Origin: Vairimorpha necatrix
Lineage: Eukaryota
Length of the DNA: 64,000 bases
NCBI GenBank assembly: GCA_036630325.1
Contig: CP142733.1
Coordinates: 1-64,000 of the forward strand
Direction: 5' to 3'
In this document: positions 1-64,000 of the stretch, in pieces
How the letters are laid out: each line of letters begins with the position of its first letter
Position numbering within the stretch: the stretch's first letter is position 1
The notes under the pieces: model-generated
What the model was told of the DNA's origin: nothing
The model's input: only the letters and a program-made list of their open reading frames with translations
The model's database searches: none
Translations under genes and position numbers: made by a program

Positions 1-3000
1 CTAAATTGCAAAACCATGTACATAATTAACTTACACGAATGTCTCTTATCATTACATGAATCTTTTACTCGACTTTAAACATTACTAAAATTCGATCCTG
101 CTTTCTACGAACTTCTTTGACCACCAGTTATTTTATTTTTGGAAAATGGGGATATAGAATTGTATAAAAGAAAAGAAGATGCTCCTAGATAAATTCTTCT
201 AGTCGTTAATTTTTTATTAACAAATTCCATTAAACACTGATCAGTAATCTTTTTTTTAAAAACTGGCCTCTTTTTGAAAACACGGTCGATGTAAACATCA
301 ATTTTATTTCTAGTTGTAAGTGAAGTTGTTCATTAATGATAAAGTTCTATTTTCGTATTTTTTTAAGCTCATTATAACATAAAATTTTTTAATGTTTTTC
401 AAAATAAACTTCGTCGTACGGAAAAAAAAAGTTTTTTCAAAAAAAGTAAATCTTAATAGTCATTATGAGAAGGCTTGATGACAATGTTTTTTTTCTAGTG
501 ACGTTAATCTTAAAGATAAATGACTGGATATTCATTTATATCTCCTATATTTTTTCAAAATGTTTTACATATTCAGTGTCTACTACAAAAAAAATAATTC
601 ATAAGAGTTATTAAAAGCTACTTTATACAATATCACTTTTTTTATACAATAACCATCTCTAATTTATATATAGAACATTCGTTTTCAGTTTATTAATACT
701 CTATATGTAAATTTTCCTTATATTACACTATTGATTATAAAATTGTATCAAAAAACGGTTTGTTATTTTGTTTTAAACTTAACATTTTTTTTATCCACTT
801 TATATATATTGCTGATGCAAGTTTTCTATTCAATATTATTAACTTAAAAATATCGACATACATAGTTTTATGTCTAAAATGCAAGTAGTTTTTGATTTTT
901 AAAGAGTGTGTTAGATTTGCATCATTTTGATTCTTGTATTATATTTTATTGTAGATACGTTCCTGTCATTTTCAAATAATATATGAAAAATATAAATACT
1001 TCAAATTATTATATTTTAACATAATGTATTTTTTAACTAAGAATTTAGCTTATTTTGTCTTTTACCCAGATACATTGAATCATGCGGCTTTACTTAATAT
1101 TCTAAACTTATAACGGGTTATATATAAATTCGACATGAATTATACGTATTAAGCGTATTTCATATATAGGTTTTATAAGGTAATTTTCATATTTATTTCT
1201 TGTCTAGATTTTATCTACAACTGAAATTTTTTCAAACAATATATCTCTAGTAAAGAAACAGTACCATTCCAATCTAAAAATATATAAAGATTATCAAATG
1301 TGTAACCTTATGTTTTGTTATACGATAGAGGATTAGGTTCGGATTTACGAAACAAAAAAATAATAATGACAGCATTACTATTTTAAAAATGATAAATAAA
1401 CCTTGTCTTTTACACGAGAAAATAAGCTATTGAATCATCTAAAATAAATATTGGACTGTTTCTTCAAAGAAATTTATTCTTTTTTTCCGTAAATATTGAT
1501 TTCTCGCATAAATATATTTTCGAGCTTAATATTATAATGGCTTGAACATATTATCCAATTGTTTTTGTAAGAAACGACATTTCGATAATCTTTCATCTAG
1601 GGGTTTGTTTTTCTGCCAAAAAAATTTTGTGTACTGAATTTGGTTATAGAAATTATAAATAAGGACGAAACTAGTTAATTGGTTTTTTTGCATAATTTAT
1701 TTTGTGTCAAAATATTTTTAAAGTAACTTATAATGTGAATATAATGTCCTTTTACTTTTTTTAATGGAACAGAATTAAAATATGTGCATTTTTTATAAAA
1801 ATTTAATTTACAACCAAATCAATCCCAGAAAGGTTCAGTCAAAATTTATGTCTGCAATTATTGAATCCATGGTATATTATCAATGTGAACAATAACTTTT
1901 ATTTAGTGTACAGTTTTATAACTATTTTTAGATCTGTAATCTTTTTATTTGTTTTCTTTTCTATTATATACAACGTCCTCTTATCTGTGTATATTATGAA
2001 TGATTTAGATAGTCTAATTATTTGCAAACAGAAAGTATATCTATTAGGGGGTGTGATTCAAAAATATACCAATTCAATTGTTTTTTAGATATGTTATATT
2101 TAAATGATCTTTCACCCCATCTTATGAAAAATATTTCCATCTCTGGAATATTCAAAAAATATAGTATCCCAAAATGAATTTTTTCCATTTTTAAGATTAT
2201 ATAATTTTACAATAAAATGTTAACGTAATGAAATCTAAACATATCAAATATTAAATTGCGGAATTATATTACTCTATTGTATATATGTTGTAAAAAAATG
2301 ATTTTATTTATAATCAAAATCACAAATAATTATAATCTCGTTATTTTTAATGTATTTTTCCTTTATTTTTCAACTTTTGTTCATTTTACTATCTTAAATA
2401 ACTGATTATTTCTCTTCTATTATTCATTGTAGGTCAAAATCTCTATATTCAGTCCTACAGAATATTAATAATAGTACATTTACACTGACATTATATTTTT
2501 AGAATCTATAAGATACGTATTTTTTTTATTATTTTTCTTTAATTTTATTTTTAAATTTTTGGCCATCTGTCTTGACAAAAAGAACAATAGTTTGATTGTT
2601 TACAATGCTTAATTTTCATCGATTGGGTTCTTTAATATAAATTGTTTATTCTTTTTACATATGAAATATTGTTTCTTTATTAATTAAACGATATTATAAT
2701 AACTCAGAAACAAACATAATTTCTTATTATATAACATTAAAAACGTTATTGTTCAATATGTTAAGTCTGTAAAATAAAAGATATTGTGTAATTGATTCTG
2801 GGTATTACATTCTAGAAAACAAAGATACATCTGATTGTTGCAATAAATATGGACTTATTTATATGATTTTTATTTCTTAGTATATTTATATTAAGCACTT
2901 GGCATCTTAATTATATCTACACATATCTTATTAAAAGCTTATAAATTTTTTTGCATTTTGAATTTCTAGTATCATATAATTTTTATTTTATTTTATATAT

Positions 3001-3794
3001 AGACTTCGAGGTTGATTTACGCCCTAAATAAGGAATATTGTTGTTTTCTTTAATGTGTTTATTTTTTCTGCGCTTTTCGATCCTTAATGTTTAATTTTTC
3101 TTAGTCTTTCCCTAAAAGTGTCTTGTTTAAGTAAAATGCTATAGACTAATTGAAGATATTTAAAATACAAGAAACATTTGTTATATAAATCTTTATATGT
3201 CAACATTACAGATATATACCTGCTCATTTTGCCATCTAAAGTCGATGATTTCTTCAGAATATCGATGTGTCAGTCAATAATGGCTAATACTTAGGACAGG
3301 GCACGTTTTAGTGTGCAAATGACTCGTCACACATAGATTATTCAATTTAGTAGTATTAATGGAAATCTGTTCAAAATACAAATTTCTTGGATTGTCTAAG
3401 TTCGGTTATATAGATAAATATTTCCAAAACAATGTATTAATAAGTGTTTTTTGAATAAACGATTGAACCAATTTTTATTGTTTCTCTATTATACATACTA
3501 ACTTTACTTTGTTTGCAAGTTATAGATACAATTTAATTTCCCAATCGTAAAAAATATTAAGTCTACTTTTGAAGTTTTGTACTTACAATACTGTTTATTC
3601 TGAATTTTAATAATAGATTATTTTCGTCTTGTCGATATTATTATCTCTTCTTAAATATATATACATATACAAATACATCTCTTCTTAAAAATTAGTTGGT
3701 CGTTTAAAATGTCAAGAATAATTACTTTTAAGCCTTCGTGATATAGATAAATTCTTTTGTGATGAATTATTTTGGGGTAATTATTTTCCTCAGT

Positions 3795-4260
3795 TATTTA
3801 TCATGATTTTCTTCTTCGTCTTATTACATTTGTATATATATTGTCAAGTTTGGAAAATCTAAAATTTAAATCTCTTAAATTAGAAATTATTTCATTTTAG
3901 ACTAATTATTTTTTCATGATTTTTTTTTCTGTCTTATTGTATATATATATATGTATATAGAATTTTCCTCATTTTAAAAATGAAAATTTCAAAACTCTAA
4001 AATTAGAAATTATTGCAAGTTAGACAAATATTTTTTTTGATTTTTATCAACTTCTTATTTTTTATAAATGTGTATAAATTCTTTTCATCAATAAAAAAAA
4101 AAAAATCAAAATTATGTCATTTTAGATAATTTATTTTTTCATGATTTTATTCTTATTCTTGGTGTTTGAATATATATACTTGTCATCCTTGAATAATTAA
4201 AAATTTGGAAGTTCAAAAAACAAAATAATGACTTATAGCCTACATTTACTTTAAAATTTC
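3795..4260. repeat. Degenerate tandem repeat, about 4 units of ~110-120 bp (also at ~33520-33965)
   Basis: TTTTCATGATTTT...CTTATT...TATATA...CATTTTAGAYAATTATT-like motif recurs near 3800, 3912, 4035 and 4136. Confidence 0.6.
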
Positions 4261-4933
4261 ATATTCTTGGCGAGTAGAGGGGAGATGAAATTTTATACAT
4301 GAACTTAAAAGAAAGAGAGTTAATTATCCAATTGATATAGGGCATTTCTAACTCTTAACTATTACTGAATACTTGCGCTGCACTATCTCCGACGTAACCA
4401 TTGGGATTTGATTTGGTAAGATTTTTTTATATACAAGCCTCTAATAGCTCATTAAAACAATAAATATATTAAAATGAAGATTTTAAAAACTCAGTGTAGA
4501 TTTATCGTTTTAATCTAGTGTCGATATTATATAAATAAATCATCTAGATCTAAGATGTGTCTTTCTCTCACACAGAACACTAAAAGCAAACTATAAAATT
4601 TCTTTGTCATTAATGAATAATTGAACAGATCTCCATTTAATACTATATCTTGTTTGTATAAAAACAAACTTCATAAATTTCTACATCAAGAGTGCCATAA
4701 TTGGCTTTTAGATCCCTATAATATATACAGCTATGGCATTTTGAAACACACAAGAACAAATTATACGTAATCAGAATTCGAATTGTGATTATATTTAAGA
4801 AATTAATGATCAATTCATTACAAGAGATACTTTTCATAATATTTGTTTAGTCTATCAATTTTGAAATAAATATTTAGTGACGTCTGTATGTCCGCGAGTA
4901 GATATCTTTATGCTTAAAATAAATTTAAATTTT

Positions 4934-5000
4934 TTCTTACCGGGAATCGAACCTTGGACCTTCGATATCCCAAATCAAGGTGCACCCTTTCGCAAGCACA
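4934..5000 (-). pseudogene. tRNA-derived Pol III element (tRNA pseudogene or SINE head), copy 1
   Basis: Minus strand has B box GGTTCGATTCC in a T-arm-like stem and a degraded anticodon-like arm. There is no acceptor-stem pairing. Homologous to 34651-34718. Confidence 0.6.
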
Positions 5001-5750
5001 CTTATTTAAACTTTGTTATCCTTTATGAAAACCATTTATATTTTCAACTTCCTTTAATTTTTGTTTTCATTCTATGCATAAAGAAAAATTTCAAATTAGT
5101 CAGATTGAAAGATCATTAAGCGATTTAACCAAATAATAGAATAATTTACAATATTGGTTTTATGCTTTCTTATATAAAATAAAATTAAATAAGATTTTCT
5201 TTGCCCAGAACATACATTTCTAATATATATACATGTTATACTAAAAAATAATATACATTTTACACGGCAAAAACGAGTATATATCCTATATTATATACAA
5301 AATACTTTCATATGTGATCGCAAATTTTAAGATTTACTAGCATCGTATTTCAATTTCTCTATTATATCTGGCAATTTTGTTATTATTATTTTCCATACCT
5401 CTAAAGTAAATTTTTTTAAATAATTTTTTCAACAAGTTAAAACTGTCATTTGTAAGAATATGTTTAATATGTATTTGATCTGCTACAACTATATATGAGC
5501 TACATTCTTTTAAGAATTTAAACTAAAAAATAATAAAAACATATTTATGTGATTTAACTAATATTCTTTATTGAGATTTTGTTTTTCTTAGATACTGTGA
5601 TGTACATTAATACAACACATGGACAGATGTCAAAAATATGTCAACCGTTTTGAAAGGCATGTCAAGTTGGGTCACACAATCAAACGAAAGTTGCATGGTC
5701 GTTACTACATTCGTAAGTACCTCAATGTTTGTTTTTAGTGTTGACAACAT

Positions 5751-6058
5751 ATAAAAGATTAATTGAGTTAATTTATAATTTAGGTTTTCTAGCACAGTTT
5801 CCCTCGGTATCGCTACTAGATTCGGCTCATCATAGACTTTGATTTATGTGGAATTATTTATGTTTTTCAACTCCAAATTTTTAGCTTCATTCTCCTATAC
5901 CAACATCGCTTGTTCAACAGTCGCAATATTCGCTAGTGCGCTTACAGCTATAATCACTTCTTCTTCTTCTGCATAATCTTTATCGTATCTTGTTCGTCGT
6001 TCCTAAGAGATGGACTCTGGAGTTTTCTTCATCACATTAGACTGAATTATGCTTCCAG
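5751..6058 (-). mobile_element. 3'-terminal fragment of RLE non-LTR retrotransposon family A
   Basis: Colinear with ~51351-51667, sharing ATAAAAGATT.ATTGAGTTA, ATATTCGCTAGTGCGCTTACAGCT and AAGAGATGGACTCT. Confidence 0.9.
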
Positions 6059-8214
6059 AAATGTTTAGATTTCTGCAGAATGCAAATAAGATTTTAAAAT
6101 ATTAATATATATGTACACAATAATAATATAATTTAGAAATAATGAATTCCTAAACTTTTAAAATTTTACAACTGTAACTATTATTTTGGAAAAAATATTT
6201 TAGTTTGACATTACGATTGATTTTTAGTAAAAATTTAATTAAATTTTGAATTTCTTCAAAAAATGTCAAGAGAATTTAAAAAATTTTAAGGCCGTATTGT
6301 ATTTCAAAAAATACGATCTGATCATCTTTTTAATTGAGTTGTTACTCTATAGACAAAGAAAAATTAATAAAAAATTTCAAATAAAGATCATTGAATAAAG
6401 AGTAATTAACATATTTGTTTAGTTTTTGATTGTATATTTTTAATTAATTTATAACAAAAATTTGTTTTATTTTTGCTATTAAATCCTTTAAATTCAAAAT
6501 CTACGCTCTTTTAAATTTTTGTTTATTTTAAATTTCCCTCCTAAAATATTAAATAAAATTTTTTTGTTTATGGGCAATGAGAAATCAAAGATTGGATTGG
6601 TGCAATAAAGAGATAAGACAAGTTTGGAATGACAATGAAGTTTTGTGAAATTAATACTACTATAAATAGAGTATTATACAATATCACATCACAAGACAGT
6701 CAATTTTTTGTCTGATAGTGTAATAATCTCTATAGTTTATGCTCATGATCTTCTATCAACAAATGATTATTATACGAATTATATACTTCAGAAATTTGAG
6801 TACCGTTAGTTATACCAACTTCAATGGACAAGACCTTATAGCGCTTGCGCATCCCACGTGTCGCGAGAAGTTGAAAAGTTGGAATACAGATGTATACTCA
6901 AATTTCCGAAGTATTAAATTGTATAAAAATCATTAGCTGATAAATAAGATCATGAGCATAAAGTAAAAAAAATTACATTAACAGTGAAAAAACACGGGCT
7001 GTCACAAGAATTGTAATTGCAGCTTTTTACTATAATTATATAAAAGCTCTTCCGCTACATGTGCTTTACCCAAATTTAGCTATATAATCTATTGATTGAT
7101 AAACATAAGGATCACCGGTCATATATTTCTAGTCCGTAGAAAATAATGATTTCAATGATCGCATTTATACCTAATTATTGCCAATCAAACATAAGTATGA
7201 TTATTACATAATCATTGAGAAGAATGTATGCGAAAACTTCTATAGATATAAGTTTAGCATTATCTGAATAAATAATTCAATTATTAAAAGGGATATTAGA
7301 ATTAAGATCAAATTATAAATATTAGACTATTTAGAAACAGTTTTACGTAGAATAAAGGTGCAATTTTAGACATTTCGAGTATTTTAATAATCCTACTTAC
7401 TAATATTATTCATAGAACATCAGTCTGATGAATTTGATACATAACATTGAATTGTGTGATATGTAAAAACAAGAATATTTTGATGATTATTCTAGTATTT
7501 AATTAATGATTATAAGAATTTAAAAAGATAATTTATGAAAATTTTTAAAATGCTTAATATTTTATGTGTCCCTTCCATATACTGATATAAATAAATGATA
7601 AAATTCAAAACGATATCATATTAAGTGTTATAACACTATACGATTAACAATGAATATTTTTAATTAAGAAGTATGCATAAATATCCCTAATTCTCAATTT
7701 GCTTTTAATTTAAAACAGATGTATAAGGATAAAATTTTAGAAATATCGAAAACAAAATATTAAACAAAAAAGTATTTTATATATACAATAGAAATTGTTA
7801 TTAATGAGGTTTCTATATAAAAGATATACAAAAAATATCAGTTCAAAATGTTGAATCCTTTTTACTTTTTTTTGATCTACTACTGATTTAACGAGTAAAT
7901 ATTATACGATCAGATGTAAAATATTTTCTCTAATAGAAAGATACTAACATAACAATCAGATATATATATATATATTTTTTGTAATTGAAAGTTCTCTAAT
8001 CATCTCCTGAACAGATTTGCCAATATTATCATATATTAAAAGTAAGTTTTTCTAAAACTTTCCTTTATTAAAAGTAATTTTGATCTCGTAAAATCATGAG
8101 ATATCTTAAGATCAAGATGTTATAACCAATTTTATAATATCCTATATTGGGTCGCAAAATTCTATGTTATACTACCATAAGATATCGTTGGGATATAGTT
8201 ATGTTTCGACATAA

Positions 8215-8400
8215 AAATAAGTGAATCTAATTAGGATATGTTTATTGTAACTTATATTTATAGTTTAACAAGGATAGGTTCGCGTTAGCGTCTCCTGCTT
8301 GTAGGTTGCTTCTCATCTCCATAGTCCTTCCCACATCAACTTCGTATCCTCTCCTTCGGTAGTCCAGAGAAATGCTTTATTTCGTGATCATCTGGATGTT
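8215..8400 (-). mobile_element. 3'-terminal fragment of RLE non-LTR family B
   Basis: Contains GGTT(C)CGCGTTAGCGTCTCCTG and CATCTGGATG, matching the reverse complement of ~47050-47240. Confidence 0.85.
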
Positions 8401-9781
8401 ATTTAGACATAACATATTTTTTATAAATATGACAATTCTTATTCAAGCTTATTTTTTTAGAAATTCTCATTAAATTATGCAAAAAAATTATATATAATTA
8501 TATAATATAAGTATCTTGATTTTGTAAGATGTTATTTATTTGAAATATGTCAATTTCTTTAATCTTATTTTCCATGCCCTCTCTTGGAAATTTTTCTAAA
8601 TACTTTTTGTAGCCAATTTAAATCTGCCAATTTGTGAGAATATGATTGATTAGTATTTAATTAACTACGATAATATCTACATTAAGTATGAAAATTCTTA
8701 TTTTTAGATAATTTCAATGTTAAATTCATATATACGTACTTATGAGATTTTGCTATTATTCTTAATAGAAATTGTGTTTATTTCGATACATTTATATAAT
8801 CGCTCTCTCGTATTAAATAAATAAAATATAAAATCTTCATGATATATAAATTTCGTTTTATATTATATTAAAGTGTTGTATTTTTATACAGTATTGTTGT
8901 CCAATGGGGTATTGGTTTTTTTTATCCACGATTATATTCTTTCTAATGTACCTAATGTATTCCAATAACAAGAATTCATCTTTAAATTCAAAAAACCTTT
9001 GTTATTGATTTATACACAAATTATATTCTGATTTGTTTAATTCAAAATCTATTAATTCTATGTGTTGATACCGGCAATAATTATATAATTGAATGTTTTA
9101 ATTACATAAAAATACTTATATATTATTTGTTACCATATAGAAAGTTCTATTATTTTAATACAATTAATTTCACTGCACTAATATTTATATATATTTTTCT
9201 TGATTTTTAAGTTTTTTATTTTGTACTTCTATATATATATATATGCAGATAGATACTCTTTAAAAAAATTTAAATCATGTATGTACAAACATTTTTATTA
9301 GAATAAAAAAAAACTTTGCAATCTACTTACATATATACATATTTTATTTTTACTAGTTTTTATGAGATGTCAATTTTCACTTTTTTGTGTTCATTATCTC
9401 TCTCATGTACAAATATACACAGAGACTTTCCATTAGCCAGAAAAATTAGATATATTGCTGATAGTTAAAGACTTGTATATATATTTAGATGTAATTGTAA
9501 ATAAAATATAGATTGTTTTAGAGAGTTTTTAAAATATTTACTCTAAATAATAAAAATTTTTATCAATTAGTATACATTTGTTAATTTTATTTTTATGTTA
9601 GAATGTTAAATCGTAAAACGCCCACGGTTACACTAGAAACTTTTAGAATCATTCTGTTTCAAAATCTTCATAATAATAACATACTTTGATTTACTTAAAG
9701 AAAAAATAAATCATATAAACTAATAAGTGCGCATATATATAAATACATTCCTTGTTATCACATAAGACCGTACAATTATAT

Positions 9782-10775
9782 GCATTTTCAGCTGTTCTTA
9801 ATTTTTTCATATTTTTCAAGATTTGTCTTCATATATATGTAAACTAGAAGGAGATGGAAAATGGCAAATTTCATAAATGCTTTAAAAACAATTAAAGTAC
9901 CCAGGTGTCACTTATATAACAATAATATGAATTTATAAGCATTTTCAGAAGTTCTTAATTTTTTCATATTTTTCAAGATTTGTCTTCTTATATACATATA
10001 TACAAGAAGGAGATGAAAAATGGCAAATTTCATAAATGCTAAAAAAACAAATAAAGAATGTTAAAAAGTACTTGTAAAACAATAATTTGAATTTATATGT
10101 AGTCTTAGATGTTCTTAATTTTTTCATATTTTTAATATTTTTCTAGATTTGTCTTCTTATATATATATACAAGAAGGAGATGGAAAAATGGCAAATTTCA
10201 TAAATGCTTTAAAAACAAAAAAAAGATATACAAAAAGTACTTGTAAAACAATAATATGAATTTATATGTAGTCTTAGATGTTCTTAATTTTTTCATATTT
10301 TTAATATATTTCTAGATTTGTCTTCTTATATATATATACAAGAAGGAGATGGGAAAATGGCAAATTTCATAAATGCTTTAAAAACAAAAAAAAGATATAC
10401 AAAAAGTACTTGTAAAACAATAATATGAATTTATAAGCATTTTCAGAAGTTCTTAATTTTTTCATATTTTTCAAGATTTGTCTTCTTATATACATATATA
10501 CAAGAAGGAGATGAAAAATGGCAAATTTCATAAATGCTTTAAAAACAATTAAAGTACCCAGGTGTCACTTATATAACAATAATATGAATTTATAAGCATT
10601 TTCAGAAGTTCTTAATTTATTCAAATTTTTCAAGATTTGTCTATTTATATATATATACAAGAAGGAGAAGAAAAAATAACAAATCTTTTAAATGCTTTAA
10701 AATCAAATAAAGATACTCAAGTGTTGCTTATATAACAATAATATAGATTTATATGTAGTCTAAGATGTTCTAAAT
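9782..10775. repeat. Tandem array of about 6 units of ~156-170 bp
   Basis: Repeated GTTCTTAATTTTTTCATATTTTT...AGATTTGTCTTCTTATATA...CAAGAAGGAGATGGAAAAATGGCAAATTTCATAAATGC. Confidence 0.95.
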
Positions 10776-13700
10776 TTTACTACATTGCTATTTCCTTCTT
10801 ATATGTTTATAAAGTTATAGTGATTTATCTATAAAAATTATTTGAAATTATTTTTCTCTTAAAAATATCATCTAGAAAACCAATACTTCTTAACTTTACA
10901 TACATATACTATACATGTTAATTTTTTTTGTTATGAAGTAAAGTTAATTTTCTTCTTCTTTCAAGTTCATTATCCTTCTTATATATACATATATATATTT
11001 CAATTGATTTTTTAAAAAGAGTATAAGTTCTGTTTTTCTTAGTACCTCAATGATTTGAATATATTAACCAATATTTCGATACAGTATGTTCTCTATGTTG
11101 TTAAAATACGTTATGTAAAAGCTTTTTTAATAATTTGGCTTCATAGTGTATATAGTATATTATTGTTTTATAAGTACAATTTAAAAGGTTGAATTTCTAT
11201 ATTTACACTATTAAAAATTATGGTTAATTCTTTGGCACAACTTCTTCATACATCGATCATCTAAAAACTTAAAGGGCTAACAAACCATAATTAATGATCT
11301 AAATATACAAAAATATAAATAAATAATAAATACATTCATCCCTTTGTTTTGGGGACTTAAATTGTTTCTTAAGTTAAGAATTGGTCTTTTTCTAAATAAA
11401 AAATACCTAACATACTTACCTAACCTACAAGAAAAACGATTCTCAATAAAGTTTTTTTTAGTTAACACTAAAATTGACTTAATATACAAAATTAAATTCC
11501 ATCCCTTTTTTTTTATTATATTATCATATCACTTAGTTATAAAATATACTCATAATTGTTTGACAAGTTAAATTCTTGCTTCGATTAAACTAATATAAAT
11601 ATTATTCAAACATACGTTGTATTTAATAAATTATGATATTATGAAAACAATGCAATATAATCTATGATCAAAGGTTCTGTCGACTAGTTTACAACTATTT
11701 ATTTAGGAAACGTAATTTAAAATCTAAATAATGTAATATTTGAGAATATATGCAATAGACCCAAGCTAAATTTTAAACTGTGTCATCTATACAGACCAGT
11801 GTTATACAAGAATTTTAAAATGTTCTACAATACTATTCTTTGATAATAAAACTTATAAACGAATTAGTTTGGTAATGCGATATGAAAAGAAATTACTCTT
11901 TATAGGATAAATTTATAAATTTGTTTAAACTTCTAGTAAACGATCGCAAAGACAAGCATATATAACATTAGTAAAATATTTTATCTATTAATATATAAAT
12001 GTAAGCTATATCTGAATCAAAAAAATTTTATTTTGTAATTTAGATTTATGAGAAGGATAATTTATTATTACATTTTTTATAAATTTATTGTTAGTTATTT
12101 CCTAGAACACATTTTTTTATTAAATCTATTTTTTTTAAATCCCATAACTTGTATCTATATTGTTATTTGTCTTTTAAATGATTTAATTAGAAAACTTTCG
12201 GAATTTCAATATAATAAAGTTAAATAATGAGATCTTCTACTTTTTGATTCTTGGTATATACACAGTAACATGAACTAGAATGTAAGGTGTATTTAAAGGT
12301 ATAGTTGTAGTATATCTTTTGCTATTAAAAATTTATATGGATAACAAAAATAAATTATAAAATGTAGCATATGATATTAATTTTGCTTTTATTTATAAAT
12401 TTTGTTGGATCAATCAAATTATTAAATAAGAATCTTAAATCTAAAATGTTTATCTATAGCAGTCATTTACCTATATCATCAAAAAACTAATTCTCCAAAT
12501 TCTAACTACGTAGGTTTTTATATTTGTTTTTAACTTCATCTTAAGGAAAAAAAATAAATTATCAATTGTATGCTTATCACATACTAAAGTTATATTTAAA
12601 GCACTATTATGGAGTCTATATTATTTTATCATTACATGAGCATATTATATTTATCTATCCTTAATATATTTATTGATTATAAATTTCTTTATGTAAGGTT
12701 TATGTTTATTACACAATGTTCATTATTGATTTAGTCCATTACACTATTTCGTTAACAATTAAATTCAAAAATCTTATGTCTTATTAAAGTATTAAAACTT
12801 CTTTTTAAAAATTTGAACTAATTTTTATTGTAAAAAAATCATAATAACAAGTTTTAGCAAACATAATTAATTTAGATTTTAAATTATTAAGATGTAATAT
12901 TTTAGATATATCATTTTATGGACCTATATCTGAGAACCGTAAAGCCGTGAATACTTATTCATAATTGATAGGATTTTGGAAAGCCTGAGGTGTGTCAATC
13001 ATGATAATAAGTAAAAATGATTAGGTTTTATAAGAGGAATATAAATGTAGAATTTTGAATTTTTATATAACTTTAATTATAGTTTGTTAATATGATCACA
13101 TTAACCTAAAAAATAACAATATATATATATATCTAATAATACTTATTAAATCTTTTAGTTGACATTTCTAATATTTTTCGTGATAGCTTAAACAAATCAA
13201 TAAATTTCTTTTTGTAAGTAACTAGTTTTTTTTGTTTTGTGTTTTAATAAAATTTTTGATAAAAGTTATGTTTTTGAATATTATATATTCTTCAGCTTTA
13301 TATATAATTTATACCATTATATTGAATTTTTATAATTTTTCTATTTTGAATCAAATAAATTTAATAAATATAAATAAGATCTTTGTGATCATATTTTAGT
13401 AACGAATTCATTCTTTAAAAATATTAAATTTACAAACAAGGCTGATATTAATAGATACTTTGATTCATATTGCGAAATAGTTGAGTCTTAATGTGATATT
13501 GATAAAATATTAGTAGAATCAAAAATAACATAATTTAGGGCCTAAGATTTATATTTTTAGGATTCTATTTAATATTCACGTTTAATTTGATGATAAGATG
13601 GATCTCAAGCAGATCTAAATATATTAATATTTGGGATTTGTTATTTTAATACAAAAAAAGTATTCTATCTAATTTATGTATAACCGAAATATTTGAATAT

Positions 13701-14194
13701 ATATAGACTTGTCAATAATATCAAAAGATTAATTGTGCTACTAGAATATTTAATTTTGAATTTAATCGATTTCAGTTTGTATTATCATCGTTGTATCTTG
13801 TTGTTTATTTCTAATAAACTCTGAATTTTAAGATATTCTGTAAATTTTACATAAAATATATTATTTGGTTTAAAGAATTTATTTGATAGATGTACTAGAA
13901 CAGCTTTGTTTGTCAAATCGATTATAATTTATTGGTAGATCTAAAATATCCTTCATTAGGAATCTGTTTTATTTTATAGTTCTAACGTTATATACATAAC
14001 AAAATCTGGAATTCTAAAATTCATCTTTATTGATAATACTTTATCATAAGTATAATTTTTTACGTTAATTAAATTTATTCCGTGTCTTGTTTTATATATT
14101 TACCGTTTATTTTAATATTAAATTATATTTAGAAATTCGTCTGATTCATAATTTCATTGAAATAATCTAATTATTTTGATAATTTTCATCTTAT

Positions 14195-14485
14195 TTTAAA
14201 TAAATGAATTTAATTAAAGTATGCTTATTGTAGTTTATATTTATAGTTTAACAGGGGTAGGTTCCGCGTTAGCGTCTCCTGTATAAAGGTAGCTTTGTGG
14301 CTCCAAAGTCCATTCCACAAAGGCTTCGTCACCTCTCATTTGGTAGTCGAGAGAATGCTTTCTAGCGTCTTCTTTAACGTTATCATCTGGATGTACGCTT
14401 CTACCTTCTTAGGGATTCCAAGTCTTGTGGTATATGATTTGTAGAACTTAGTCACGATACCGTCCCAAGTGATTAAGTAGGAAAT
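14195..14485 (-). mobile_element. 3'-terminal fragment of RLE non-LTR family B
   Basis: Contains GGTTCCGCGTTAGCGTCTCCTG. Colinear with the reverse complement of ~46960-47240. Confidence 0.9.
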
Positions 14486-15426
14486 TTCTCTGTTATAAAA
14501 CCATATATTAAATCATATTTTATATTTTTCATTTTAGTTTATTTATGATAATAAGCTTGATCATTTATAAAATATTGAATTGTGACTAATGATATCAAAT
14601 TAAACATATTAGAAGGTTCTTTTTTTCTTAATGATTTGATTCTTTAAAAGTTTTATTGATATACTATTATTAAATTATTAAAATTTGTATATTCTACTAT
14701 TTTCGTATGACTGAAATTTTTTAATAAAAAAATATTAATTTTTATATTTAAATAGCTTTTACATAAAAAACTAAACTCATTTTCTAAATAGAAAACTTTA
14801 ATCAAAAAAAAATTGCTTATAATTCTAGATAATTTTCTAATAATTATTAATTGTAAACATTTTGAAATAAACATCATTTTTTGACTTTGAGAAATTATGC
14901 CTATATTATGAAGTTCTAAATGCTAAATTTGTAAACAATTTGCGATAAGTTTTCTTTTTAATATTTATTTTGATATATTACAAATTTTTCATAAAATTAA
15001 TGAGTCTTTTAGATTTTAGTATATGACTCAATGGGACGAAGAACAACAAATATTGTTCTTGTCATGTGTTGGATAAAAAATTACTAATTTATTTTTCTTT
15101 TTTAAATGTTTTCAAATAACATTTTATGTTCGAATAAAAGTGCGTAATTATAAAATTAAAAATTGATATGGCGAAAAACTTGTCATAGTATATTTTACTG
15201 TATGATTTAACTTACTATTTGTTTCTTTCTATTCTTTTTAAGCTTCTCAGGATAAATTTTTGATTAATGTTGAAGAGTCGATATATAGAGTCTATTTATA
15301 GAATATAGAAAAGGTATATAATGCTTTCGGTACAAAATATTCTAATTTTGTGGCTATAATTCAAAAATAAATTAGAGTATAGTTTTTCTCTTCATCAAAC
15401 TTTACATTTTTTAATATAACAGATAC

Positions 15427-15470
15427 ACCTACCCAACCTACCTATCTAACCTACCTAACCTACATAACAC
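15427..15470. repeat. Short CCTAA/CCTAC simple repeat (telomere-like, interstitial)
   Basis: CCTACCCAACCTACCTATCTAACCTACCTAACCTACATAAC. Shorter versions occur at ~11405-11428 and ~58545-58557. Confidence 0.5.
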
Positions 15471-15630
15471 GTAAACTCCTAGCCCTTAAAAGGTCCTGAA
15501 TCTTTTGTTTAAAAAATTTATCAGTTAAATCAATATGTAACTAAAATAAATAAAAAAAGAAAATTTTTAATAAAAATTTATCTAACTATTTTTTTTATTC
15601 AATTATTTTTTTTTCAGATTAATGATTATA

Positions 15631-15669
15631 TGTTATACATTTATTTAATAGGAAAGTTCAACCCTAACA
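15631..15669 (-). repeat. 3' LTR of G2 (39 bp)
   Basis: Minus strand reads TGTTAGGGTTGAACTTTCCTATTAAATAAATGTATAACA and is preceded by a purine tract. Confidence 0.9.
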
Positions 15670-18600
15670 TTTCTCCTTCAAACGGATAGTCTCAGGTTAC
15701 AAGCTTCTAATTAATCATTTTTATAATCTTCTAGGTCATAATGTCGTTTTTTAATGTATCTTCCGCTATCAGTCCTTACAATAAAAGTATCATTCTCATA
15801 CTTTCCCATCATTTTACCAACACTTGTAAATCTTCCTTTTGTACTTTTCATCTATTTACCCAAGTTTTTTATCTTGCGATTCTCACAGCCTGATCTACTT
15901 CAAATTTTTCTCTATGCTTTTGTTTAAACTTACTTGCATACACATTCTTTTTATTGTTTTCAATTAAGACTTCTTTTCCTTGTTCTTTCCATGCTTCCAT
16001 TGGTGTATATTTAATCGCTGTGTGTAGAGTGTTATTATAGGTTCTTGCAGCTTGTTCTAGTTTTTCCTCTGGGTTTCCTTCTTTTTTAATGATCATCGAT
16101 TCCCTCATTGTTCAAATACATCGTTCTATTCTTCAATTACTCCTATGAGCTTCTAAACCTACTTTCCATTGCATAATTTCGTTTTCTATACACCAAATTA
16201 CAAAATTCTTACTAAAAATTCCTTATGTTTTCCGTAATATATTCATCTAGGTATCTATCTCAAATATCCATTTTATAAAGTTTTAGACTAATTTCACTAT
16301 CATTATTTTCTATCTTTGCGTCACATATTCTTGTTCTAAGTAGTCCATCCCTAATAGCACGTATCTTTCTATTTGCCAAATATCCAATACGTTAGAAAGT
16401 TTTTTAAATTTCTTAAATATTGTTACTTAATTGCTACCTCCCATCGTTTTTCTATTATTAATGCTACATACTTCACAATTTTTTAGTGTTGTGGTTATCT
16501 GGTACTTCATACCGGACCAGTACCATCTTTGTTTAATCTTATAATGTGTTTCCTTAACTCCTCGATGATTTAATTCCTCATGAACTCTACGAATTTCTGT
16601 ACTCACTTATTTCTTCGTGTTGTATTTATGAATTACTCCTGTTGAGAACTTCCAAAAGTTTTTTCCTCTTCTAACCATGCGCTTTATTTCTTTCCTTTTC
16701 ATCTATTTTTAGCCCGTTTCTACTTTCGCTGCTTTCTTTCACTTCGTTATTTTAAAATCTCTACTAAGAGCATCCACATACGTCATCCATTCGCCTTTTA
16801 CATATTCAATAGTAGAATCATACTCTTGTATATATTATATCTATCTATTAATTATGTAATTATTGAAAAACGGTTTGTTTCTAATCATGGCCAGTCCTTT
16901 ATGATTTGTCATTTATTGAAATTTACTTCCACCCAAATCTGACTCGATTTTCTTTATTCCAAATAAGGCTGCCAACATCTCTTTTTCACTAATCGTATAC
17001 TTTTTATCTGTTGGTGTTATCATTTTTGATGCTCATTGTATCTGAATCCACCTTCCTTCTTTGTCTTCTTGCAATAGTATGGCTCCAATTCCCGTATCGT
17101 ATGCATCTGTTCTTACTCTACACATTTTTTTTCTATCTACTATTTTTAAAATTTTAATTATCTTTAAACCCTCTTTGATATCATAAAAGCTCTTTCCATA
17201 TCTTCGGACCATTCCCATTATACATCTTTTTTTAGTGCTTCTGTAAGAAACGCTGACCGATAAGCATAATGGGGAATAAAATTTCTTGACCAGCCTGCCC
17301 GTCCCTCAAATTCTCTAAGCTCATTTATGTTGTTAGGCCTTCTGTATTCTTTTGTCACTCGGAATTTATTTTCCTTTGGTTTAATTTCTTCTCCGTTAAT
17401 TGTTACTACAATAATTTTACTTCTCCTTTATATTGTATCTTTTTTAGTTTCTTTTAAACCATATTCTTAGAATTTTCGAAATATTTGTTTTAATAAATTA
17501 TCGTGTATATTACTATCACTTACATGAATAATAATATCATCCATGTATACCTCATAACTTATCTAAAACCCCGTTCATCACTCTTTGCATAATATATGGA
17601 GCATTTTTAAATCCCATTACCATGATATTCCATTCGTAAACTCTAACATTTATCTCAGAGGCTGTCTTATGCTTTTGAGCTTTCTCAATTTCTATATGAT
17701 AGAATCCTTACTTTAGGTCTATAACCATAAATACTTTAGAACCTTGCGTTGCCCTAATAATGTTCTAATCAATGGCAATTCATATGGATCTTTTTAAACC
17801 AGTTCGTTTAAAGCCATCAAATTGAATACCGATCTCACTTCACTATTTGGTTTTTCTATGGGCTTTATTAGGCTTCTCCATTCGCTCTTTGTCCTTCTGA
17901 TAATACCTCTACTTTCTAATAAATTAATATACTATTCTAACTTTTCTCGGAGTTTATAAGGAATATTTTGTTTCTTTTTAACTACTTTTACTCAATGTTT
18001 TGTTTTGATAGAACATTTTCTCCCGGTAAAGTATTTTATTTTCCCTTTGTCTTTTCCTAATACCTCAGGAAATTTTCCTTCCAATTCTTCATATTTATTA
18101 ATATTTTTTCTTCTTTTATCTTGATTTGTATTTTTTATATAAAAACTGTTTCTTGAGTTCTTTCTTCCTACCTCCACTGGTAGTCTCAATTTAAAATCAT
18201 TTCCTTTTAATATTTTCACTTTACTATAATCACGAATGCCAAAATATTTAACACTTTTAATTTCATAATTCTCTTCCTGCCTTCCTTTACGCTCCATACA
18301 ACCTCTAGCTATATGTATATTTCTTCCACATATAAAACAATGTTTTCCTTCTCGTCTTTGATATTGAAAGTTTCTTCCTGGCACTGCTACAGTCCTAGTC
18401 AGATCTCTTTTTTTTTCTCTTTTTAATTTTTCTTTCATACCTCTACCTTTTCTTTTAGTTCTCTACACCTTATTTTTTCCTTGTTCTTATTCTCTTTCTC
18501 TTCACAACTAATTTATCAATTTCATCAATAATATCATTCTAATTTATCATACTAATTAAATTTTTATCAATAATAAAATTTTGAAGTTCAGTAATTACTT

Positions 18601-18739
18601 GTTTCGCCATTTCGTTGTCAAATATTGTACATCTTTTTGCATTATGATGATTGTCTCACTCTTCGAGCTTCTTTTAGTAATTTATTGTTCTCTTAAACAT
18701 GGCTCTCACTTGTTAACCTTTCGTATTTTGTGTTCGCCA

Positions 18740-18777
18740 TGTTATACATTTATTTAATAGGAGGTTCGACTTTAACA
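18740..18777 (-). repeat. 5' LTR of G2 (38 bp)
   Basis: Minus strand reads TGTTAAAGTCGAACCTCCTATTAAATAAATGTATAACA and is followed directly by TGGCGAACACAA. Confidence 0.9.
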
Positions 18778-21700
18778 ATATAATTAAAACTTAAAGTATT
18801 TTTGGTGTAATTCTGCGAATAAATTTATTTAATTAAATATTGTAAAAGTAAAAATTACTTCTTTATTTTGTAATATATATTATTGTAAAAAAAGTCATTT
18901 TTGTGTTTTAACATATTTCTTACTGGAAATATTCGTATTACACTAAAAAATAATATTGTTAGATATTCTACAAATAACTTAAATCTCGAATGCTGTACTA
19001 TCGCATATATACAGACACAGGAGCATATACTCTATAGGAAAGCTCATGATAACCTCTTTGAATGATAAAATTAGATCATTATTCAAAGAAAGTAAAATGA
19101 CGTAATATTTTCGAAACATTACGGACTAGATTCCAGTGATTGTTTGAAATACAATACGAATAACTAATTACATTTATTTTTTTTACTTTAATTATATGAT
19201 TTTAAAATAGACCAATGAAAGTAATTTATATTTATCTAAATTTATATGATTTAATTTATTTTTTTAAAAATAAAAAAATTTCGGAAAAAATTGTTTTTTG
19301 GAATTTTTTATTGAATATTTATGCCTACTTAGGAGCTTCAAAGGGATGCGGCTTCTTCTAATGTACAATCTTATTTATCTATGTATTTGCCCAACTGTTC
19401 AGGAAGTCTTTTATAATTACAAATGATATGTGTCTATTTTTTATGTTCTCTTTGGGATTCAATTTTCTATGGTAGAAAATATAATATTTTTAAAATAAGA
19501 GGGTGTGAAAATATTGGATAATTGAAAAATACATCCTATAAAAAATATATTTGATTATATGATCATAATACCCTAGATATGTTTTTTATACTTTTATATT
19601 TCTTTTTATAACCGTTAGATTTAGTTCTTGCTTGATCTATATATAATTTCAATTATGAAAAGAACTAGTTTGATATATTTGATAACCAGTTAATATTGAT
19701 AAATTTTTGCGATTCAGATATGTTGTATATTCAAAATTATTGCGTAAAAAATTGCGGATAGTTATAATGTAACTTAACATTCTCTATGAAAATGTTTTAC
19801 TTAATGTGTTATGTTAAAATGAAATTTTATATAATAAAATAATACATGGATTATTAAAAAATTCTAATTTTAAATTAAATCATTAGATTGATTTCATTCT
19901 ACGAAAATCAAAATGTTTATATCAAAAAAACTCATAAAATTTTTTTTGTTTTAATAATTAAAATTTATTCTATCAATTTATTATTATATTTTTTTATCAA
20001 TTAAAATTTATATTAAATATTATTTTATAATTATTAGAAATCGTCTTTCGCATCTATGTTTAATATGAAATTGGGTTTATGCATTAAAATATTTTAATTA
20101 AACTATTTTCTGTCATTATTAAAGATAAAAATTGTTTTTTTAATTTATACGCTTTTTCATGATATTATCCTTAAATTTATATAAATATCTATTAATTAGT
20201 TGCATTGGGGTTTGTTTATACTTTTAATTAACCCTCCTTAGCTCTTATTGATTTATATTTTTTTATTCTTCGGTTAGTGTAAGGTATTTTTCAATAAATT
20301 TACTAATATTGTATTTATTTTGATTTTATTTTTACTATAATTATAGTATTATTAATAAATACGTGGAATATATGATATTTACTATAAAAATTCGAATGAA
20401 GAAATACGAAATTTATTTCCAGCCTAGTTTTGTGTATAAATTTACAATTTGTATATATATTGATTATTTTATTATGTGAAATGTATTTAATATGTTTTCT
20501 GGCCATTATTAGATTTATTTCTCAGATATTTATCATTGTTCCTATTGAAATAAATTTTTTTTTATAATATTTTTACAGATTATAACCATAAATTTTAAAA
20601 TACTGTTGTAATAAAGGATAACAGAATGAAATGTTGTTCGTTGTGTTCCTCTATAGATGTTTATATTTTATTTTCGTCGTATGTCTTCATGTTTCTTTGA
20701 GACTTTAAATTTTTATTTATGAATTTTCTTGATATTATTGGGTTTTATACTACGTTTTTATAATAATTTTAAAAACTTAAGTTTTCATAAAAAAATGAGT
20801 TTTTTGAATGAAGAACTCTCCAATGCTTCCTTGCGTTAAATAGTATTTTTTGTTTTACTATAAGTATGATTTAAATCATTTATAAAACTTTATGGAATAA
20901 TGATTGTAATTTAATAACTTTAATCTACAATTTTCTAAAACCCTCCATGATACGGTTTCTTTTGAAATACAAATATATGAAAATCTTTAATAGATTATTT
21001 TTAATATTTTTATAAATTTTTCGTTATTGAATCATATGTTTCTCGTGTAGGTTGAATATATCATCATGTTTAACAATGTAGGTGTAATATATTGCATTGT
21101 TATTTTTCGATTGATATATTATTTTTAAAAAAGATTATGTCGTTATATGTTCTAAAACTATTACTTATTCTAATCAGTCGTATGTGTATTATTATGAGCA
21201 AAATTTGAAAATATAAAATTCAATTTAATGATCAAAAAATATTATTTTCGTTTTAGTGGTTGAGACTTCTAGATTTATTAGTCGTGAAAATTTAATTGTA
21301 TAAAAAGTTTCTTTTTTTTACTTATATAGAATAATTTGAACGTTTAGTTTGAATGTTTTTATTAACTTTTCTAAAAGAAAATATTTATTTTCAAAACGAG
21401 TTTTAGTCCAATATGTTTTTTTTTTAAAAAAAGTTATCCTACTACTTTAAATAAATTTTCTTTTAAAATTTTTTTTGTAATATTAACCTCAATTATCTGT
21501 ATTGAAATTGCATTTCGAAAAATATTAGTTGTTTCAAAGATTTTTATTGGCATTATGTTTATTTTACTTGTAGATAAATCCTTGTGTATTAAAAATTTAT
21601 ATTGAAGTAAAAATGTTTCTTGACCTTTTCATACTTAGATTTAATCTAACGCTTTTTTTAAACTATAGACAATATATAATATCAAAATTAAATTTCAATT

Positions 21701-24657
21701 TTTCTTCAAAAATATTGACTATAACGTTTATATTCAAATTTTTAATCTAAAAATTTTAAATATCTGATAATTATAAGACAAAGAATGAAAATTTTTATTT
21801 TATAAGAGGAATTTTTAAGTTTAGTTTTTAAACTAATAATATTTTGTTTTTTTTTTGCTAAATAATAAAAAATTTTGTTTTTTATTTAAATATGTGTAAA
21901 TGAATTCTTTATATTCTAAAAATTTAATTTCTTAAAAATAATTTTAATTTTCGAGACTAACGATATATAAATATAATTTAGGTATTTCTTTTCTCAGTTT
22001 AAATTTGTTTTCTCGAAGTATTACCATTATGTTAATATTTTTATATCCAATTCTAACCTTTAGACTTTTTTTAGATTTTGTAAATAATTTTGAAAACGTC
22101 AAGGTGAAATATTATATAGTATTATAATTGAGAAATATTTTCTATTAACATGTTTTTAGTGGGTTTTTTTAAAATTAAGCTAGTGTTAATCATGTTTGTT
22201 TTATGTTATTACTCTTATATTAATTAAAAAAATTTTCTGCTTAAATATATAAATTTTGAAATATATATTCCGTTTGCGTGTAACTACGGTATATAAGATT
22301 TTTTATAAATATAGCATTTCATAATAAATTCTTAAATGTTATTAACTGTATTGTGTTTATATGCATTTCTATTCCCCCCGTATTTTTGGTTTTATTTTTT
22401 TGCAATATGCGACGCTTTTTTCAAAATCTCGAAACCGTTTTATATACAACAACCTTGTATTAAATTGTATGTGCTATTGTTTACATTTAATTATTCATAA
22501 TTGGAAATTTACTTATTATTTCTTATTATATTATAATATGGAAAATGTATTTAAGTAGTATTTCCCAAGGATTTTTGAAATTTAAGCATAAATGTTGTTT
22601 CTAAACAAAATTCTTTTTAACGTCACTGAACGATTTTACAATGAATAGGTCTGTTTTTATATTGTTAATTTGAAATAAATTTCTTTAAGGCGTCTAATTA
22701 TACGTTAAATAAATGATTTCCCCAATGAATTTATAATTTTACGATATTGTTGAATGAATTTGGAATTTTTTTCTTTCGTATATAAACTTTTTTTATAATA
22801 TTTCGTCTTCATACTTAAATTTTAATCTAATTATTATATAAAAATATTTTACTTAACGGATTTAGGAAGTATTATATACAACAAAAGAGCGAGTATCAAA
22901 TATCTAACCGATAGATATTTGAATTATTTTATTATTTCATTAAAATTAATAATATATTTTTATAAATATAAAAAGTATTGATGATTTTACTTTCAAGAAT
23001 TTTTTGGTCATAATTTCTAATTTTGTGTGGTCAATATGATTGTAAACAACAAATTAATATTTGTGACAAAAGTTTTTTACCAACTTCGTTTTTAAAAGTC
23101 TACAATTTTTTATAATTGAAACTTCTTTAGAATTCTATAAATCAAAAAAATGTAATATACAAGGAAAATCTTAATTCGTTTAAAATTTTTATATAATATT
23201 TGTTTTCGTTTTTTTACCATTAGTAATTATTATACTTTATAACGTGTACATATTGGTCATATAAAAATATAATATAGTTGTTTTTTTAGTATAATTTTCA
23301 TTTTTAAAATTGTCTGATATATTCTAGATAATTAAAAATTTCATTGCTTGTTTTAATTGTATTTAAATTATAATATATGCAATATTAGGGTTTATTTTTG
23401 TTCATCTTAGCGTAGATTTAAAAATAAAAGAAAATTGTATTTCATCTAATATCTTGATCGTATATCTTTATTTTAAATTATTATGTTTATCTTGCAAAGC
23501 AATATGTAGAATCATATGTATATCTTTTCTTTATAATCCCTTTACTATCTAATTATAATAGATGAATATTATTTGTATCACTTCTAAAACAGTGCTATGT
23601 TTGATCGTAAAAGTAATTCCATTTATTTTCTTTCGTACTTATACCAAATGAAAAGAGGAAAGATCAAATTTAAATTATCTTGTTATTACCTATGCTGTAA
23701 ATTTAGATAGATTGTAGAGGTCGTTCCAAAAATATTTTTTTGTAACCAATTTGTCGTTCTTATTTTTCCTTTTTTCTCTGTTCTTCACAGATAAAACTTT
23801 GCTATTTTAAGTCAGAAGACTAAAAATATTTTGCTATTAATAACTTTATGATTGTGTACTTGCTTCAAAATATTCCGCCCTTCATATACAAAATTCTTTT
23901 TTAAATTTTTTCTTTTATTGTAATAATTTTTTAACCACGTAAGTTAAAGGTTAATTATTTTGCATAGATAAACATATAAAAAAATTTATTTTTTGTTGCA
24001 TTATTGGTGTGTTGGAACGTTGTTGGTGAATATTTGATAGTAAACTTTGACAACTGTCCTTATGATGTAATCGTTACTACATACTTCCATGAAACCTTTG
24101 TATTTAGTTTATCAAGTTTTGTTTTTTTAACATTTATTTAAATACTTTAATGCATATACCTAAATTATTTTAGATAGATTTATAATCTTATTTCTTGTAT
24201 ATGAATATATTCTAATTTATTCAACAAATATATTGTTAGACTAAATTATATGTCTTAAATAATTGATATATAGTTCAGACATTTCTTGTAATTAAATCAC
24301 GTAATGTTGCGTTTTAATTTCTTTTTGAAAGAATCTAATTTACTTGTTTTGAAAAATATGTTTTTACCTTGCAAAAAGAAGTAAATATTGCGTTTAATTT
24401 ACGTATTGTGTCCAAAGCCGATTTAATATGATTAACTTTACTTCAAGTTTTCATTTTTATCGATTCTGCACATAAAGCGTTCAATAATTATTTTATGAAC
24501 AGCAAATTATATACTTACGTACTCATACGAAAAGACCATTAAATCTAAATTTCTTAAAATATTATTATACAGATACCTACGTTAGCTTCCTTAAAAAAAA
24601 GTACTAAATTGTGTAAAAAATAATTTAGGAATTAACAATAATAATATTTATTTAGAT

Positions 24658-24910
24658 GTGTCAGGCGCAGACCTGCACTGACAATACGGCTTCCAATTAA
24701 ACAATGATTATTGGTGCTGTCAAACATCACCAAGTGTTGTAAACAAACATTAGACATGTTTGACATTCACAAATCTAATTTAAGAAAAGTGCATGTCACA
24801 TGAAGTACTACGTATTAAGTTGAAATTCGGTTTGATGTTTGTTTGTTTACATCTCAAAGAGTTTGACAGTTAATCTAATTGACTATTTAAACGATTTACT
24901 CCTGACCCAC
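24658..24910. other. GC-richer island with nested inverted repeats (possible structured RNA or non-autonomous element)
   Basis: Complementary pairs TGTCAG/CTGACA (24659-64, 24678-83), CTGTCAAAC/GTTTGACAG (24717-25, 24861-69), TGTAAACAAACA/TGTTTGTTTACA (24738-49, 24840-51) and GACATG/CATGTC. Confidence 0.55.
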
Positions 24911-25204
24911 AATTCGAAGAGCAGAAACAAGAAAATATTATAAATCAATATGTTAGTTTTGACTCACCCTCTTCTACTTAGATTTAGGCTACGTGCCGGA
25001 TCATAAGATGTGTAGATACTCCATAAAGAAAAAAAATTATTAATTTGTCATATATTTATTTCTTGTTTTTTTTTTAATTCATATCGCAATATGGAAACAA
25101 TATAGTTTATTTCAGAAAATAACATAATAAATACCATTGTTATAATATATTTAAACAATCTTTACAAATAAATACAACATAATTACTATTATGTTTTCTA
25201 TTAT

Positions 25205-25412
25205 AAAAAATGAATTATTTCAGGATATGCTAACGGTGTTTTATATTTGTAGTATATTCTGAATAGGTTCCGCGTTAGCGTCTCCTGTTTGTGGGCAGCT
25301 TCTCGGCTCTTAGTCCTTTTGAAATCGAAACCTTCACATCTCTTAGTAGTTTATTGGAATAATTTCGTTTGTCTTCTCTGTTAATCATCTTGATGTACGC
25401 TTCTACTTTCTT
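25205..25412 (-). mobile_element. 3'-terminal fragment of RLE non-LTR family B
   Basis: GAATAGGTTCCGCGTTAGCGTCTCCTG and GATGTACGCTTCTAC are shared with the other family B copies. Confidence 0.85.
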
Positions 25413-25447
25413 ATTGTATTTGATAGTTAAACCTATTTTTTATTTTA

Positions 25448-25485
25448 TGTAGGGTTTAGAACCCTTAATAAATAAATGGTTAACA
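25448..25485 (+). repeat. 5' LTR of G1 (38 bp)
   Basis: TGTAGGGTTTAGAACCCTTAATAAATAAATGGTTAACA. Confidence 0.95.
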
Positions 25486-26015
25486 TGGCGAACACAAGGA
25501 TGAACAGGGAAACAAGAGAGTCCCGTAGTCAAGAGGCTAGAACATTAGAGAAAGAGGCAATTAGGATAGATAAGAGACTAAAGTTAATATTGAAAGTTGA
25601 GTGGAAAGATGTTATGGATTTGGCATCTGCGAACTTGCAGGATTATATTTTTGAAAATTTTTGTGACGGAAGGAGCAGTTGGGAGGAAATTTATAAAGGC
25701 TTACAAAAAGGAGCAGAATTTGAGAGAGAGTCAGAAGAAAGACAAGAAATGATTAAAGAGATTATGGATAAAGTGTTGAAAGAGTTTAGGGAAGAAAGAA
25801 AAGAAAATCTTAGGATGTATAGGAAAAGAAGAGAAATCAGAGAAACTACAAAATGTTTTATATGTAAGAAAGAAGGGCATTACGCTAGAAAATGTCATGA
25901 AAGTGTAGCTGGTAGGGAAAAATATAAAATTAAAAAGGAACAAGTTTTACAGAAAGAACCAATTATCAACAATGAAGGGAAAAGATGTAAAACAGTAAAT
26001 AAGTTAGAAAATTAA
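25476..26015 (+). CDS. gag: Short Gag-like protein with CCHC zinc knuckle (true start probably ATG at 25485)
   Basis: CFICKKEGHYARKC = CX2CX4HX4C. Confidence 0.88.
   Translation: MVNMANTRMNRETRESRSQEARTLEKEAIRIDKRLKLILKVEWKDVMDLASANLQDYIFENFCDGRSSWEEIYKGLQKGAEFERESEERQEMIKEIMDKVLKEFREERKENLRMYRKRREIRETTKCFICKKEGHYARKCHESVAGREKYKIKKEQVLQKEPIINNEGKRCKTVNKLEN
25486..25497 (+). promoter_or_regulatory. Primer-binding site (PBS)
   Basis: TGGCGAACACAA starts with TGG (complement of tRNA 3'-CCA) directly after the LTR, and is identical in G2. The primer tRNA was not identified. Confidence 0.8.
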
Positions 26016-27508
26016 TTGAAAAGTATCCGGAAGTTTTTAAAGAATCAGAAGAAAAGATAAAATATCTCACAGGAGAGAAGTGTCCAATAAATACTAAGCA
26101 AGGTGAAAAGGTTGTGAAAAGAGGGCAGAATGTGCCATACTACCTTAGGGTGAAATTTGAGGAGTACTTGAATAAGTTGGAAAATAGAGGGGTTATAAGA
26201 CGTTCCAAAAGTGAGTGGAGGAGTCCAATAAGAGCACTTGAAAAACCAAATGGGGACGTAAGATTGGTAAGCAATTTGATGGCGTTAAACGATTTGGTTG
26301 ACAAGGACCCGTACTCACTACCGTTAATTAAGGATATTATGAGAGCCACACAGGGGTCAAAAGTATTTACGGTTATCGACTTAAAAGAAGGGTTTTATCA
26401 TATTGAGATTGAGGAGCACCATAAGCACAAAACAGCATTTGAAGTGAATGGTCGAGTATACGAATGGAATAGTATGGTTATGGGGTTTAAGAATTCGCCT
26501 CATATAATGCAGAGAGTAATGAACAGAGTTTTAGATGAATTCAGAGGTAAAGGCGTGGAAGTATATATGGATGATATAGTTATTCATGGTAAAGACGTAA
26601 GAGTGCATGACGAGTTACTAGAGAGGGTAATTAAAAAGTTTAAAGAGTGTGGGTTGAGAATAAACCAAACAAAGATACAATACAAAAAAGATGAGGTGAT
26701 GTTGCTGGGAGTAACAATTAATGGGGAGGTCATGGGACCGAATGAGATTAAAAAGCAGGAGACATTGGAATATAGAAAACCTGAGAATGTTAGAGAGTTA
26801 AGAAGATTTTTAGGACTAACTGGTTGGTTTAGAGACTTTATTCTTAACTATGCGTATAGAACAGTAAGGCTTACTGAGGCTTTAAAGAAAGATGTCAAGT
26901 GGAATTGGACGGAGGATATGGAAAGAGCTTTTGAGGATATGAAGCAAGGCTTGAGAGATATGAAAAAGTTGAAGATTCCGGACGGAAAAAAGCCATTTAG
27001 AGTAAGAACTGATGCGTGTGATACGGGGATCGGAGCAATTCTATTACAAGAAAATAAAGAGGGTGAGTGGATTCTTATACAATGGGCATCGAAAATGTTG
27101 ACTCCTACCGAGCGAAGATATACGATAAGTGAGAAGGAGATGTTGGCGGTATTTTTTAGAATAAAGAAGTTTGAAAGTGATTTGAGAGGAAGGAAATTTC
27201 ATTTGATGACGGATCATAAAGCATTAGCAGAGATCAGAAATAAGCCATACTTCAATAATAACAGAATAAACAGATGGGTAGAACAGATACAAGAGTTTGA
27301 CTTTACAATAGAGTATGTGAAAGGGGAGTTGATGACAGATGCAGATGCGTTAAGTAGGCAGTATGATCAGGTAGAAGTTTCGGATGAACAAAAAGAAAAG
27401 GACAACAAGAGAAAAGAAGTGATCGAGAAACAAATTTTGGGAAAAAGCAGAAACATATTAAAGAAAAGGACGGTAAACAGTATTGGGAATTTTCCACAGG
27501 TGAGGTGA
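26003..27508 (+). CDS. pol: Pol: reverse transcriptase + RNase H (frame open from ~26003; listed ORF starts 26114)
   Basis: RT motifs IDLKEGFYH, MGFKNSP and YMDD. RNase H motifs TDACDTGIGA, SEKEMLA, TDHKAL and ADALSR. Confidence 0.96.
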   Translation, partial: VRKLIEKYPEVFKESEEKIKYLTGEKCPINTKQGEKVVKRGQNVPYYLRVKFEEYLNKLENRGVIRRSKSEWRSPIRALEKPNGDVRLVSNLMALNDLVDKDPYSLPLIKDIMRATQGSKVFTVIDLKEGFYHIEIEEHHKHKTAFEVNGRVYEWNSMVMGFKNSPHIMQRVMNRVLDEFRGKGVEVYMDDIVIHGKDVRVHDELLERVIKKFKECGLRINQTKIQYKKDEVMLLGVTINGEVMGPNEIKKQETLEYRKPENVRELRRFLGLTGWFRDFILNYAYRTVRLTEALKKDVKWNWTEDMERAFEDMKQGLRDMKKLKIPDGKKPFRVRTDACDTGIGAILLQENKEGEWILIQWASKMLTPTERRYTISEKEMLAVFFRIKKFESDLRGRKFHLMTDHKALAEIRNKPYFNNNRINRWVEQIQEFDFTIEYVKGELMTDADALSRQYDQVEVSDEQKEKDNKRKEVIEKQILGKSRNILKKRTVNSIGNFPQVR

Positions 27509-28485
27509 AAGAGATATTGAGCCTAGATAGTAGAGAACATGAAATAACAAGAGTACATGAGGAGTTAAACCATAGAGGTGTCAAAGGCACTTATTATAAC
27601 ATTAAACAAAGATGGTATTGGCCTGGTATGAAAGATCATATTAATAAGGTAATTAAGAATTGTGAAATATGTGGGATTAACAATAGGAAAAACACAGGAG
27701 GATGTGATTTCGTAGTAACTAGAAAGAAATTGGAGAAAGTGGCGTTGGATTTAATGGACATAGGTGGAGAGAATAGGTATGTGTTACTGGGTATTGATTA
27801 CTTTACTAGAAGGTTGTGGGGTTCGAATTTGAGATGTAAAGAGAGTAGTGAAGTTATAGAGGTATTACAAAAGTGGATAAGGGAAGATGGATTTCCAGAG
27901 GAATATGTGACAGACAACGGAAAAGAGTTTGTAAGTAATAGATTTAAAGAATGGTGTAGTATTAATGATATTAAACATAGGAAAGTGGGCTTAGAAGCTC
28001 ATAGGAGTAATGGTAGAATCGAGAGATGCATCAGAACTATAAGAGAGACATTGATAAAGCAAAATGATGAGAATATTTCTGAAAAGATAGAAAGAGCAAT
28101 CAAAGGATATAATAATACACTACATACAGCAATAAAATGTACGCCGATGGAAGCGTGGAGAGATCAAACTGCTGAAGTTATAATTGAAAATGATGAAAAT
28201 GGAAAATATGCTGGTCGGTTCAAGAGAAGACACAGAGAGACATTTACAGTAGGCCAAGAGGTAAGAATCGCTAGGAGAGAAAATTTAGGTACACGTGCGA
28301 AAACAGACAAGGGAAGATTCACGGGTCGCGGAAGGATCGTAGCTATAAGTGAAAATGATTCATATATTGTGAGGCTACTGGATGGTAAAATTGTTAAAAA
28401 GAGGCATTATGATTTGAAAGAGATAAGGAAGAGTTGTTTAGAAGATGGAGAGACTACCCGTCTGGAGGGGGGATGTATGGTTTAG
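27505..28485 (+). CDS. Integrase (HHCC zinc finger, DDE core, GPY/F-like tail), -1 frame from RT-RNaseH
   Basis: HEELNHRG...CEIC, ALDLMD, TDNGKEF and SNGRIERC. The stop codon lies inside the 3' LTR. Confidence 0.95.
   Translation: MKEILSLDSREHEITRVHEELNHRGVKGTYYNIKQRWYWPGMKDHINKVIKNCEICGINNRKNTGGCDFVVTRKKLEKVALDLMDIGGENRYVLLGIDYFTRRLWGSNLRCKESSEVIEVLQKWIREDGFPEEYVTDNGKEFVSNRFKEWCSINDIKHRKVGLEAHRSNGRIERCIRTIRETLIKQNDENISEKIERAIKGYNNTLHTAIKCTPMEAWRDQTAEVIIENDENGKYAGRFKRRHRETFTVGQEVRIARRENLGTRAKTDKGRFTGRGRIVAISENDSYIVRLLDGKIVKKRHYDLKEIRKSCLEDGETTRLEGGCMV
28464..28473 (+). promoter_or_regulatory. Polypurine tract (PPT)
   Basis: GGAGGGGGGA immediately 5' of the 3' LTR. Confidence 0.9.
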
Positions 28486-28511
28486 AACCCTTAATAAATA
28501 AATGGTTAACA
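28474..28511 (+). repeat. 3' LTR of G1 (38 bp)
   Basis: TGTATGGTTTAGAACCCTTAATAAATAAATGGTTAACA. Confidence 0.95.
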
Positions 28512-29725
28512 TTTTATATAACACAAAAATGTTAGTATTGATATTATATTATATTTTTATTCAAATGTATATATGTCTTCTTTATTATACTCTATAAACT
28601 ATCTTATTTAAATTTTTAATATATCATTTTTATTTAATCATAATATATTTAAAATATTTTTTTTCAAATATTTTCCTTAAATAAAGATAATTTTAAATAT
28701 TCAAAAAGATTAGTTTCATTAAATATAATAGACAAGATTATAATGAATCTAGCATCGATAAAAAATATTTGAATTCTACAAGGCTTGATCTGATGATTTA
28801 TCCTTCATTTAGTATTTATTGTATTATAATCCGTTGTTATAATTATCTTTATCTCTCAAAAAAGCAAAATTTATTACCGAAAACAAAATTGCTACACACC
28901 TTTTTTACATGGCCAACATGTATTTTCTAAATATATTTTTATTTATACTAAACTTTAGATTTTTACTGATATATATAAAATAATCATTCTTATTTATTTA
29001 TAGAATTTTATATCGTATATACGTTTTTATGATATATTTTTTTTATTAAACTCATTTAATTATTTATTATAATAGAATGATAGTCTTTAATTTGGTATTT
29101 TTATAATGTTCTAATTATTAAATAACTTTACATTTGAAATATTTTGTTCTACTTTGACCTTAATTATAACTGTAAACAGTTTATATGATAATTCAGAATT
29201 TATTTATTACTAAAATATTATTTAAACTTGAATGTTAACTAATAAAGACTTTCAAAGCTGATATAGAAGCTTTGTCATCATGCTATTACAATGTGGTTTT
29301 TCGAGAAAAATATACTATCAGTATCATTTAGTGTATGCACAAACTTTCAAATTTTATTATATGCTAAATTTCTTATCTGATAAATTTCGCTTTTCGATTG
29401 TTATAAAATTTTCGTAAATGTTAATGATCCTTCATTAGATAATATTTCTAGACACACTCTTCTTTTGTCATAATATTACTCTCTTCCTAATTTTATTTTT
29501 TCATGTAAGATAAGAGAGAACCATTACATAGAATTTTGTTAACAATAAATTTGTTCTCATAAGTTTAGTGTAGGTAGTTTATTGATAAATACCGATTTGA
29601 ATTCTCATACAAACTACAGAAAGTACATATTGTAAATTTTTTTCGTTTCAGAACATATATTTTATCTATCTTTGAATTACATCGTCAAGATTCACTGCTG
29701 ATAAGAAACTAAGATTTAAATAATT

Positions 29726-32700
29726 CTAAATTGCAAAACCATGTACATAATTTACTAACACAAATAACACTTATCATTACATGAATCTTTTACGCGACTA
29801 TTAACATTACTAAAATTTGATCCTGCTTTCTACGAACTTCTTCGACCACCAGTTATTCGAATTTTTTCAAATGAAGATTTAGAATCGTATAAAAGAAAAG
29901 AAGATGCTCCTAGATAAATTCTTCTAGTCGTTAATAACCATTAACAAATTCCATTAAACACTGCATCAGTAATGTTTTTTTAAAAACTGGCCTCTTTCTG
30001 AAAACACGATCGATGTAAACATCAATTTTATTTCTAGTTGTAAGTGAAATTGTTCATTAATAGTAAAGTTCTATTTTTATATTTTTTTGAGCTCATTGTA
30101 CCATAAAATTTTTTAAAGATTTCCAAAATAAACTTTGTCGTGCTGGGAACAAAAAAGTAAATCTTAATAGTCATTATGGAAAAGGCTTAGTTACAATAGT
30201 TTTTTCTAGCGACGTTAATCTTAAAGATAAAGGACTGGATATTCATTTTATATCGCATGGATATTTCAACATTTCTACATATTCAGTGGCAACTACGAAA
30301 AAATAAAATTTTAAAATAGTTATTAAAACTACTTTATATAATATTACTCATAATTTTTATAAAAAAATCTTCTCTAATTTACATAAGGAACATTCTTTCT
30401 CAGTTTATTAATACTCTATATGTAAATTTTCCTTAAATTACCTCATTGATTATAAAATTGTATCAAAAACGGTTTGTCATTTTAGTTTTGAACATAATAT
30501 TTTTTTTATACACACTATATTTATTGCTGATGCAAGTTTTATATTCAAATTTATTAACTTAAAAATTTTTACATACATATTTTTATGTATAAAGTCCAAG
30601 TTATTTTTGATTTTTAAAGAGTGTGTTGAATTTGCATCATTTTGATCTTTATATTATATTTTATTGTCTATACGTTTCTTGTCATTTTCAAATAATAATT
30701 GAAAAATATAAATACTTCAAATTATTATATTTTATATAATTTATTTTTTAAGTAAGAATTTATCTTATTTTTGATTTTACACAAACATTGAATCATGCGG
30801 CTTTACTTAAAAATCACTTTTATAACAAGTTGATTATATTAATTCGACATGAATTGTACGTATTAAGTGTATTTCATCTAGGTTTCATAAGGTAACTTCA
30901 ATATTTACTTAAGGTCTAGATTTTATTTACAACTGATATTTATTAAAAGAATACATCTTTATTAAAGAATCAGTAATACTTTAATAACACGAAATTCTTA
31001 ACGATTATCAAATGTGTAACCTTATGTTTTGTTATACGATAGAGGATTAGGTTCAGATTTACGGAACAAACAAATAACAATTACAGTATTGCTATTTTAA
31101 TAATGATATATGTGTTCCTTGTTCTTTATACGAGGAATGTAAGCTATTGATTCATCTAAAATAAATATTGAAATGTTTTTCAAAGAAATTGTTTCTTTTA
31201 TTTTGTAAATATTAATTTCTCGCATATATATATTTTCCCACTTAATATTATAAATGGCTTGAACATATTATCCAATTGTTTTTGTAAGAAACGACATTTT
31301 GATAATCTTTCATCTAGGGATTTGTTTTTCTACCAAAAAAAATTAGTGTACGGAATTATGTTTTAGAAATTAAAAATAAAGACAAAACGAGTTAATTTGT
31401 TTTCTGAATACTTTATTTTTTCTCAAATTATTTTAATGTAGCTTATCATGTGAATATAATGTCGTTTTCTTTTTTATCGAACATAAATAAAATATGTGCA
31501 TTTTTTTAAAAATTTAATTTACAACCAAATTAATCCCAGGAAGGTTCATTAAAATTTATGTCTGCATATATAAAATCCATGGTATAATATCTAATGTGAA
31601 CAATAAATTTGGTTTAGTGTACAGTTTTATAACTATTTTTAGATCTGAAATCATTTTATTTGTTTTCTTTTCTATTGTATATATCGTCCTCTTCTCTATT
31701 TGAATTTTTTATGATTTAGATAGTCTAATTATTTGCGCACAGAAAATATATCTATTAGGGGTGTAATTCAAAAATATAATACTTCAATTGTTTTTTAGAT
31801 ATGTTATATTTAAATGATCATTCACCCCATCTTAAGGAAAATATTTTCATCTCTGGAATATTTAAAAAATATAGTATTCCAAAATGAATTTTTTCCATTG
31901 TTAAGATTATATAATTTCACAATAAAATGTTAACGTAATGAAATCTAAACATATCAAATATTAAATTGCAGAATTATATTACTCTATTGTATATATGTTG
32001 TAAAAAATGATTTTATTTATAATCAAAATCACAAATAATTATAATCTCGTGTTTCCCACTTTATATTTCCTTTATTTTTCAACTTTTGTTCAGTTTACTA
32101 TCTTTAATAACTGATTATTTCTCTTCTATTTTTGGTTTTGTAAGTCAAAATTACTATATCAGTCCTATAGAATATTGTTAATAGTATATTCACACTGACT
32201 TTTTATCTTAAAGGATAAATGAAACGTGAATTAATCTTTTAATTTGTCTCTAATTTTGTTTTTGGGTTTAACTATTATCTTGCCAAAGAGAACAATGATT
32301 TGATTGTTTACAATACTTAATTTTCATCGATTGGGTTCTTTAATATAATTTGTTTACTCTTTTTTCATATGAAATGTTTTTTCTTTATTAATTAATCGAT
32401 ATTATAATAACTCAGAAACAAACATAATTTCTTATTATATATCATTAAAAACGTTATTGTTTAATATGTTAAGTCTGTACGAATAAAAGATATTATGTAA
32501 TTGATTCTGGGGTATTTCATTCTTTTATACATAGATACATCTGATTGTTGCAATTAACATGAACTTATAAATATGAATTTTATTTCTTAGTATATTTATG
32601 TATTTTTATATTAAGCACTTGCCTTGTTTATTATATCTACACATAACTTAGTAAAAATTTATAAATTTTGTTGGCATTTTGAATTTCTAGTATCATTTAA

Positions 32701-35473
32701 TTTTTATTTTTTTTTATATATAGACTTCGAGGTTGATTTACGCCCTAAAGAAGGAATATTGTTGTTTTCTTTAATGAGTTCATTTTTTCTGCGCTTTTCG
32801 ATCCTTAATGTTTAATTTTTCTTAGTCTTTCACTAAAAGTGTCTTGTTTAAGTAAAATGCTAATGACTAATTGGAGATATTTAAAACACAAGAAATATTT
32901 GTTATATAAATCTTTATATGTCAACATTACAGATATATACCTGCTTATTTTGCCATCTAAAGTCAATGATTTCTTCAGTCTATCGATGTGCCAGTCAACA
33001 ATGGCTAATACTCAGGGCAGGTCACTTCTCAGTATGCAAATGACTCGTCACAAATAGTTTAACAATTCTGTAGTATTGATATAGAATCTGTTCGGAATAC
33101 AAATTTCTTAAATTATCTAAGCTCGGTATATGAATAAATATCTCCAAAACAATGTATTTAACAGTGTTTGTTGAATAAACGATTAAACTAATTTTTTATG
33201 TTTCTCTAGTATATATCTTAACTATACTTTGTTTGCAAGCGACAGATAGAATTAGAATTAAAATTATTTAATCGCAAAGAATATTAAGGCTACATTCGAA
33301 GTTTTGCACTTACAATACTGTTTATTCTGAATTTTAATGATGGATTATTTTCGTCTTGTCGATATTATTATCTCTTGCTAAATATATATACATATACAAG
33401 TGCATCTCTTCTTAATAATTAGTTGATCGTTTAAAATGTCAAGAATAATTACTTTTAATCATTCATGATATAAGAAATTGTTTGGAATATATTATTTTGG
33501 GGTGATTAATTTCCTCAGTTAATTATCATGATTTTCTTCTCTTTCTTTTTACATTTTAATTATACTTGTCATCTTTGAAAAATCTAAAATTTAAATTTCT
33601 AAAATTCAAAAATATGACATTTTAGACTAATTATTTTTTCATGATTTTCTTTTCAGTCTTATTGTATATATGTATATAAAATTTTCCTTATTTTAAAAAG
33701 GAAAATTTCAAAACTCTAAAATTAGAAATTATTGCAAGTTAGACAAATATTTTTTCATGATTTTTATCAACTTCTTATTTTTTATAAATGTGTATAAATT
33801 CTTTTCATCAATGAAAAAAAGAAATCAAAATTATGTCATTTTAGATAATTTATTTTTTCATGATTTTATTTTTATTCTTGGTGTTTGAATATATATACTT
33901 GTCATCCTTGAAAAATTAAAAATTTGGAAGTTCAAAAAACAAAATTTTGATTTATAGCCTTTATTTACTTTAAAATTTTGTATTCTTTGTAAGTAGGGAA
34001 AATCAGGAGTATTATACATGAACTCAAAAGAAATTGAGTTAACAATCCAATTGATATAGGGTATTTCTACTCACTTAACTATTACCGAATACTTGCGCTT
34101 CACTTTCTCCGACGTATCCATTTAGATTTGATGAGAATATTTTTATATACAAGCCTCTAATCGCATCATTAATTCGATAAATATATTAATATGAAGATTT
34201 TAAAACCTCTGTATAGATTTATCGTATTAATATAATGTCTATATAAAAATAAATCATCTAGATACCAGATGGCTTCTTCTCTTACACAGAACACTAAAAG
34301 CAAACTTATTAAACTTCTTTGTAACTAATGAAATAATTGAACAGATCTCCATCTTATACTATATCTTGTTTGTATAAAAACAAACTTCATAGATTTCTAC
34401 ATCAAGAGTGCCATAATTGGCTTTTAGATCCCTATAGAATAAATAGCTATGATATTTGAAACACAGAAGGACAAATTATATGTATTAAAATTCGAATTGT
34501 AAATATATTTCAGAAATTACTAATCAATTCATTTCAAGAATTACTTTCATAATATTTGTTTAGTCTATCAATTTTGAAATATTATATTTAGTGACGTCTG
34601 TATGCCCAACATCATCTATTTCTACACAGCGAATATAAATTTAAATTTATTCCCACCAAGAATCGAACTTTGGACCTTGATATCCCAAATCAAGGTGGAA
34701 CCATTCTGCCAAGCACACTTATTTAAAATTTTGTTATCCTTTGAGAAAACCAATTATATTTTTAACTTTCTTTTATTTTTGTTTTCTTTCTATGCATAAA
34801 AAAACATTTCATATTAGTCAGATTGAAAGATCATTAATCTGAATGAATCAAAGAATAGAACAATTTACAATGTTAGTTTTATGCTTTCTTATATAAAATA
34901 AAATTATATAAGATTTTCTTTGATCCGAATATACCTTTCTAATATATATATACATGTTATACTAAAAAAAAATATACATTTTATACGGCAAAAAAAACAA
35001 GTATATATCCTATATTATATACAAAATACTTTCATATATGATCGCAAATTTTAAGATTTACTTGCATCGTATTTCAATTTCTCTATTATATCTGGCAATT
35101 TTGTTATTCTATTTTCCATACCCTCTAAAGTAAATGTTTTTAAATAAATTTTGCAACAAATCAAAACTGTCATTTGTAAGAATATGTTTAATATGTATTT
35201 TATCTGCTACAACTATATATAAACTACATTCTTTAAATAATTTAGACTACAAAATAATAAAAACATATTTATGTGATTTAACTAATATTCTTTATTGAGA
35301 TTTTGTTTTTCTTAGATACTGTGATGTACATTACTACAACACATGGACAGATGTCAAAAATACGTCAACCGTTTCGGATGGCATGTCAAGTTGGGTCACA
35401 CAATCAAACGAAAGTTGCATGGTCGTTACTACATTCGTAAGTACCTCAATGTTTGTGTTTAGTGTTGACAACA
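29726..35473 (+). repeat. Segmental duplication, copy 2 (true left boundary may lie further upstream)
   Basis: Colinear with 1-5749. Confidence 0.95.
34651..34718 (-). pseudogene. tRNA-derived Pol III element, copy 2
   Basis: Minus strand has A box TGGCAGAATGG, hairpin CCTTGAT-TTGGGAT-ATCAAGG and B box GTTCGATTC. There is no acceptor stem. Confidence 0.65.
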
Positions 35474-35881
35474 ATTAAAAATTAAAAATAAACTATAAAA
35501 GAAAGTCTGTCTGTGAAGGGTATGGAATATATGGAGTACGAGAGAACCAAAGAAACCATCAATAAATATAATATTATTAAAAAATATTTAGAAGAATAGA
35601 TTAAAAATAGCCATGTACCCCAGATACATGACACATTGTAATTATCTAATAGTATCAGTTTGATTTGTATCAAATTCAAAATGTCTATATGTAAGGTTCT
35701 CTTGCTTCTTACTCCCTAAAAAAAAATTTCTCTATTACAAAAATAAAAATAAAAAAAGGATTCTATGCCCAAACATAATGACTTTAAATGCAATTTTTTA
35801 TTGTAATTATAATACTTAAGCAAAAATTTTACATTTGTGAACATGTAATGATTAAGAATGTTAAAAAAGATTTATAATAAT

Positions 35882-38148
35882 TGTCGCGAGCCCAACTAAT
35901 TACCCGATCCGGGCTGGTTACCAGATTATTTTTTTGTATTTTATAATTTTTATTTATGATCTATATTTTCATAATTTATGCCCAGTTTCCGTTAGTTTTA
36001 TCACGTGAAACATTTTTAATTTTTTACTAAATTTTTTACCCGTATGACATTCGAACCAAAAAATATGCCGAAGTCAAAGACGCAATAGTAACCACAAAGC
36101 CAAATAACTTAAACATAAAAAAATTAGTATATTCAAACAAATTTTAACTTTTTTGGAAAATATTTTTTTTATCCCCTCGATGAAAGGAATCAAAACTAAG
36201 AAGAGTATGATCTTTGGTAAAAATCCTCCAAGGAGATGATTTACTACAATCATCGACTACAATTACGGTATAGGCTGAGATAAAGAGCCGAAAAGTATTG
36301 TCTTTCAGATAATATTCTCTTTCTAAGAGATATTTCTGGCTTACATAAAAGGGTAGTTGTAGAGAGTAAGGTACAGTCAATTAAATTGGAAATACAAACT
36401 CTACATAGTAAGTATCCTTATTGACTCAATCGTTTATATGAGTAGTGTCAGAAAATTTTACTTCACTATCACAAGAAGTCTTGTGCGTGAGGTTTGCAAA
36501 GAGTGCAATGTTTGTTCACAGGCACAACCTCTAAAAACAAAGGAAACCTACAAGCATATATTAGCTAAAAGGCCCTTTGAGAGAATTATTATCGACCTGG
36601 TAGACATGAAGGTTTATGCTAACCAAAACGAAGAAAATAGTTGGTTACTAGAAGCTATAAATGTGTATTCTAAGTATGCATTTACTTCTGTGATGAAACT
36701 AAAACTACTTCGGAAGTTTTATTACATTTAAAATTTAATTTCAATCGGTACGAGCTTCCTAGTGAACTTCAGTGTGATAATGGTAAAGAATTTAAAATTC
36801 ACTTTTATCTGAATTCTGCGATCAGAATGAAATTTTACAATTCATGGCAGACCCAGGCATCCTCAGAGTCAAGGTCAAGTTGAGAGATTAAATCAAACAA
36901 TTTTATGATACTTACAAAAACACCTCTATCAGAATTTGGTCCAAATAATAAAAACTGGGTCTTATTTAATGACACAGTTAATATCAATACAACGTCGCAG
37001 TACATTCTGCAACAAAAAAATCTCCATTTGAATTATTTTATGAAAGGAAGAGAAATTATACTTGTAAAAGCAGTGTTAACGATGAGAAAATCAAAATAGA
37101 GACTTGGATTTTGACTTTGGGCGAGAAAATAGATCTATGGCAGACGAAAAATATCCCTTAAGAATGGACAAAAAATGCGTTCATCGTTCTATCAATAATT
37201 TTGTTATAGGAGATAAAGTAATATTAAAAAAAGATTTTGATGCTAATTCCAAAACAAATAAGTTAAAATTAAGCTCGTTTTATTCTGAACCAGGAGAAGT
37301 AATAGAAATTTTGTCTTATAATAGGTTAAAGGTTAAGTTTAAAGATTCTGAAGAAATTGTGTCTATGAATTTGGTAAAAAAATTTAAAATAATATTTTAG
37401 CTTTGTTAAATTAAGTTATTATTCTTCATAATTTAACTTTAAAATTTAAACTAGATTTTTTTTTCAATACTTATCATATTTCTATTCCAGCGTTAATATA
37501 ATTCATCATAAAAAATATATGAGTCATTAGTATATCGAATTATGTATAAACAGCTGATAATATTAATAGATTGTCCAATTTTCATTGTACAATTAATTTA
37601 ATTACAGAAATCTAGATTTATAATCTTTGTTTACGATGCTCAAGACCAATCATTGATATTCACTAACTCATTGTGTAAATTATATTTTTAACTTTTCCAC
37701 AATTACAAACTATTCTAAAATAAAATTGAGAATATAATTCGACGTGTAAACCGTTTATATTAATTTAAATATAGTTTTGTTAGTAAAATATTAGTATTTA
37801 AATTTATAACAAACAACTTTTATAATTGAAAATATTTGTATAATTCAAAATGCGTATTATAATAAAAATTATACTGATAAAAATATTAATTGAAATTTTG
37901 TAAGTTTTTTAAATTTCAAAATACTAAATAGAAGATAAAAATTAGATAATTAAAGTAGTGAAAATTCTTAAGAAAAATGTCTTTATTTTTTTTCGAATAT
38001 TTTTTATGATTAAATTAAAATATTGAGTGTAATTGAAATATGTTTTATGCTAAACACGCTAAACAACTCCCCCAGAGCATTTTAAATACCTTTGTAAGGT
38101 TTCTATTAAGAAAAATTCTTTTTTTGGTAACCAGCTGGGCTCGTGACA
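35882..38148 (+). mobile_element. Ginger/TDD-like DNA transposon (integrase-type transposase, decayed)
   Basis: ~23-bp imperfect TIRs TGTCGCGAGCCCAACTAATTACC and GGTAACCAGCTGGGCTCGTGACA, with TGT...ACA ends and 5-bp TSD ATAAT (35877-81, 38149-53). Confidence 0.88.
36044..37400 (+). pseudogene. Integrase-like (KRBA2/SCAND3-type) transposase, frameshifted
   Basis: Fragments VCKECNVC, RPFERIIIDLVDM, LQCDNGKEF, HGRPRHPQSQGQVERLNQT and FVIGDKVIL lie in different frames. CCC precedes the ATG at 36044. Confidence 0.85.
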
Positions 38149-39436
38149 ATAATTGTGAAGTTTCCACAAAAATGGGCATTCAGCTTATATGAATTTTATT
38201 ATAAAAAAAAGTTTTTGAAATAAACGTTGCATTTAAGCAAACCTTGCAGATCACATTGAGGGTTATTTGTTCAACTTTTATTTATTAAAATTTCTTATGC
38301 ATTAAATTATCTAATAATACAAAATTCTTCTAGAATACGAAAATAAATCAGAAACATTTTTTGCAATTTAAATGTTGAATTATGAAATCGTTTTTATCGG
38401 TCGGCATTTGGACATTAAATGAGAAGCTTATGGGATTTCAAAGAAATTGTACAATTGATGGTAATCATTTATATATATAATATAATTAGATTTACATCAT
38501 TAAGTCAATAGCATGACTGAAGACTTTCATGTACCTCTTGTTTTTTATTGTATAGTCAAACTTTGCTTACTCGGTTCTCCTTAAATTTCCTCAATGGGTA
38601 TAAGTTGCTTTGATCAGAAATTCAGATATTTTATCAGCTTCTAACATTATTTATTTCTTATACTTTAATGATAAAGTATGATTTAAATTTATTATAAAGT
38701 TATGTAGAAATTCAATTGTCAACAGAATAATTTTTGTTCCCTAACAAAACACTACTTGGAAGTTGTTAAAAATGTCACACTTGTATCTAGTACTTTTATA
38801 AACATAAAAAAATAGAATTTAGTTTATACTGATAATCATATATTTTTATTTAAGACGCCAAAAACATAAAAAAATCTTTATCTCTTATAAAAACTCTATT
38901 TGTAGAAATGATTAATTTTAAAATTTTATTTTTCTTAAAATAAGTAATATATTACTTAAATGCATTTTGATGTTATCCTGACTAAATAGAAACCAAAGTT
39001 TATATATCAAATATACTAAGAAACATTTGGATAAATAACCCATTACGTCAAATCTAAAAATTTCTTTTAATTATCTTAATATGTAGCTCGAAAGAATAAA
39101 TATGTCAATAAGATATATTTGTATTATAATTTCTCTTTGAAATTATAGAAAATTTTTCTTTCATGATATATTAAATTTAATATAAATATTATTTTATAAT
39201 TTCAAAGCTTACATAATCGTATCTATTAGTTAAAAAAGCATACAATAAGCTTTTATTTATCATAAAAATAAAAAAAATTATCTAGTAAAAATAGCATGAC
39301 TTAAAATATATAATCTAGTTTTTCATATTCCATTATATTCATCGATACAGCATTAAAAAATTAAAATTTATATTTTACATTTTTATCATGTATATAGATA
39401 ACTTACAGATTTATAAAATAACTCAAAGTAACTATT

Positions 39437-41635
39437 TTATACGTTTCCTTTTAATAATTGTATCAAATTATCGTGAAGTTTTATTCCACATTCGGAATTT
39501 ACAAATTTTATCAAATCATTTTCTACCACATTGAAATTAAATTTTTTGTGTACCTTTTCATTATGATCTTTTGCAAGAGAATCGTCTTGTAATTGTCTAC
39601 TAAATATTTCTGTTAAAGCATTAGACAACTCTGATAAAATCTTATTTATTATTGATCTAGTAAATTCTTGAGCAAATTCATTATATATTTGTTCTTTAAG
39701 TTCTATTTTAAGATCATTTATTGATTCTTCTTCCATCCCTTCTAACCCTACAAAATCCATGAATATTTGATCAATTAAGTTAAATATATTTGTTTTGAAT
39801 TCATTCTGTAGTTTTGTAATTAATTCTCCGTCAAATATGTTTTCTATGTTTTTACTTTGACAATCTACTATTATTAAATTTATTTTTTCATATAATCCGT
39901 ATTGTGAAACAATTAGTTTGATTTTTTGCATTTGTTCTTCTCTTAATTTTCTCTCTTGTTCATATTTTTTATCGATTTGTTCATTTTCTAATAATCTTCT
40001 TCTTATAATTTTTGAATCGTGTTCGACATTATTTTTACAAAGTTTCAAATTCGAAATGGCTTCATCTTTTGAAAAGCGTTCTGGATTATTTCGAAAAATT
40101 AATGCAGTATCTAATCCTGTAAGTACAGATATTATCTTACATATCATAAATATAACTTCATGATTATATTTAAGAATGTCATTAATATAAATATTTGATA
40201 TTTCATGAATAACAAGCGAAATAGAAGTTTTTTCATCTTTTTGGTTTTTAGATTTTATTAATTTTATAATGTCATTTAAAGAATTATAAAAAAAATCATT
40301 GTGCTGTTTACACTCTGTCATTAAATCTTCTATCTCTAGCACTAAACAAATTTTTAGAAAATAGGAAGATTCTGACATATTGTTAACTGAAAACAATCTC
40401 AATAATGATTTTTCAATTTTCTCAATTATATTTCTTGCATTCGTTATTTTTCCTAAAATGATATCTAGCTCGTACTTTTTTATTTCTTTTGTATGTAAAA
40501 GAATGTGACCAAAAAAAATATTTACAGCCGATCTTTGCTTATTTAGAATTCTCTTTACGAGAGATTCTACTTTTTTATTTTTCTTTAGTAGTCTAAAGAG
40601 AAATTCTAATCCTTTTCCATCGTCTAAATTTCCAATAACGGATATTTTTTTCAAAATTTCCTTAAACTTAACATGACATTGTTCATCAATATACACGCAA
40701 TTTTCGTATTTATTCTGTCCTTCTAGGACGTAAAGATATTTATTACAAGGTATATTGAAAATTATCCTGTCAGATTCTATCTCAATTTTTAACGACAAGT
40801 TCTCTAGTTCTATTTGATTTAACGAACATTTTAGATTATTTGTTTTATAATATTCCATTACTCCGTCAATAAAGTCGTATTTGTATAGTTTCAAAAGCTT
40901 TGCAAATATTTCTTTGTCAAGTTCGTTTTTATATTTATCTATCGGAAGTAAATCAATTTCATCATGACTAAAGTCGCTAATATCAAATTCGAATAAATAA
41001 AACACATCCGTTATAATGATGCGCAGCGTAATTCGATAATTATCTTCATAATCTTTCATGATGTAAATAATAGGTATGTCGGAGAAGATAATTTCGTTGT
41101 TATTTGTTGATAAATGTGTTTTAAGTTTCCAGGTCATTAGTTCTAAAAGATTAAATTGATCACAAATATTTTCATAATAAATTTCATATGTCTTCTTTTT
41201 AATCTTTCTTTTTTTGTTGTTATTTTTCATATTTTCTATTACATCTTTCATGATGGGATATTTTTTTAATTGTGATGCATTATAGAACAATATAACGCTA
41301 TGATTATTTTGTAAATTAAAAAATCTTCTAATATTATCTTCAATTTTATCAATTATGAAACTTATAGTCTTATATTTGTAATTCAAAATAGAAAAAGTAT
41401 TTATGTTGCGATTTACTTCATCATAAAAATTATGATTCCTTTCCAATATTGTCATCATCATATCTTCTTCTAATTCAAAGAAAAACAACCAAACTTTACA
41501 ATATTGTTTGTTAATATCAAAAATAATATAATCGTAAGAGCCGATTTTGTTCAAAAAATTATCCTTAATCAGTGTGTATAATACATGATTTAAGTATACA
41601 AAAAATAATTGTAAAAATATTCTTAAAATTTGCAT
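39437..41635 (-). CDS. Hypothetical protein, 732 aa, probable signal peptide; family member 1
   Basis: Long ORF in AT-rich DNA with a hydrophobic N-terminus and GCCCAT before the ATG. Shares motifs with the 54594 and 63710 genes. Confidence 0.9.
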   Translation of the reverse strand: MQILRIFLQLFFVYLNHVLYTLIKDNFLNKIGSYDYIIFDINKQYCKVWLFFFELEEDMMMTILERNHNFYDEVNRNINTFSILNYKYKTISFIIDKIEDNIRRFFNLQNNHSVILFYNASQLKKYPIMKDVIENMKNNNKKRKIKKKTYEIYYENICDQFNLLELMTWKLKTHLSTNNNEIIFSDIPIIYIMKDYEDNYRITLRIIITDVFYLFEFDISDFSHDEIDLLPIDKYKNELDKEIFAKLLKLYKYDFIDGVMEYYKTNNLKCSLNQIELENLSLKIEIESDRIIFNIPCNKYLYVLEGQNKYENCVYIDEQCHVKFKEILKKISVIGNLDDGKGLEFLFRLLKKNKKVESLVKRILNKQRSAVNIFFGHILLHTKEIKKYELDIILGKITNARNIIEKIEKSLLRLFSVNNMSESSYFLKICLVLEIEDLMTECKQHNDFFYNSLNDIIKLIKSKNQKDEKTSISLVIHEISNIYINDILKYNHEVIFMICKIISVLTGLDTALIFRNNPERFSKDEAISNLKLCKNNVEHDSKIIRRRLLENEQIDKKYEQERKLREEQMQKIKLIVSQYGLYEKINLIIVDCQSKNIENIFDGELITKLQNEFKTNIFNLIDQIFMDFVGLEGMEEESINDLKIELKEQIYNEFAQEFTRSIINKILSELSNALTEIFSRQLQDDSLAKDHNEKVHKKFNFNVVENDLIKFVNSECGIKLHDNLIQLLKGNV

Positions 41636-44600
41636 ATGGGCAAGTTATGAGAAAATATAAAAAAATTCATATATTAAATGATAGATGAAATGTTTAAAAC
41701 ATAAACGTCGATCAAAAAACTTTTACATAACAAAAAAATTTGTACTTTTTTGCTTTGCATAATACATCGAGAATAGGTTTCTGTTACGATTACATTTGAG
41801 CCAATCACATTTGCTATTTTAGAATTTATGCAATATATTTAGGTCATTATGATATATCAAAACCTTGGCAAAGAATACTTTATTTATATAGACACACTTC
41901 TTTTTTATCAACAGGCGAAAAAAATCTGAAATTATACCTTGCAATATGTTATATAAACTTTGATTTCTATCAATGACTAAACATGATCTAACTATGCTCG
42001 AAGAGCAGAACAGGAGATCATATGGAATAACAGAAAAAAAGGATTAAAAAAATATAAGATTGTTTTTTAAGGAAAAACTCAAGACCTCTAATTGCAGCAA
42101 TAATTATATAGGTATTCTATTTTTTTGTATTTTGTGATATATTATAAAGTAAGAAACTTCTTTATAAAATACTTTGAAAAGATAATTTGAAGATTGAGCA
42201 GCAAACATACTTTAGTTGTCTTAAAAATAAGTCTCTTTTTATCTTACAAGTCGACTCAGAGCCATTATATAATTTTTTTAAAAACATTTCAACGCTTTAT
42301 CATAAACCCATTATAGAAAATAATCTTAATCGATTCTTCAAAAGAAAAAATATCTATAGACCATAACAAAATTAATTCTTCTTCGTCATTTTTTTATATG
42401 AATTTGCTATCAAAAAGTCGAAATTAGCAATTCGTGTACTCAAGTTATAAGATAAAGACCAATTTGAATTTTTTTACATATAATTTATGACGAAAATAAA
42501 CGAAAAAAAATTGTATCATACGTATATGTTGATCCCAGCTTCAACAAATTTTTTTTGTCTTTGATATTTAAAAAATGGCAGTTAAAAGATCAATAAATTT
42601 GACGTAGAACATGTATTACTAGGAAATTTTAAATAACATAAAATATGTATATATATATTCAATGATTTTTCCACTTAGGACTCATAAATTTAGCAATCTT
42701 ACAATAAAACAGATGAAAAGTACAAATTAATTTTTTTTAATGGTAACTAGTCATAAAATACTAAAAATAATTAAAGCAAAGTATATATCAATATATTTTT
42801 ATATTTGACATAACGTTTATTTGAAAGTAATTTTTGGCAGACGCATGTAAATAATAAATAAATTTTTCAATAACTAAATTATAGTGGTTTTCAAACGATT
42901 ATTTATTTTAGGTTAATATAATTTTTTTTACCGTTTAGGTATATCTTAAAAATCTTTTTTCTTTCTAATTTTTACATGAAAATTATTTTTATTAAAATAA
43001 AGAAAGTCGAGACTATGTGTTTTTAATCATCAATATTCTATGCGAGTATTATATTTAAACTGCTTATTATTTTCTTAAGATGAAAATATCTTTATAGAAG
43101 TCTCCCATTTTTATAATATTCAACGTAACAAACAAAAAAAATAATAATAAATAATAAAAACAATATTTTTAATAAATTATATTGAAAATAGAAGAAAAAC
43201 ACAAACCTTATAAGTTTTACAAATAACGAATCTTTAGTATTATTTTACAATGAGTGACTAAACAACTCTATAAGTCTTTATAAGTCTATTAATTTTTAAA
43301 ATATTTTAAAAACCATAAAAACAAAAATTTTAAAAAATATATAAATAAATAGGGCTGTACAATATATTATGAAACAGTTTGTATAGAACCTGATTATTTT
43401 GATGATAATTATCTCGACATTAGTAAATTTATTATTTATTAAACATCATAAAACATGCTAATTACAACTTAAACCAGTTTTTACTTAATATTCGTACAGA
43501 TATATATATATATATATATATTTGTTATAGACTTTTCTGACAAAGTTGATTATTTAAATGATATAAAATGAAACTAGATACTATATACGACTAAAAAATA
43601 ATTGGGCCTTTTCTCGGATTGTATAAAAATGTCATAGATCATTACTTGTAGGTTCATTTTATAATCTACTGCAAATATTTTACTAAATAGTATTGTCTAA
43701 GTAAGAAAAAAATATTTTTTAAATTTAAAATAGAACCAGATGAATATATTAATTCAAAATTCTAAAGACTATTTTAATTATTTACATTATAAAAAATGCA
43801 TTTTTTTAAATTATAGGCAATGTTTTATAGATTTTAAAAAAATAGATGTTACTACTATAATAACTGATGAAAATACCATCCAAGCAAGTTTACTGTGGTC
43901 TAAAATAATGTATTTATAAAGATAAAATGTTTTTTTTAATCGATTTGATTATAAAAACACTAAATTCTGCATAAATTATTTTACTGGCCCATTTACTTTT
44001 ACATTATAAAATAATAGAAGTATCCAAAAATCAATATAACGCTCAAGAATGAATGTATTGAAATACAAAAAAAATTGGATTCGTCAATACAATATTTACA
44101 AAAGTGTCAAATTCACATAACACCACTTTTTTAAAAAAAATCGCACTGAATTATAAAAGAAAAATGCGATGAAGACAATGATGTATATAAAAACTTTTAA
44201 AGTTATCGGAAGTCTCATATTGCTTAAAAAAAGATAGAAATAAATACATAAAAAAATGAGTTTATTTGAAATAATTTAAGAAGTAGAAAGAGTTCATGTG
44301 TCAATTTAAAAACATATTAAAATGATGCTTTAATTGTTTTATGTAAAAAGATATCAAAGTTTACGCGATTGAAAAAGCCCCAACAGATTTTGTTAATAGC
44401 TTAGAACTTGTTAGATTATAGTAGAAGACGTCATTGAAAGTTTTGCACTTTATAAAAACGAGATAGTGAAAATAAGAAAATTTTAAAAGAACGATTGATC
44501 GAAAATTTACGAAAGATATAAAATTTGAAGTAAATGGAAAAAGATAAATAATATAAGTTAGTTAAAATTATGCAATAATAAAGATTCTTAATTAATAAAA

Positions 44601-46854
44601 AATTATTTAAAATAACACATTAATCCGTAATCATAATATTATAAGATTTTTTAGTAAAAAAAATGAGTACATTAGAGAACAACTTAATGAAAAAAGAATA
44701 AAGACCATTGAAGCAATGGTTTTAAAAATTATAATTGTTCGAGTAAACAATAAATAATATTAGAGTATAAAAACAAGTTAAAAAAAATTACCGATGAAAT
44801 GAATTAAAATATCAAAGAAAAATGGATTTGTTTTTTACAAAAACATTGATGAATTTATTTTATGCTGAACTGACGATCAAAAAATTAAGAAAACAAAATT
44901 AAAAAAATTTAATTTTAAAAAAAACCTATAAATATTATGTAATGGGATTTAAATAAAGAGTCTATTATACTTCTACGTAATATTTTAAAAGGATTTTTTA
45001 GATTTCAGGAAATTGAAGTGAATAAAAAACATAACTCAAGGGTTTTTAATTTAACATACAAAGGAAACTTGTTGTCAAATTTTAATATTCATGTATTACT
45101 TGCATATATTCTCCATATATTATATGTGGTTTTGCTGTTATAAAATTGTTAAATAAGATGAACAATCAACCGAAAGATTATTTCATAATATATTGCTTTT
45201 AAATGTAACAAAGTCAAGTAATATATATTTATACATAAATATAAAGTATTATTTTTTATTTATACAAACAGTTGATTGACTATGTTGGGCTATTTTTACA
45301 ATTTTCACAGTTTGTGGTAATGATTGGAAATCCTTTTAAAATCTAACTTGGAAAAATTAAAATTTTCTCATAAATATTTACTAATACAGATTTAAATCTT
45401 ACTTTACTATTTTACCTTTCATCATATAAATTTTTGAAATATTAATATGATAAAATATAAATTAGACGATTTGTAGCTGTATATATATATTAATAATTTT
45501 TCATTCGAGAGAAATGTAAGTATTTTATGAAATACAATATAAAGAAAGTTATACATATGATGTTATAATAACAGGATATATATAGAACAAAAAAAAATTT
45601 ACGCATTAATATTTATTTTTTTTATAAACACAGAAAAATAATATAATCAAAGAACAATTTTAAAAGTTTCTGAAATACAATCCATAGTATCTTTAACTTG
45701 TTTTAAATATTTTGTTGCCAGACCATCTACATAATAATAAAAAAGAAAACGAAAACTATTATTAATGCCAATAACTGGTATTACGATAAAAAATAATATA
45801 ACCTCAAATATAGACTTAACACAAAACACAACCTTTTTTAAAAACTATTGGTAAAATGTTATTATACTAAATTAAGGTAATTTAAAAATCCTGCTTAAAA
45901 TCCAATTCTTATGTTTTAAAATAATTTAATCTTAAGAATGAACCAGAAAAAAACAACTATCTTCTGCCAAGGTACAGAACAAGAAACGAGTAGAACAATA
46001 TTTTAATCTTATTTGATTCATTTTTCTTAAAAATAATGAGACGGATTATATTATGAATTTATATTTTATTAACAAATGCTCAAAATATTTTTTAAATTTG
46101 TATATATATTTTTTTGTATTTTAATTATCTTAAAAGTAAATAGAAAGTTAAAAACATTTTTTTTTGTTATTAAATTTTCAGCTGTAGTGCCTCAAATATA
46201 AAATAACAAAAACTTACAAAAAGTATAAATTTTTTATTAAAAACTACAAAATTTATAGAAATTATTTTGTTCACATTTCTATATACTAAACATAAGTTTT
46301 TTTGTTTGATAAACATCATAAATTGCCAAAATAGAAAATTTTTTAATAATAACCGCTATCAAATATATGACACAGTATAAAAATAAACTCATAGACAGTA
46401 TAAGAAACTAAACAGATATAAATCAAATTAAAAAAAAGTGGTACAACAATATAGAAAATTACATAAAATTAGAGACTTATTTCACGCTATTATATGTCAA
46501 TGACAAAATTATTGAAAAATATAAGCAGGTGTAAAATGCGACTATATACATATGTAAATAACTTTTTAAAGATGTTGTCATAAACAATATATATTTTAAT
46601 TTTTTGTTTAGTACAGTCAATATTCTCATAAAAGCATGGAAAGCTATATCGAAAGATTATGCTATATTATAACTATAACATAAAAAATGAATTAATAGTA
46701 TAAAAGGAGCGACTGTATGACGAAAAAACATTTCCTTAAAAAAAAAACTAAAAATTTTTATTTATTTTTGAGCTTAATCCTCTAAGTTTCGTATATGTCA
46801 TGCTATTGGTATTGCATTAATTAGAGTTTTAAAAAAAATGTAGTTATTATCATA

Positions 46855-47240
46855 ATTCACAAGAGAATCTACAGCAAGTAGAAAACGATAAGTTAAGAAA
46901 GTATGATGTCCTTGCGAATGAACTGGGTCTAATAATTGGTTTTAAAACAGAAATAATATTCTACGTAATTACTTGAGAAGGTATAGTGAACAAGTTTCAC
47001 AAATCTTATACCACAAGACTTTTAATCCCTAATATGGTAGAAGCGTACATCCAGATGATCACGCTAAAGAAGACGCTAGAGAGCATTTTCTGGACTACCG
47101 AAGGAGAGGAGACGAAGCCGATGTGGAAAGGACTATGGAGATGAGAAGTCACCTACAAGCAGGAAACGCTAACGCGGAACCTATTCTTGTTAAACTAAAA
47201 ATATAAATTACAACAAGCATACCCTAATTAAATTTATTTA
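46855..47240 (+). mobile_element. 3'-terminal fragment of RLE non-LTR family B (longest copy)
   Basis: Translates as VENDKLRKYDVLANELGLI...VEAYIQMITLKKTLESI, homologous to the C-terminus of the 51385-52848 ORF but with a different 3' tail. Confidence 0.9.
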
Positions 47241-48070
47241 TTATATCATAATTATGGGTAAGATTTATCAAAATATATAACAGTTAATATATTACGAAAT
47301 ATTTAACACATTGGATTCTAGAAAAAGTTTTATAAATTTCAAAATTTTTTATAACTTTCATAATTTTAAGAGTCATTAAAAGTCAAGAACCAAATGTTTT
47401 TCAAATATTTTAATAACTATAAAATTTTTCGTTAACATAACGTCTTAAAAATAATTTCAAATCGATTAAAATATGTATTTAAAAAAAATTTAAACGTTGA
47501 AATTGCATTTTATTTGTATGTATGTTTCAATATTTATATTGGCCTACCAAATAGCTTTTTTCATTAAAATTAAAGCTAATTAGGTAGTTTGAAAAAAATA
47601 GTTCCAAATACTTATAATAGAATCATCTGAATAGACAAAACACAAATATTATTTTACAGACAGATTATGCCTAAAACGAAGTTTCAAAATTTTGCAGTTA
47701 AACAAGACAAATGTAGAAATACACTACTGATTTAGTAATAAAAATATTAATGATGTTATTCCCAAATTATTTTCATGTATCAATAATACTTACAAGAAAG
47801 GATATAAAAAAAAAGTAAAACAATCAATTTGTAGCGTAAAAGCACCCTTAGACGATTTTTAAATCCAGAAATTTTAGTATAGAATAAAAAATTGTTTGTT
47901 GTAGCTAAATATGCAATGTAATTAATTGCAAAGATCGAAAGTGTATAAATTTACAATATTCCTTTTTTATTGATTATAAAATAATTTGAGTATATATAAA
48001 ACGTCATAAAAATTTTAAATCTACAAGAAAGAGCATTACATACATTTAATAAAAATTTTATTATTTCTAA

Positions 48071-48778
48071 TTATCCTCTACTTCCAACAAACGATGTGTC
48101 CAATGGATTTTTTCTCTTATCAGAATACATCAGTTCACTATATAATTGTATAACATGCCATGGGCAAAATTCCTTCATCCTCACATCAATAAATCTATAA
48201 ACAAGCTTTTTAATCTTTTTAATTTCATTAGCATCTTCAAAGGAAGAATAAAAACTTAAATCAAAGATCAGATCATAACTATGATACGCTAAAAATTCAA
48301 AGAGATGACCAATAGGTCTCAATTTTATTTTAGCCGGCTGATTTGTCAGAAATTTTATTACAAATATTTTAAAATAATACCTTAAATTTTGAACGTACAC
48401 ATGTTTTTTCATATTCTTAGTTAGATTTATAATTTTAATAATATCTTTGTGTGATGTCAAAGCATCAAACACAACATCTAGTGATTTTAATATATTTTCC
48501 CAATTAATTACGTTATAAATGATTTTTTTAGGCTCGAATAGAAAATGTTCATAACATTCAAATATTTGCGTATTATCGAAATTATCATACCATAATTTAT
48601 AGTTTTTAACAGTAACATTTTTATATTTTGTATCAAAAGGTAAAACGAATTGTTTCCTGTCAAAACTTGCATTTTTATAAATCAATTCATTGTTGTTATT
48701 TTGTGGACCAATAGCATTTAACGATCTTCCAATGAAATTGTAAGAATTACTTAATAACGAATTAAAAAACAAAAACAT
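48071..48778 (-). CDS. Hypothetical protein, 235 aa (short hydrophobic N-terminus)
   Basis: 708-bp ORF in AT-rich DNA with no recognisable domain. Confidence 0.7.
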   Translation of the reverse strand: MFLFFNSLLSNSYNFIGRSLNAIGPQNNNNELIYKNASFDRKQFVLPFDTKYKNVTVKNYKLWYDNFDNTQIFECYEHFLFEPKKIIYNVINWENILKSLDVVFDALTSHKDIIKIINLTKNMKKHVYVQNLRYYFKIFVIKFLTNQPAKIKLRPIGHLFEFLAYHSYDLIFDLSFYSSFEDANEIKKIKKLVYRFIDVRMKEFCPWHVIQLYSELMYSDKRKNPLDTSFVGSRG

Positions 48779-50006
48779 TATAAGGATGACAAATTTATCA
48801 TTTAAATTTCAACTATTAAGAAAATTCCGTATGAATTTTATAAATAAATTGTATTTTCTTGACTTTATAAATAAGAAATATTTATGAAAGTCAATTAGTG
48901 ACATGTAACAACGAAGCGTATAAAATTACATCATATAAACAAAACGAAGATTTTATTAAGTTTAATTATTTTGTAATGGTAGAACTTCATTATTCAGAAA
49001 TTGGATTTGTAATGGTAAAGAAAATCTTCTTATTAATTTTGAATTTTTAATGTTTTACTGTAAACAGTTTAGTGTTCTTGGGGCATTATCGAATTGCCTA
49101 TGCATGACATATAAAAATTTAAAAGTGTCAAAAATGAGCGCAAAAAAAGATGCAAAAGATAACTAGAATAATTTATCATTATTGGCATTATAAATCTAGA
49201 ATACTTGTAAAATAATTTACTTTGCTAAACATTATCGTAAATATTAATTCGAATTGATTTTTTAAAATATTTTAGTCGATGAAATATTGTGCTCAGTTAT
49301 AGTCAAGTTAAAATTGTTTTTTGAATTGTGATTAGATCACATGTGAATTTTATTTAACACTTGTTCTAAAATTTTGTAATGGGTTTCCTTACTTCTATTT
49401 ATTATTTATTTGGTTTTAGTACTTTGAGCTTAATGATAAAATAAATCTGCTTTTAAATAAAAATATAACTTATATAATATTTTCAAATAAAAACTTATTT
49501 TATATTCATGTTAAATTTAATAATTTTAATTCGAAGTAGAGCAGTTATCTAGCTATTCATAATTTTCAAACATCTATTTCTGTTTTAAATAAACTAATTA
49601 TTTTCTCATGCAGTTATTTCTCTATTTAAATTTGTTCTGTCTTCTATCAACCAACGTCATACATTGTGTAGTATTTTCGGTTGTTAGAGACCAAATAGGC
49701 TACAATTTAGACATTACGTCTACACTTCTCCCATGTTTTTCGTTTATTTGTGTAATTTAAATCGTTTGCACGTGTTTATAAAATTTCTTTTCAATTTTTG
49801 ACATAAAAAAAATATCTATAAGTGATAAAAAAAAGTCAAATCTGGCGCTAAAAAATTTTCCATTTACTTAATTGTTTTTTTTATTCTATTTGGTCAAAAA
49901 AAAATTTCAAATTATTTTTAAAACAGATATAACACTTAATTTGTATTATAATCATTTAATTTGTTTATGAAAAGAGTTAATATGCATATCGTAGCCTATC
50001 AAAAAG

Positions 50007-50284
50007 AGCAAATCATCTTTCGACAAGTGAACGTATTTGATTGGCTACTGTAACCTTTTAAAATCATTTCCAAAAGAGGGCATGGAAAATCCAAGTAAAC
50101 TGTTTGACAATGCATTTTATATGTAAGGGGACCAATTGTTCTATAAAATTAATAAAATAATATATAAACAATTTATGTAAGCTATGTATTTTTATAATAT
50201 ATGTGAAACCATAATAAAAACTAGCCAATCATCTTTCGACAAATGGACGGATTTGATTAGCAACTAATTATGTAAAATCATTTC
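50007..50284 (+). repeat. Pair of ~63-bp direct repeats (50007-50070, 50223-50284)
   Basis: AGC.AATCATCTTTCGACAA.TG.ACG.ATTTGATT.GC.ACT...TAAAATCATTTC occurs twice, 216 bp apart. Confidence 0.75.
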
Positions 50285-50387
50285 AGAAGAAAAAATATTT
50301 GCCAAATAAAACATTAATATTTATAGATAAATGTTTTAATCATTCAAACTGGCCTAAATATTTATCTTTATTTGCAGTCTCGTTGTA

Positions 50388-50950
50388 TTATTCCACAGCT
50401 AATGATTTTACAAAACATTTTGTCTGACAATCTATAAATTTATCCAGCTTTTTACATATATTGATAATTTCTTCATCATGTCCTAAATTTATTTCCTTCA
50501 CGTGTATAAAGTTTTGACCATCAACATGTTTTTCGATATCATTGTCTATGAGTACGCATTGTTCTAATTTTACATTAAAGTGCTTAGAAACTACTTCTAA
50601 ATTTTTTATATTATTTTTTGCTTTATCTTTTCAGTAATAATACCCTCTTCACATTCCTCTTGTCCAAAATAGCCTAGATGAAAATTATACCCAATCTCTT
50701 CCAAGTAAGGAATCATCTTTTTGATATTATGTTTCATAGATGTAGACCAAAATACATAATTAATATTGTGTATCTCTAAAAATTTAACTAGTAAATCTGT
50801 AAGTGGTCTTTTCAACAAAATATGATTATTACAACTGTAGGTATTGTTTTTCTGATTGTCAGTTAAACTGTCTAAAACATATTTATCAGTTTTTTTTATC
50901 TTAGAAATTAACGTATCATTTATATCAAAAACTAGTAGAAATCCTTCCAT
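50388..50950 (-). pseudogene. FCP1/NIF-like HAD-superfamily phosphatase with one frameshift (~50615-50625)
   Basis: LLVFDINDTLI (motif I), KRP...FL and FWSTS. After a -1 shift the frame continues KNLEVV...CVLIDNDIEK to TAA at 50388-90. TTTTACCC precedes the ATG. Confidence 0.75.
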
Positions 50951-51060
50951 GGGTAAAATATTTCCAAATTTAAAAAAAAACTAACTAAAGAATAAATTTA
51001 GACACCAAAAAACGAAATGGCAATTTCATAAATATTACACGTTTTCTGAATATATATTCT

Positions 51061-51346
51061 GTCAGGGGACAAGCCCAGGTGCATACTGAGACTTGTCCTG
51101 CCCAAGGAATGAAGTGTGTTTTGACAGATCTTTGGAGAGACCAACACATTAATTGAGAAATGACAGGAAAATATGAAACGGCCTAGTTATGTAATTAGGG
51201 CCCAATTTGCCATGTTTGGTCAATTGTACTTTTGTTGCCAAACATGTCAAAACTGTCATTCTCAAATATTTAAGCAAAGTCACCCCTGAGGGGATGAAAC
51301 TAAGGAAGGAAAAGGAGATGGAAAACTCCACATCACCAAACCACAA
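51061..51346. ncRNA. Candidate structured non-coding RNA or element (continues at 52849-52909 after the retroelement insertion)
   Basis: GC-rich, with stems GGACAAG/CTTGTCC, CATGTTTGG/CCAAACATG, TGAGA(A)ATGACAG/CTGTCATTCTCA and CCCC/GGGG. A distal hairpin AGGCAGGC-AGAA-GCCAGCCT is followed by a T6 run. Family not identified. Confidence 0.45.
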
Positions 51347-52836
51347 AAAAATAAAAGATTTATTGAGTTAATTTTCAATTATGTTTAGATATTCATAGCA
51401 CAGCTTTCCCCGGTATCGCTCATGGGATTCAGCTCTTCACAGACTTTGGTTTCTGTGGAATTATTAATGTTTTCCAACTTCACTTTAGCAGCTTCATTCC
51501 CCTTTGCCGACACCACTTCTTTAACAGTCGCCATATTCGCTAGTGCGCTTACAGCTCTAGCCACTTCTTCTTCTCCTGCATCCTCCTGATCGTATCCTCG
51601 TCGTCGTTCCAAAGAGATGGACTCTAGAGTCTTCTTCATCACAATAGACTGGATATATGCTTCCAGGTAGGGTTGGATTTCTAGCTCCCTGATGTACTTT
51701 CTGTGATATTTGGTCACCACTCCATCCCATGTCATTACATAAGGAACTATTCTTGTCCGGGATTTATGTATTAGTCCCAGTTCATTTGCAAGAAGGTCAT
51801 ATTTTCTTAGTTTTTCATTCTCAACTATAGTAAGTCGATCCTGGTTCGTTATACCAACTTCAACTATTAAAATTCCTTTCTTCTTCTTGTCAAACACAAG
51901 AATATCAGGCTTATTATGGGTTACCTTTATATAAGTGGATATTCTCGTATCTACTCTTATTTCTGCACGATCATTTTCCATGATCTCTTGTACTGAGTGT
52001 CCACGTATTTTCTTTGTCTTCTTAAACCCATATTTAATACATAGTAAGAGATGAATGCATCTAACTACCTCGTTGTGTCTTTTCATATAATCAAAACCCA
52101 ACATTCGATCACACTTGGTAGCTAAATGATCCACGGTCTTCCTATGAGATCCACAATGGGGACATTTTCCCTCTTGTCCACAGAAGATATTTCTATCCTG
52201 TAGGAAGCAGTAAATTGCTTCGGATCTAGCCTGATTGTTTCCTTTAACCAGCCAGGTAGAAGAGTCCCTAATGCTTACTAAATCATTGTCCCTAGCTTTA
52301 AACAACTTTCCATGGTTTGTCCTTATGTTAATTTTGTTGTAAAGCGCTTCTTTTTGGGATTCTATTAGCATCTTCTGGGTTATCTCTCCTACAAAGCTAT
52401 ACCTAATCCTTAGATACTCGTTTATTGTAAACAAGTGGGATTTGCTCTCTGCCTCTACTTTAAGTATCGCTGCCCGTCTTAGTGAGCTATTTCTAGACCC
52501 ATCTAATGTTTTATAAATATTCAGAAGCATACTTTCGCTTCTATCTTCGATACTTATGAGGCCTCTGCCCATTTCGGATCTAGGAAGGTATAGTCTTTCC
52601 TTGCAGGCTGGCTGCAGATGGACCTGGTACTTGATAAGTACCTGTCGGATATCAAAATCGAGACTTTTGAAATCTATTGGTTCTAATTTTAATAATCCTA
52701 CATGATAGTTTATTACTGATATTGCATGCTCGTTTATAGCTCGAATCATATTCTTACCATTTAATTGAGTCTTGCACAGTTTTTCAACCCTCTGTAGGAT
52801 CTCACTTCTTACTTTTTCAAAAGTCTCTCTTTTGAT
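51347..52836 (-). mobile_element. 5'-truncated RLE-type (R4/Dong-like) non-LTR retrotransposon, family A
   Basis: 12-bp direct repeat ACCAAACCACAA on both flanks (51335-46, 52837-48). Encodes the RT C-terminal/thumb region, a CCHC motif and an RLE domain. Confidence 0.92.
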
Positions 52837-52848
52837 ACCAAACCACAA
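51385..52848 (-). CDS. C-terminal part of non-LTR ORF (RT thumb, zinc knuckle, restriction-like endonuclease); TTG start lies in the TSD and is not a real start
   Basis: RLYLPRSEMGRGL, CPHC...ETVDH-like (KTVDH)...C, RHNEVV, KPDILV...IVEVG and EKLRKY. No YxDD motif is present. Confidence 0.9.
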   Translation of the reverse strand: MWFGIKRETFEKVRSEILQRVEKLCKTQLNGKNMIRAINEHAISVINYHVGLLKLEPIDFKSLDFDIRQVLIKYQVHLQPACKERLYLPRSEMGRGLISIEDRSESMLLNIYKTLDGSRNSSLRRAAILKVEAESKSHLFTINEYLRIRYSFVGEITQKMLIESQKEALYNKINIRTNHGKLFKARDNDLVSIRDSSTWLVKGNNQARSEAIYCFLQDRNIFCGQEGKCPHCGSHRKTVDHLATKCDRMLGFDYMKRHNEVVRCIHLLLCIKYGFKKTKKIRGHSVQEIMENDRAEIRVDTRISTYIKVTHNKPDILVFDKKKKGILIVEVGITNQDRLTIVENEKLRKYDLLANELGLIHKSRTRIVPYVMTWDGVVTKYHRKYIRELEIQPYLEAYIQSIVMKKTLESISLERRRGYDQEDAGEEEVARAVSALANMATVKEVVSAKGNEAAKVKLENINNSTETKVCEELNPMSDTGESCAMNI

Positions 52849-54593
52849 TAAAAGTATTTTAAATAAAAAACATTTAAAACAGGCAGGCAGAAGCCAGCCT
52901 CACTTTTTTATTATGAATAAAATAAATGATTAATTTTTTGATCAGCATAACATTATATTAAAAAGTGCCAATTATTTATTCCAAGTTTTTCCACCTTACA
53001 AAATTGCTTATTTTTTACTAATTGTAAATTTAAGTGGGGCTTAATAATGAATTCAGTAATTATTATTGTATGTACTTTGTGTTGAAATGCCATTTACTAC
53101 TCTTTATCTTTGTAATACCCAGTTCTAAAATATAGAAAGAATTGTTTTTTGGAATTTATTAACCCCTCTTCATCAAAATTTTAAAAAAATTTATCCATCA
53201 TAAAGTAGAAATTTATTGTTCTAAATGGTAATATTCTATTCAATTTATAACTGTTTTACAATGGATTTCTTGGATATATGCGACTTAGGAGGGTTCCTTG
53301 AATAACTAGAATCTTAATGTTTTATTAATATATGACTAAAACGGAAAAATAAAAGCTGTAAATAAATATTATAATCACTTTTCAAAATAAAAATTTGAAG
53401 CTAGTTCTAAAAAATTCTTGTTTGATTTTTACTCTTCTTTTTAGTAGCTTTTAATTTTCTAAATTGTTTATTTGTCTGTTTTTAATCAAACAAACGATGT
53501 AAATAGTATTTGTCTAGCTATACTAAGCCCGTCTCGTCTGCTGTGAGTCCTCTGAGCAATCAGTTTTACAAAAATAATATAAAAGATTAACTCTACGTTT
53601 TTTTGTTACTACAATAATATACTTTGTAAGACTACACTTTCTATAATTTCATATATTTTAGATTTAAAATTCATTTTTCGATTATTGTTGGTAAACTTTG
53701 ATGCTAAATTTTTTATAGAATCATCTATTATAATTTTTTAAACCTCTCTTCCGTAAAATTGCAATACAATATAACCTTTTAAAAATAGAAAAAATATAGG
53801 AATTTCGCTAAAAATATTTGCTAAATTTTAATTACATTTTAGTTTTTTTAAAATTATATTTTCTAATGTTTTTTGTATTGCTTTTTTATGTTTTTAAAAA
53901 TTTTATCTTCAAAAACTGGCATAAAAAATATTAAAAACTCGTTTTTAAACGCAAAAGATTATTAGTATATTAAAAAAACGCGAAACATTTAGAAAAAGAA
54001 TTTTGGATTTTACCACGAAATTCAAATCAGACAAATGTACGTTTAAAATTAATTTTACAAATGTTATTGTATTATAATTGAATAATCACACAATAGATAT
54101 TGGAATATTTTGCACTTTTTTGTAAAATAAAAATCTTGATCTTTTTTTTAAATTCTTTTGCATAAATGACAATCCAAAGAAAATATTTAAATAGAGATAA
54201 AAAAGACATATCTCTCTTTTAAACGTTTAGTTTAAACTGGCATTAGATTACTTCAATAGTTTGATAATAATGAACAATTAAACTTATTAAATCTAAAAAA
54301 TAAAATTTCAAAAATTCTACATAATAATTTACTTATTGTTAAAAAGAGGCATTTAGTTTACGGCAAGATAAAAAATATATTTGTTTTTTCGAACGAGTAA
54401 ATTTATTTTTATGATCTAAATCACTACTTTACTTTATCAAATCTATTCTTATTTACAAAACTGATCAAAATAAAGGAAATAATGTATGAATTTCGAAAAC
54501 CTATATAATAAATTTTTATCTTGATCGTTAAATTAAATTTTTAGTAAATGAACGAATTAACGTAAGTATAAATACCATTAAAAAATATCCCAC

Positions 54594-56231
54594 ATGATTA
54601 GTATTAAAGTTTTGCTCTGGATTTCAATGGTAAAGCCTGATCTAAGAAAAGAGATATATAATAATTTTAAAGACGAATTAGAAATTAAACTAGACATTGG
54701 TGATTTCATTACCATTGATAAAAATGAATTGCATGAACTAGAATATATTGAATTTGAAGAAACTCTTGATAGTTATATCATAAATTTTAAGACGACCATA
54801 TCTGAGTTTGTGTTGGAAATTAGAAATGATAAATGTATATCGGATGTATCTAGTCAAATTTATAAAGAAATCAAAACTTATTATGGATTATCATCTTACC
54901 CTAGATTGTTGGTGTATAACCAAAATAATCTTCCGTTAAGTAAATCTATTAAAAAAATAATCAATACTTTGAAGACATTAAATAGACATAGCAATAATGC
55001 TAAACCCAAAGATTACTGTTTTGATGATATTATTGAAAAGAGTAGTATGTTATATGACGCTATGATATTTATTATGAATAACATTGATGAAAATGCATAT
55101 TTTAACGAATTACGTTATGTCAAAAGAGATAATACATTTTTTATTAATTTATTTTTCCATAATAATGATCTCCTTTACTATTTCGAAATTGATGTTAAAA
55201 ACCTCAATTTAAGAAAAATTTTTCGTGAAAAGGTACTAAAGTCTCTTAAAAATATCAACTTTAATCAAGAAATAATTAGATATGTTTTTAAATTATATGG
55301 CATCAATGAACTAAGTAATATCATCAATGATTTCCACTATAAACTCCAAAGATCAAATGATAGAGTATTAGTAGTATTTAATAAATATGGAAATACATCT
55401 GAAAAGGATTTAACTGAACATAATGCTCATATAATTAATGATGGTATGGGTTCGATGCATAAAAGTGTGTTATCAGAAGAAGGATTAAAAGAATTAAATA
55501 AAATTCATAAATATCTAGATACAATAATAATTAGAGAATTTGAGCATATAGAAATATTTTACCGACTGATTGAAAGTAATTGTCTCGTAGAAATGCTACT
55601 AGAAAGAATTTTGTTTAACACTGGTAAAGGACTAAATATATTCTTTATCAATTTTTGTCTAAATATTAATTTGTTGTGCAAAAATGATCTAATAGTTTTT
55701 AATGAGAATTCCTTCGTGAATCAAAATTCAGACAAGACTCTTTGCGTTAAAGATATAACTAAAAAGAAGAAAATACTACATAGAATTGTTGATTTTCTAA
55801 CAAATTATAAATTTAGTAATAGCTATTTGATTAAAACCTGTCTATTTATTGAGGCTGAAACTATTTTAAATGAAAAAGAAGATTCAGGCAAAGAAGTATT
55901 TCAAATATTAAAGATTATTGGAAATATAGTTGGTCAAGAAAATATAGCAAATACCTTTTATTTAAAAAAAAAAGAATCTAAATCATATGATCTAATTGCA
56001 ATATATGAGAACATGTTCTATCATAAGGGGCTTATTTTTCATTGTATTACACGTATGTGGGAGAAAATCTTTGAAACTATATCTTTTGTGATCGGAGTTG
56101 AAAACGTAGTAAATATCGAAGGATTTAATTTTAAATTTAATAATGAAAATAGAGATTGTTCCTTTGTTGACATCGATGAAGTAAATAAATATAGGGATGA
56201 CTTATCAAGAAAACTTGGAAAACGAGTTTAA
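54594..56231 (+). CDS. Hypothetical protein, 545 aa, probable signal peptide; family member 2 (shorter C-terminus)
   Basis: ATCCCAC precedes the ATG. YRLIESNCLVEMLLERIL and SYLIKTCLFIEAE match the paralogs. Confidence 0.88.
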   Translation: MISIKVLLWISMVKPDLRKEIYNNFKDELEIKLDIGDFITIDKNELHELEYIEFEETLDSYIINFKTTISEFVLEIRNDKCISDVSSQIYKEIKTYYGLSSYPRLLVYNQNNLPLSKSIKKIINTLKTLNRHSNNAKPKDYCFDDIIEKSSMLYDAMIFIMNNIDENAYFNELRYVKRDNTFFINLFFHNNDLLYYFEIDVKNLNLRKIFREKVLKSLKNINFNQEIIRYVFKLYGINELSNIINDFHYKLQRSNDRVLVVFNKYGNTSEKDLTEHNAHIINDGMGSMHKSVLSEEGLKELNKIHKYLDTIIIREFEHIEIFYRLIESNCLVEMLLERILFNTGKGLNIFFINFCLNINLLCKNDLIVFNENSFVNQNSDKTLCVKDITKKKKILHRIVDFLTNYKFSNSYLIKTCLFIEAETILNEKEDSGKEVFQILKIIGNIVGQENIANTFYLKKKESKSYDLIAIYENMFYHKGLIFHCITRMWEKIFETISFVIGVENVVNIEGFNFKFNNENRDCSFVDIDEVNKYRDDLSRKLGKRV

Positions 56232-57849
56232 GAACTTGAACAAAGGTATAAATACCTTTGTTTTAAATTGTATATAAAATTGTTACATTAAATTTATAAT
56301 TTAAAGTATTGTTCATTGAATATTTAGAAAATATATTATTTTTTTCTTTTTTTTTACAGAATTTGAAATACGTTTAACATATCTATACTAAGTCTTTATT
56401 TTTTAAAATAAACAAGTTATAAAATCAATATTAAAAATGAAATTTTTATATTTATTAGATATCCATATGTAGTTCAAAAAAATTATGTAATTTTTGTTGT
56501 CGAATACTATAAATTAACACGAGACGACATGGAATGTCGATAAAACAATCTTTCTAGAGATTTATAAAACTTTTATTGAAAAATTATTATACTAATAGAT
56601 AATATGTGTTGGAAAGGGCTACGAAATTAATTTGTATTGAAAAATTTAATAATAGATATAATAAATTTGTCCTAAATATATATATATATATATATATGGT
56701 TTATTTGAACTACATATTGTAATATTATAGAGAGATTTGAGAATAATTTAAGTTGAAAATCCTATGTACACACAGCTACTCGGCCATAAGAATATCTAGT
56801 AGTACAATACGCACACAAGCTTTTACTTATTTTATAACATGAAATACAAAAAAAAACTTGATCAGTATCGAGTAAAAAATACATCAGATAAAAGAATCAG
56901 AATGCTGTCAAGGTAAAAGTAGCAATAGGGCTTTTGATAATATAGAATATAGTTGTGAAAATGCGACACTTCTGTTTTACATATCAAAAGGGAATGTGGA
57001 CCATAAAGAACAACATGTTAGACGAAATAACTTTGATTTCGATCTCTGCATATATAACATATGGAATATACTTTATAAATATCTTATTTTTAGACTTTTG
57101 TCTAATTATATGTACAAACAAGTGCTTTATAAGGATTACTTCATTCTTGTTTCAACGTGATAAGTAATGCACACAAATATTTCTCAGACAAATCATTTCT
57201 AAACGCGATTTTGGCAGCTTAAAATTAATAGTTAAAAAAAGTTGATAAAATGCAGTCTCTATAATATTAAACCAATTACATCTGTTTATGTGGTTTATAC
57301 TTATATTACATATAACATTAAAACAACCTTAATAATTTTAAAATAATAAATATTTATAAAAACTTATATTTATGATGAAATATTTATCCGAAATATTTGC
57401 CTTTTTATTGTATTTTAATGCATTATATATTTCAAGATGATTCATATAAGCATTTCGTTGTAATCTTATGAATTAATAAGAATGTAAACCAGGAGATGAA
57501 ATTGTAAAAATCTTTTTTAATACATATTTTTTGTATTTTTTGACTAATAACCAATATTAGATATTTCTTTATCTATAAACATTAAATAATATTATTTAAA
57601 AGTCTAATTTGGTGTAAATAAATATGTGTTCGAATCACATGAAAAAAGAGAAATATAAATTTATAACTCTTAAACAGATATGTTATCGGAAAATTATACA
57701 TTTTTAGGGCTTTGGTTGTTTTTTTTACATGCCATGGTTCGTTTAAAAACTGGTATTTTTTTTCTTAATAAAAAAAACTATTGACTGCAATAACTTCTAA
57801 TAGGTCATTAAAAAATCTTAAATTACTATTTATTTGTCGTATGATTTCT

Positions 57850-59910
57850 TTCTTGTCTAACTGTTCTTTTAGAATTTTTATAAAATATTCAATTTTCTCT
57901 TTTCAAAGACATACTACAAAAAACCTTCTGAATGATCCTATTGAGGCTTAATTAGGTATATTTTACAATTTTTTCTTGAATTTTCTTTTAAATACATATT
58001 TATTATTAATAAATGTTTATCTATAAATATTGTTTGTGCCTATAAATTAAGTCTTTGAATGTTTTATGACTGTAATTCCGATATACAGTCGTCAATATAT
58101 CTTCTATCATAAATGTCTCTTCAAACCATTTTTTTGGTTTCTATTTTTCAATAATAGATTCTAATTGATATTCTAGAATTTTCTTGTATATAACGTAAAA
58201 ACATTTATCTAATAATGATTTTTTATGCATACTCTTTATACAATATATTCCTCTTTGATTTGAATTTCTTCCCGTGTATTTGCTTTTGACTTTTTTCTTA
58301 AAAAATATTATAATTTTCTAACTTGGCAGAATCGAGCTTTAGATTAAAGATGACATTATATATTTTTTCTTATATACTTTTTCAACCGATTTTTGTAATA
58401 ATTAACATTGATAGAGCTAGAACGAGAGAACATCCTAATTACATACAGAGGTCTTTTATTACTTTTTTTTCTATATAAACCACAAAAATCATTGTTTACA
58501 TATACTATGTTAAAAATTTCTAATTTTTTATTGTGATTTTTGATACCTAACCTACCTTATTCTTTTTTAATTTTTTTGCCAAAACAATGTCCCTATATAT
58601 ATAAATATTTGGAATAATAAAAATTTACTTACTTAAATTTTATTATTATTTTTTTGCTTCTAACAATAAACAAAAGGCAATAAAATAAAAATTAGTAGAA
58701 AGAAATAGTTTTTAGATTTCAGCTAACAGATTGAAGTTGAGATCTTAAACATTACCCCGTATTTTTTGTTACGCATTATATTATGCAAAGTATTTTTTTT
58801 CTATCATATTTTTTCCATACATTTTATAAGCAAATATTATATTTAATGGGGTACCCTTATTATTTATGATTCTTTTAATAAAAAATCGATTTTATTATTT
58901 TTTTTTTTAATATATTGTAAAACGTTTTAATAGCTTTAGTTTTTTCATTGCTATGTTAAATAGAAAATATTCATTATAATTCTGTAAAAATTCATTTTTT
59001 GTTTAATTTTATTCCTGGTCAATTTTTTTTTAACAAAATCGTATTGAATATACATTTGTATTTAAAAATAATCTCTCAAAAGCCATTTGTGATATAAAAT
59101 AGTCCCCTTCAACAATTAAAACAATTTTTCTTTTTGTATACTTTACAATAAATTATCATTTGTGACATAAGTCAACTTGAAATCGTCATAGGATAGCTTG
59201 TGTATATGTATAAGTTTATTTTTTATTTCAACATTGCCTTCTTTCCGATTAAACATTTTGTATCAATCAAATAATAAAGTTCATCAAGCAAAGCTCAAAA
59301 AAGTAACGTATATTATTTATCTCAATATTCGAAGCAACATAATAATTAGCATTAAAAGAATTTATATAATACTAAATTGTGGACTGGTGCGCTTCTTGAT
59401 TTGATTTAATGATGAAATAAATAATTTTTTGCAATTTATCATCTGTATAACGAATTTTTCATAAATAATTCCGAAAATTTTGTTTCTGCTTTTTTTGAAG
59501 ATTCATTTCTTTCAGCTTTTCTATTAACATTCTAATATTAGGATGGGCGTGATAATCATGCATTTCATATATATACACAAAAATAAGTTATTGAGGTGCT
59601 TTATTGGCGTTTCTATATTATCCTCTGTTTGATGAATAATATTATAACTAGTATTATTTTCCAATTTGATATCAAATTGGCCTAAGTTATTTCTATGGTA
59701 TAGATAAAAGCCTATACCTGACACTTTAAATGTAATAAATTTATGAAAATGGTTTGCTTAAGAAGTTGTTCTGGTGAGTTGTTCAGAGTTGTCTGTAGAC
59801 ATATAATCTTTATTTTCTATTCTTTTCATAAGCTTATAATGCATTGTATCAATCAAAATACGGCTAGCTTGGATATAACTAATTATAGCTGCTATTTTAA
59901 CGGTATACAT
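57850..59910 (-). pseudogene. Heavily decayed family member 4 (3' limit approximate)
   Basis: GCCCTATT-ATG at 59910 reads MYTVKIAAIISYIQAS, then after a shift KRIENKDYMSTD, and later NIEINNIRYFFELCL. These resemble family motifs, with many stops in between. Confidence 0.55.
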
Positions 59911-61413
59911 AATAGGGCACATATATTTTCATTTCATACAAATTTTTTTTTTAATTATTTAGAAAACACGCCTGTAAAAATTATTGATAAACAAAAATAT
60001 TTTTTTATATTTATACTTATTATGATATACCAAATATCATAAAATATTATTTTAAAATCTTTGCCTCCAAATTCGTCTAGTTTCCCCTTAACATTTAATT
60101 AAATATTTTATCCAGAGAATTGCTTCGGATGAGGAAAGAATGAATGAAAACAATAATAAAAATCATTTAGATACTTTCCATATCTTTTTTATGCATCAAA
60201 ACAATAGATGCATTTGTTTTACTGTCATAAAATTCCATTTATTACAACTACATCTATCAAAGTGATAAAACATAAAAAAAATTTATCGTGGCACTTAATA
60301 AAAATTTACTTCTACAATCTCTAATATTTTTTTGTTTTGTTTGTGATTATTATGACGTATTCAATTTATTTGAAAAATTTGCTAGAAATATTTTTTTATT
60401 TTATATCAGGTATAGGTTACTAATATGATATCAAAAAATAATAGCAACAAAATAATATATAGGAAAAAATTAAAAATATATCTCTACGAAAATTTTCGTC
60501 AAACGTATAAAGATAAGAAACCACGCTAATAATTAACATGATGTCTTATAGATAATTTTTCAACCATGAATATTATGCCGAGTCCAAATGTTTTTTCTGC
60601 CATTATATTGGCACGAGGCAATAAAATATTTGTGTGCTTTAAAGTGTTATTATCGCGTTCTGCAATAATTTATAATGCTTTACAACTACGTATTCATTAC
60701 TTCATTATCAAATCAATAATTTAGAATTATATTTTCAATAGTAATTTCATTTACTTGTTTACTTCGAAAAAAGAGTTCTTGTAATATTTACATTTTTGTT
60801 CTGTGAAAAATATCAGAAGTCTGTTTCAATCTCAAAAAAGGTTGTATGCTATAAGAAAATTGAATTTTAGCTTCTATTGTACTTCTTATCGTATTTTATG
60901 CACATGTCGTCAATGTTTTGTAATATAAAACAGAACAAAAGAACTTTAATATTATCTCCGATTATTTACAAGCTATATTTTGCCTTTTTATTTAAAACAG
61001 AAGTTCAGTATGGTTAATTATATCATATTTCTAATGTACAAGTATATAAATTGTTTATTTTTATATTAACAAACGTCATATCACGATCTTACCAAATTAT
61101 ACGGATTCAAATGTCATCTGTTTTTTAGTCAAGAAGAATTATTTATAATGTTTAATTTTCTATAATTCATTACATGTTTTTTCTACAACAAAACTCATAC
61201 GGTAATCAACTTGACTTTAAATAGTATAGTGCGACTTCGTCTTTCTGTTTAAGGCATGTTAGTGCCATAGAAAAATCAATAATGGATTCTTGAGTAATGT
61301 AAATTAAGAATTTTTTTTTGCAAAATAAATTTCAAAACTTAATGACAGAATTTATAAATAGAATAATGAGCCATTCCTTAAGTCCAAAAAACATAATGTA
61401 AATTATTTTTATT

Positions 61414-63710
61414 TTATGTCAGTTTTTTTAAAATCTCTACCATTTTCTCAGAAAGTATTAATCCCGTGTTACTATTCAAAAGAATCAAGAGATCCTTTTC
61501 TCTAAATATTGAAGAATTTTCCGATAAGTTCATAGCATATTGTGTTTTTATTGGCAAATCAACAGTAAAATTACTTTCAAATAATTCAATAAGTATTTTA
61601 TGGAGGTATTCTGCCCTATTTTTTCTAGCATTTTTTTGTATGTTATCTCTTATATGTCTAATTAAGTTCTGTTTTTCATGATTTTTATACCGCGTTATCA
61701 ATTCGCTATCAACACGCTTTACTATAGAATCTATTTCTTCAATAATTATTTTATTGTTTTCAAAGATTTTTTCAAGTTCTGTTATCCCCGCATTTTTTAA
61801 TTCGATCTCGAATTTTGTTCTTTTTTCTTTGTCCCATAAATTTTCAACTTTTCTACATAAAGCGTCATTTTCTATATTTATTATCTTACCGTTTTGTTTT
61901 ATTTTATTAATTGATTCTAGAATATTTTCGACGCCGTGGTTAAAACGTTTAAGTTCCTCTTCTTTTAGAGATTTTGTAACAATCTTAAACTGAATTTTCG
62001 TGACTTCGTGTTCTAAAAGATTTAGTATATCTTTTTTATGATCTTCTTTGACATTTTTTTTTAATTTTTGGATTATTGATGTGTTATTACTTTCTACATC
62101 GCTTTTGATAAATCCTAAAGTTTTGAGAACTATATCTTTTTTCGTAAAGTATGATTGAAGTGAAATTTTACAAGTATTCTGATCTAATCCTGTAAACAAT
62201 GATGAAATTATAACGACATGCCTCGAAATTAACATTTCATATATCTCAAAATACTGCAAGTGATTATTTACTAATTCTCGGAATATAATTAATAAACTAA
62301 GATTTTATTTTTTAGTTAATATCCACGATGCAATTATATTTATCATACTACTTAAAGCTTTTTTTGATTTAATGAGATTTCCTATTTTTTTCAAAGTACC
62401 AAATATTGAGTCATGATTAATATCAATTTCATTTATGTAATTTTCGGCTTCGATGAATAAACAAATTTTCAATAAATAAGTATTTGAAGCACACGCACGG
62501 TCTAATAAGTTATCCAATAAACTGACAAAAAAATCTATTTGATCAATTTATTTATATACCCACCCATTAATATTTTAGTAAATTCATTTTCTTTTATTAA
62601 TTCTAAATCCATTAAAATATGAGTAAAGATTATTTTTAGTGCCGTATCATGTTTATTTAGAATTCTATTAGCAAGAAATTCTATTGCATTATTACCTTGT
62701 ATTAATTTAAAAAAAAAATCAAGGATTTTGAATTTTTCTTTCTCTTGTATCAGTGCTGAAAATTTTTTAAATATCTCCTGAAATTCATAAAAGCATTCTT
62801 TGTCGATGTTTTTACTGTTAGGAGAATACTTGTAAACATCAGATTTTTGTGAAAAATATATTTTATCATTTTTAATTTCAATCTCAAATACATCATCACA
62901 GGACTCAATTTTGTTTTCTGTACAATACGGGAAACCTTTTTTATTTTTTGTGTTAATATTTTCAATTAAAACAAATTTATACAAATCATAGAAATGTTTA
63001 ACAATCAAACCATCAGTTGCATTACAATTTAATGATTCTATATCAATCAAGTTATAAAGTCTTTCGATTGCGAGTTTTTGGACATTTACTACAAAGAAAT
63101 AATAAACGTTTTCACATTTAATACAAAAATTAACAAACCCCGAGTTATTATTTTTTACATATGTAATTTCAGAATTGTTATTATTAGGATTATAATTATA
63201 ATCATACTCAGTTTTTATTTTCTTAAATATTTTAAACCATAGTGAATTATTATCGATAATGTATTCATAAAAAATATCTGAAGTTTTTTCTCTTATATCA
63301 TTTAGTTCTGTTAATTCATTTATTATTTTTTTAAAAATTATATTGTAATAAAAATAGCGAGGGTTGTAAATTAATACAATTGATTCCATGAAATTAGGAG
63401 TACATTCGTGTATTAATTTTTCTTCAAACTCTCTTACAATATTTTGAATCGATTTATTGTCACATTTAACTTTAAGATTTTTTAGTTTTTCTTTTTTAGA
63501 TTTATTTGGAGTTAATCTTATTACATCTGCGTTAAGTTCATTTCTAGGCTTATAAAATCTTAGTATTACAATTAAATATTGTTTTTCAAGACTCAACGTG
63601 CGATAATCTCTTCTGTCAATTTTATCATGTACCACACTCTTGAAATTGGAGTACACATGTTGACAATTTCTAACAAAAAGTGCAAAGAATAATATTTCAG
63701 AAAGAATCAT
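61414..63710 (-). pseudogene. Family member 3 (~765 codons), split by one frameshift (~62538) and one in-frame TAA (62305-07)
   Basis: ORFs 62535-63710, 62305-62517 and 61414-62259 are colinear with the 732-aa paralog (FKLIQGNNAIEFLANRIL, TYLLKICLFIEAE, ISSLFTGLD). ATCCCC precedes the ATG. Confidence 0.85.
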
Positions 63711-64000
63711 GGGGATAAGATTATAATAAAATATGTATTATATTATAAAAAAAATATAAATTTCAAAAGGTTTTATATAAAGAAATTAATTTGTTTGATG
63801 ATTTAAAATATTAAAAACCTCGTGTCAAAAATCTCCGGGCGACAGTCAGTTATAATGTCAAATTAAAGTACGTGCAGATATTATAAATTTCTCAATGATA
63901 GCTTAATTTAATAATAACTCTAAGTAGATTTGTTTGATATTCTGTAAAGACAAATGGTCCAAAAATTGCATTGAGAAGGAACTCCATTTTATTTATGTTT

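What the first reader, a model, noticed from the sequence alone, without database searches (positions are those of the whole stretch)
25448..28511. Gypsy retrotransposon with 38-bp LTRs
Seen: both ends are 38-bp TG...CA repeats differing at one base. They are bracketed by a perfect TTTTA TSD, with PBS and PPT at the expected positions, so the short LTRs are the true boundaries and not remnants. Known: LTRs are normally roughly 100 bp to several kb because they carry U3 promoter, R and U5. Inference: U3-R-U5 has been compressed into a 6-bp hairpin (AGGGTT-TAG-AACCCT) plus overlapping AATAAA signals, giving a 3.06-kb minimal element. Structure-based LTR finders with default minimum lengths would miss it.
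Basis: partly seen in the sequence, partly recalled or inferred. Interest (0 to 1): 0.9.

Follow-up and report, generated by a model that had tools for sequence, protein, structure and literature searches.

The report
Microsporidian gypsy retrotransposon with 38-bp LTRs
This is a real, very compact 3.06-kb gypsy-type retrotransposon of a microsporidian parasite whose terminal repeats are only 38 bases long, a trait shared by its whole lineage and already tabulated, though never discussed, for a related species.

Summary
Window 25448-28511 is a 3064-bp Ty3/gypsy-type element with 38-nt TG...CA direct repeats (1 mismatch), a perfect TTTTA duplication, a TGG-start primer-binding-like site and a 10-nt purine tract.

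The short LTRs are a family trait, not remnants:
- A second, decayed relative in the window (15631-18777, minus strand) has 38/39-nt LTRs.
- Contigs from elsewhere show a 38-nt 3' LTR and a 46/47-nt LTR family.
- One contig in a public run joins the two flanks with a single TTTTA, an empty site.

The reading frame starts inside the 5' LTR and stops inside the 3' LTR. No protease is present. This copy has two frame breaks that other copies lack.

The proposed hairpin is not conserved and folds no better than shuffled sequence. The invariant part is TA.TAAATAAATG plus the TGT...ACA ends.

Novelty is limited. Parisot et al. 2014, Table S1, lists Anncaliia algerae gypsy families with 45- and 50-bp LTRs, one with the same layout.

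The U3/R/U5 assignment remains inference; no RNA data were available.

The parts
25443..25447 (+). left copy of the 5-bp target-site duplication TTTTA
   Evidence: The same 5 bases stand at 28512-28516. The empty-site contig carries one copy.
25448..25485 (+). 5' LTR, 38 nt, TGTAGGG...TTAACA. It holds CCC at LTR positions 15-17, AATAAA at 20-25 and 24-29, and an in-frame ATG at 29-31. Its last A is the first base of a second ATG.
25486..25497 (+). primer-binding-site-like TGGCGAACACAA, lying inside the gag reading frame (codons M-A-N-T)
   Evidence: It is identical in element B, and CA|TGGC.AACAC is shared with L006. The matching tRNA was not found.
25476..26015 (+). gag reading frame, 179 aa, starting inside the 5' LTR, with CCHC zinc knuckle CFICKKEGHYARKC (aa 126-139)
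   Evidence: zf-CCHC 18 bits, below Pfam's cut-off of 20.8; the motif is read directly from the translation
26010..26015 (+). first frame break, between gag and pol. Contigs of all 4 runs laid carry one more T after 26011, which makes gag and pol one frame.
   Evidence: table 4, plus my reading of the frames
26003..27508 (+). reverse transcriptase and RNase H reading frame
   Evidence: RVT_1 1.7e-31, RT_RNaseH 1.3e-30; 84% identity to a Nosema granulosis protein
27439..27446 (+). second frame break, in a run of A. Contigs of 3 runs (X1, X2, X3) carry one more A after 27441, which makes RT-RNase H and integrase one frame. X4 has no cover there.
   Evidence: table 4, plus my reading of the frames
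27442..28485 (+). integrase reading frame (H2C2 zinc finger and DDE core). Its last three codons and the stop codon TAG lie inside the 3' LTR.
   Evidence: Integrase_H2C2 8.1e-15, rve 9.6e-11
28450..28473 (+). conserved 24-nt box GAGACTACCCGTCTGGAGGGGGGA ending in the polypurine tract GGAGGGGGGA (28464-28473)
   Evidence: The box is conserved in 5 of 5 elements aligned, while the 16 bases before it are not.
28474..28511 (+). 3' LTR, 38 nt, with 1 mismatch to the 5' LTR
28512..28516 (+). right copy of the target-site duplication TTTTA
15631..18777 (-). element B: a decayed relative of 3147 bp with many stop codons. Its 5' LTR is 18740-18777 (38 nt) and its 3' LTR is 15631-15669 (39 nt). It has the same TGGCGAACACAA at 18728-18739, and its flanks are TATAT / TATAA.
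   Evidence: (66.7% identity over 2581 columns)

Best explanation
Shown. This is one copy of a microsporidian lineage of protease-less Ty3/gypsy retrotransposons. They are about 3.0-3.15 kb long, and their LTRs are only 38 nt here and 46-50 nt in relatives. In intact members one reading frame of about 1000 codons (gag-CCHC, RT, RNase H, integrase) starts in the last third of the 5' LTR. It runs through the primer-binding-like site and the polypurine tract, and in this element and some relatives it stops inside the 3' LTR. The window copy inserted as a discrete 3064-bp unit with a 5-bp duplication. It differs from other copies by two one-base frame breaks, which are either decay or homopolymer errors of the assembly.

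Inferred. The LTR is reduced to four things:
- The two integrase-recognition ends (TGT[TA]... and ...[AC]ACA).
- An invariant AT-rich core TA.TAAATAAATG that supplies the AAUAAA poly(A) signal and probably the TATA-like promoter element.
- A CCC motif of the kind found just upstream of microsporidian start codons.
- The start codon itself.

Microsporidian mRNAs have 5' leaders of only a few bases. I therefore expect transcription to start at about LTR position 18-28 and cleavage at or just past the terminal CA. This leaves U3 of about 20 nt, R of about 10-18 nt and almost no U5. R of that size would carry the first strand transfer. In effect the LTR is a minimal microsporidian intergenic spacer, with stop, poly(A) signal, promoter motif and start packed together.
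For: Boundaries:
- 38-nt repeats, TTTTA duplication, PBS-like site and PPT are all in place.
- An X1 contig follows the left flank to 25448 and then reads 17 letters that match 28518-28534 at 15 of 17. That 17-mer, with up to 2 mismatches, occurs once in both strands of the window.
- X2 and X3 contigs carry other sequence left of 25447.

Family trait:
- Element B has 38/39-nt LTRs and the same PBS-like site.
- L005 (76% aa identity) has a 38-nt 3' LTR, after which similarity to this element stops.
- L006 and L012 carry a 47-nt 5' LTR and a 46-nt 3' LTR of one family.
- The A. algerae retro L consensus has a 50-bp LTR ending ..TTAACA|TGGCG, an ORF from base 32 and a total length of 3127 bp.

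Single frame:
- L005 has an open frame of 911 aa that runs off the contig start.
- Other copies carry one extra base at each break.
- 17 contigs of 3035-3159 bp hold ORFs of 996-1031 aa.

No protease:
- 0 of 3 window frames and 0 of 6 relatives have a protease Pfam family, the latter even at E up to 1.
- D[ST]G lies between the knuckle and RT in 1 of 27 full-length relatives.
- The AlphaFold model of relative P0089 has only a low-confidence linker at 158-191 between the knuckle and RT. It shows no strand of 3 or more residues before 260.

Invariant LTR columns: TGT, TA.TAAATAAATG and T.ACA.

Background, from passages read in PMC2803860: E. cuniculi 5' UTRs are under 7 nt, a CCC-like motif lies within 15 bp of the ATG, and AAUAAA stands near stop codons.
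Against: - No RNA data: none of the 11 run holders is on record as RNA. Start site, poly(A) site and R are therefore unmeasured.
- The second AATAAA ends only 9 nt before the LTR end in the 38-nt LTRs. That is short for cleavage inside the LTR.
- The tRNA complementary to TGGCGAACACAA was not found. There is no tRNA gene in the window or in 26 loci, and a pattern search in two genome bins did no better than its control. The PBS-like strings of relatives also differ after TGGC.
- This copy has two frame breaks and at least 12 substitutions against the contigs of other runs, so it may itself be inactive.
- Both complete LTR pairs come from this one window. Elsewhere I saw single ends only.
- Lengths of short-read contigs do not measure LTR length.
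Confidence: 0.8

Rival explanations
1. The family is not autonomous. Lacking a protease, and with only a small helical Gag, it is mobilised in trans by other microsporidian gypsy families that have ordinary LTRs of 100-270 bp. The 38-bp ends would then serve mainly as integrase and strand-transfer sites.
For: No protease was found. Longer-LTR gypsy families co-exist in microsporidia; most A. algerae consensuses have LTRs of 105-272 bp.
Against: Intact frames of about 1000 aa with RT, RNase H and integrase are kept in many diverged lineages at 43-55% identity. This argues for selection on the element's own proteins. The protease-less layout holds for all 66 relatives of 36% identity or more. 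No helper was identified.
Confidence: 0.12
2. Transcription is driven by AT-rich, TATA-like host DNA just upstream of each insertion, or by read-through, and not by the LTR. The LTR would supply only the initiation region and the poly(A) signal.
For: Only about 20 nt of element sequence lie upstream of the expected start. The flanks seen are AT-rich, and two other insertions (X2, X3) both have TTATAAA directly before position 25447. Transcription overrun is reported for E. cuniculi.
Against: A start upstream of the LTR would give a strong-stop cDNA whose end cannot pair at the 3' LTR (established retroviral replication scheme). The start must therefore still fall inside the LTR. Only two flanks support the motif, in a window of about 23% G+C.
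Confidence: 0.15
3. The 38-bp repeats are remnants of longer LTRs, or a chance repeat around a dead pol gene.
For: LTRs are normally at least 100 bp. The ICTV profile gives U3 as 200-1200 nt and U5 as 75-250 nt.
Against: The PBS-like site and PPT abut the repeats. The TSD is perfect. There is an empty-site contig. The same architecture is seen in element B, L005, L006/L012 and A. algerae retro L. 0 of 100 shuffles gave the repeat.
Confidence: 0.03

Closest known systems
Anncaliia algerae 'Aalg retro L' Ty3/gypsy consensus (Parisot et al. [quoted passage not shown]
   Same: Total length is 3127 bp against 3064 bp here. The ORF starts inside the LTR at base 32. The LTR begins TGTTA, contains TTAAATAAAT and an ATG, ends TTAACA and is followed by TGGCG.
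   Different: Its LTR is 50 bp, not 38. The CCC motif lies after the AT core rather than before it. The host genus differs. The paper's main text mentions neither the short LTR nor a protease (0 occurrences of 'protease'). I could not align it with tools because it is not a stored locus, so the comparison is by eye.
Canonical Ty3/gypsy elements (Metaviridae; ICTV profile PMC7879559, passages read)
   Same: Domain order is RT, RNase H, integrase. Gag has a CCHC knuckle. The LTRs run TG...CA with ends close to the TGTTRNR...YNYAACA consensus (abstract of PMC3601003). The PPT is about 10 purines and the target duplication is 5 bp. The RT fold is closest to CaMV, Ty3 and MoMLV RTs.
   Different: The LTR is 38 nt, against a canonical U3 of 200-1200 nt plus U5 of 75-250 nt. 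The LTR is partly coding, whereas canonical LTRs are described as non-coding. There is no protease. The polyprotein is about 1000 aa.
Yeast Ty1 (recalled, no call)
   Same: The gag start codon lies inside the 5' LTR, and the primer binding site lies inside the gag coding region.
   Different: Ty1 is a copia-type element with LTRs of about 330 bp and a protease.
Very short LTRs or R regions elsewhere: Bombyx mori mag with LTRs of about 77 bp, and MMTV with R of about 11-15 nt (both recalled, no call)
   Same: They show that small LTRs, and an R of about a dozen bases, can support replication.
   Different: Both still have LTRs at least twice as long as this one, and both have a protease.

Membership tests
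Ty3/gypsy LTR retrotransposons (Metaviridae) | pol domain order RT, RNase H, integrase, with gypsy-type RNase H and H2C2 integrase domains | tested here: met
   RVT_1, RT_RNaseH, RT_RNaseH_2, then Integrase_H2C2 and rve; fold closest to CaMV, Ty3 and MoMLV RTs.
Ty3/gypsy LTR retrotransposons (Metaviridae) | Gag with nucleocapsid zinc knuckle | tested here: met
   The C-x2-C-x4-H-x4-C motif is read. The Pfam zf-CCHC score of 18 bits is below the 20.8 cut-off. The motif is invariant in 26 relatives.
Ty3/gypsy LTR retrotransposons (Metaviridae) | aspartic protease between gag and RT | tested here: not met
   no protease family at E up to 1 in 6 relatives; D[ST]G in that interval in 1 of 27; only a low-confidence linker of about 35 residues
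Ty3/gypsy LTR retrotransposons (Metaviridae) | direct terminal repeats TG...CA with U3-R-U5 | tested here: inconclusive
   The TG...CA direct repeats are present. U3, R and U5 could not be mapped because no RNA holder was listed.
Ty3/gypsy LTR retrotransposons (Metaviridae) | primer binding site complementary to a host tRNA 3' end | not testable with these tools
   TGG... directly follows the LTR. No tRNA genes were found in the window or in the loci. No genome is held. The pattern search was no better than its control.
Ty3/gypsy LTR retrotransposons (Metaviridae) | polypurine tract before the 3' LTR and a 4-6-bp target duplication | tested here: met
   GGAGGGGGGA at 28464-28473; TTTTA on both sides; the PPT box is conserved in 5 of 5 elements
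Microsporidian short-LTR, single-ORF gypsy lineage (type: A. algerae retro L) | element of about 3.0-3.15 kb, LTR of 50 bp or less with a TAAATAAAT core, ORF starting inside the LTR, LTR end CA followed by TGGC | tested here: met
   Relatives.

The most novel reading that the evidence does not exclude
The 38-nt LTR is a fully functional LTR, possibly the shortest of any autonomous LTR retrotransposon. A single 12-nt AT-rich core serves both as promoter element and as poly(A) signal. R is only about 10-18 nt and U5 is close to zero. The polyprotein is made and used without a retroelement protease. This lineage would then define the minimal cis and trans requirements for LTR retrotransposition.
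Probability: 0.4. Interest if true: 0.65.

Novelty: new member of a known kind. Interest (0 to 1): 0.42.

Why it matters
It shows how far an LTR retrotransposon can be compacted in a host with tiny promoters and leaders: 38 nt hold the integrase ends, the poly(A) signal, the promoter motif and the start codon. It also has a practical consequence. As I recall, LTR finders default to a minimum LTR of about 100 bp; I did not check this here. With such settings they will miss this whole lineage, so LTR element content in microsporidian genomes may be under-called or mis-bounded. If the start and poly(A) sites were mapped, the family would give a natural lower bound for R length and for LTR function.

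Tried and rejected
- **Programmed -1 frameshifting.** G_GGA_AAA stands at 27439-27445, in the RT frame. I rejected this reading because contigs of other runs simply carry one more base at both breaks, giving one continuous frame, and L005 has one open frame of 911 aa.
- **Hairpin as a conserved element.** Rejected.
- **Whole-genome copy survey.** Not possible because no genome is held.
- **Expression.** No RNA holder was listed among the 15 runs returned.
- **Metagenome scan.** It returned 4 loci. L001-L003 are relatives of 56-58% identity but hold no complete ends, and L004 is distant at 26%.
- **Viral contigs.** No relative was found.
- **tRNA primer.** No tRNA gene in the window or in 26 loci. 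A T-loop-plus-acceptor pattern in bins G001 and G002 gave 6 and 7 hits, against 20 and 12 for the reversed control.
- **Earlier notes of this scan.** Nothing in 3 look-ups.
- **Literature on short LTRs or missing protease in microsporidia.** Searches, and passages read, gave no discussion. Only the supplementary table of Parisot et al. 2014 bears on it. Xu et al. 2006 on Nosema bombycis Nbr elements is not held, so I could not check its LTR lengths.
- **L009.** Its 3' end is too decayed to read an LTR.
- **Solo LTRs.** None in the window.
Full report
**The observation**

Window 25448-25485 and 28474-28511 are 38-nt direct repeats that begin TG and end CA. They differ at one base. A 33-nt core of the repeat occurs exactly twice in the 64-kb window, and none of 100 shuffles gave two matches.

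- TTTTA stands immediately outside both repeats, at 25443-25447 and 28512-28516.
- TGGCGAACACAA follows the left repeat directly.
- The purine run GGAGGGGGGA precedes the right repeat directly.
- The region is richer in G+C (0.36) than the rest of the window (about 0.23).

**What lies between the repeats**

There are three reading frames:

| Frame | Coordinates | Content |
|---|---|---|
| gag | 25476-26015 | CCHC knuckle |
| pol | 26003-27508 | RVT_1 (1.7e-31), gypsy-type RNase H |
| integrase | to 28485 | Integrase_H2C2 (8.1e-15), rve (9.6e-11) |

The first ATG of gag lies inside the 5' LTR at LTR position 29. A second in-frame ATG is formed by the last A of the LTR and the TG of the PBS-like site. 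The integrase frame ends at a TAG at LTR positions 10-12 of the 3' LTR. About 16 nt of the LTR are therefore non-coding in both copies.

The best protein matches are from Nosema granulosis (84% identity), Vairimorpha necatrix, V. apis and Pseudoloma. The host is therefore a microsporidian near the Nosema/Vairimorpha group.

**The frame breaks**

I first considered programmed frameshifting, because G_GGA_AAA stands at the RT/integrase break. Laying contigs of four public runs on the region rejected this.

- All four runs carry one more T after 26011.
- Three runs carry one more A after 27441. The fourth has no cover there.
- By my reading of the frames, each extra base joins the neighbouring frames into one.

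The contigs also show a 9-nt insertion after 25591 and at least 12 substitutions against the window copy. Independently, relative L005 has one open frame of 911 aa that runs gag-RT-RNase H-integrase. The intact form is thus a single frame of about 1006 codons. The window copy is either slightly decayed or carries homopolymer errors.

**Are the 38-nt repeats the true ends?**

Five lines of evidence say yes.

1. *A second element in the window.* It lies at 15631-18777 on the minus strand. It is 66.7% identical over 2581 aligned columns and full of stops. It has 38- and 39-nt terminal repeats, the same TGGCGAACACAA after the 5' repeat, a purine run before the 3' repeat, and flanks TATAT / TATAA.
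2. *An empty site.* In run X1 a contig follows the left flank to 25448. It then reads 17 letters that match 28518-34 at 15 of 17. That string, with up to 2 mismatches, occurs once in both strands of the window, at that place. This is an allelic or paralogous site with one TTTTA and no element.
3. *Different flanks elsewhere.* Contigs of X2 and X3 carry quite different sequence to the left of 25447.
4. *L005.* This contig was filed in a bacterial bin and is 76% identical in protein. It ends ...GGAGGAGGGGA | 38-nt LTR | unrelated sequence, and similarity to this element stops at the CA.
5. *L006 and L012.* These two contigs of another bin carry a 47-nt 5' LTR followed by TGGCAACACC, and a 46-nt 3' LTR preceded by GAGGGGGGA. 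The two LTRs belong to the same family.

No solo LTR is present in the window.

**What is conserved in the LTR**

An alignment of seven LTRs leaves these columns invariant: TGT at the start, TA.TAAATAAATG in the middle, and T.ACA at the end.

The ends fit the TGTTRNR...YNYAACA integrase-recognition consensus reported for Metaviridae and retroviruses (abstract of PMC3601003).

- It folds at -5.9 kcal/mol in the 5' LTR, which is no better than shuffles (z -0.24; 78 of 200 shuffles fold as well).
- It is not formed in this element's 3' LTR or in B's 5' LTR.
- It has only 5-bp GGG...CCC counterparts in B's 3' LTR and in L005.
- It is absent at that place in the 46/47-nt LTRs.

Upstream of the 3' LTR, a 24-nt box GAGACTA.CCGT.T.GAGG.GGG.A is conserved in five of five elements, while the preceding bases are not. 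It is probably a cis element that includes the PPT.

**No protease, and a small Gag**

- No protease family was found in the window's three frames or in six relatives at E up to 1.
- In a search with the 911-aa frame, none of the first 66 rows carries a protease Pfam family. These rows have 36-100% identity and include N. granulosis, V. necatrix, Enteropsectra breve and Nematocida minor. Ten of the remaining 54 more distant rows do carry one.
- Among 27 full-length relatives, D[ST]G occurs between the knuckle and RT in one.
- An AlphaFold model of relative P0089 was built from 26 sequences (mean pLDDT 78.4). It shows helices to residue 135, the knuckle at 140-153 and a low-confidence linker at 158-191, after which RT begins. 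There is no strand of 3 or more residues before 260.
- The RT part of the model matches CaMV, Ty3 and MoMLV RTs.

**How general is the layout?**

- Seventeen short-read contigs of 3035-3159 bp hold frames of 996-1031 aa, leaving 25-100 nt outside the frame. This fits frames that run from LTR to LTR, but contig length does not itself measure LTR length.
- Of the 27 full-length relatives, 17 have Met-Ala and 3 have Met-Gly within the first eight residues, as expected for a CA|TGG junction. Seven do not.
- Nine of the 27 end within ten residues after a GG[DCM][VM]-type motif, which is what GGGGGA|TGT encodes. The other 18 stop earlier.

**Mechanism (inferred)**

By the established scheme of retroviral reverse transcription, the RNA must start inside the 5' LTR, and it must end in or after the 3' LTR downstream of that start.

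In E. cuniculi, 5' leaders are under 7 nt, a CCC-like motif lies within 15 bp upstream of start codons (also reported for N. ceranae and A. algerae), and AAUAAA stands near stop codons. I took this from passages of PMC2803860.

Here CCC is at LTR positions 15-17, the ATG is at 29, and AATAAA is at 20-25 and 24-29. I therefore place:

- the start at about position 18-28;
- cleavage at or just past the terminal CA;
- U3 at about 20 nt, R at about 10-18 nt and U5 near zero.

A start inside or after the AATAAA would also keep the poly(A) signal out of the 5' end of the RNA. None of this is measured, because no RNA run was listed. The tRNA that would pair with TGGCGAACACAA could not be sought in the host.

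**Comparison with what is known**

The ICTV profile of Metaviridae gives U3 as 200-1200 nt, U5 as 75-250 nt, non-coding LTRs and a pol with protease. This element departs on all four counts.

It is not without precedent, however. Supplementary Table S1 of Parisot et al. 2014 lists Anncaliia algerae LTR-retrotransposon consensuses. Four of them have LTRs under 100 bp (45, 50, 73 and 90), and the rest have 105-272 bp. 'Retro L' has a 50-bp LTR, an ORF from base 32 and a total of 3127 bp. Its sequence begins with an LTR holding TTAAATAAAT and an ATG, ending TTAACA and followed by TGGCG. That is the layout seen here.

The paper's main text does not comment on LTR length or protease. My other searches found no discussion. 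Xu et al. 2006 was not available.

**Verdict**

It is wrong on the hairpin and too optimistic on novelty. This is a new member, and by 7 nt the shortest-LTR member I saw, of a microsporidian lineage whose micro-LTRs were tabulated but never analysed. The functional partition of the 38 nt remains to be measured.

Noticed in passing
window 15631-18777 (-): A second, decayed element of the same lineage: 3147 bp, many stops, 38/39-nt LTRs that differ at about 5 places, and flanks TATAT / TATAA.
   Followed up: yes
window 25199-25413; also 14192-14411, 47037-47245 (-), 8216-8329: The left flank of the insertion belongs to a dispersed repeat of about 220 bp (70-76% identity between copies). Many variant contigs of it occur in runs X1 and X2.
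   Followed up: partly
runs X2 and X3 at window 25447 (table 7): Two other insertions of the element, in different runs, both have TTATAAA directly before position 25447, while the sequence further upstream differs. This could be a target preference for TATA-like sites, or chance in AT-rich DNA.
   Followed up: no
model of P0089, residues 1-195: The Gag part is predicted as three short helices, one 67-residue helix (69-135) and a zinc knuckle. It is much smaller than a two-domain retroviral-type capsid. Its fold was not searched on its own.
   Followed up: no
window 28450-28473; L005 2700-2723; L012 about 1530-1552: The conserved box before the PPT holds a small inverted repeat. It is GAGAC...GTCTC, perfect in L012, and GAGAC...GTCTG in the window.
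   Followed up: no
whole window: Only 9 ATG-started frames of 150 aa or more occur in 64 kb, and 3 of them are the element's. The other 6 have no Pfam family at E up to 0.001. No tRNA genes were found.
   Followed up: partly
L001 about 300-330; L002 about 1340-1370: A relative of 58% identity lacks its 5' end and is fused in frame to the RNase H part of another gypsy-type element (protein P0004). This is apparently a nested or chimeric copy.
   Followed up: no
L005, L006 and the bins G001, G002: Genome bins labelled Clostridium sp. and Turicibacter sp. contain microsporidian-type and other eukaryotic retrotransposon contigs: 25 and 6 integrase matches. This looks like contamination of the bins.
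   Followed up: no

Follow-up and report, generated by a model that had tools for sequence, protein, structure and literature searches.

A lineage of microsporidian Ty3/gypsy retrotransposons that appears to encode no aspartic protease

The branch of Ty3/gypsy-type LTR retrotransposons represented by the elements G1 and G2 almost certainly encodes no protease of its own anywhere in the lineage. By the textbook account, LTR retrotransposons and retroviruses depend on an aspartic protease encoded by themselves for the release of Gag, reverse transcriptase (RT) and integrase. Since the protease is missing from the whole lineage, elements of the G1/G2 type must copy themselves without one of their own. 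Both elements lie in the 64-kb stretch of DNA that was analysed, hereafter the window. A preliminary description of it had remarked on the absence of an aspartic protease between Gag and RT in both copies and had attributed this to their lineage. The absence was confirmed for both elements by Pfam, our own HMM, profile–profile and structural comparisons, all of which were negative, and its extension beyond the two copies is supported by relatives, models and the RT tree.

G1 is a Ty3/gypsy-type LTR retrotransposon of 3064 bp on the forward strand (25448-28511). Its LTRs, 38 nt long and of the form TGTA...AACA, occupy positions 25448-25485 and 28474-28511 and are flanked by the target-site duplication TTTTA (25443-25447 before the 5' LTR and the same five letters at 28512-28516 after the 3' LTR). 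The 5' LTR holds a CCC motif as well as AATAAA, and the ORF's first ATG also falls inside it. This LTR is followed by the primer-binding site (PBS) TGGCGAACACAA (25486-25497), which starts with TGG and doubles as code for the polyprotein N-terminal residues (M)ANT; relatives start with MANTR. Three frames on the same strand follow one another, namely a mini-Gag frame of 179 aa (25476-26015; open reading frame, Pfam and structure model), an RT-RNase H frame of 501 aa (26003-27508; RVT_1 at nt 26240-26719, RNase H at nt 26906-27298), which shares 84% identity with a protein of Nosema granulosis, and an integrase frame of 365 aa (27388-28485; H2C2 at nt 27532-27687, rve core at nt 27757-27981), the stop codon of which is situated within the 3' LTR. 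Coding extends from LTR to LTR, the ORF opening in the 5' LTR/PBS and closing in the 3' LTR. The order RT, RNase H, integrase was established with Pfam (RVT_1 1.7e-31, RT_RNaseH 1.3e-30, Integrase_H2C2 9.8e-15, rve 8.7e-11), and YMDD and the H2C2 motif are readable. A polypurine tract (PPT), GGAGGGGGGA, was read from the sequence at 28464-28473 (+); its equivalents are GGAGGAGGGGA in the metagenome locus L001 and GAAGGAGAAA in G2.

The LTRs were delimited by repeat alignment inside a 40-nt repeat (25447-25486 / 28473-28512) with an identity of 98%, and a 27-nt core of the LTR occurs exactly twice in the window. In contigs of the public run X2 with two different flanks, loose ends break off at 25446/25447. 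The empty site was found in another public run, X1, where a contig runs straight from 25384-25448 into sequence that matches 28518-28534, TTTTA being present once. G1, which has LTRs with TG..CA ends, a PBS, a PPT and a target duplication, is a genuine and recent transposition. Its LTRs had been called near-identical, which is true (37/38 positions), though they are just 38 nt long; recent activity had also been suggested and is backed by this identity, the 5-bp duplication and the empty site. In contrast to non-autonomous elements of the LARD/TRIM-like kind, defined by having no RT/integrase coding, G1 has RT, RNase H and integrase. A search of the 64-kb window for a tRNA gene found none. Self-priming of the Tf1 type was considered and ruled out by eye, there being no PBS complement within the G1 LTR.

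The gag, pol and integrase frames of G1 are split by two breaks. At the first of them (~26010-26012) every covering contig of the public runs X1-X4 has one extra letter behind 26011, and at the second the contigs of X1-X3 have one extra letter behind 27441; the alignment of G1 with L001 contains a 1-nt gap at each. Judged from these sequences, the split comes from one letter missing at each of the two places, a peculiarity of this copy or of its assembly, and is not a part of the element design. There is also a 9-nt deletion relative to the contigs of other runs, and because of this deletion and the two frame breaks G1 as assembled may be non-functional. A programmed -1 frameshift where gag and pol overlap was rejected as an explanation, since a canonical slippery heptamer is lacking and since P0001, P0089/L001 and the contigs of the four runs are in frame there.

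The expected place of the protease in G1 is the linker that joins the zinc knuckle to RT (25896-26020, +), which holds the first frame break. It comprises about 42 codons when counted to the conserved RT start (KYPEVF, from 26021) and 115 codons when counted to where the Pfam RVT_1 match begins (26240); the earlier estimate of about 70 codons falls between these values. The D-[ST]-G motif, described as missing, is indeed absent from the gag frame and from residues 1-90 of the pol frame. None of the 77 stop-to-stop frames of at least 25 aa in the six frames of 24900-28900 matched protease families of Pfam (E<=0.1 for 75 frames, E<=1 for the two long pol frames). A clade-specific protease HMM, for which 21 protease-bearing relatives were used, gave nothing in six frames of G1, G2 and the whole 64-kb window (best E 2.4-6). 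When 28 N-terminal regions from G1's clade, all of them complete, were compared with protease profiles by hhalign, the probabilities were 0.0-0.1%; in the positive control, 97.5% (E 5.5e-12) was obtained for the sister lineage against a protease profile made from the outgroup only. Structure prediction agrees with these searches: the linker is of low confidence and predicted to be disordered in the G1 Gag model, and in the whole-polyprotein model of the relative P0090 residues 158-192, from the knuckle to RT, have a pLDDT of 28-30, with RT beginning at ~196. No concealed retropepsin fold is present in either model. The HMM and structure checks that had been suggested for a hidden domain thus detect no retropepsin in the place where a Ty3/gypsy element is expected to have it, between Gag and RT. 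Matches to Peptidase_A17 (Pfam) in four of 45 clade members, the best with E 0.0023 and below the cutoff, were treated as cross-matches, because in the two members with known coordinates (P0090, 483-590; P0127, 506-615) they sit in RT-RNase H, overlapping RT_RNaseH_2, and not before RT.

G2 (15631-18777, reverse strand) belongs to a related subfamily and has decayed; it is ~67% identical to G1 and has many stops. Read from the sequence on that strand, it consists of a 5' LTR (18777-18740), a PBS with the same letters as in G1 (18739-18728), a CCHC knuckle (18339-18298), a linker of 74 codons (18297-18076), the RT start (18075), the PPT GAAGGAGAAA (15679-15670) and a 3' LTR (15669-15631). Its flanks, TATAT and TATAA, agree at 4/5 positions. 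The longer linker without a protease, reported earlier for G2, is real, but the frame containing it runs over 17992-18462 and does not end at 18438. Pfam gave no protease match in this frame or in the 30 frames of the sense strand, and our own protease HMM gave nothing in all six frames of G2 (best E 2.4).

The Gag of G1 includes a helical domain (aa 11-124), a CCHC knuckle (aa 127-140, nt 25854-25895) and a low-confidence tail (aa 141-179). In the model, with a pLDDT of 93-98 over aa 21-140, only helices and the knuckle are seen. The knuckle has the form CX2CX4HX4C, and its residues C127, C130, H135 and C140 are invariant in 30 aligned sequences; the Pfam zf-CCHC match (E 0.003, 18 bits) is under the 20.8-bit cutoff. 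A nucleocapsid zinc knuckle of the kind expected in a Ty3/gypsy Gag is therefore present. No match to Retrotrans_gag or Ty3_capsid was found in the G1 frames with Pfam, and Foldseek found nothing for the Gag model at E<=0.001. VIA-align gave a top Z of 6.8 with generic helical bundles. Among the listed fold matches there was neither a capsid nor a retropepsin fold, and the resemblance to retroviral nucleocapsid fingers was confined to local matches of the knuckle with E>1. A search with Gag alone against 1.84 billion representatives gave 29 matches at E<=0.001, nine of them at E<=1e-10; every one of the 29 was either a short piece of Gag or a generic knuckle protein. Prediction of a two-copy complex of Gag residues 1-145 scored 0.00 with the alignment unused and is neutral on oligomerisation.

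The protease-less clade includes single-ORF polyproteins of ~1000 residues from Nosema, Vairimorpha, Enteropsectra and Nematocida. Intact members, ~3.0-3.3 kb in length, start with a short helical domain at the N-terminus, which is followed by a single CCHC knuckle, a disordered linker that varies, RT, RNase H and integrase. Every relative that was found is a polyprotein of the Ty3/gypsy type. In trees made up of Ty3/gypsy-type rows, the RT of G1 nests in a supported clade of them. In a tree of 77 rows G1 belongs to a clade of 45 rows with an SH-like support of 89 (34 complete N-termini without a protease, 11 truncated N-termini and no protease-bearing member). In a 46-row IQ-TREE analysis its clade consists of 24 rows, all protease-less, with an SH-aLRT of 91, and a core of 22 rows has a starred value of 95. 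The RT phylogeny, which had been proposed as a check, shows that protease loss marks a clade, every member of G1's clade being without the domain. The domain was not deleted in G1 and G2 alone, for intact relatives of ~1000 residues are likewise without it. P0001, one of the sequences that are in frame at the gag/pol overlap, is from Nosema granulosis.

With RT identity dropping to about 40% within it, representatives in several genera and intact ORFs, the protease-less clade is evidently old. Comparison of G1 with L001 gave a pN of 0.151 against a pS of 0.815 for RT-RNase H, and a pN of 0.242 against a pS of 0.711 for integrase; by these values the coding sequence of the lineage is under strong purifying selection. 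The positions that correspond to YMDD and the H2C2 motif, D385/D386 and H709, H714, C744 and C747, are invariant in 45 relatives in an alignment made without G1. The knuckle and a conserved cysteine in RT are 57 to 204 residues apart, and the linker alignment of the relatives contains no conserved cleavage-like site, only loose NK..Y and KR patches being common. Of the metagenome loci, L001 with its 3' LTR and L006 with both LTRs were the only informative ones; in L002-L005 and L023, which are truncated or rearranged copies, no LTR pairs were found.

The nearest protease-bearing relatives are a sister lineage, P0124, P0126, P0128, P0132 and P0133 together with the locus L006, which by the RT tree forms one super-clade with the protease-less lineage (starred value 98). 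Unlike G1's clade, it has a domain of ~95 residues just before RT that matches an aspartic-protease profile from end to end, and it is without the CCHC knuckle that G1's clade has. Like the G1 family, it has short LTRs (66 nt in L006) starting with TGTTA and an ATG across the LTR/PBS junction. Its active-site triads are mostly non-canonical; DTG, DLG, DRG, DPG, DAG and DSA were recorded in protease-bearing relatives. Precomputed Pfam annotation missed the weak domains of the five named proteins, so divergent proteases do exist in the super-clade. Our HMM recovers the domain in protease-bearing relatives, including these five (E 2.5e-17 for P0132 from Enteropsectra breve). The more distant P0137 from Nosema granulosis also has a protease (RVP, E 2.1e-5).

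It may be proposed that retrotransposition of these elements would be completed without specific proteolytic maturation. The polyprotein would work uncleaved as one multifunctional protein, in which the N-terminal knuckle module would be a tethered nucleic-acid chaperone (tRNA annealing, strand transfers) and not a shell-forming capsid, and RT/RNase H and integrase would act from the same chain. In our opinion, such an uncleaved multifunctional polyprotein is the most likely mode for G1-type elements, and we put its chances at about even. A fuller version, which we regard as possible rather than probable, would be a self-sufficient LTR element with neither processing nor a capsid shell, in which one protein of ~115 kDa primes, reverse-transcribes and integrates as a ribonucleoprotein. 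Protease mutants of Ty1, Ty3, Tf1 and retroviruses fail to complete transposition or infection, so the uncleaved mode would be without precedent among LTR elements, and we know of no LTR element that uses it. Cutting of the polyprotein by a host (microsporidian) protease in the disordered linker, and perhaps also between RNase H and integrase, would outsource maturation; we consider this rather unlikely. The linker, predicted to be disordered in both models, contains many K, E, N and R residues and would be an easy substrate, also for a non-specific host protease, and a semi-conserved KR patch lies ~15 residues ahead of RT. However, the linker alignment offers no conserved site, its length is highly variable, and the RNase H-integrase junction of P0090 is modelled as helices with just two 3-residue stretches of pLDDT <50.

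Use of a retropepsin of co-resident Ty3/gypsy elements in trans, which would make G1-type elements protease-dependent parasites, seems to us improbable. Protease-bearing microsporidian elements do exist (P0137, P0132 and, in a passage of Williams 2008, elements of Nosema bombycis), and the occurrence of P0137 in Nosema granulosis, the nearest named genome, leaves room for a helper. At the same time, a clade so old, with intact ORFs in several genera, is unlikely to have kept sites compatible with a foreign protease, and none is conserved; moreover, our HMM found no protease-like sequence in the 64-kb window, and the closest protease-bearing lineage has mostly non-canonical triads (DLG, DRG, DPG, DAG, DSA). 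The failure of precomputed Pfam in five sister proteins might suggest that a protease is present in G1 but too divergent, or placed elsewhere in the element, to be recognised. This is very improbable: the linker of ~42 codons is too short for a domain of ~95 residues, all domains of the LTR-to-LTR coding are accounted for, and nothing emerged from hhalign, from the HMM specific to the clade or from either of two structure models. The stops of G2 and the two frame breaks of G1 would fit dead deletion derivatives of a protease-bearing family, but we give this reading a negligible chance, because the intact single-ORF relatives (34 complete N-termini) are also without the domain, contigs of four public runs show the same architecture without the breaks, and strong purifying selection acts on the coding sequence.

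An old, diversified and selected protease-less lineage means that the LTR replication scheme may run uncleaved or that the host may take over maturation, and either way the minimal autonomous LTR element would be redefined. Annotation tools that demand a protease before calling an element autonomous would be affected. The genome compaction of microsporidia reaches their mobile elements, as the 38-nt LTRs, the coding that overlaps the PBS and LTRs and the mini-Gag illustrate. The lineage offers a small, tractable system for asking which functions of Gag and protease are indispensable. If the capsid-free, uncleaved reading is true, protease and capsid would be non-essential to the LTR replication scheme, and the element of ~3.06 kb would be, to our knowledge, the smallest autonomous LTR retrotransposon described.

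Microsporidia-specific Ty3/gypsy groups with a single polyprotein, stressed as being unlike other Ty3/gypsy elements, were described by Parisot et al. 2014 (PMC4202319). The relatives of G1 resemble these groups in their microsporidian named sources and the single gag-pol ORF, and the frame breaks of G1 are missing from public-run contigs; judged by their description, the G1 family very probably falls within them. The word 'protease' does not occur in the main text of that paper, and its supplementary file 2 contains none of 'protease', 'RVP' and 'peptidase', so that, as far as these texts extend, loss of the domain is not stated there. A passage of Williams 2008 attributes five domains to 'nearly all' Nosema bombycis elements of Xu et al. 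2006. Our literature searches found no report of a Ty3/gypsy lineage without a protease.

Summarizing the comparison with known systems, G1 is by descent a Ty3/gypsy derivative missing the canonical retropepsin. It shares with canonical Ty3/gypsy elements (Metaviridae, for example yeast Ty3 and fission-yeast Tf1) the order RT-RNase H-integrase, the RNase H and H2C2 types, the CCHC knuckle, LTRs with TG..CA ends, a PBS starting with TGG, a PPT and a 5-bp duplication, and its intact relatives have one gag-pol ORF, as Tf1 does. Unlike them, it has no retropepsin, its Gag consists of ~125 helical residues and one knuckle, in which no capsid fold was recognised, its LTRs are of 38 nt in an element of 3064 bp, and its ORF extends from the 5' LTR/PBS into the 3' LTR. 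Retroelements working without a protease are known, namely DIRS, Ngaro, LINEs with a knuckle-bearing ORF1 and, with its polymerase, hepadnavirus. These differ from G1 in sharing no descent with it, in having other integration enzymes or none and in lacking the combination of LTR, PBS and PPT with a DDE integrase; as analogies, they are systems in which an unprocessed multidomain protein reverse-transcribes and a small nucleic-acid-binding partner replaces the processed capsid.

The Ty3/gypsy-type retrotransposon G1 (25448-28511, plus strand, 3064 bp) contains a gag frame (25476-26015, 179 aa), an RT-RNase H frame (26003-27508, 501 aa) and an integrase frame (27388-28485, 365 aa), all on the plus strand. 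Pfam matches in it comprise a weak CCHC knuckle, RVT_1, RT_RNaseH, Integrase_H2C2 and rve, with no other notable one. The related copy G2 (15631-18777, minus strand) is decayed, with stops throughout, and about 67% identical to G1 over 2.5 kb. The best protein matches to G1 belong to Nosema granulosis (84%), Vairimorpha necatrix, V. apis and Pseudoloma neurophilia, and accordingly the host is a microsporidian of Nosema/Vairimorpha type. The window has a G+C content of about 22% and two islands with higher G+C and strong purine skew, one of which harbours the three G1 frames. The coding strand of G1 at 26001-28000 shows 36% G+C, a GC skew of +0.47 and an AT skew of +0.22 against the background of about 22% G+C, and a mirror-image skew was found for G2 at 16001-18000.

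The preliminary description reported no aspartic protease between Gag and RT in either copy, and Pfam, a custom HMM, profile-profile comparison and structure models all agree with this. The G1 knuckle extends to 25895, and KYPEVF, the conserved beginning of RT, starts at 26021, giving a gap of about 42 codons; the corresponding gap in G2 is 74 codons. No protease family was found by Pfam in any of 77 stop-to-stop frames of at least 25 aa from the six frames of 24900-28900 (75 scanned at E<=0.1 and two pol frames separately), nor in the 30 sense-strand frames of G2, which matched only fragments of RT, RNase H and integrase. A custom protease HMM was based on 21 relatives that carry a protease, and another on the four closest; the domain is retrieved by the custom HMM in protease-bearing proteins, and no match was obtained in the six frames of either copy or of the entire window (best E 2.4 to 6). 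When complete N-terminal regions of 28 members of the clade around G1 were aligned, profile to profile, with three protease profiles, the probabilities were 0.0-0.1%; the positive control reached 97.5%. The AlphaFold model of G1 Gag (mean pLDDT 82.8) consists of helices 11-36, 43-49, 52-62 and 69-124, followed by the knuckle and a low-confidence tail. In the model of a related polyprotein, P0090 (mean pLDDT 82.1), residues 158-192 between the knuckle and RT have pLDDT 28-30, and the remainder is wholly assigned to RT, RNase H and integrase. Thus, the six-frame HMM search and the structure prediction proposed earlier yielded no retropepsin and a low-confidence or disordered linker. A protease hidden in the element is very unlikely.

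A longer search retrieved dozens of proteins of about 1000 residues, each encoded by a single ORF on a contig of about 3.0-3.3 kb, the named sources being Enteropsectra breve, Vairimorpha necatrix, Nematocida minor, N. parisii and Pseudoloma neurophilia. All 45 relatives studied have Pfam matches to RT, RNase H and integrase, and 23 of them to zf-CCHC. Weak protease matches (gag-asp_proteas in 4, Asp_protease_2 in 3, Peptidase_A2B in 1) are those of P0124, P0126, P0128 and P0133, cover the whole profile and lie just before RT; 17 of 17 protease-bearing outgroup proteins score on these models. The custom HMM adds a protease in P0132, P0053 and the truncated P0041.

Phylogeny of RT-RNase H was studied by FastTree using 77 rows (G1, 45 clade members, 11 shorter relatives and 20 outgroup proteins), leaving out 56 more distant rows that passed the coverage filter. 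A microsporidian-type super-clade of 57 rows was obtained (starred support 98). Within a 45-row clade (support 89), G1 is grouped with complete protease-less N-termini (34 rows) and N-truncated proteins (11), and protease-bearing ones number 0; the 11-row sister clade includes six protease-bearing, three protease-less and two N-truncated rows. A quick IQ-TREE search with 46 hand-picked rows recovered an entirely protease-less 24-row clade (SH-aLRT 91) with a 22-row core (starred support 95), and requires at least 2 changes of protease state, the starred branches alone being compatible with 1. Protease loss therefore marks the clade of G1 in both trees and, as had been supposed and as the intact relatives without the domain also indicate, is lineage-wide and not restricted to two copies. 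It is very unlikely that G1 and G2 are dead deletion derivatives.

The protease-bearing sister lineage (P0124, P0126, P0128, P0132, P0133, P0053 and the metagenome locus L006) seems to be intermediate between keeping and losing the protease. A CCHC knuckle is absent from it, and its active-site triads are DTG (in one protein), DLG, DRG, DPG, DAG and DSA. Non-canonical triads need not mean inactivity, because DLG is also present in one outgroup protein. L006 has 66-nt LTRs (41-106 and 3924-3989) and the PBS TGGCACCCGAGC.

G1 is flanked by a direct repeat (25447-25486 and 28473-28512, 98% identical), which, read with its flanks, gives plus-strand 38-nt LTRs TGTA...AACA at 25448-25485 (5') and 28474-28511 (3'). 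The PBS TGGCGAACACAA adjoins the 5' LTR on its 3' side, the PPT GGAGGGGGGA adjoins the 3' LTR on its 5' side, and TTTTA stands on either flank. G2 has the same layout, with LTRs of 38 and 39 nt, a 12-nt PBS identical to that of G1, the PPT GAAGGAGAAA and flanks matching at 4 of 5 positions. Within the window, the two G1 LTRs are the only places with the 27-nt LTR core. The ends of G1 are confirmed by contigs of public runs: two contigs of run X2 with differing upstream sequences both end at 25446/25447, and an X1 contig passes from 25384-25448 into 17 letters that equal 28518-28534 at 15 of 17 positions and match the window nowhere else; this contig is an empty site with a single TTTTA. Therefore, G1 inserted genuinely and fairly recently, duplicating 5 bp of the target, and its recent activity, already suggested in the preliminary description, is corroborated by the empty site, the duplication and the near-identical LTRs. 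At least one sequenced relative or haplotype lacks the insertion.

The first ATG of G1 lies inside the 5' LTR (ORF 25476-), the PBS codes for the conserved N-terminus MANT(R) (25476-25497), and the PPT with the start of the 3' LTR codes for the integrase C-terminus and stop codon (28464-28485), so that G1 is coding end to end. The LTR contains a CCC motif, AATAAA and ATG. It is plausible that these 38 nt include both a promoter and a poly(A) signal, since Peyretaillade et al. 2009 (PMC2803860) describe microsporidian 5' UTRs as very short and report AAUAAA signals and a CCC-like motif immediately 5' of start codons.

Two frame changes in G1 are single-letter gaps relative to L001, a metagenome locus (that of P0089) with a relative 75% identical to G1. 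One extra letter follows 26011 in every covering contig of runs X1-X4 and 27441 in covering contigs of X1-X3; nine extra letters follow 25591 in gag in X1, X2 and X4; and the gag/pol junction of Nosema granulosis P0001 is in frame. The three-frame layout is hence either peculiar to this copy or a fault of the assembly. G1 as assembled is a slightly defective copy or contains assembly errors, and the family design is one ORF.

Comparison of G1 with L001 gave pN 0.151 and pS 0.815 for RT-RNase H, 0.242 and 0.711 for integrase, and 0.396 and 0.794 for the C-terminal part of Gag with the linker, i.e., synonymous sites are saturated and non-synonymous change is low. The 3' LTR of L001, 38 nt like that of G1, is preceded by a PPT. 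These coding comparisons indicate a lineage long persistent under selection. Contigs with this family are filed as bacterial MAGs (L001, L002, P0028, P0044, P0047, P0089) under the labels Clostridium (L001 among them), Turicibacter, Bacteroidales and Aeromonas, probably by binning contamination.

An uncleaved polyprotein, a host protease or a protease supplied in trans had been proposed for such elements. Fold searches of the model detected no capsid fold in the short helical N-terminal domain with its one knuckle. The disordered linker is of widely varying length, the knuckle and the conserved RT cysteine being 57-204 residues apart, and is conserved only in loose NK..Y and KR patches. From the lack of a protease and of a detectable capsid fold, the variable disordered linker and the long persistence, we infer that the polyprotein may work uncleaved, with the knuckle module as its tethered chaperone; in our opinion, this is the most likely mode, held with middling confidence. 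A host protease might cut the exposed linker, a rather doubtful possibility. Borrowing of a protease from a co-resident element is improbable, as the clade is old and widely spread and has no conserved site.

The window also contains four copies, 70-76% identical, of a repeat of about 200-250 nt that is unrelated to G1 (25199-25413, 14192-14411 and 8216-8329, plus strand; 47037-47245, minus strand), one of which ends about 35 nt upstream of G1. The stretch 29726-30500 is a repeat of 1-785, dispersed or segmental, with 85% identity over about 790 nt. Five long host-like frames of 296-735 aa (39437-41644, 51385-52899, 54582-56231, 61414-62304, 62535-63737) match no Pfam family at E<=0.01; a 124-aa frame (50606-50980) matches NIF phosphatase.

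Three microsporidia-specific Ty3/gypsy groups, each with a single polyprotein, were described by Parisot et al. 2014 (PMC4202319), whose main text does not mention a protease and whose supplementary file 2 contains no such term. The accessible part of a 2026 genome paper restates only the single-polyprotein point (PMC13174016). No Ty3/gypsy lineage without a protease turned up in full-text literature searches. Williams et al. 2008 (PMC2474625) attribute all five domains, Gag, protease, RT, RNase H and integrase, to nearly all elements of Nosema bombycis. The abstract of another paper (PMC3281118) states that reported LTR retrotransposons are mostly longer than 4 kb. It may be concluded that G1, which departs from canonical Ty3/gypsy elements in having no protease, is nevertheless their derivative by descent.
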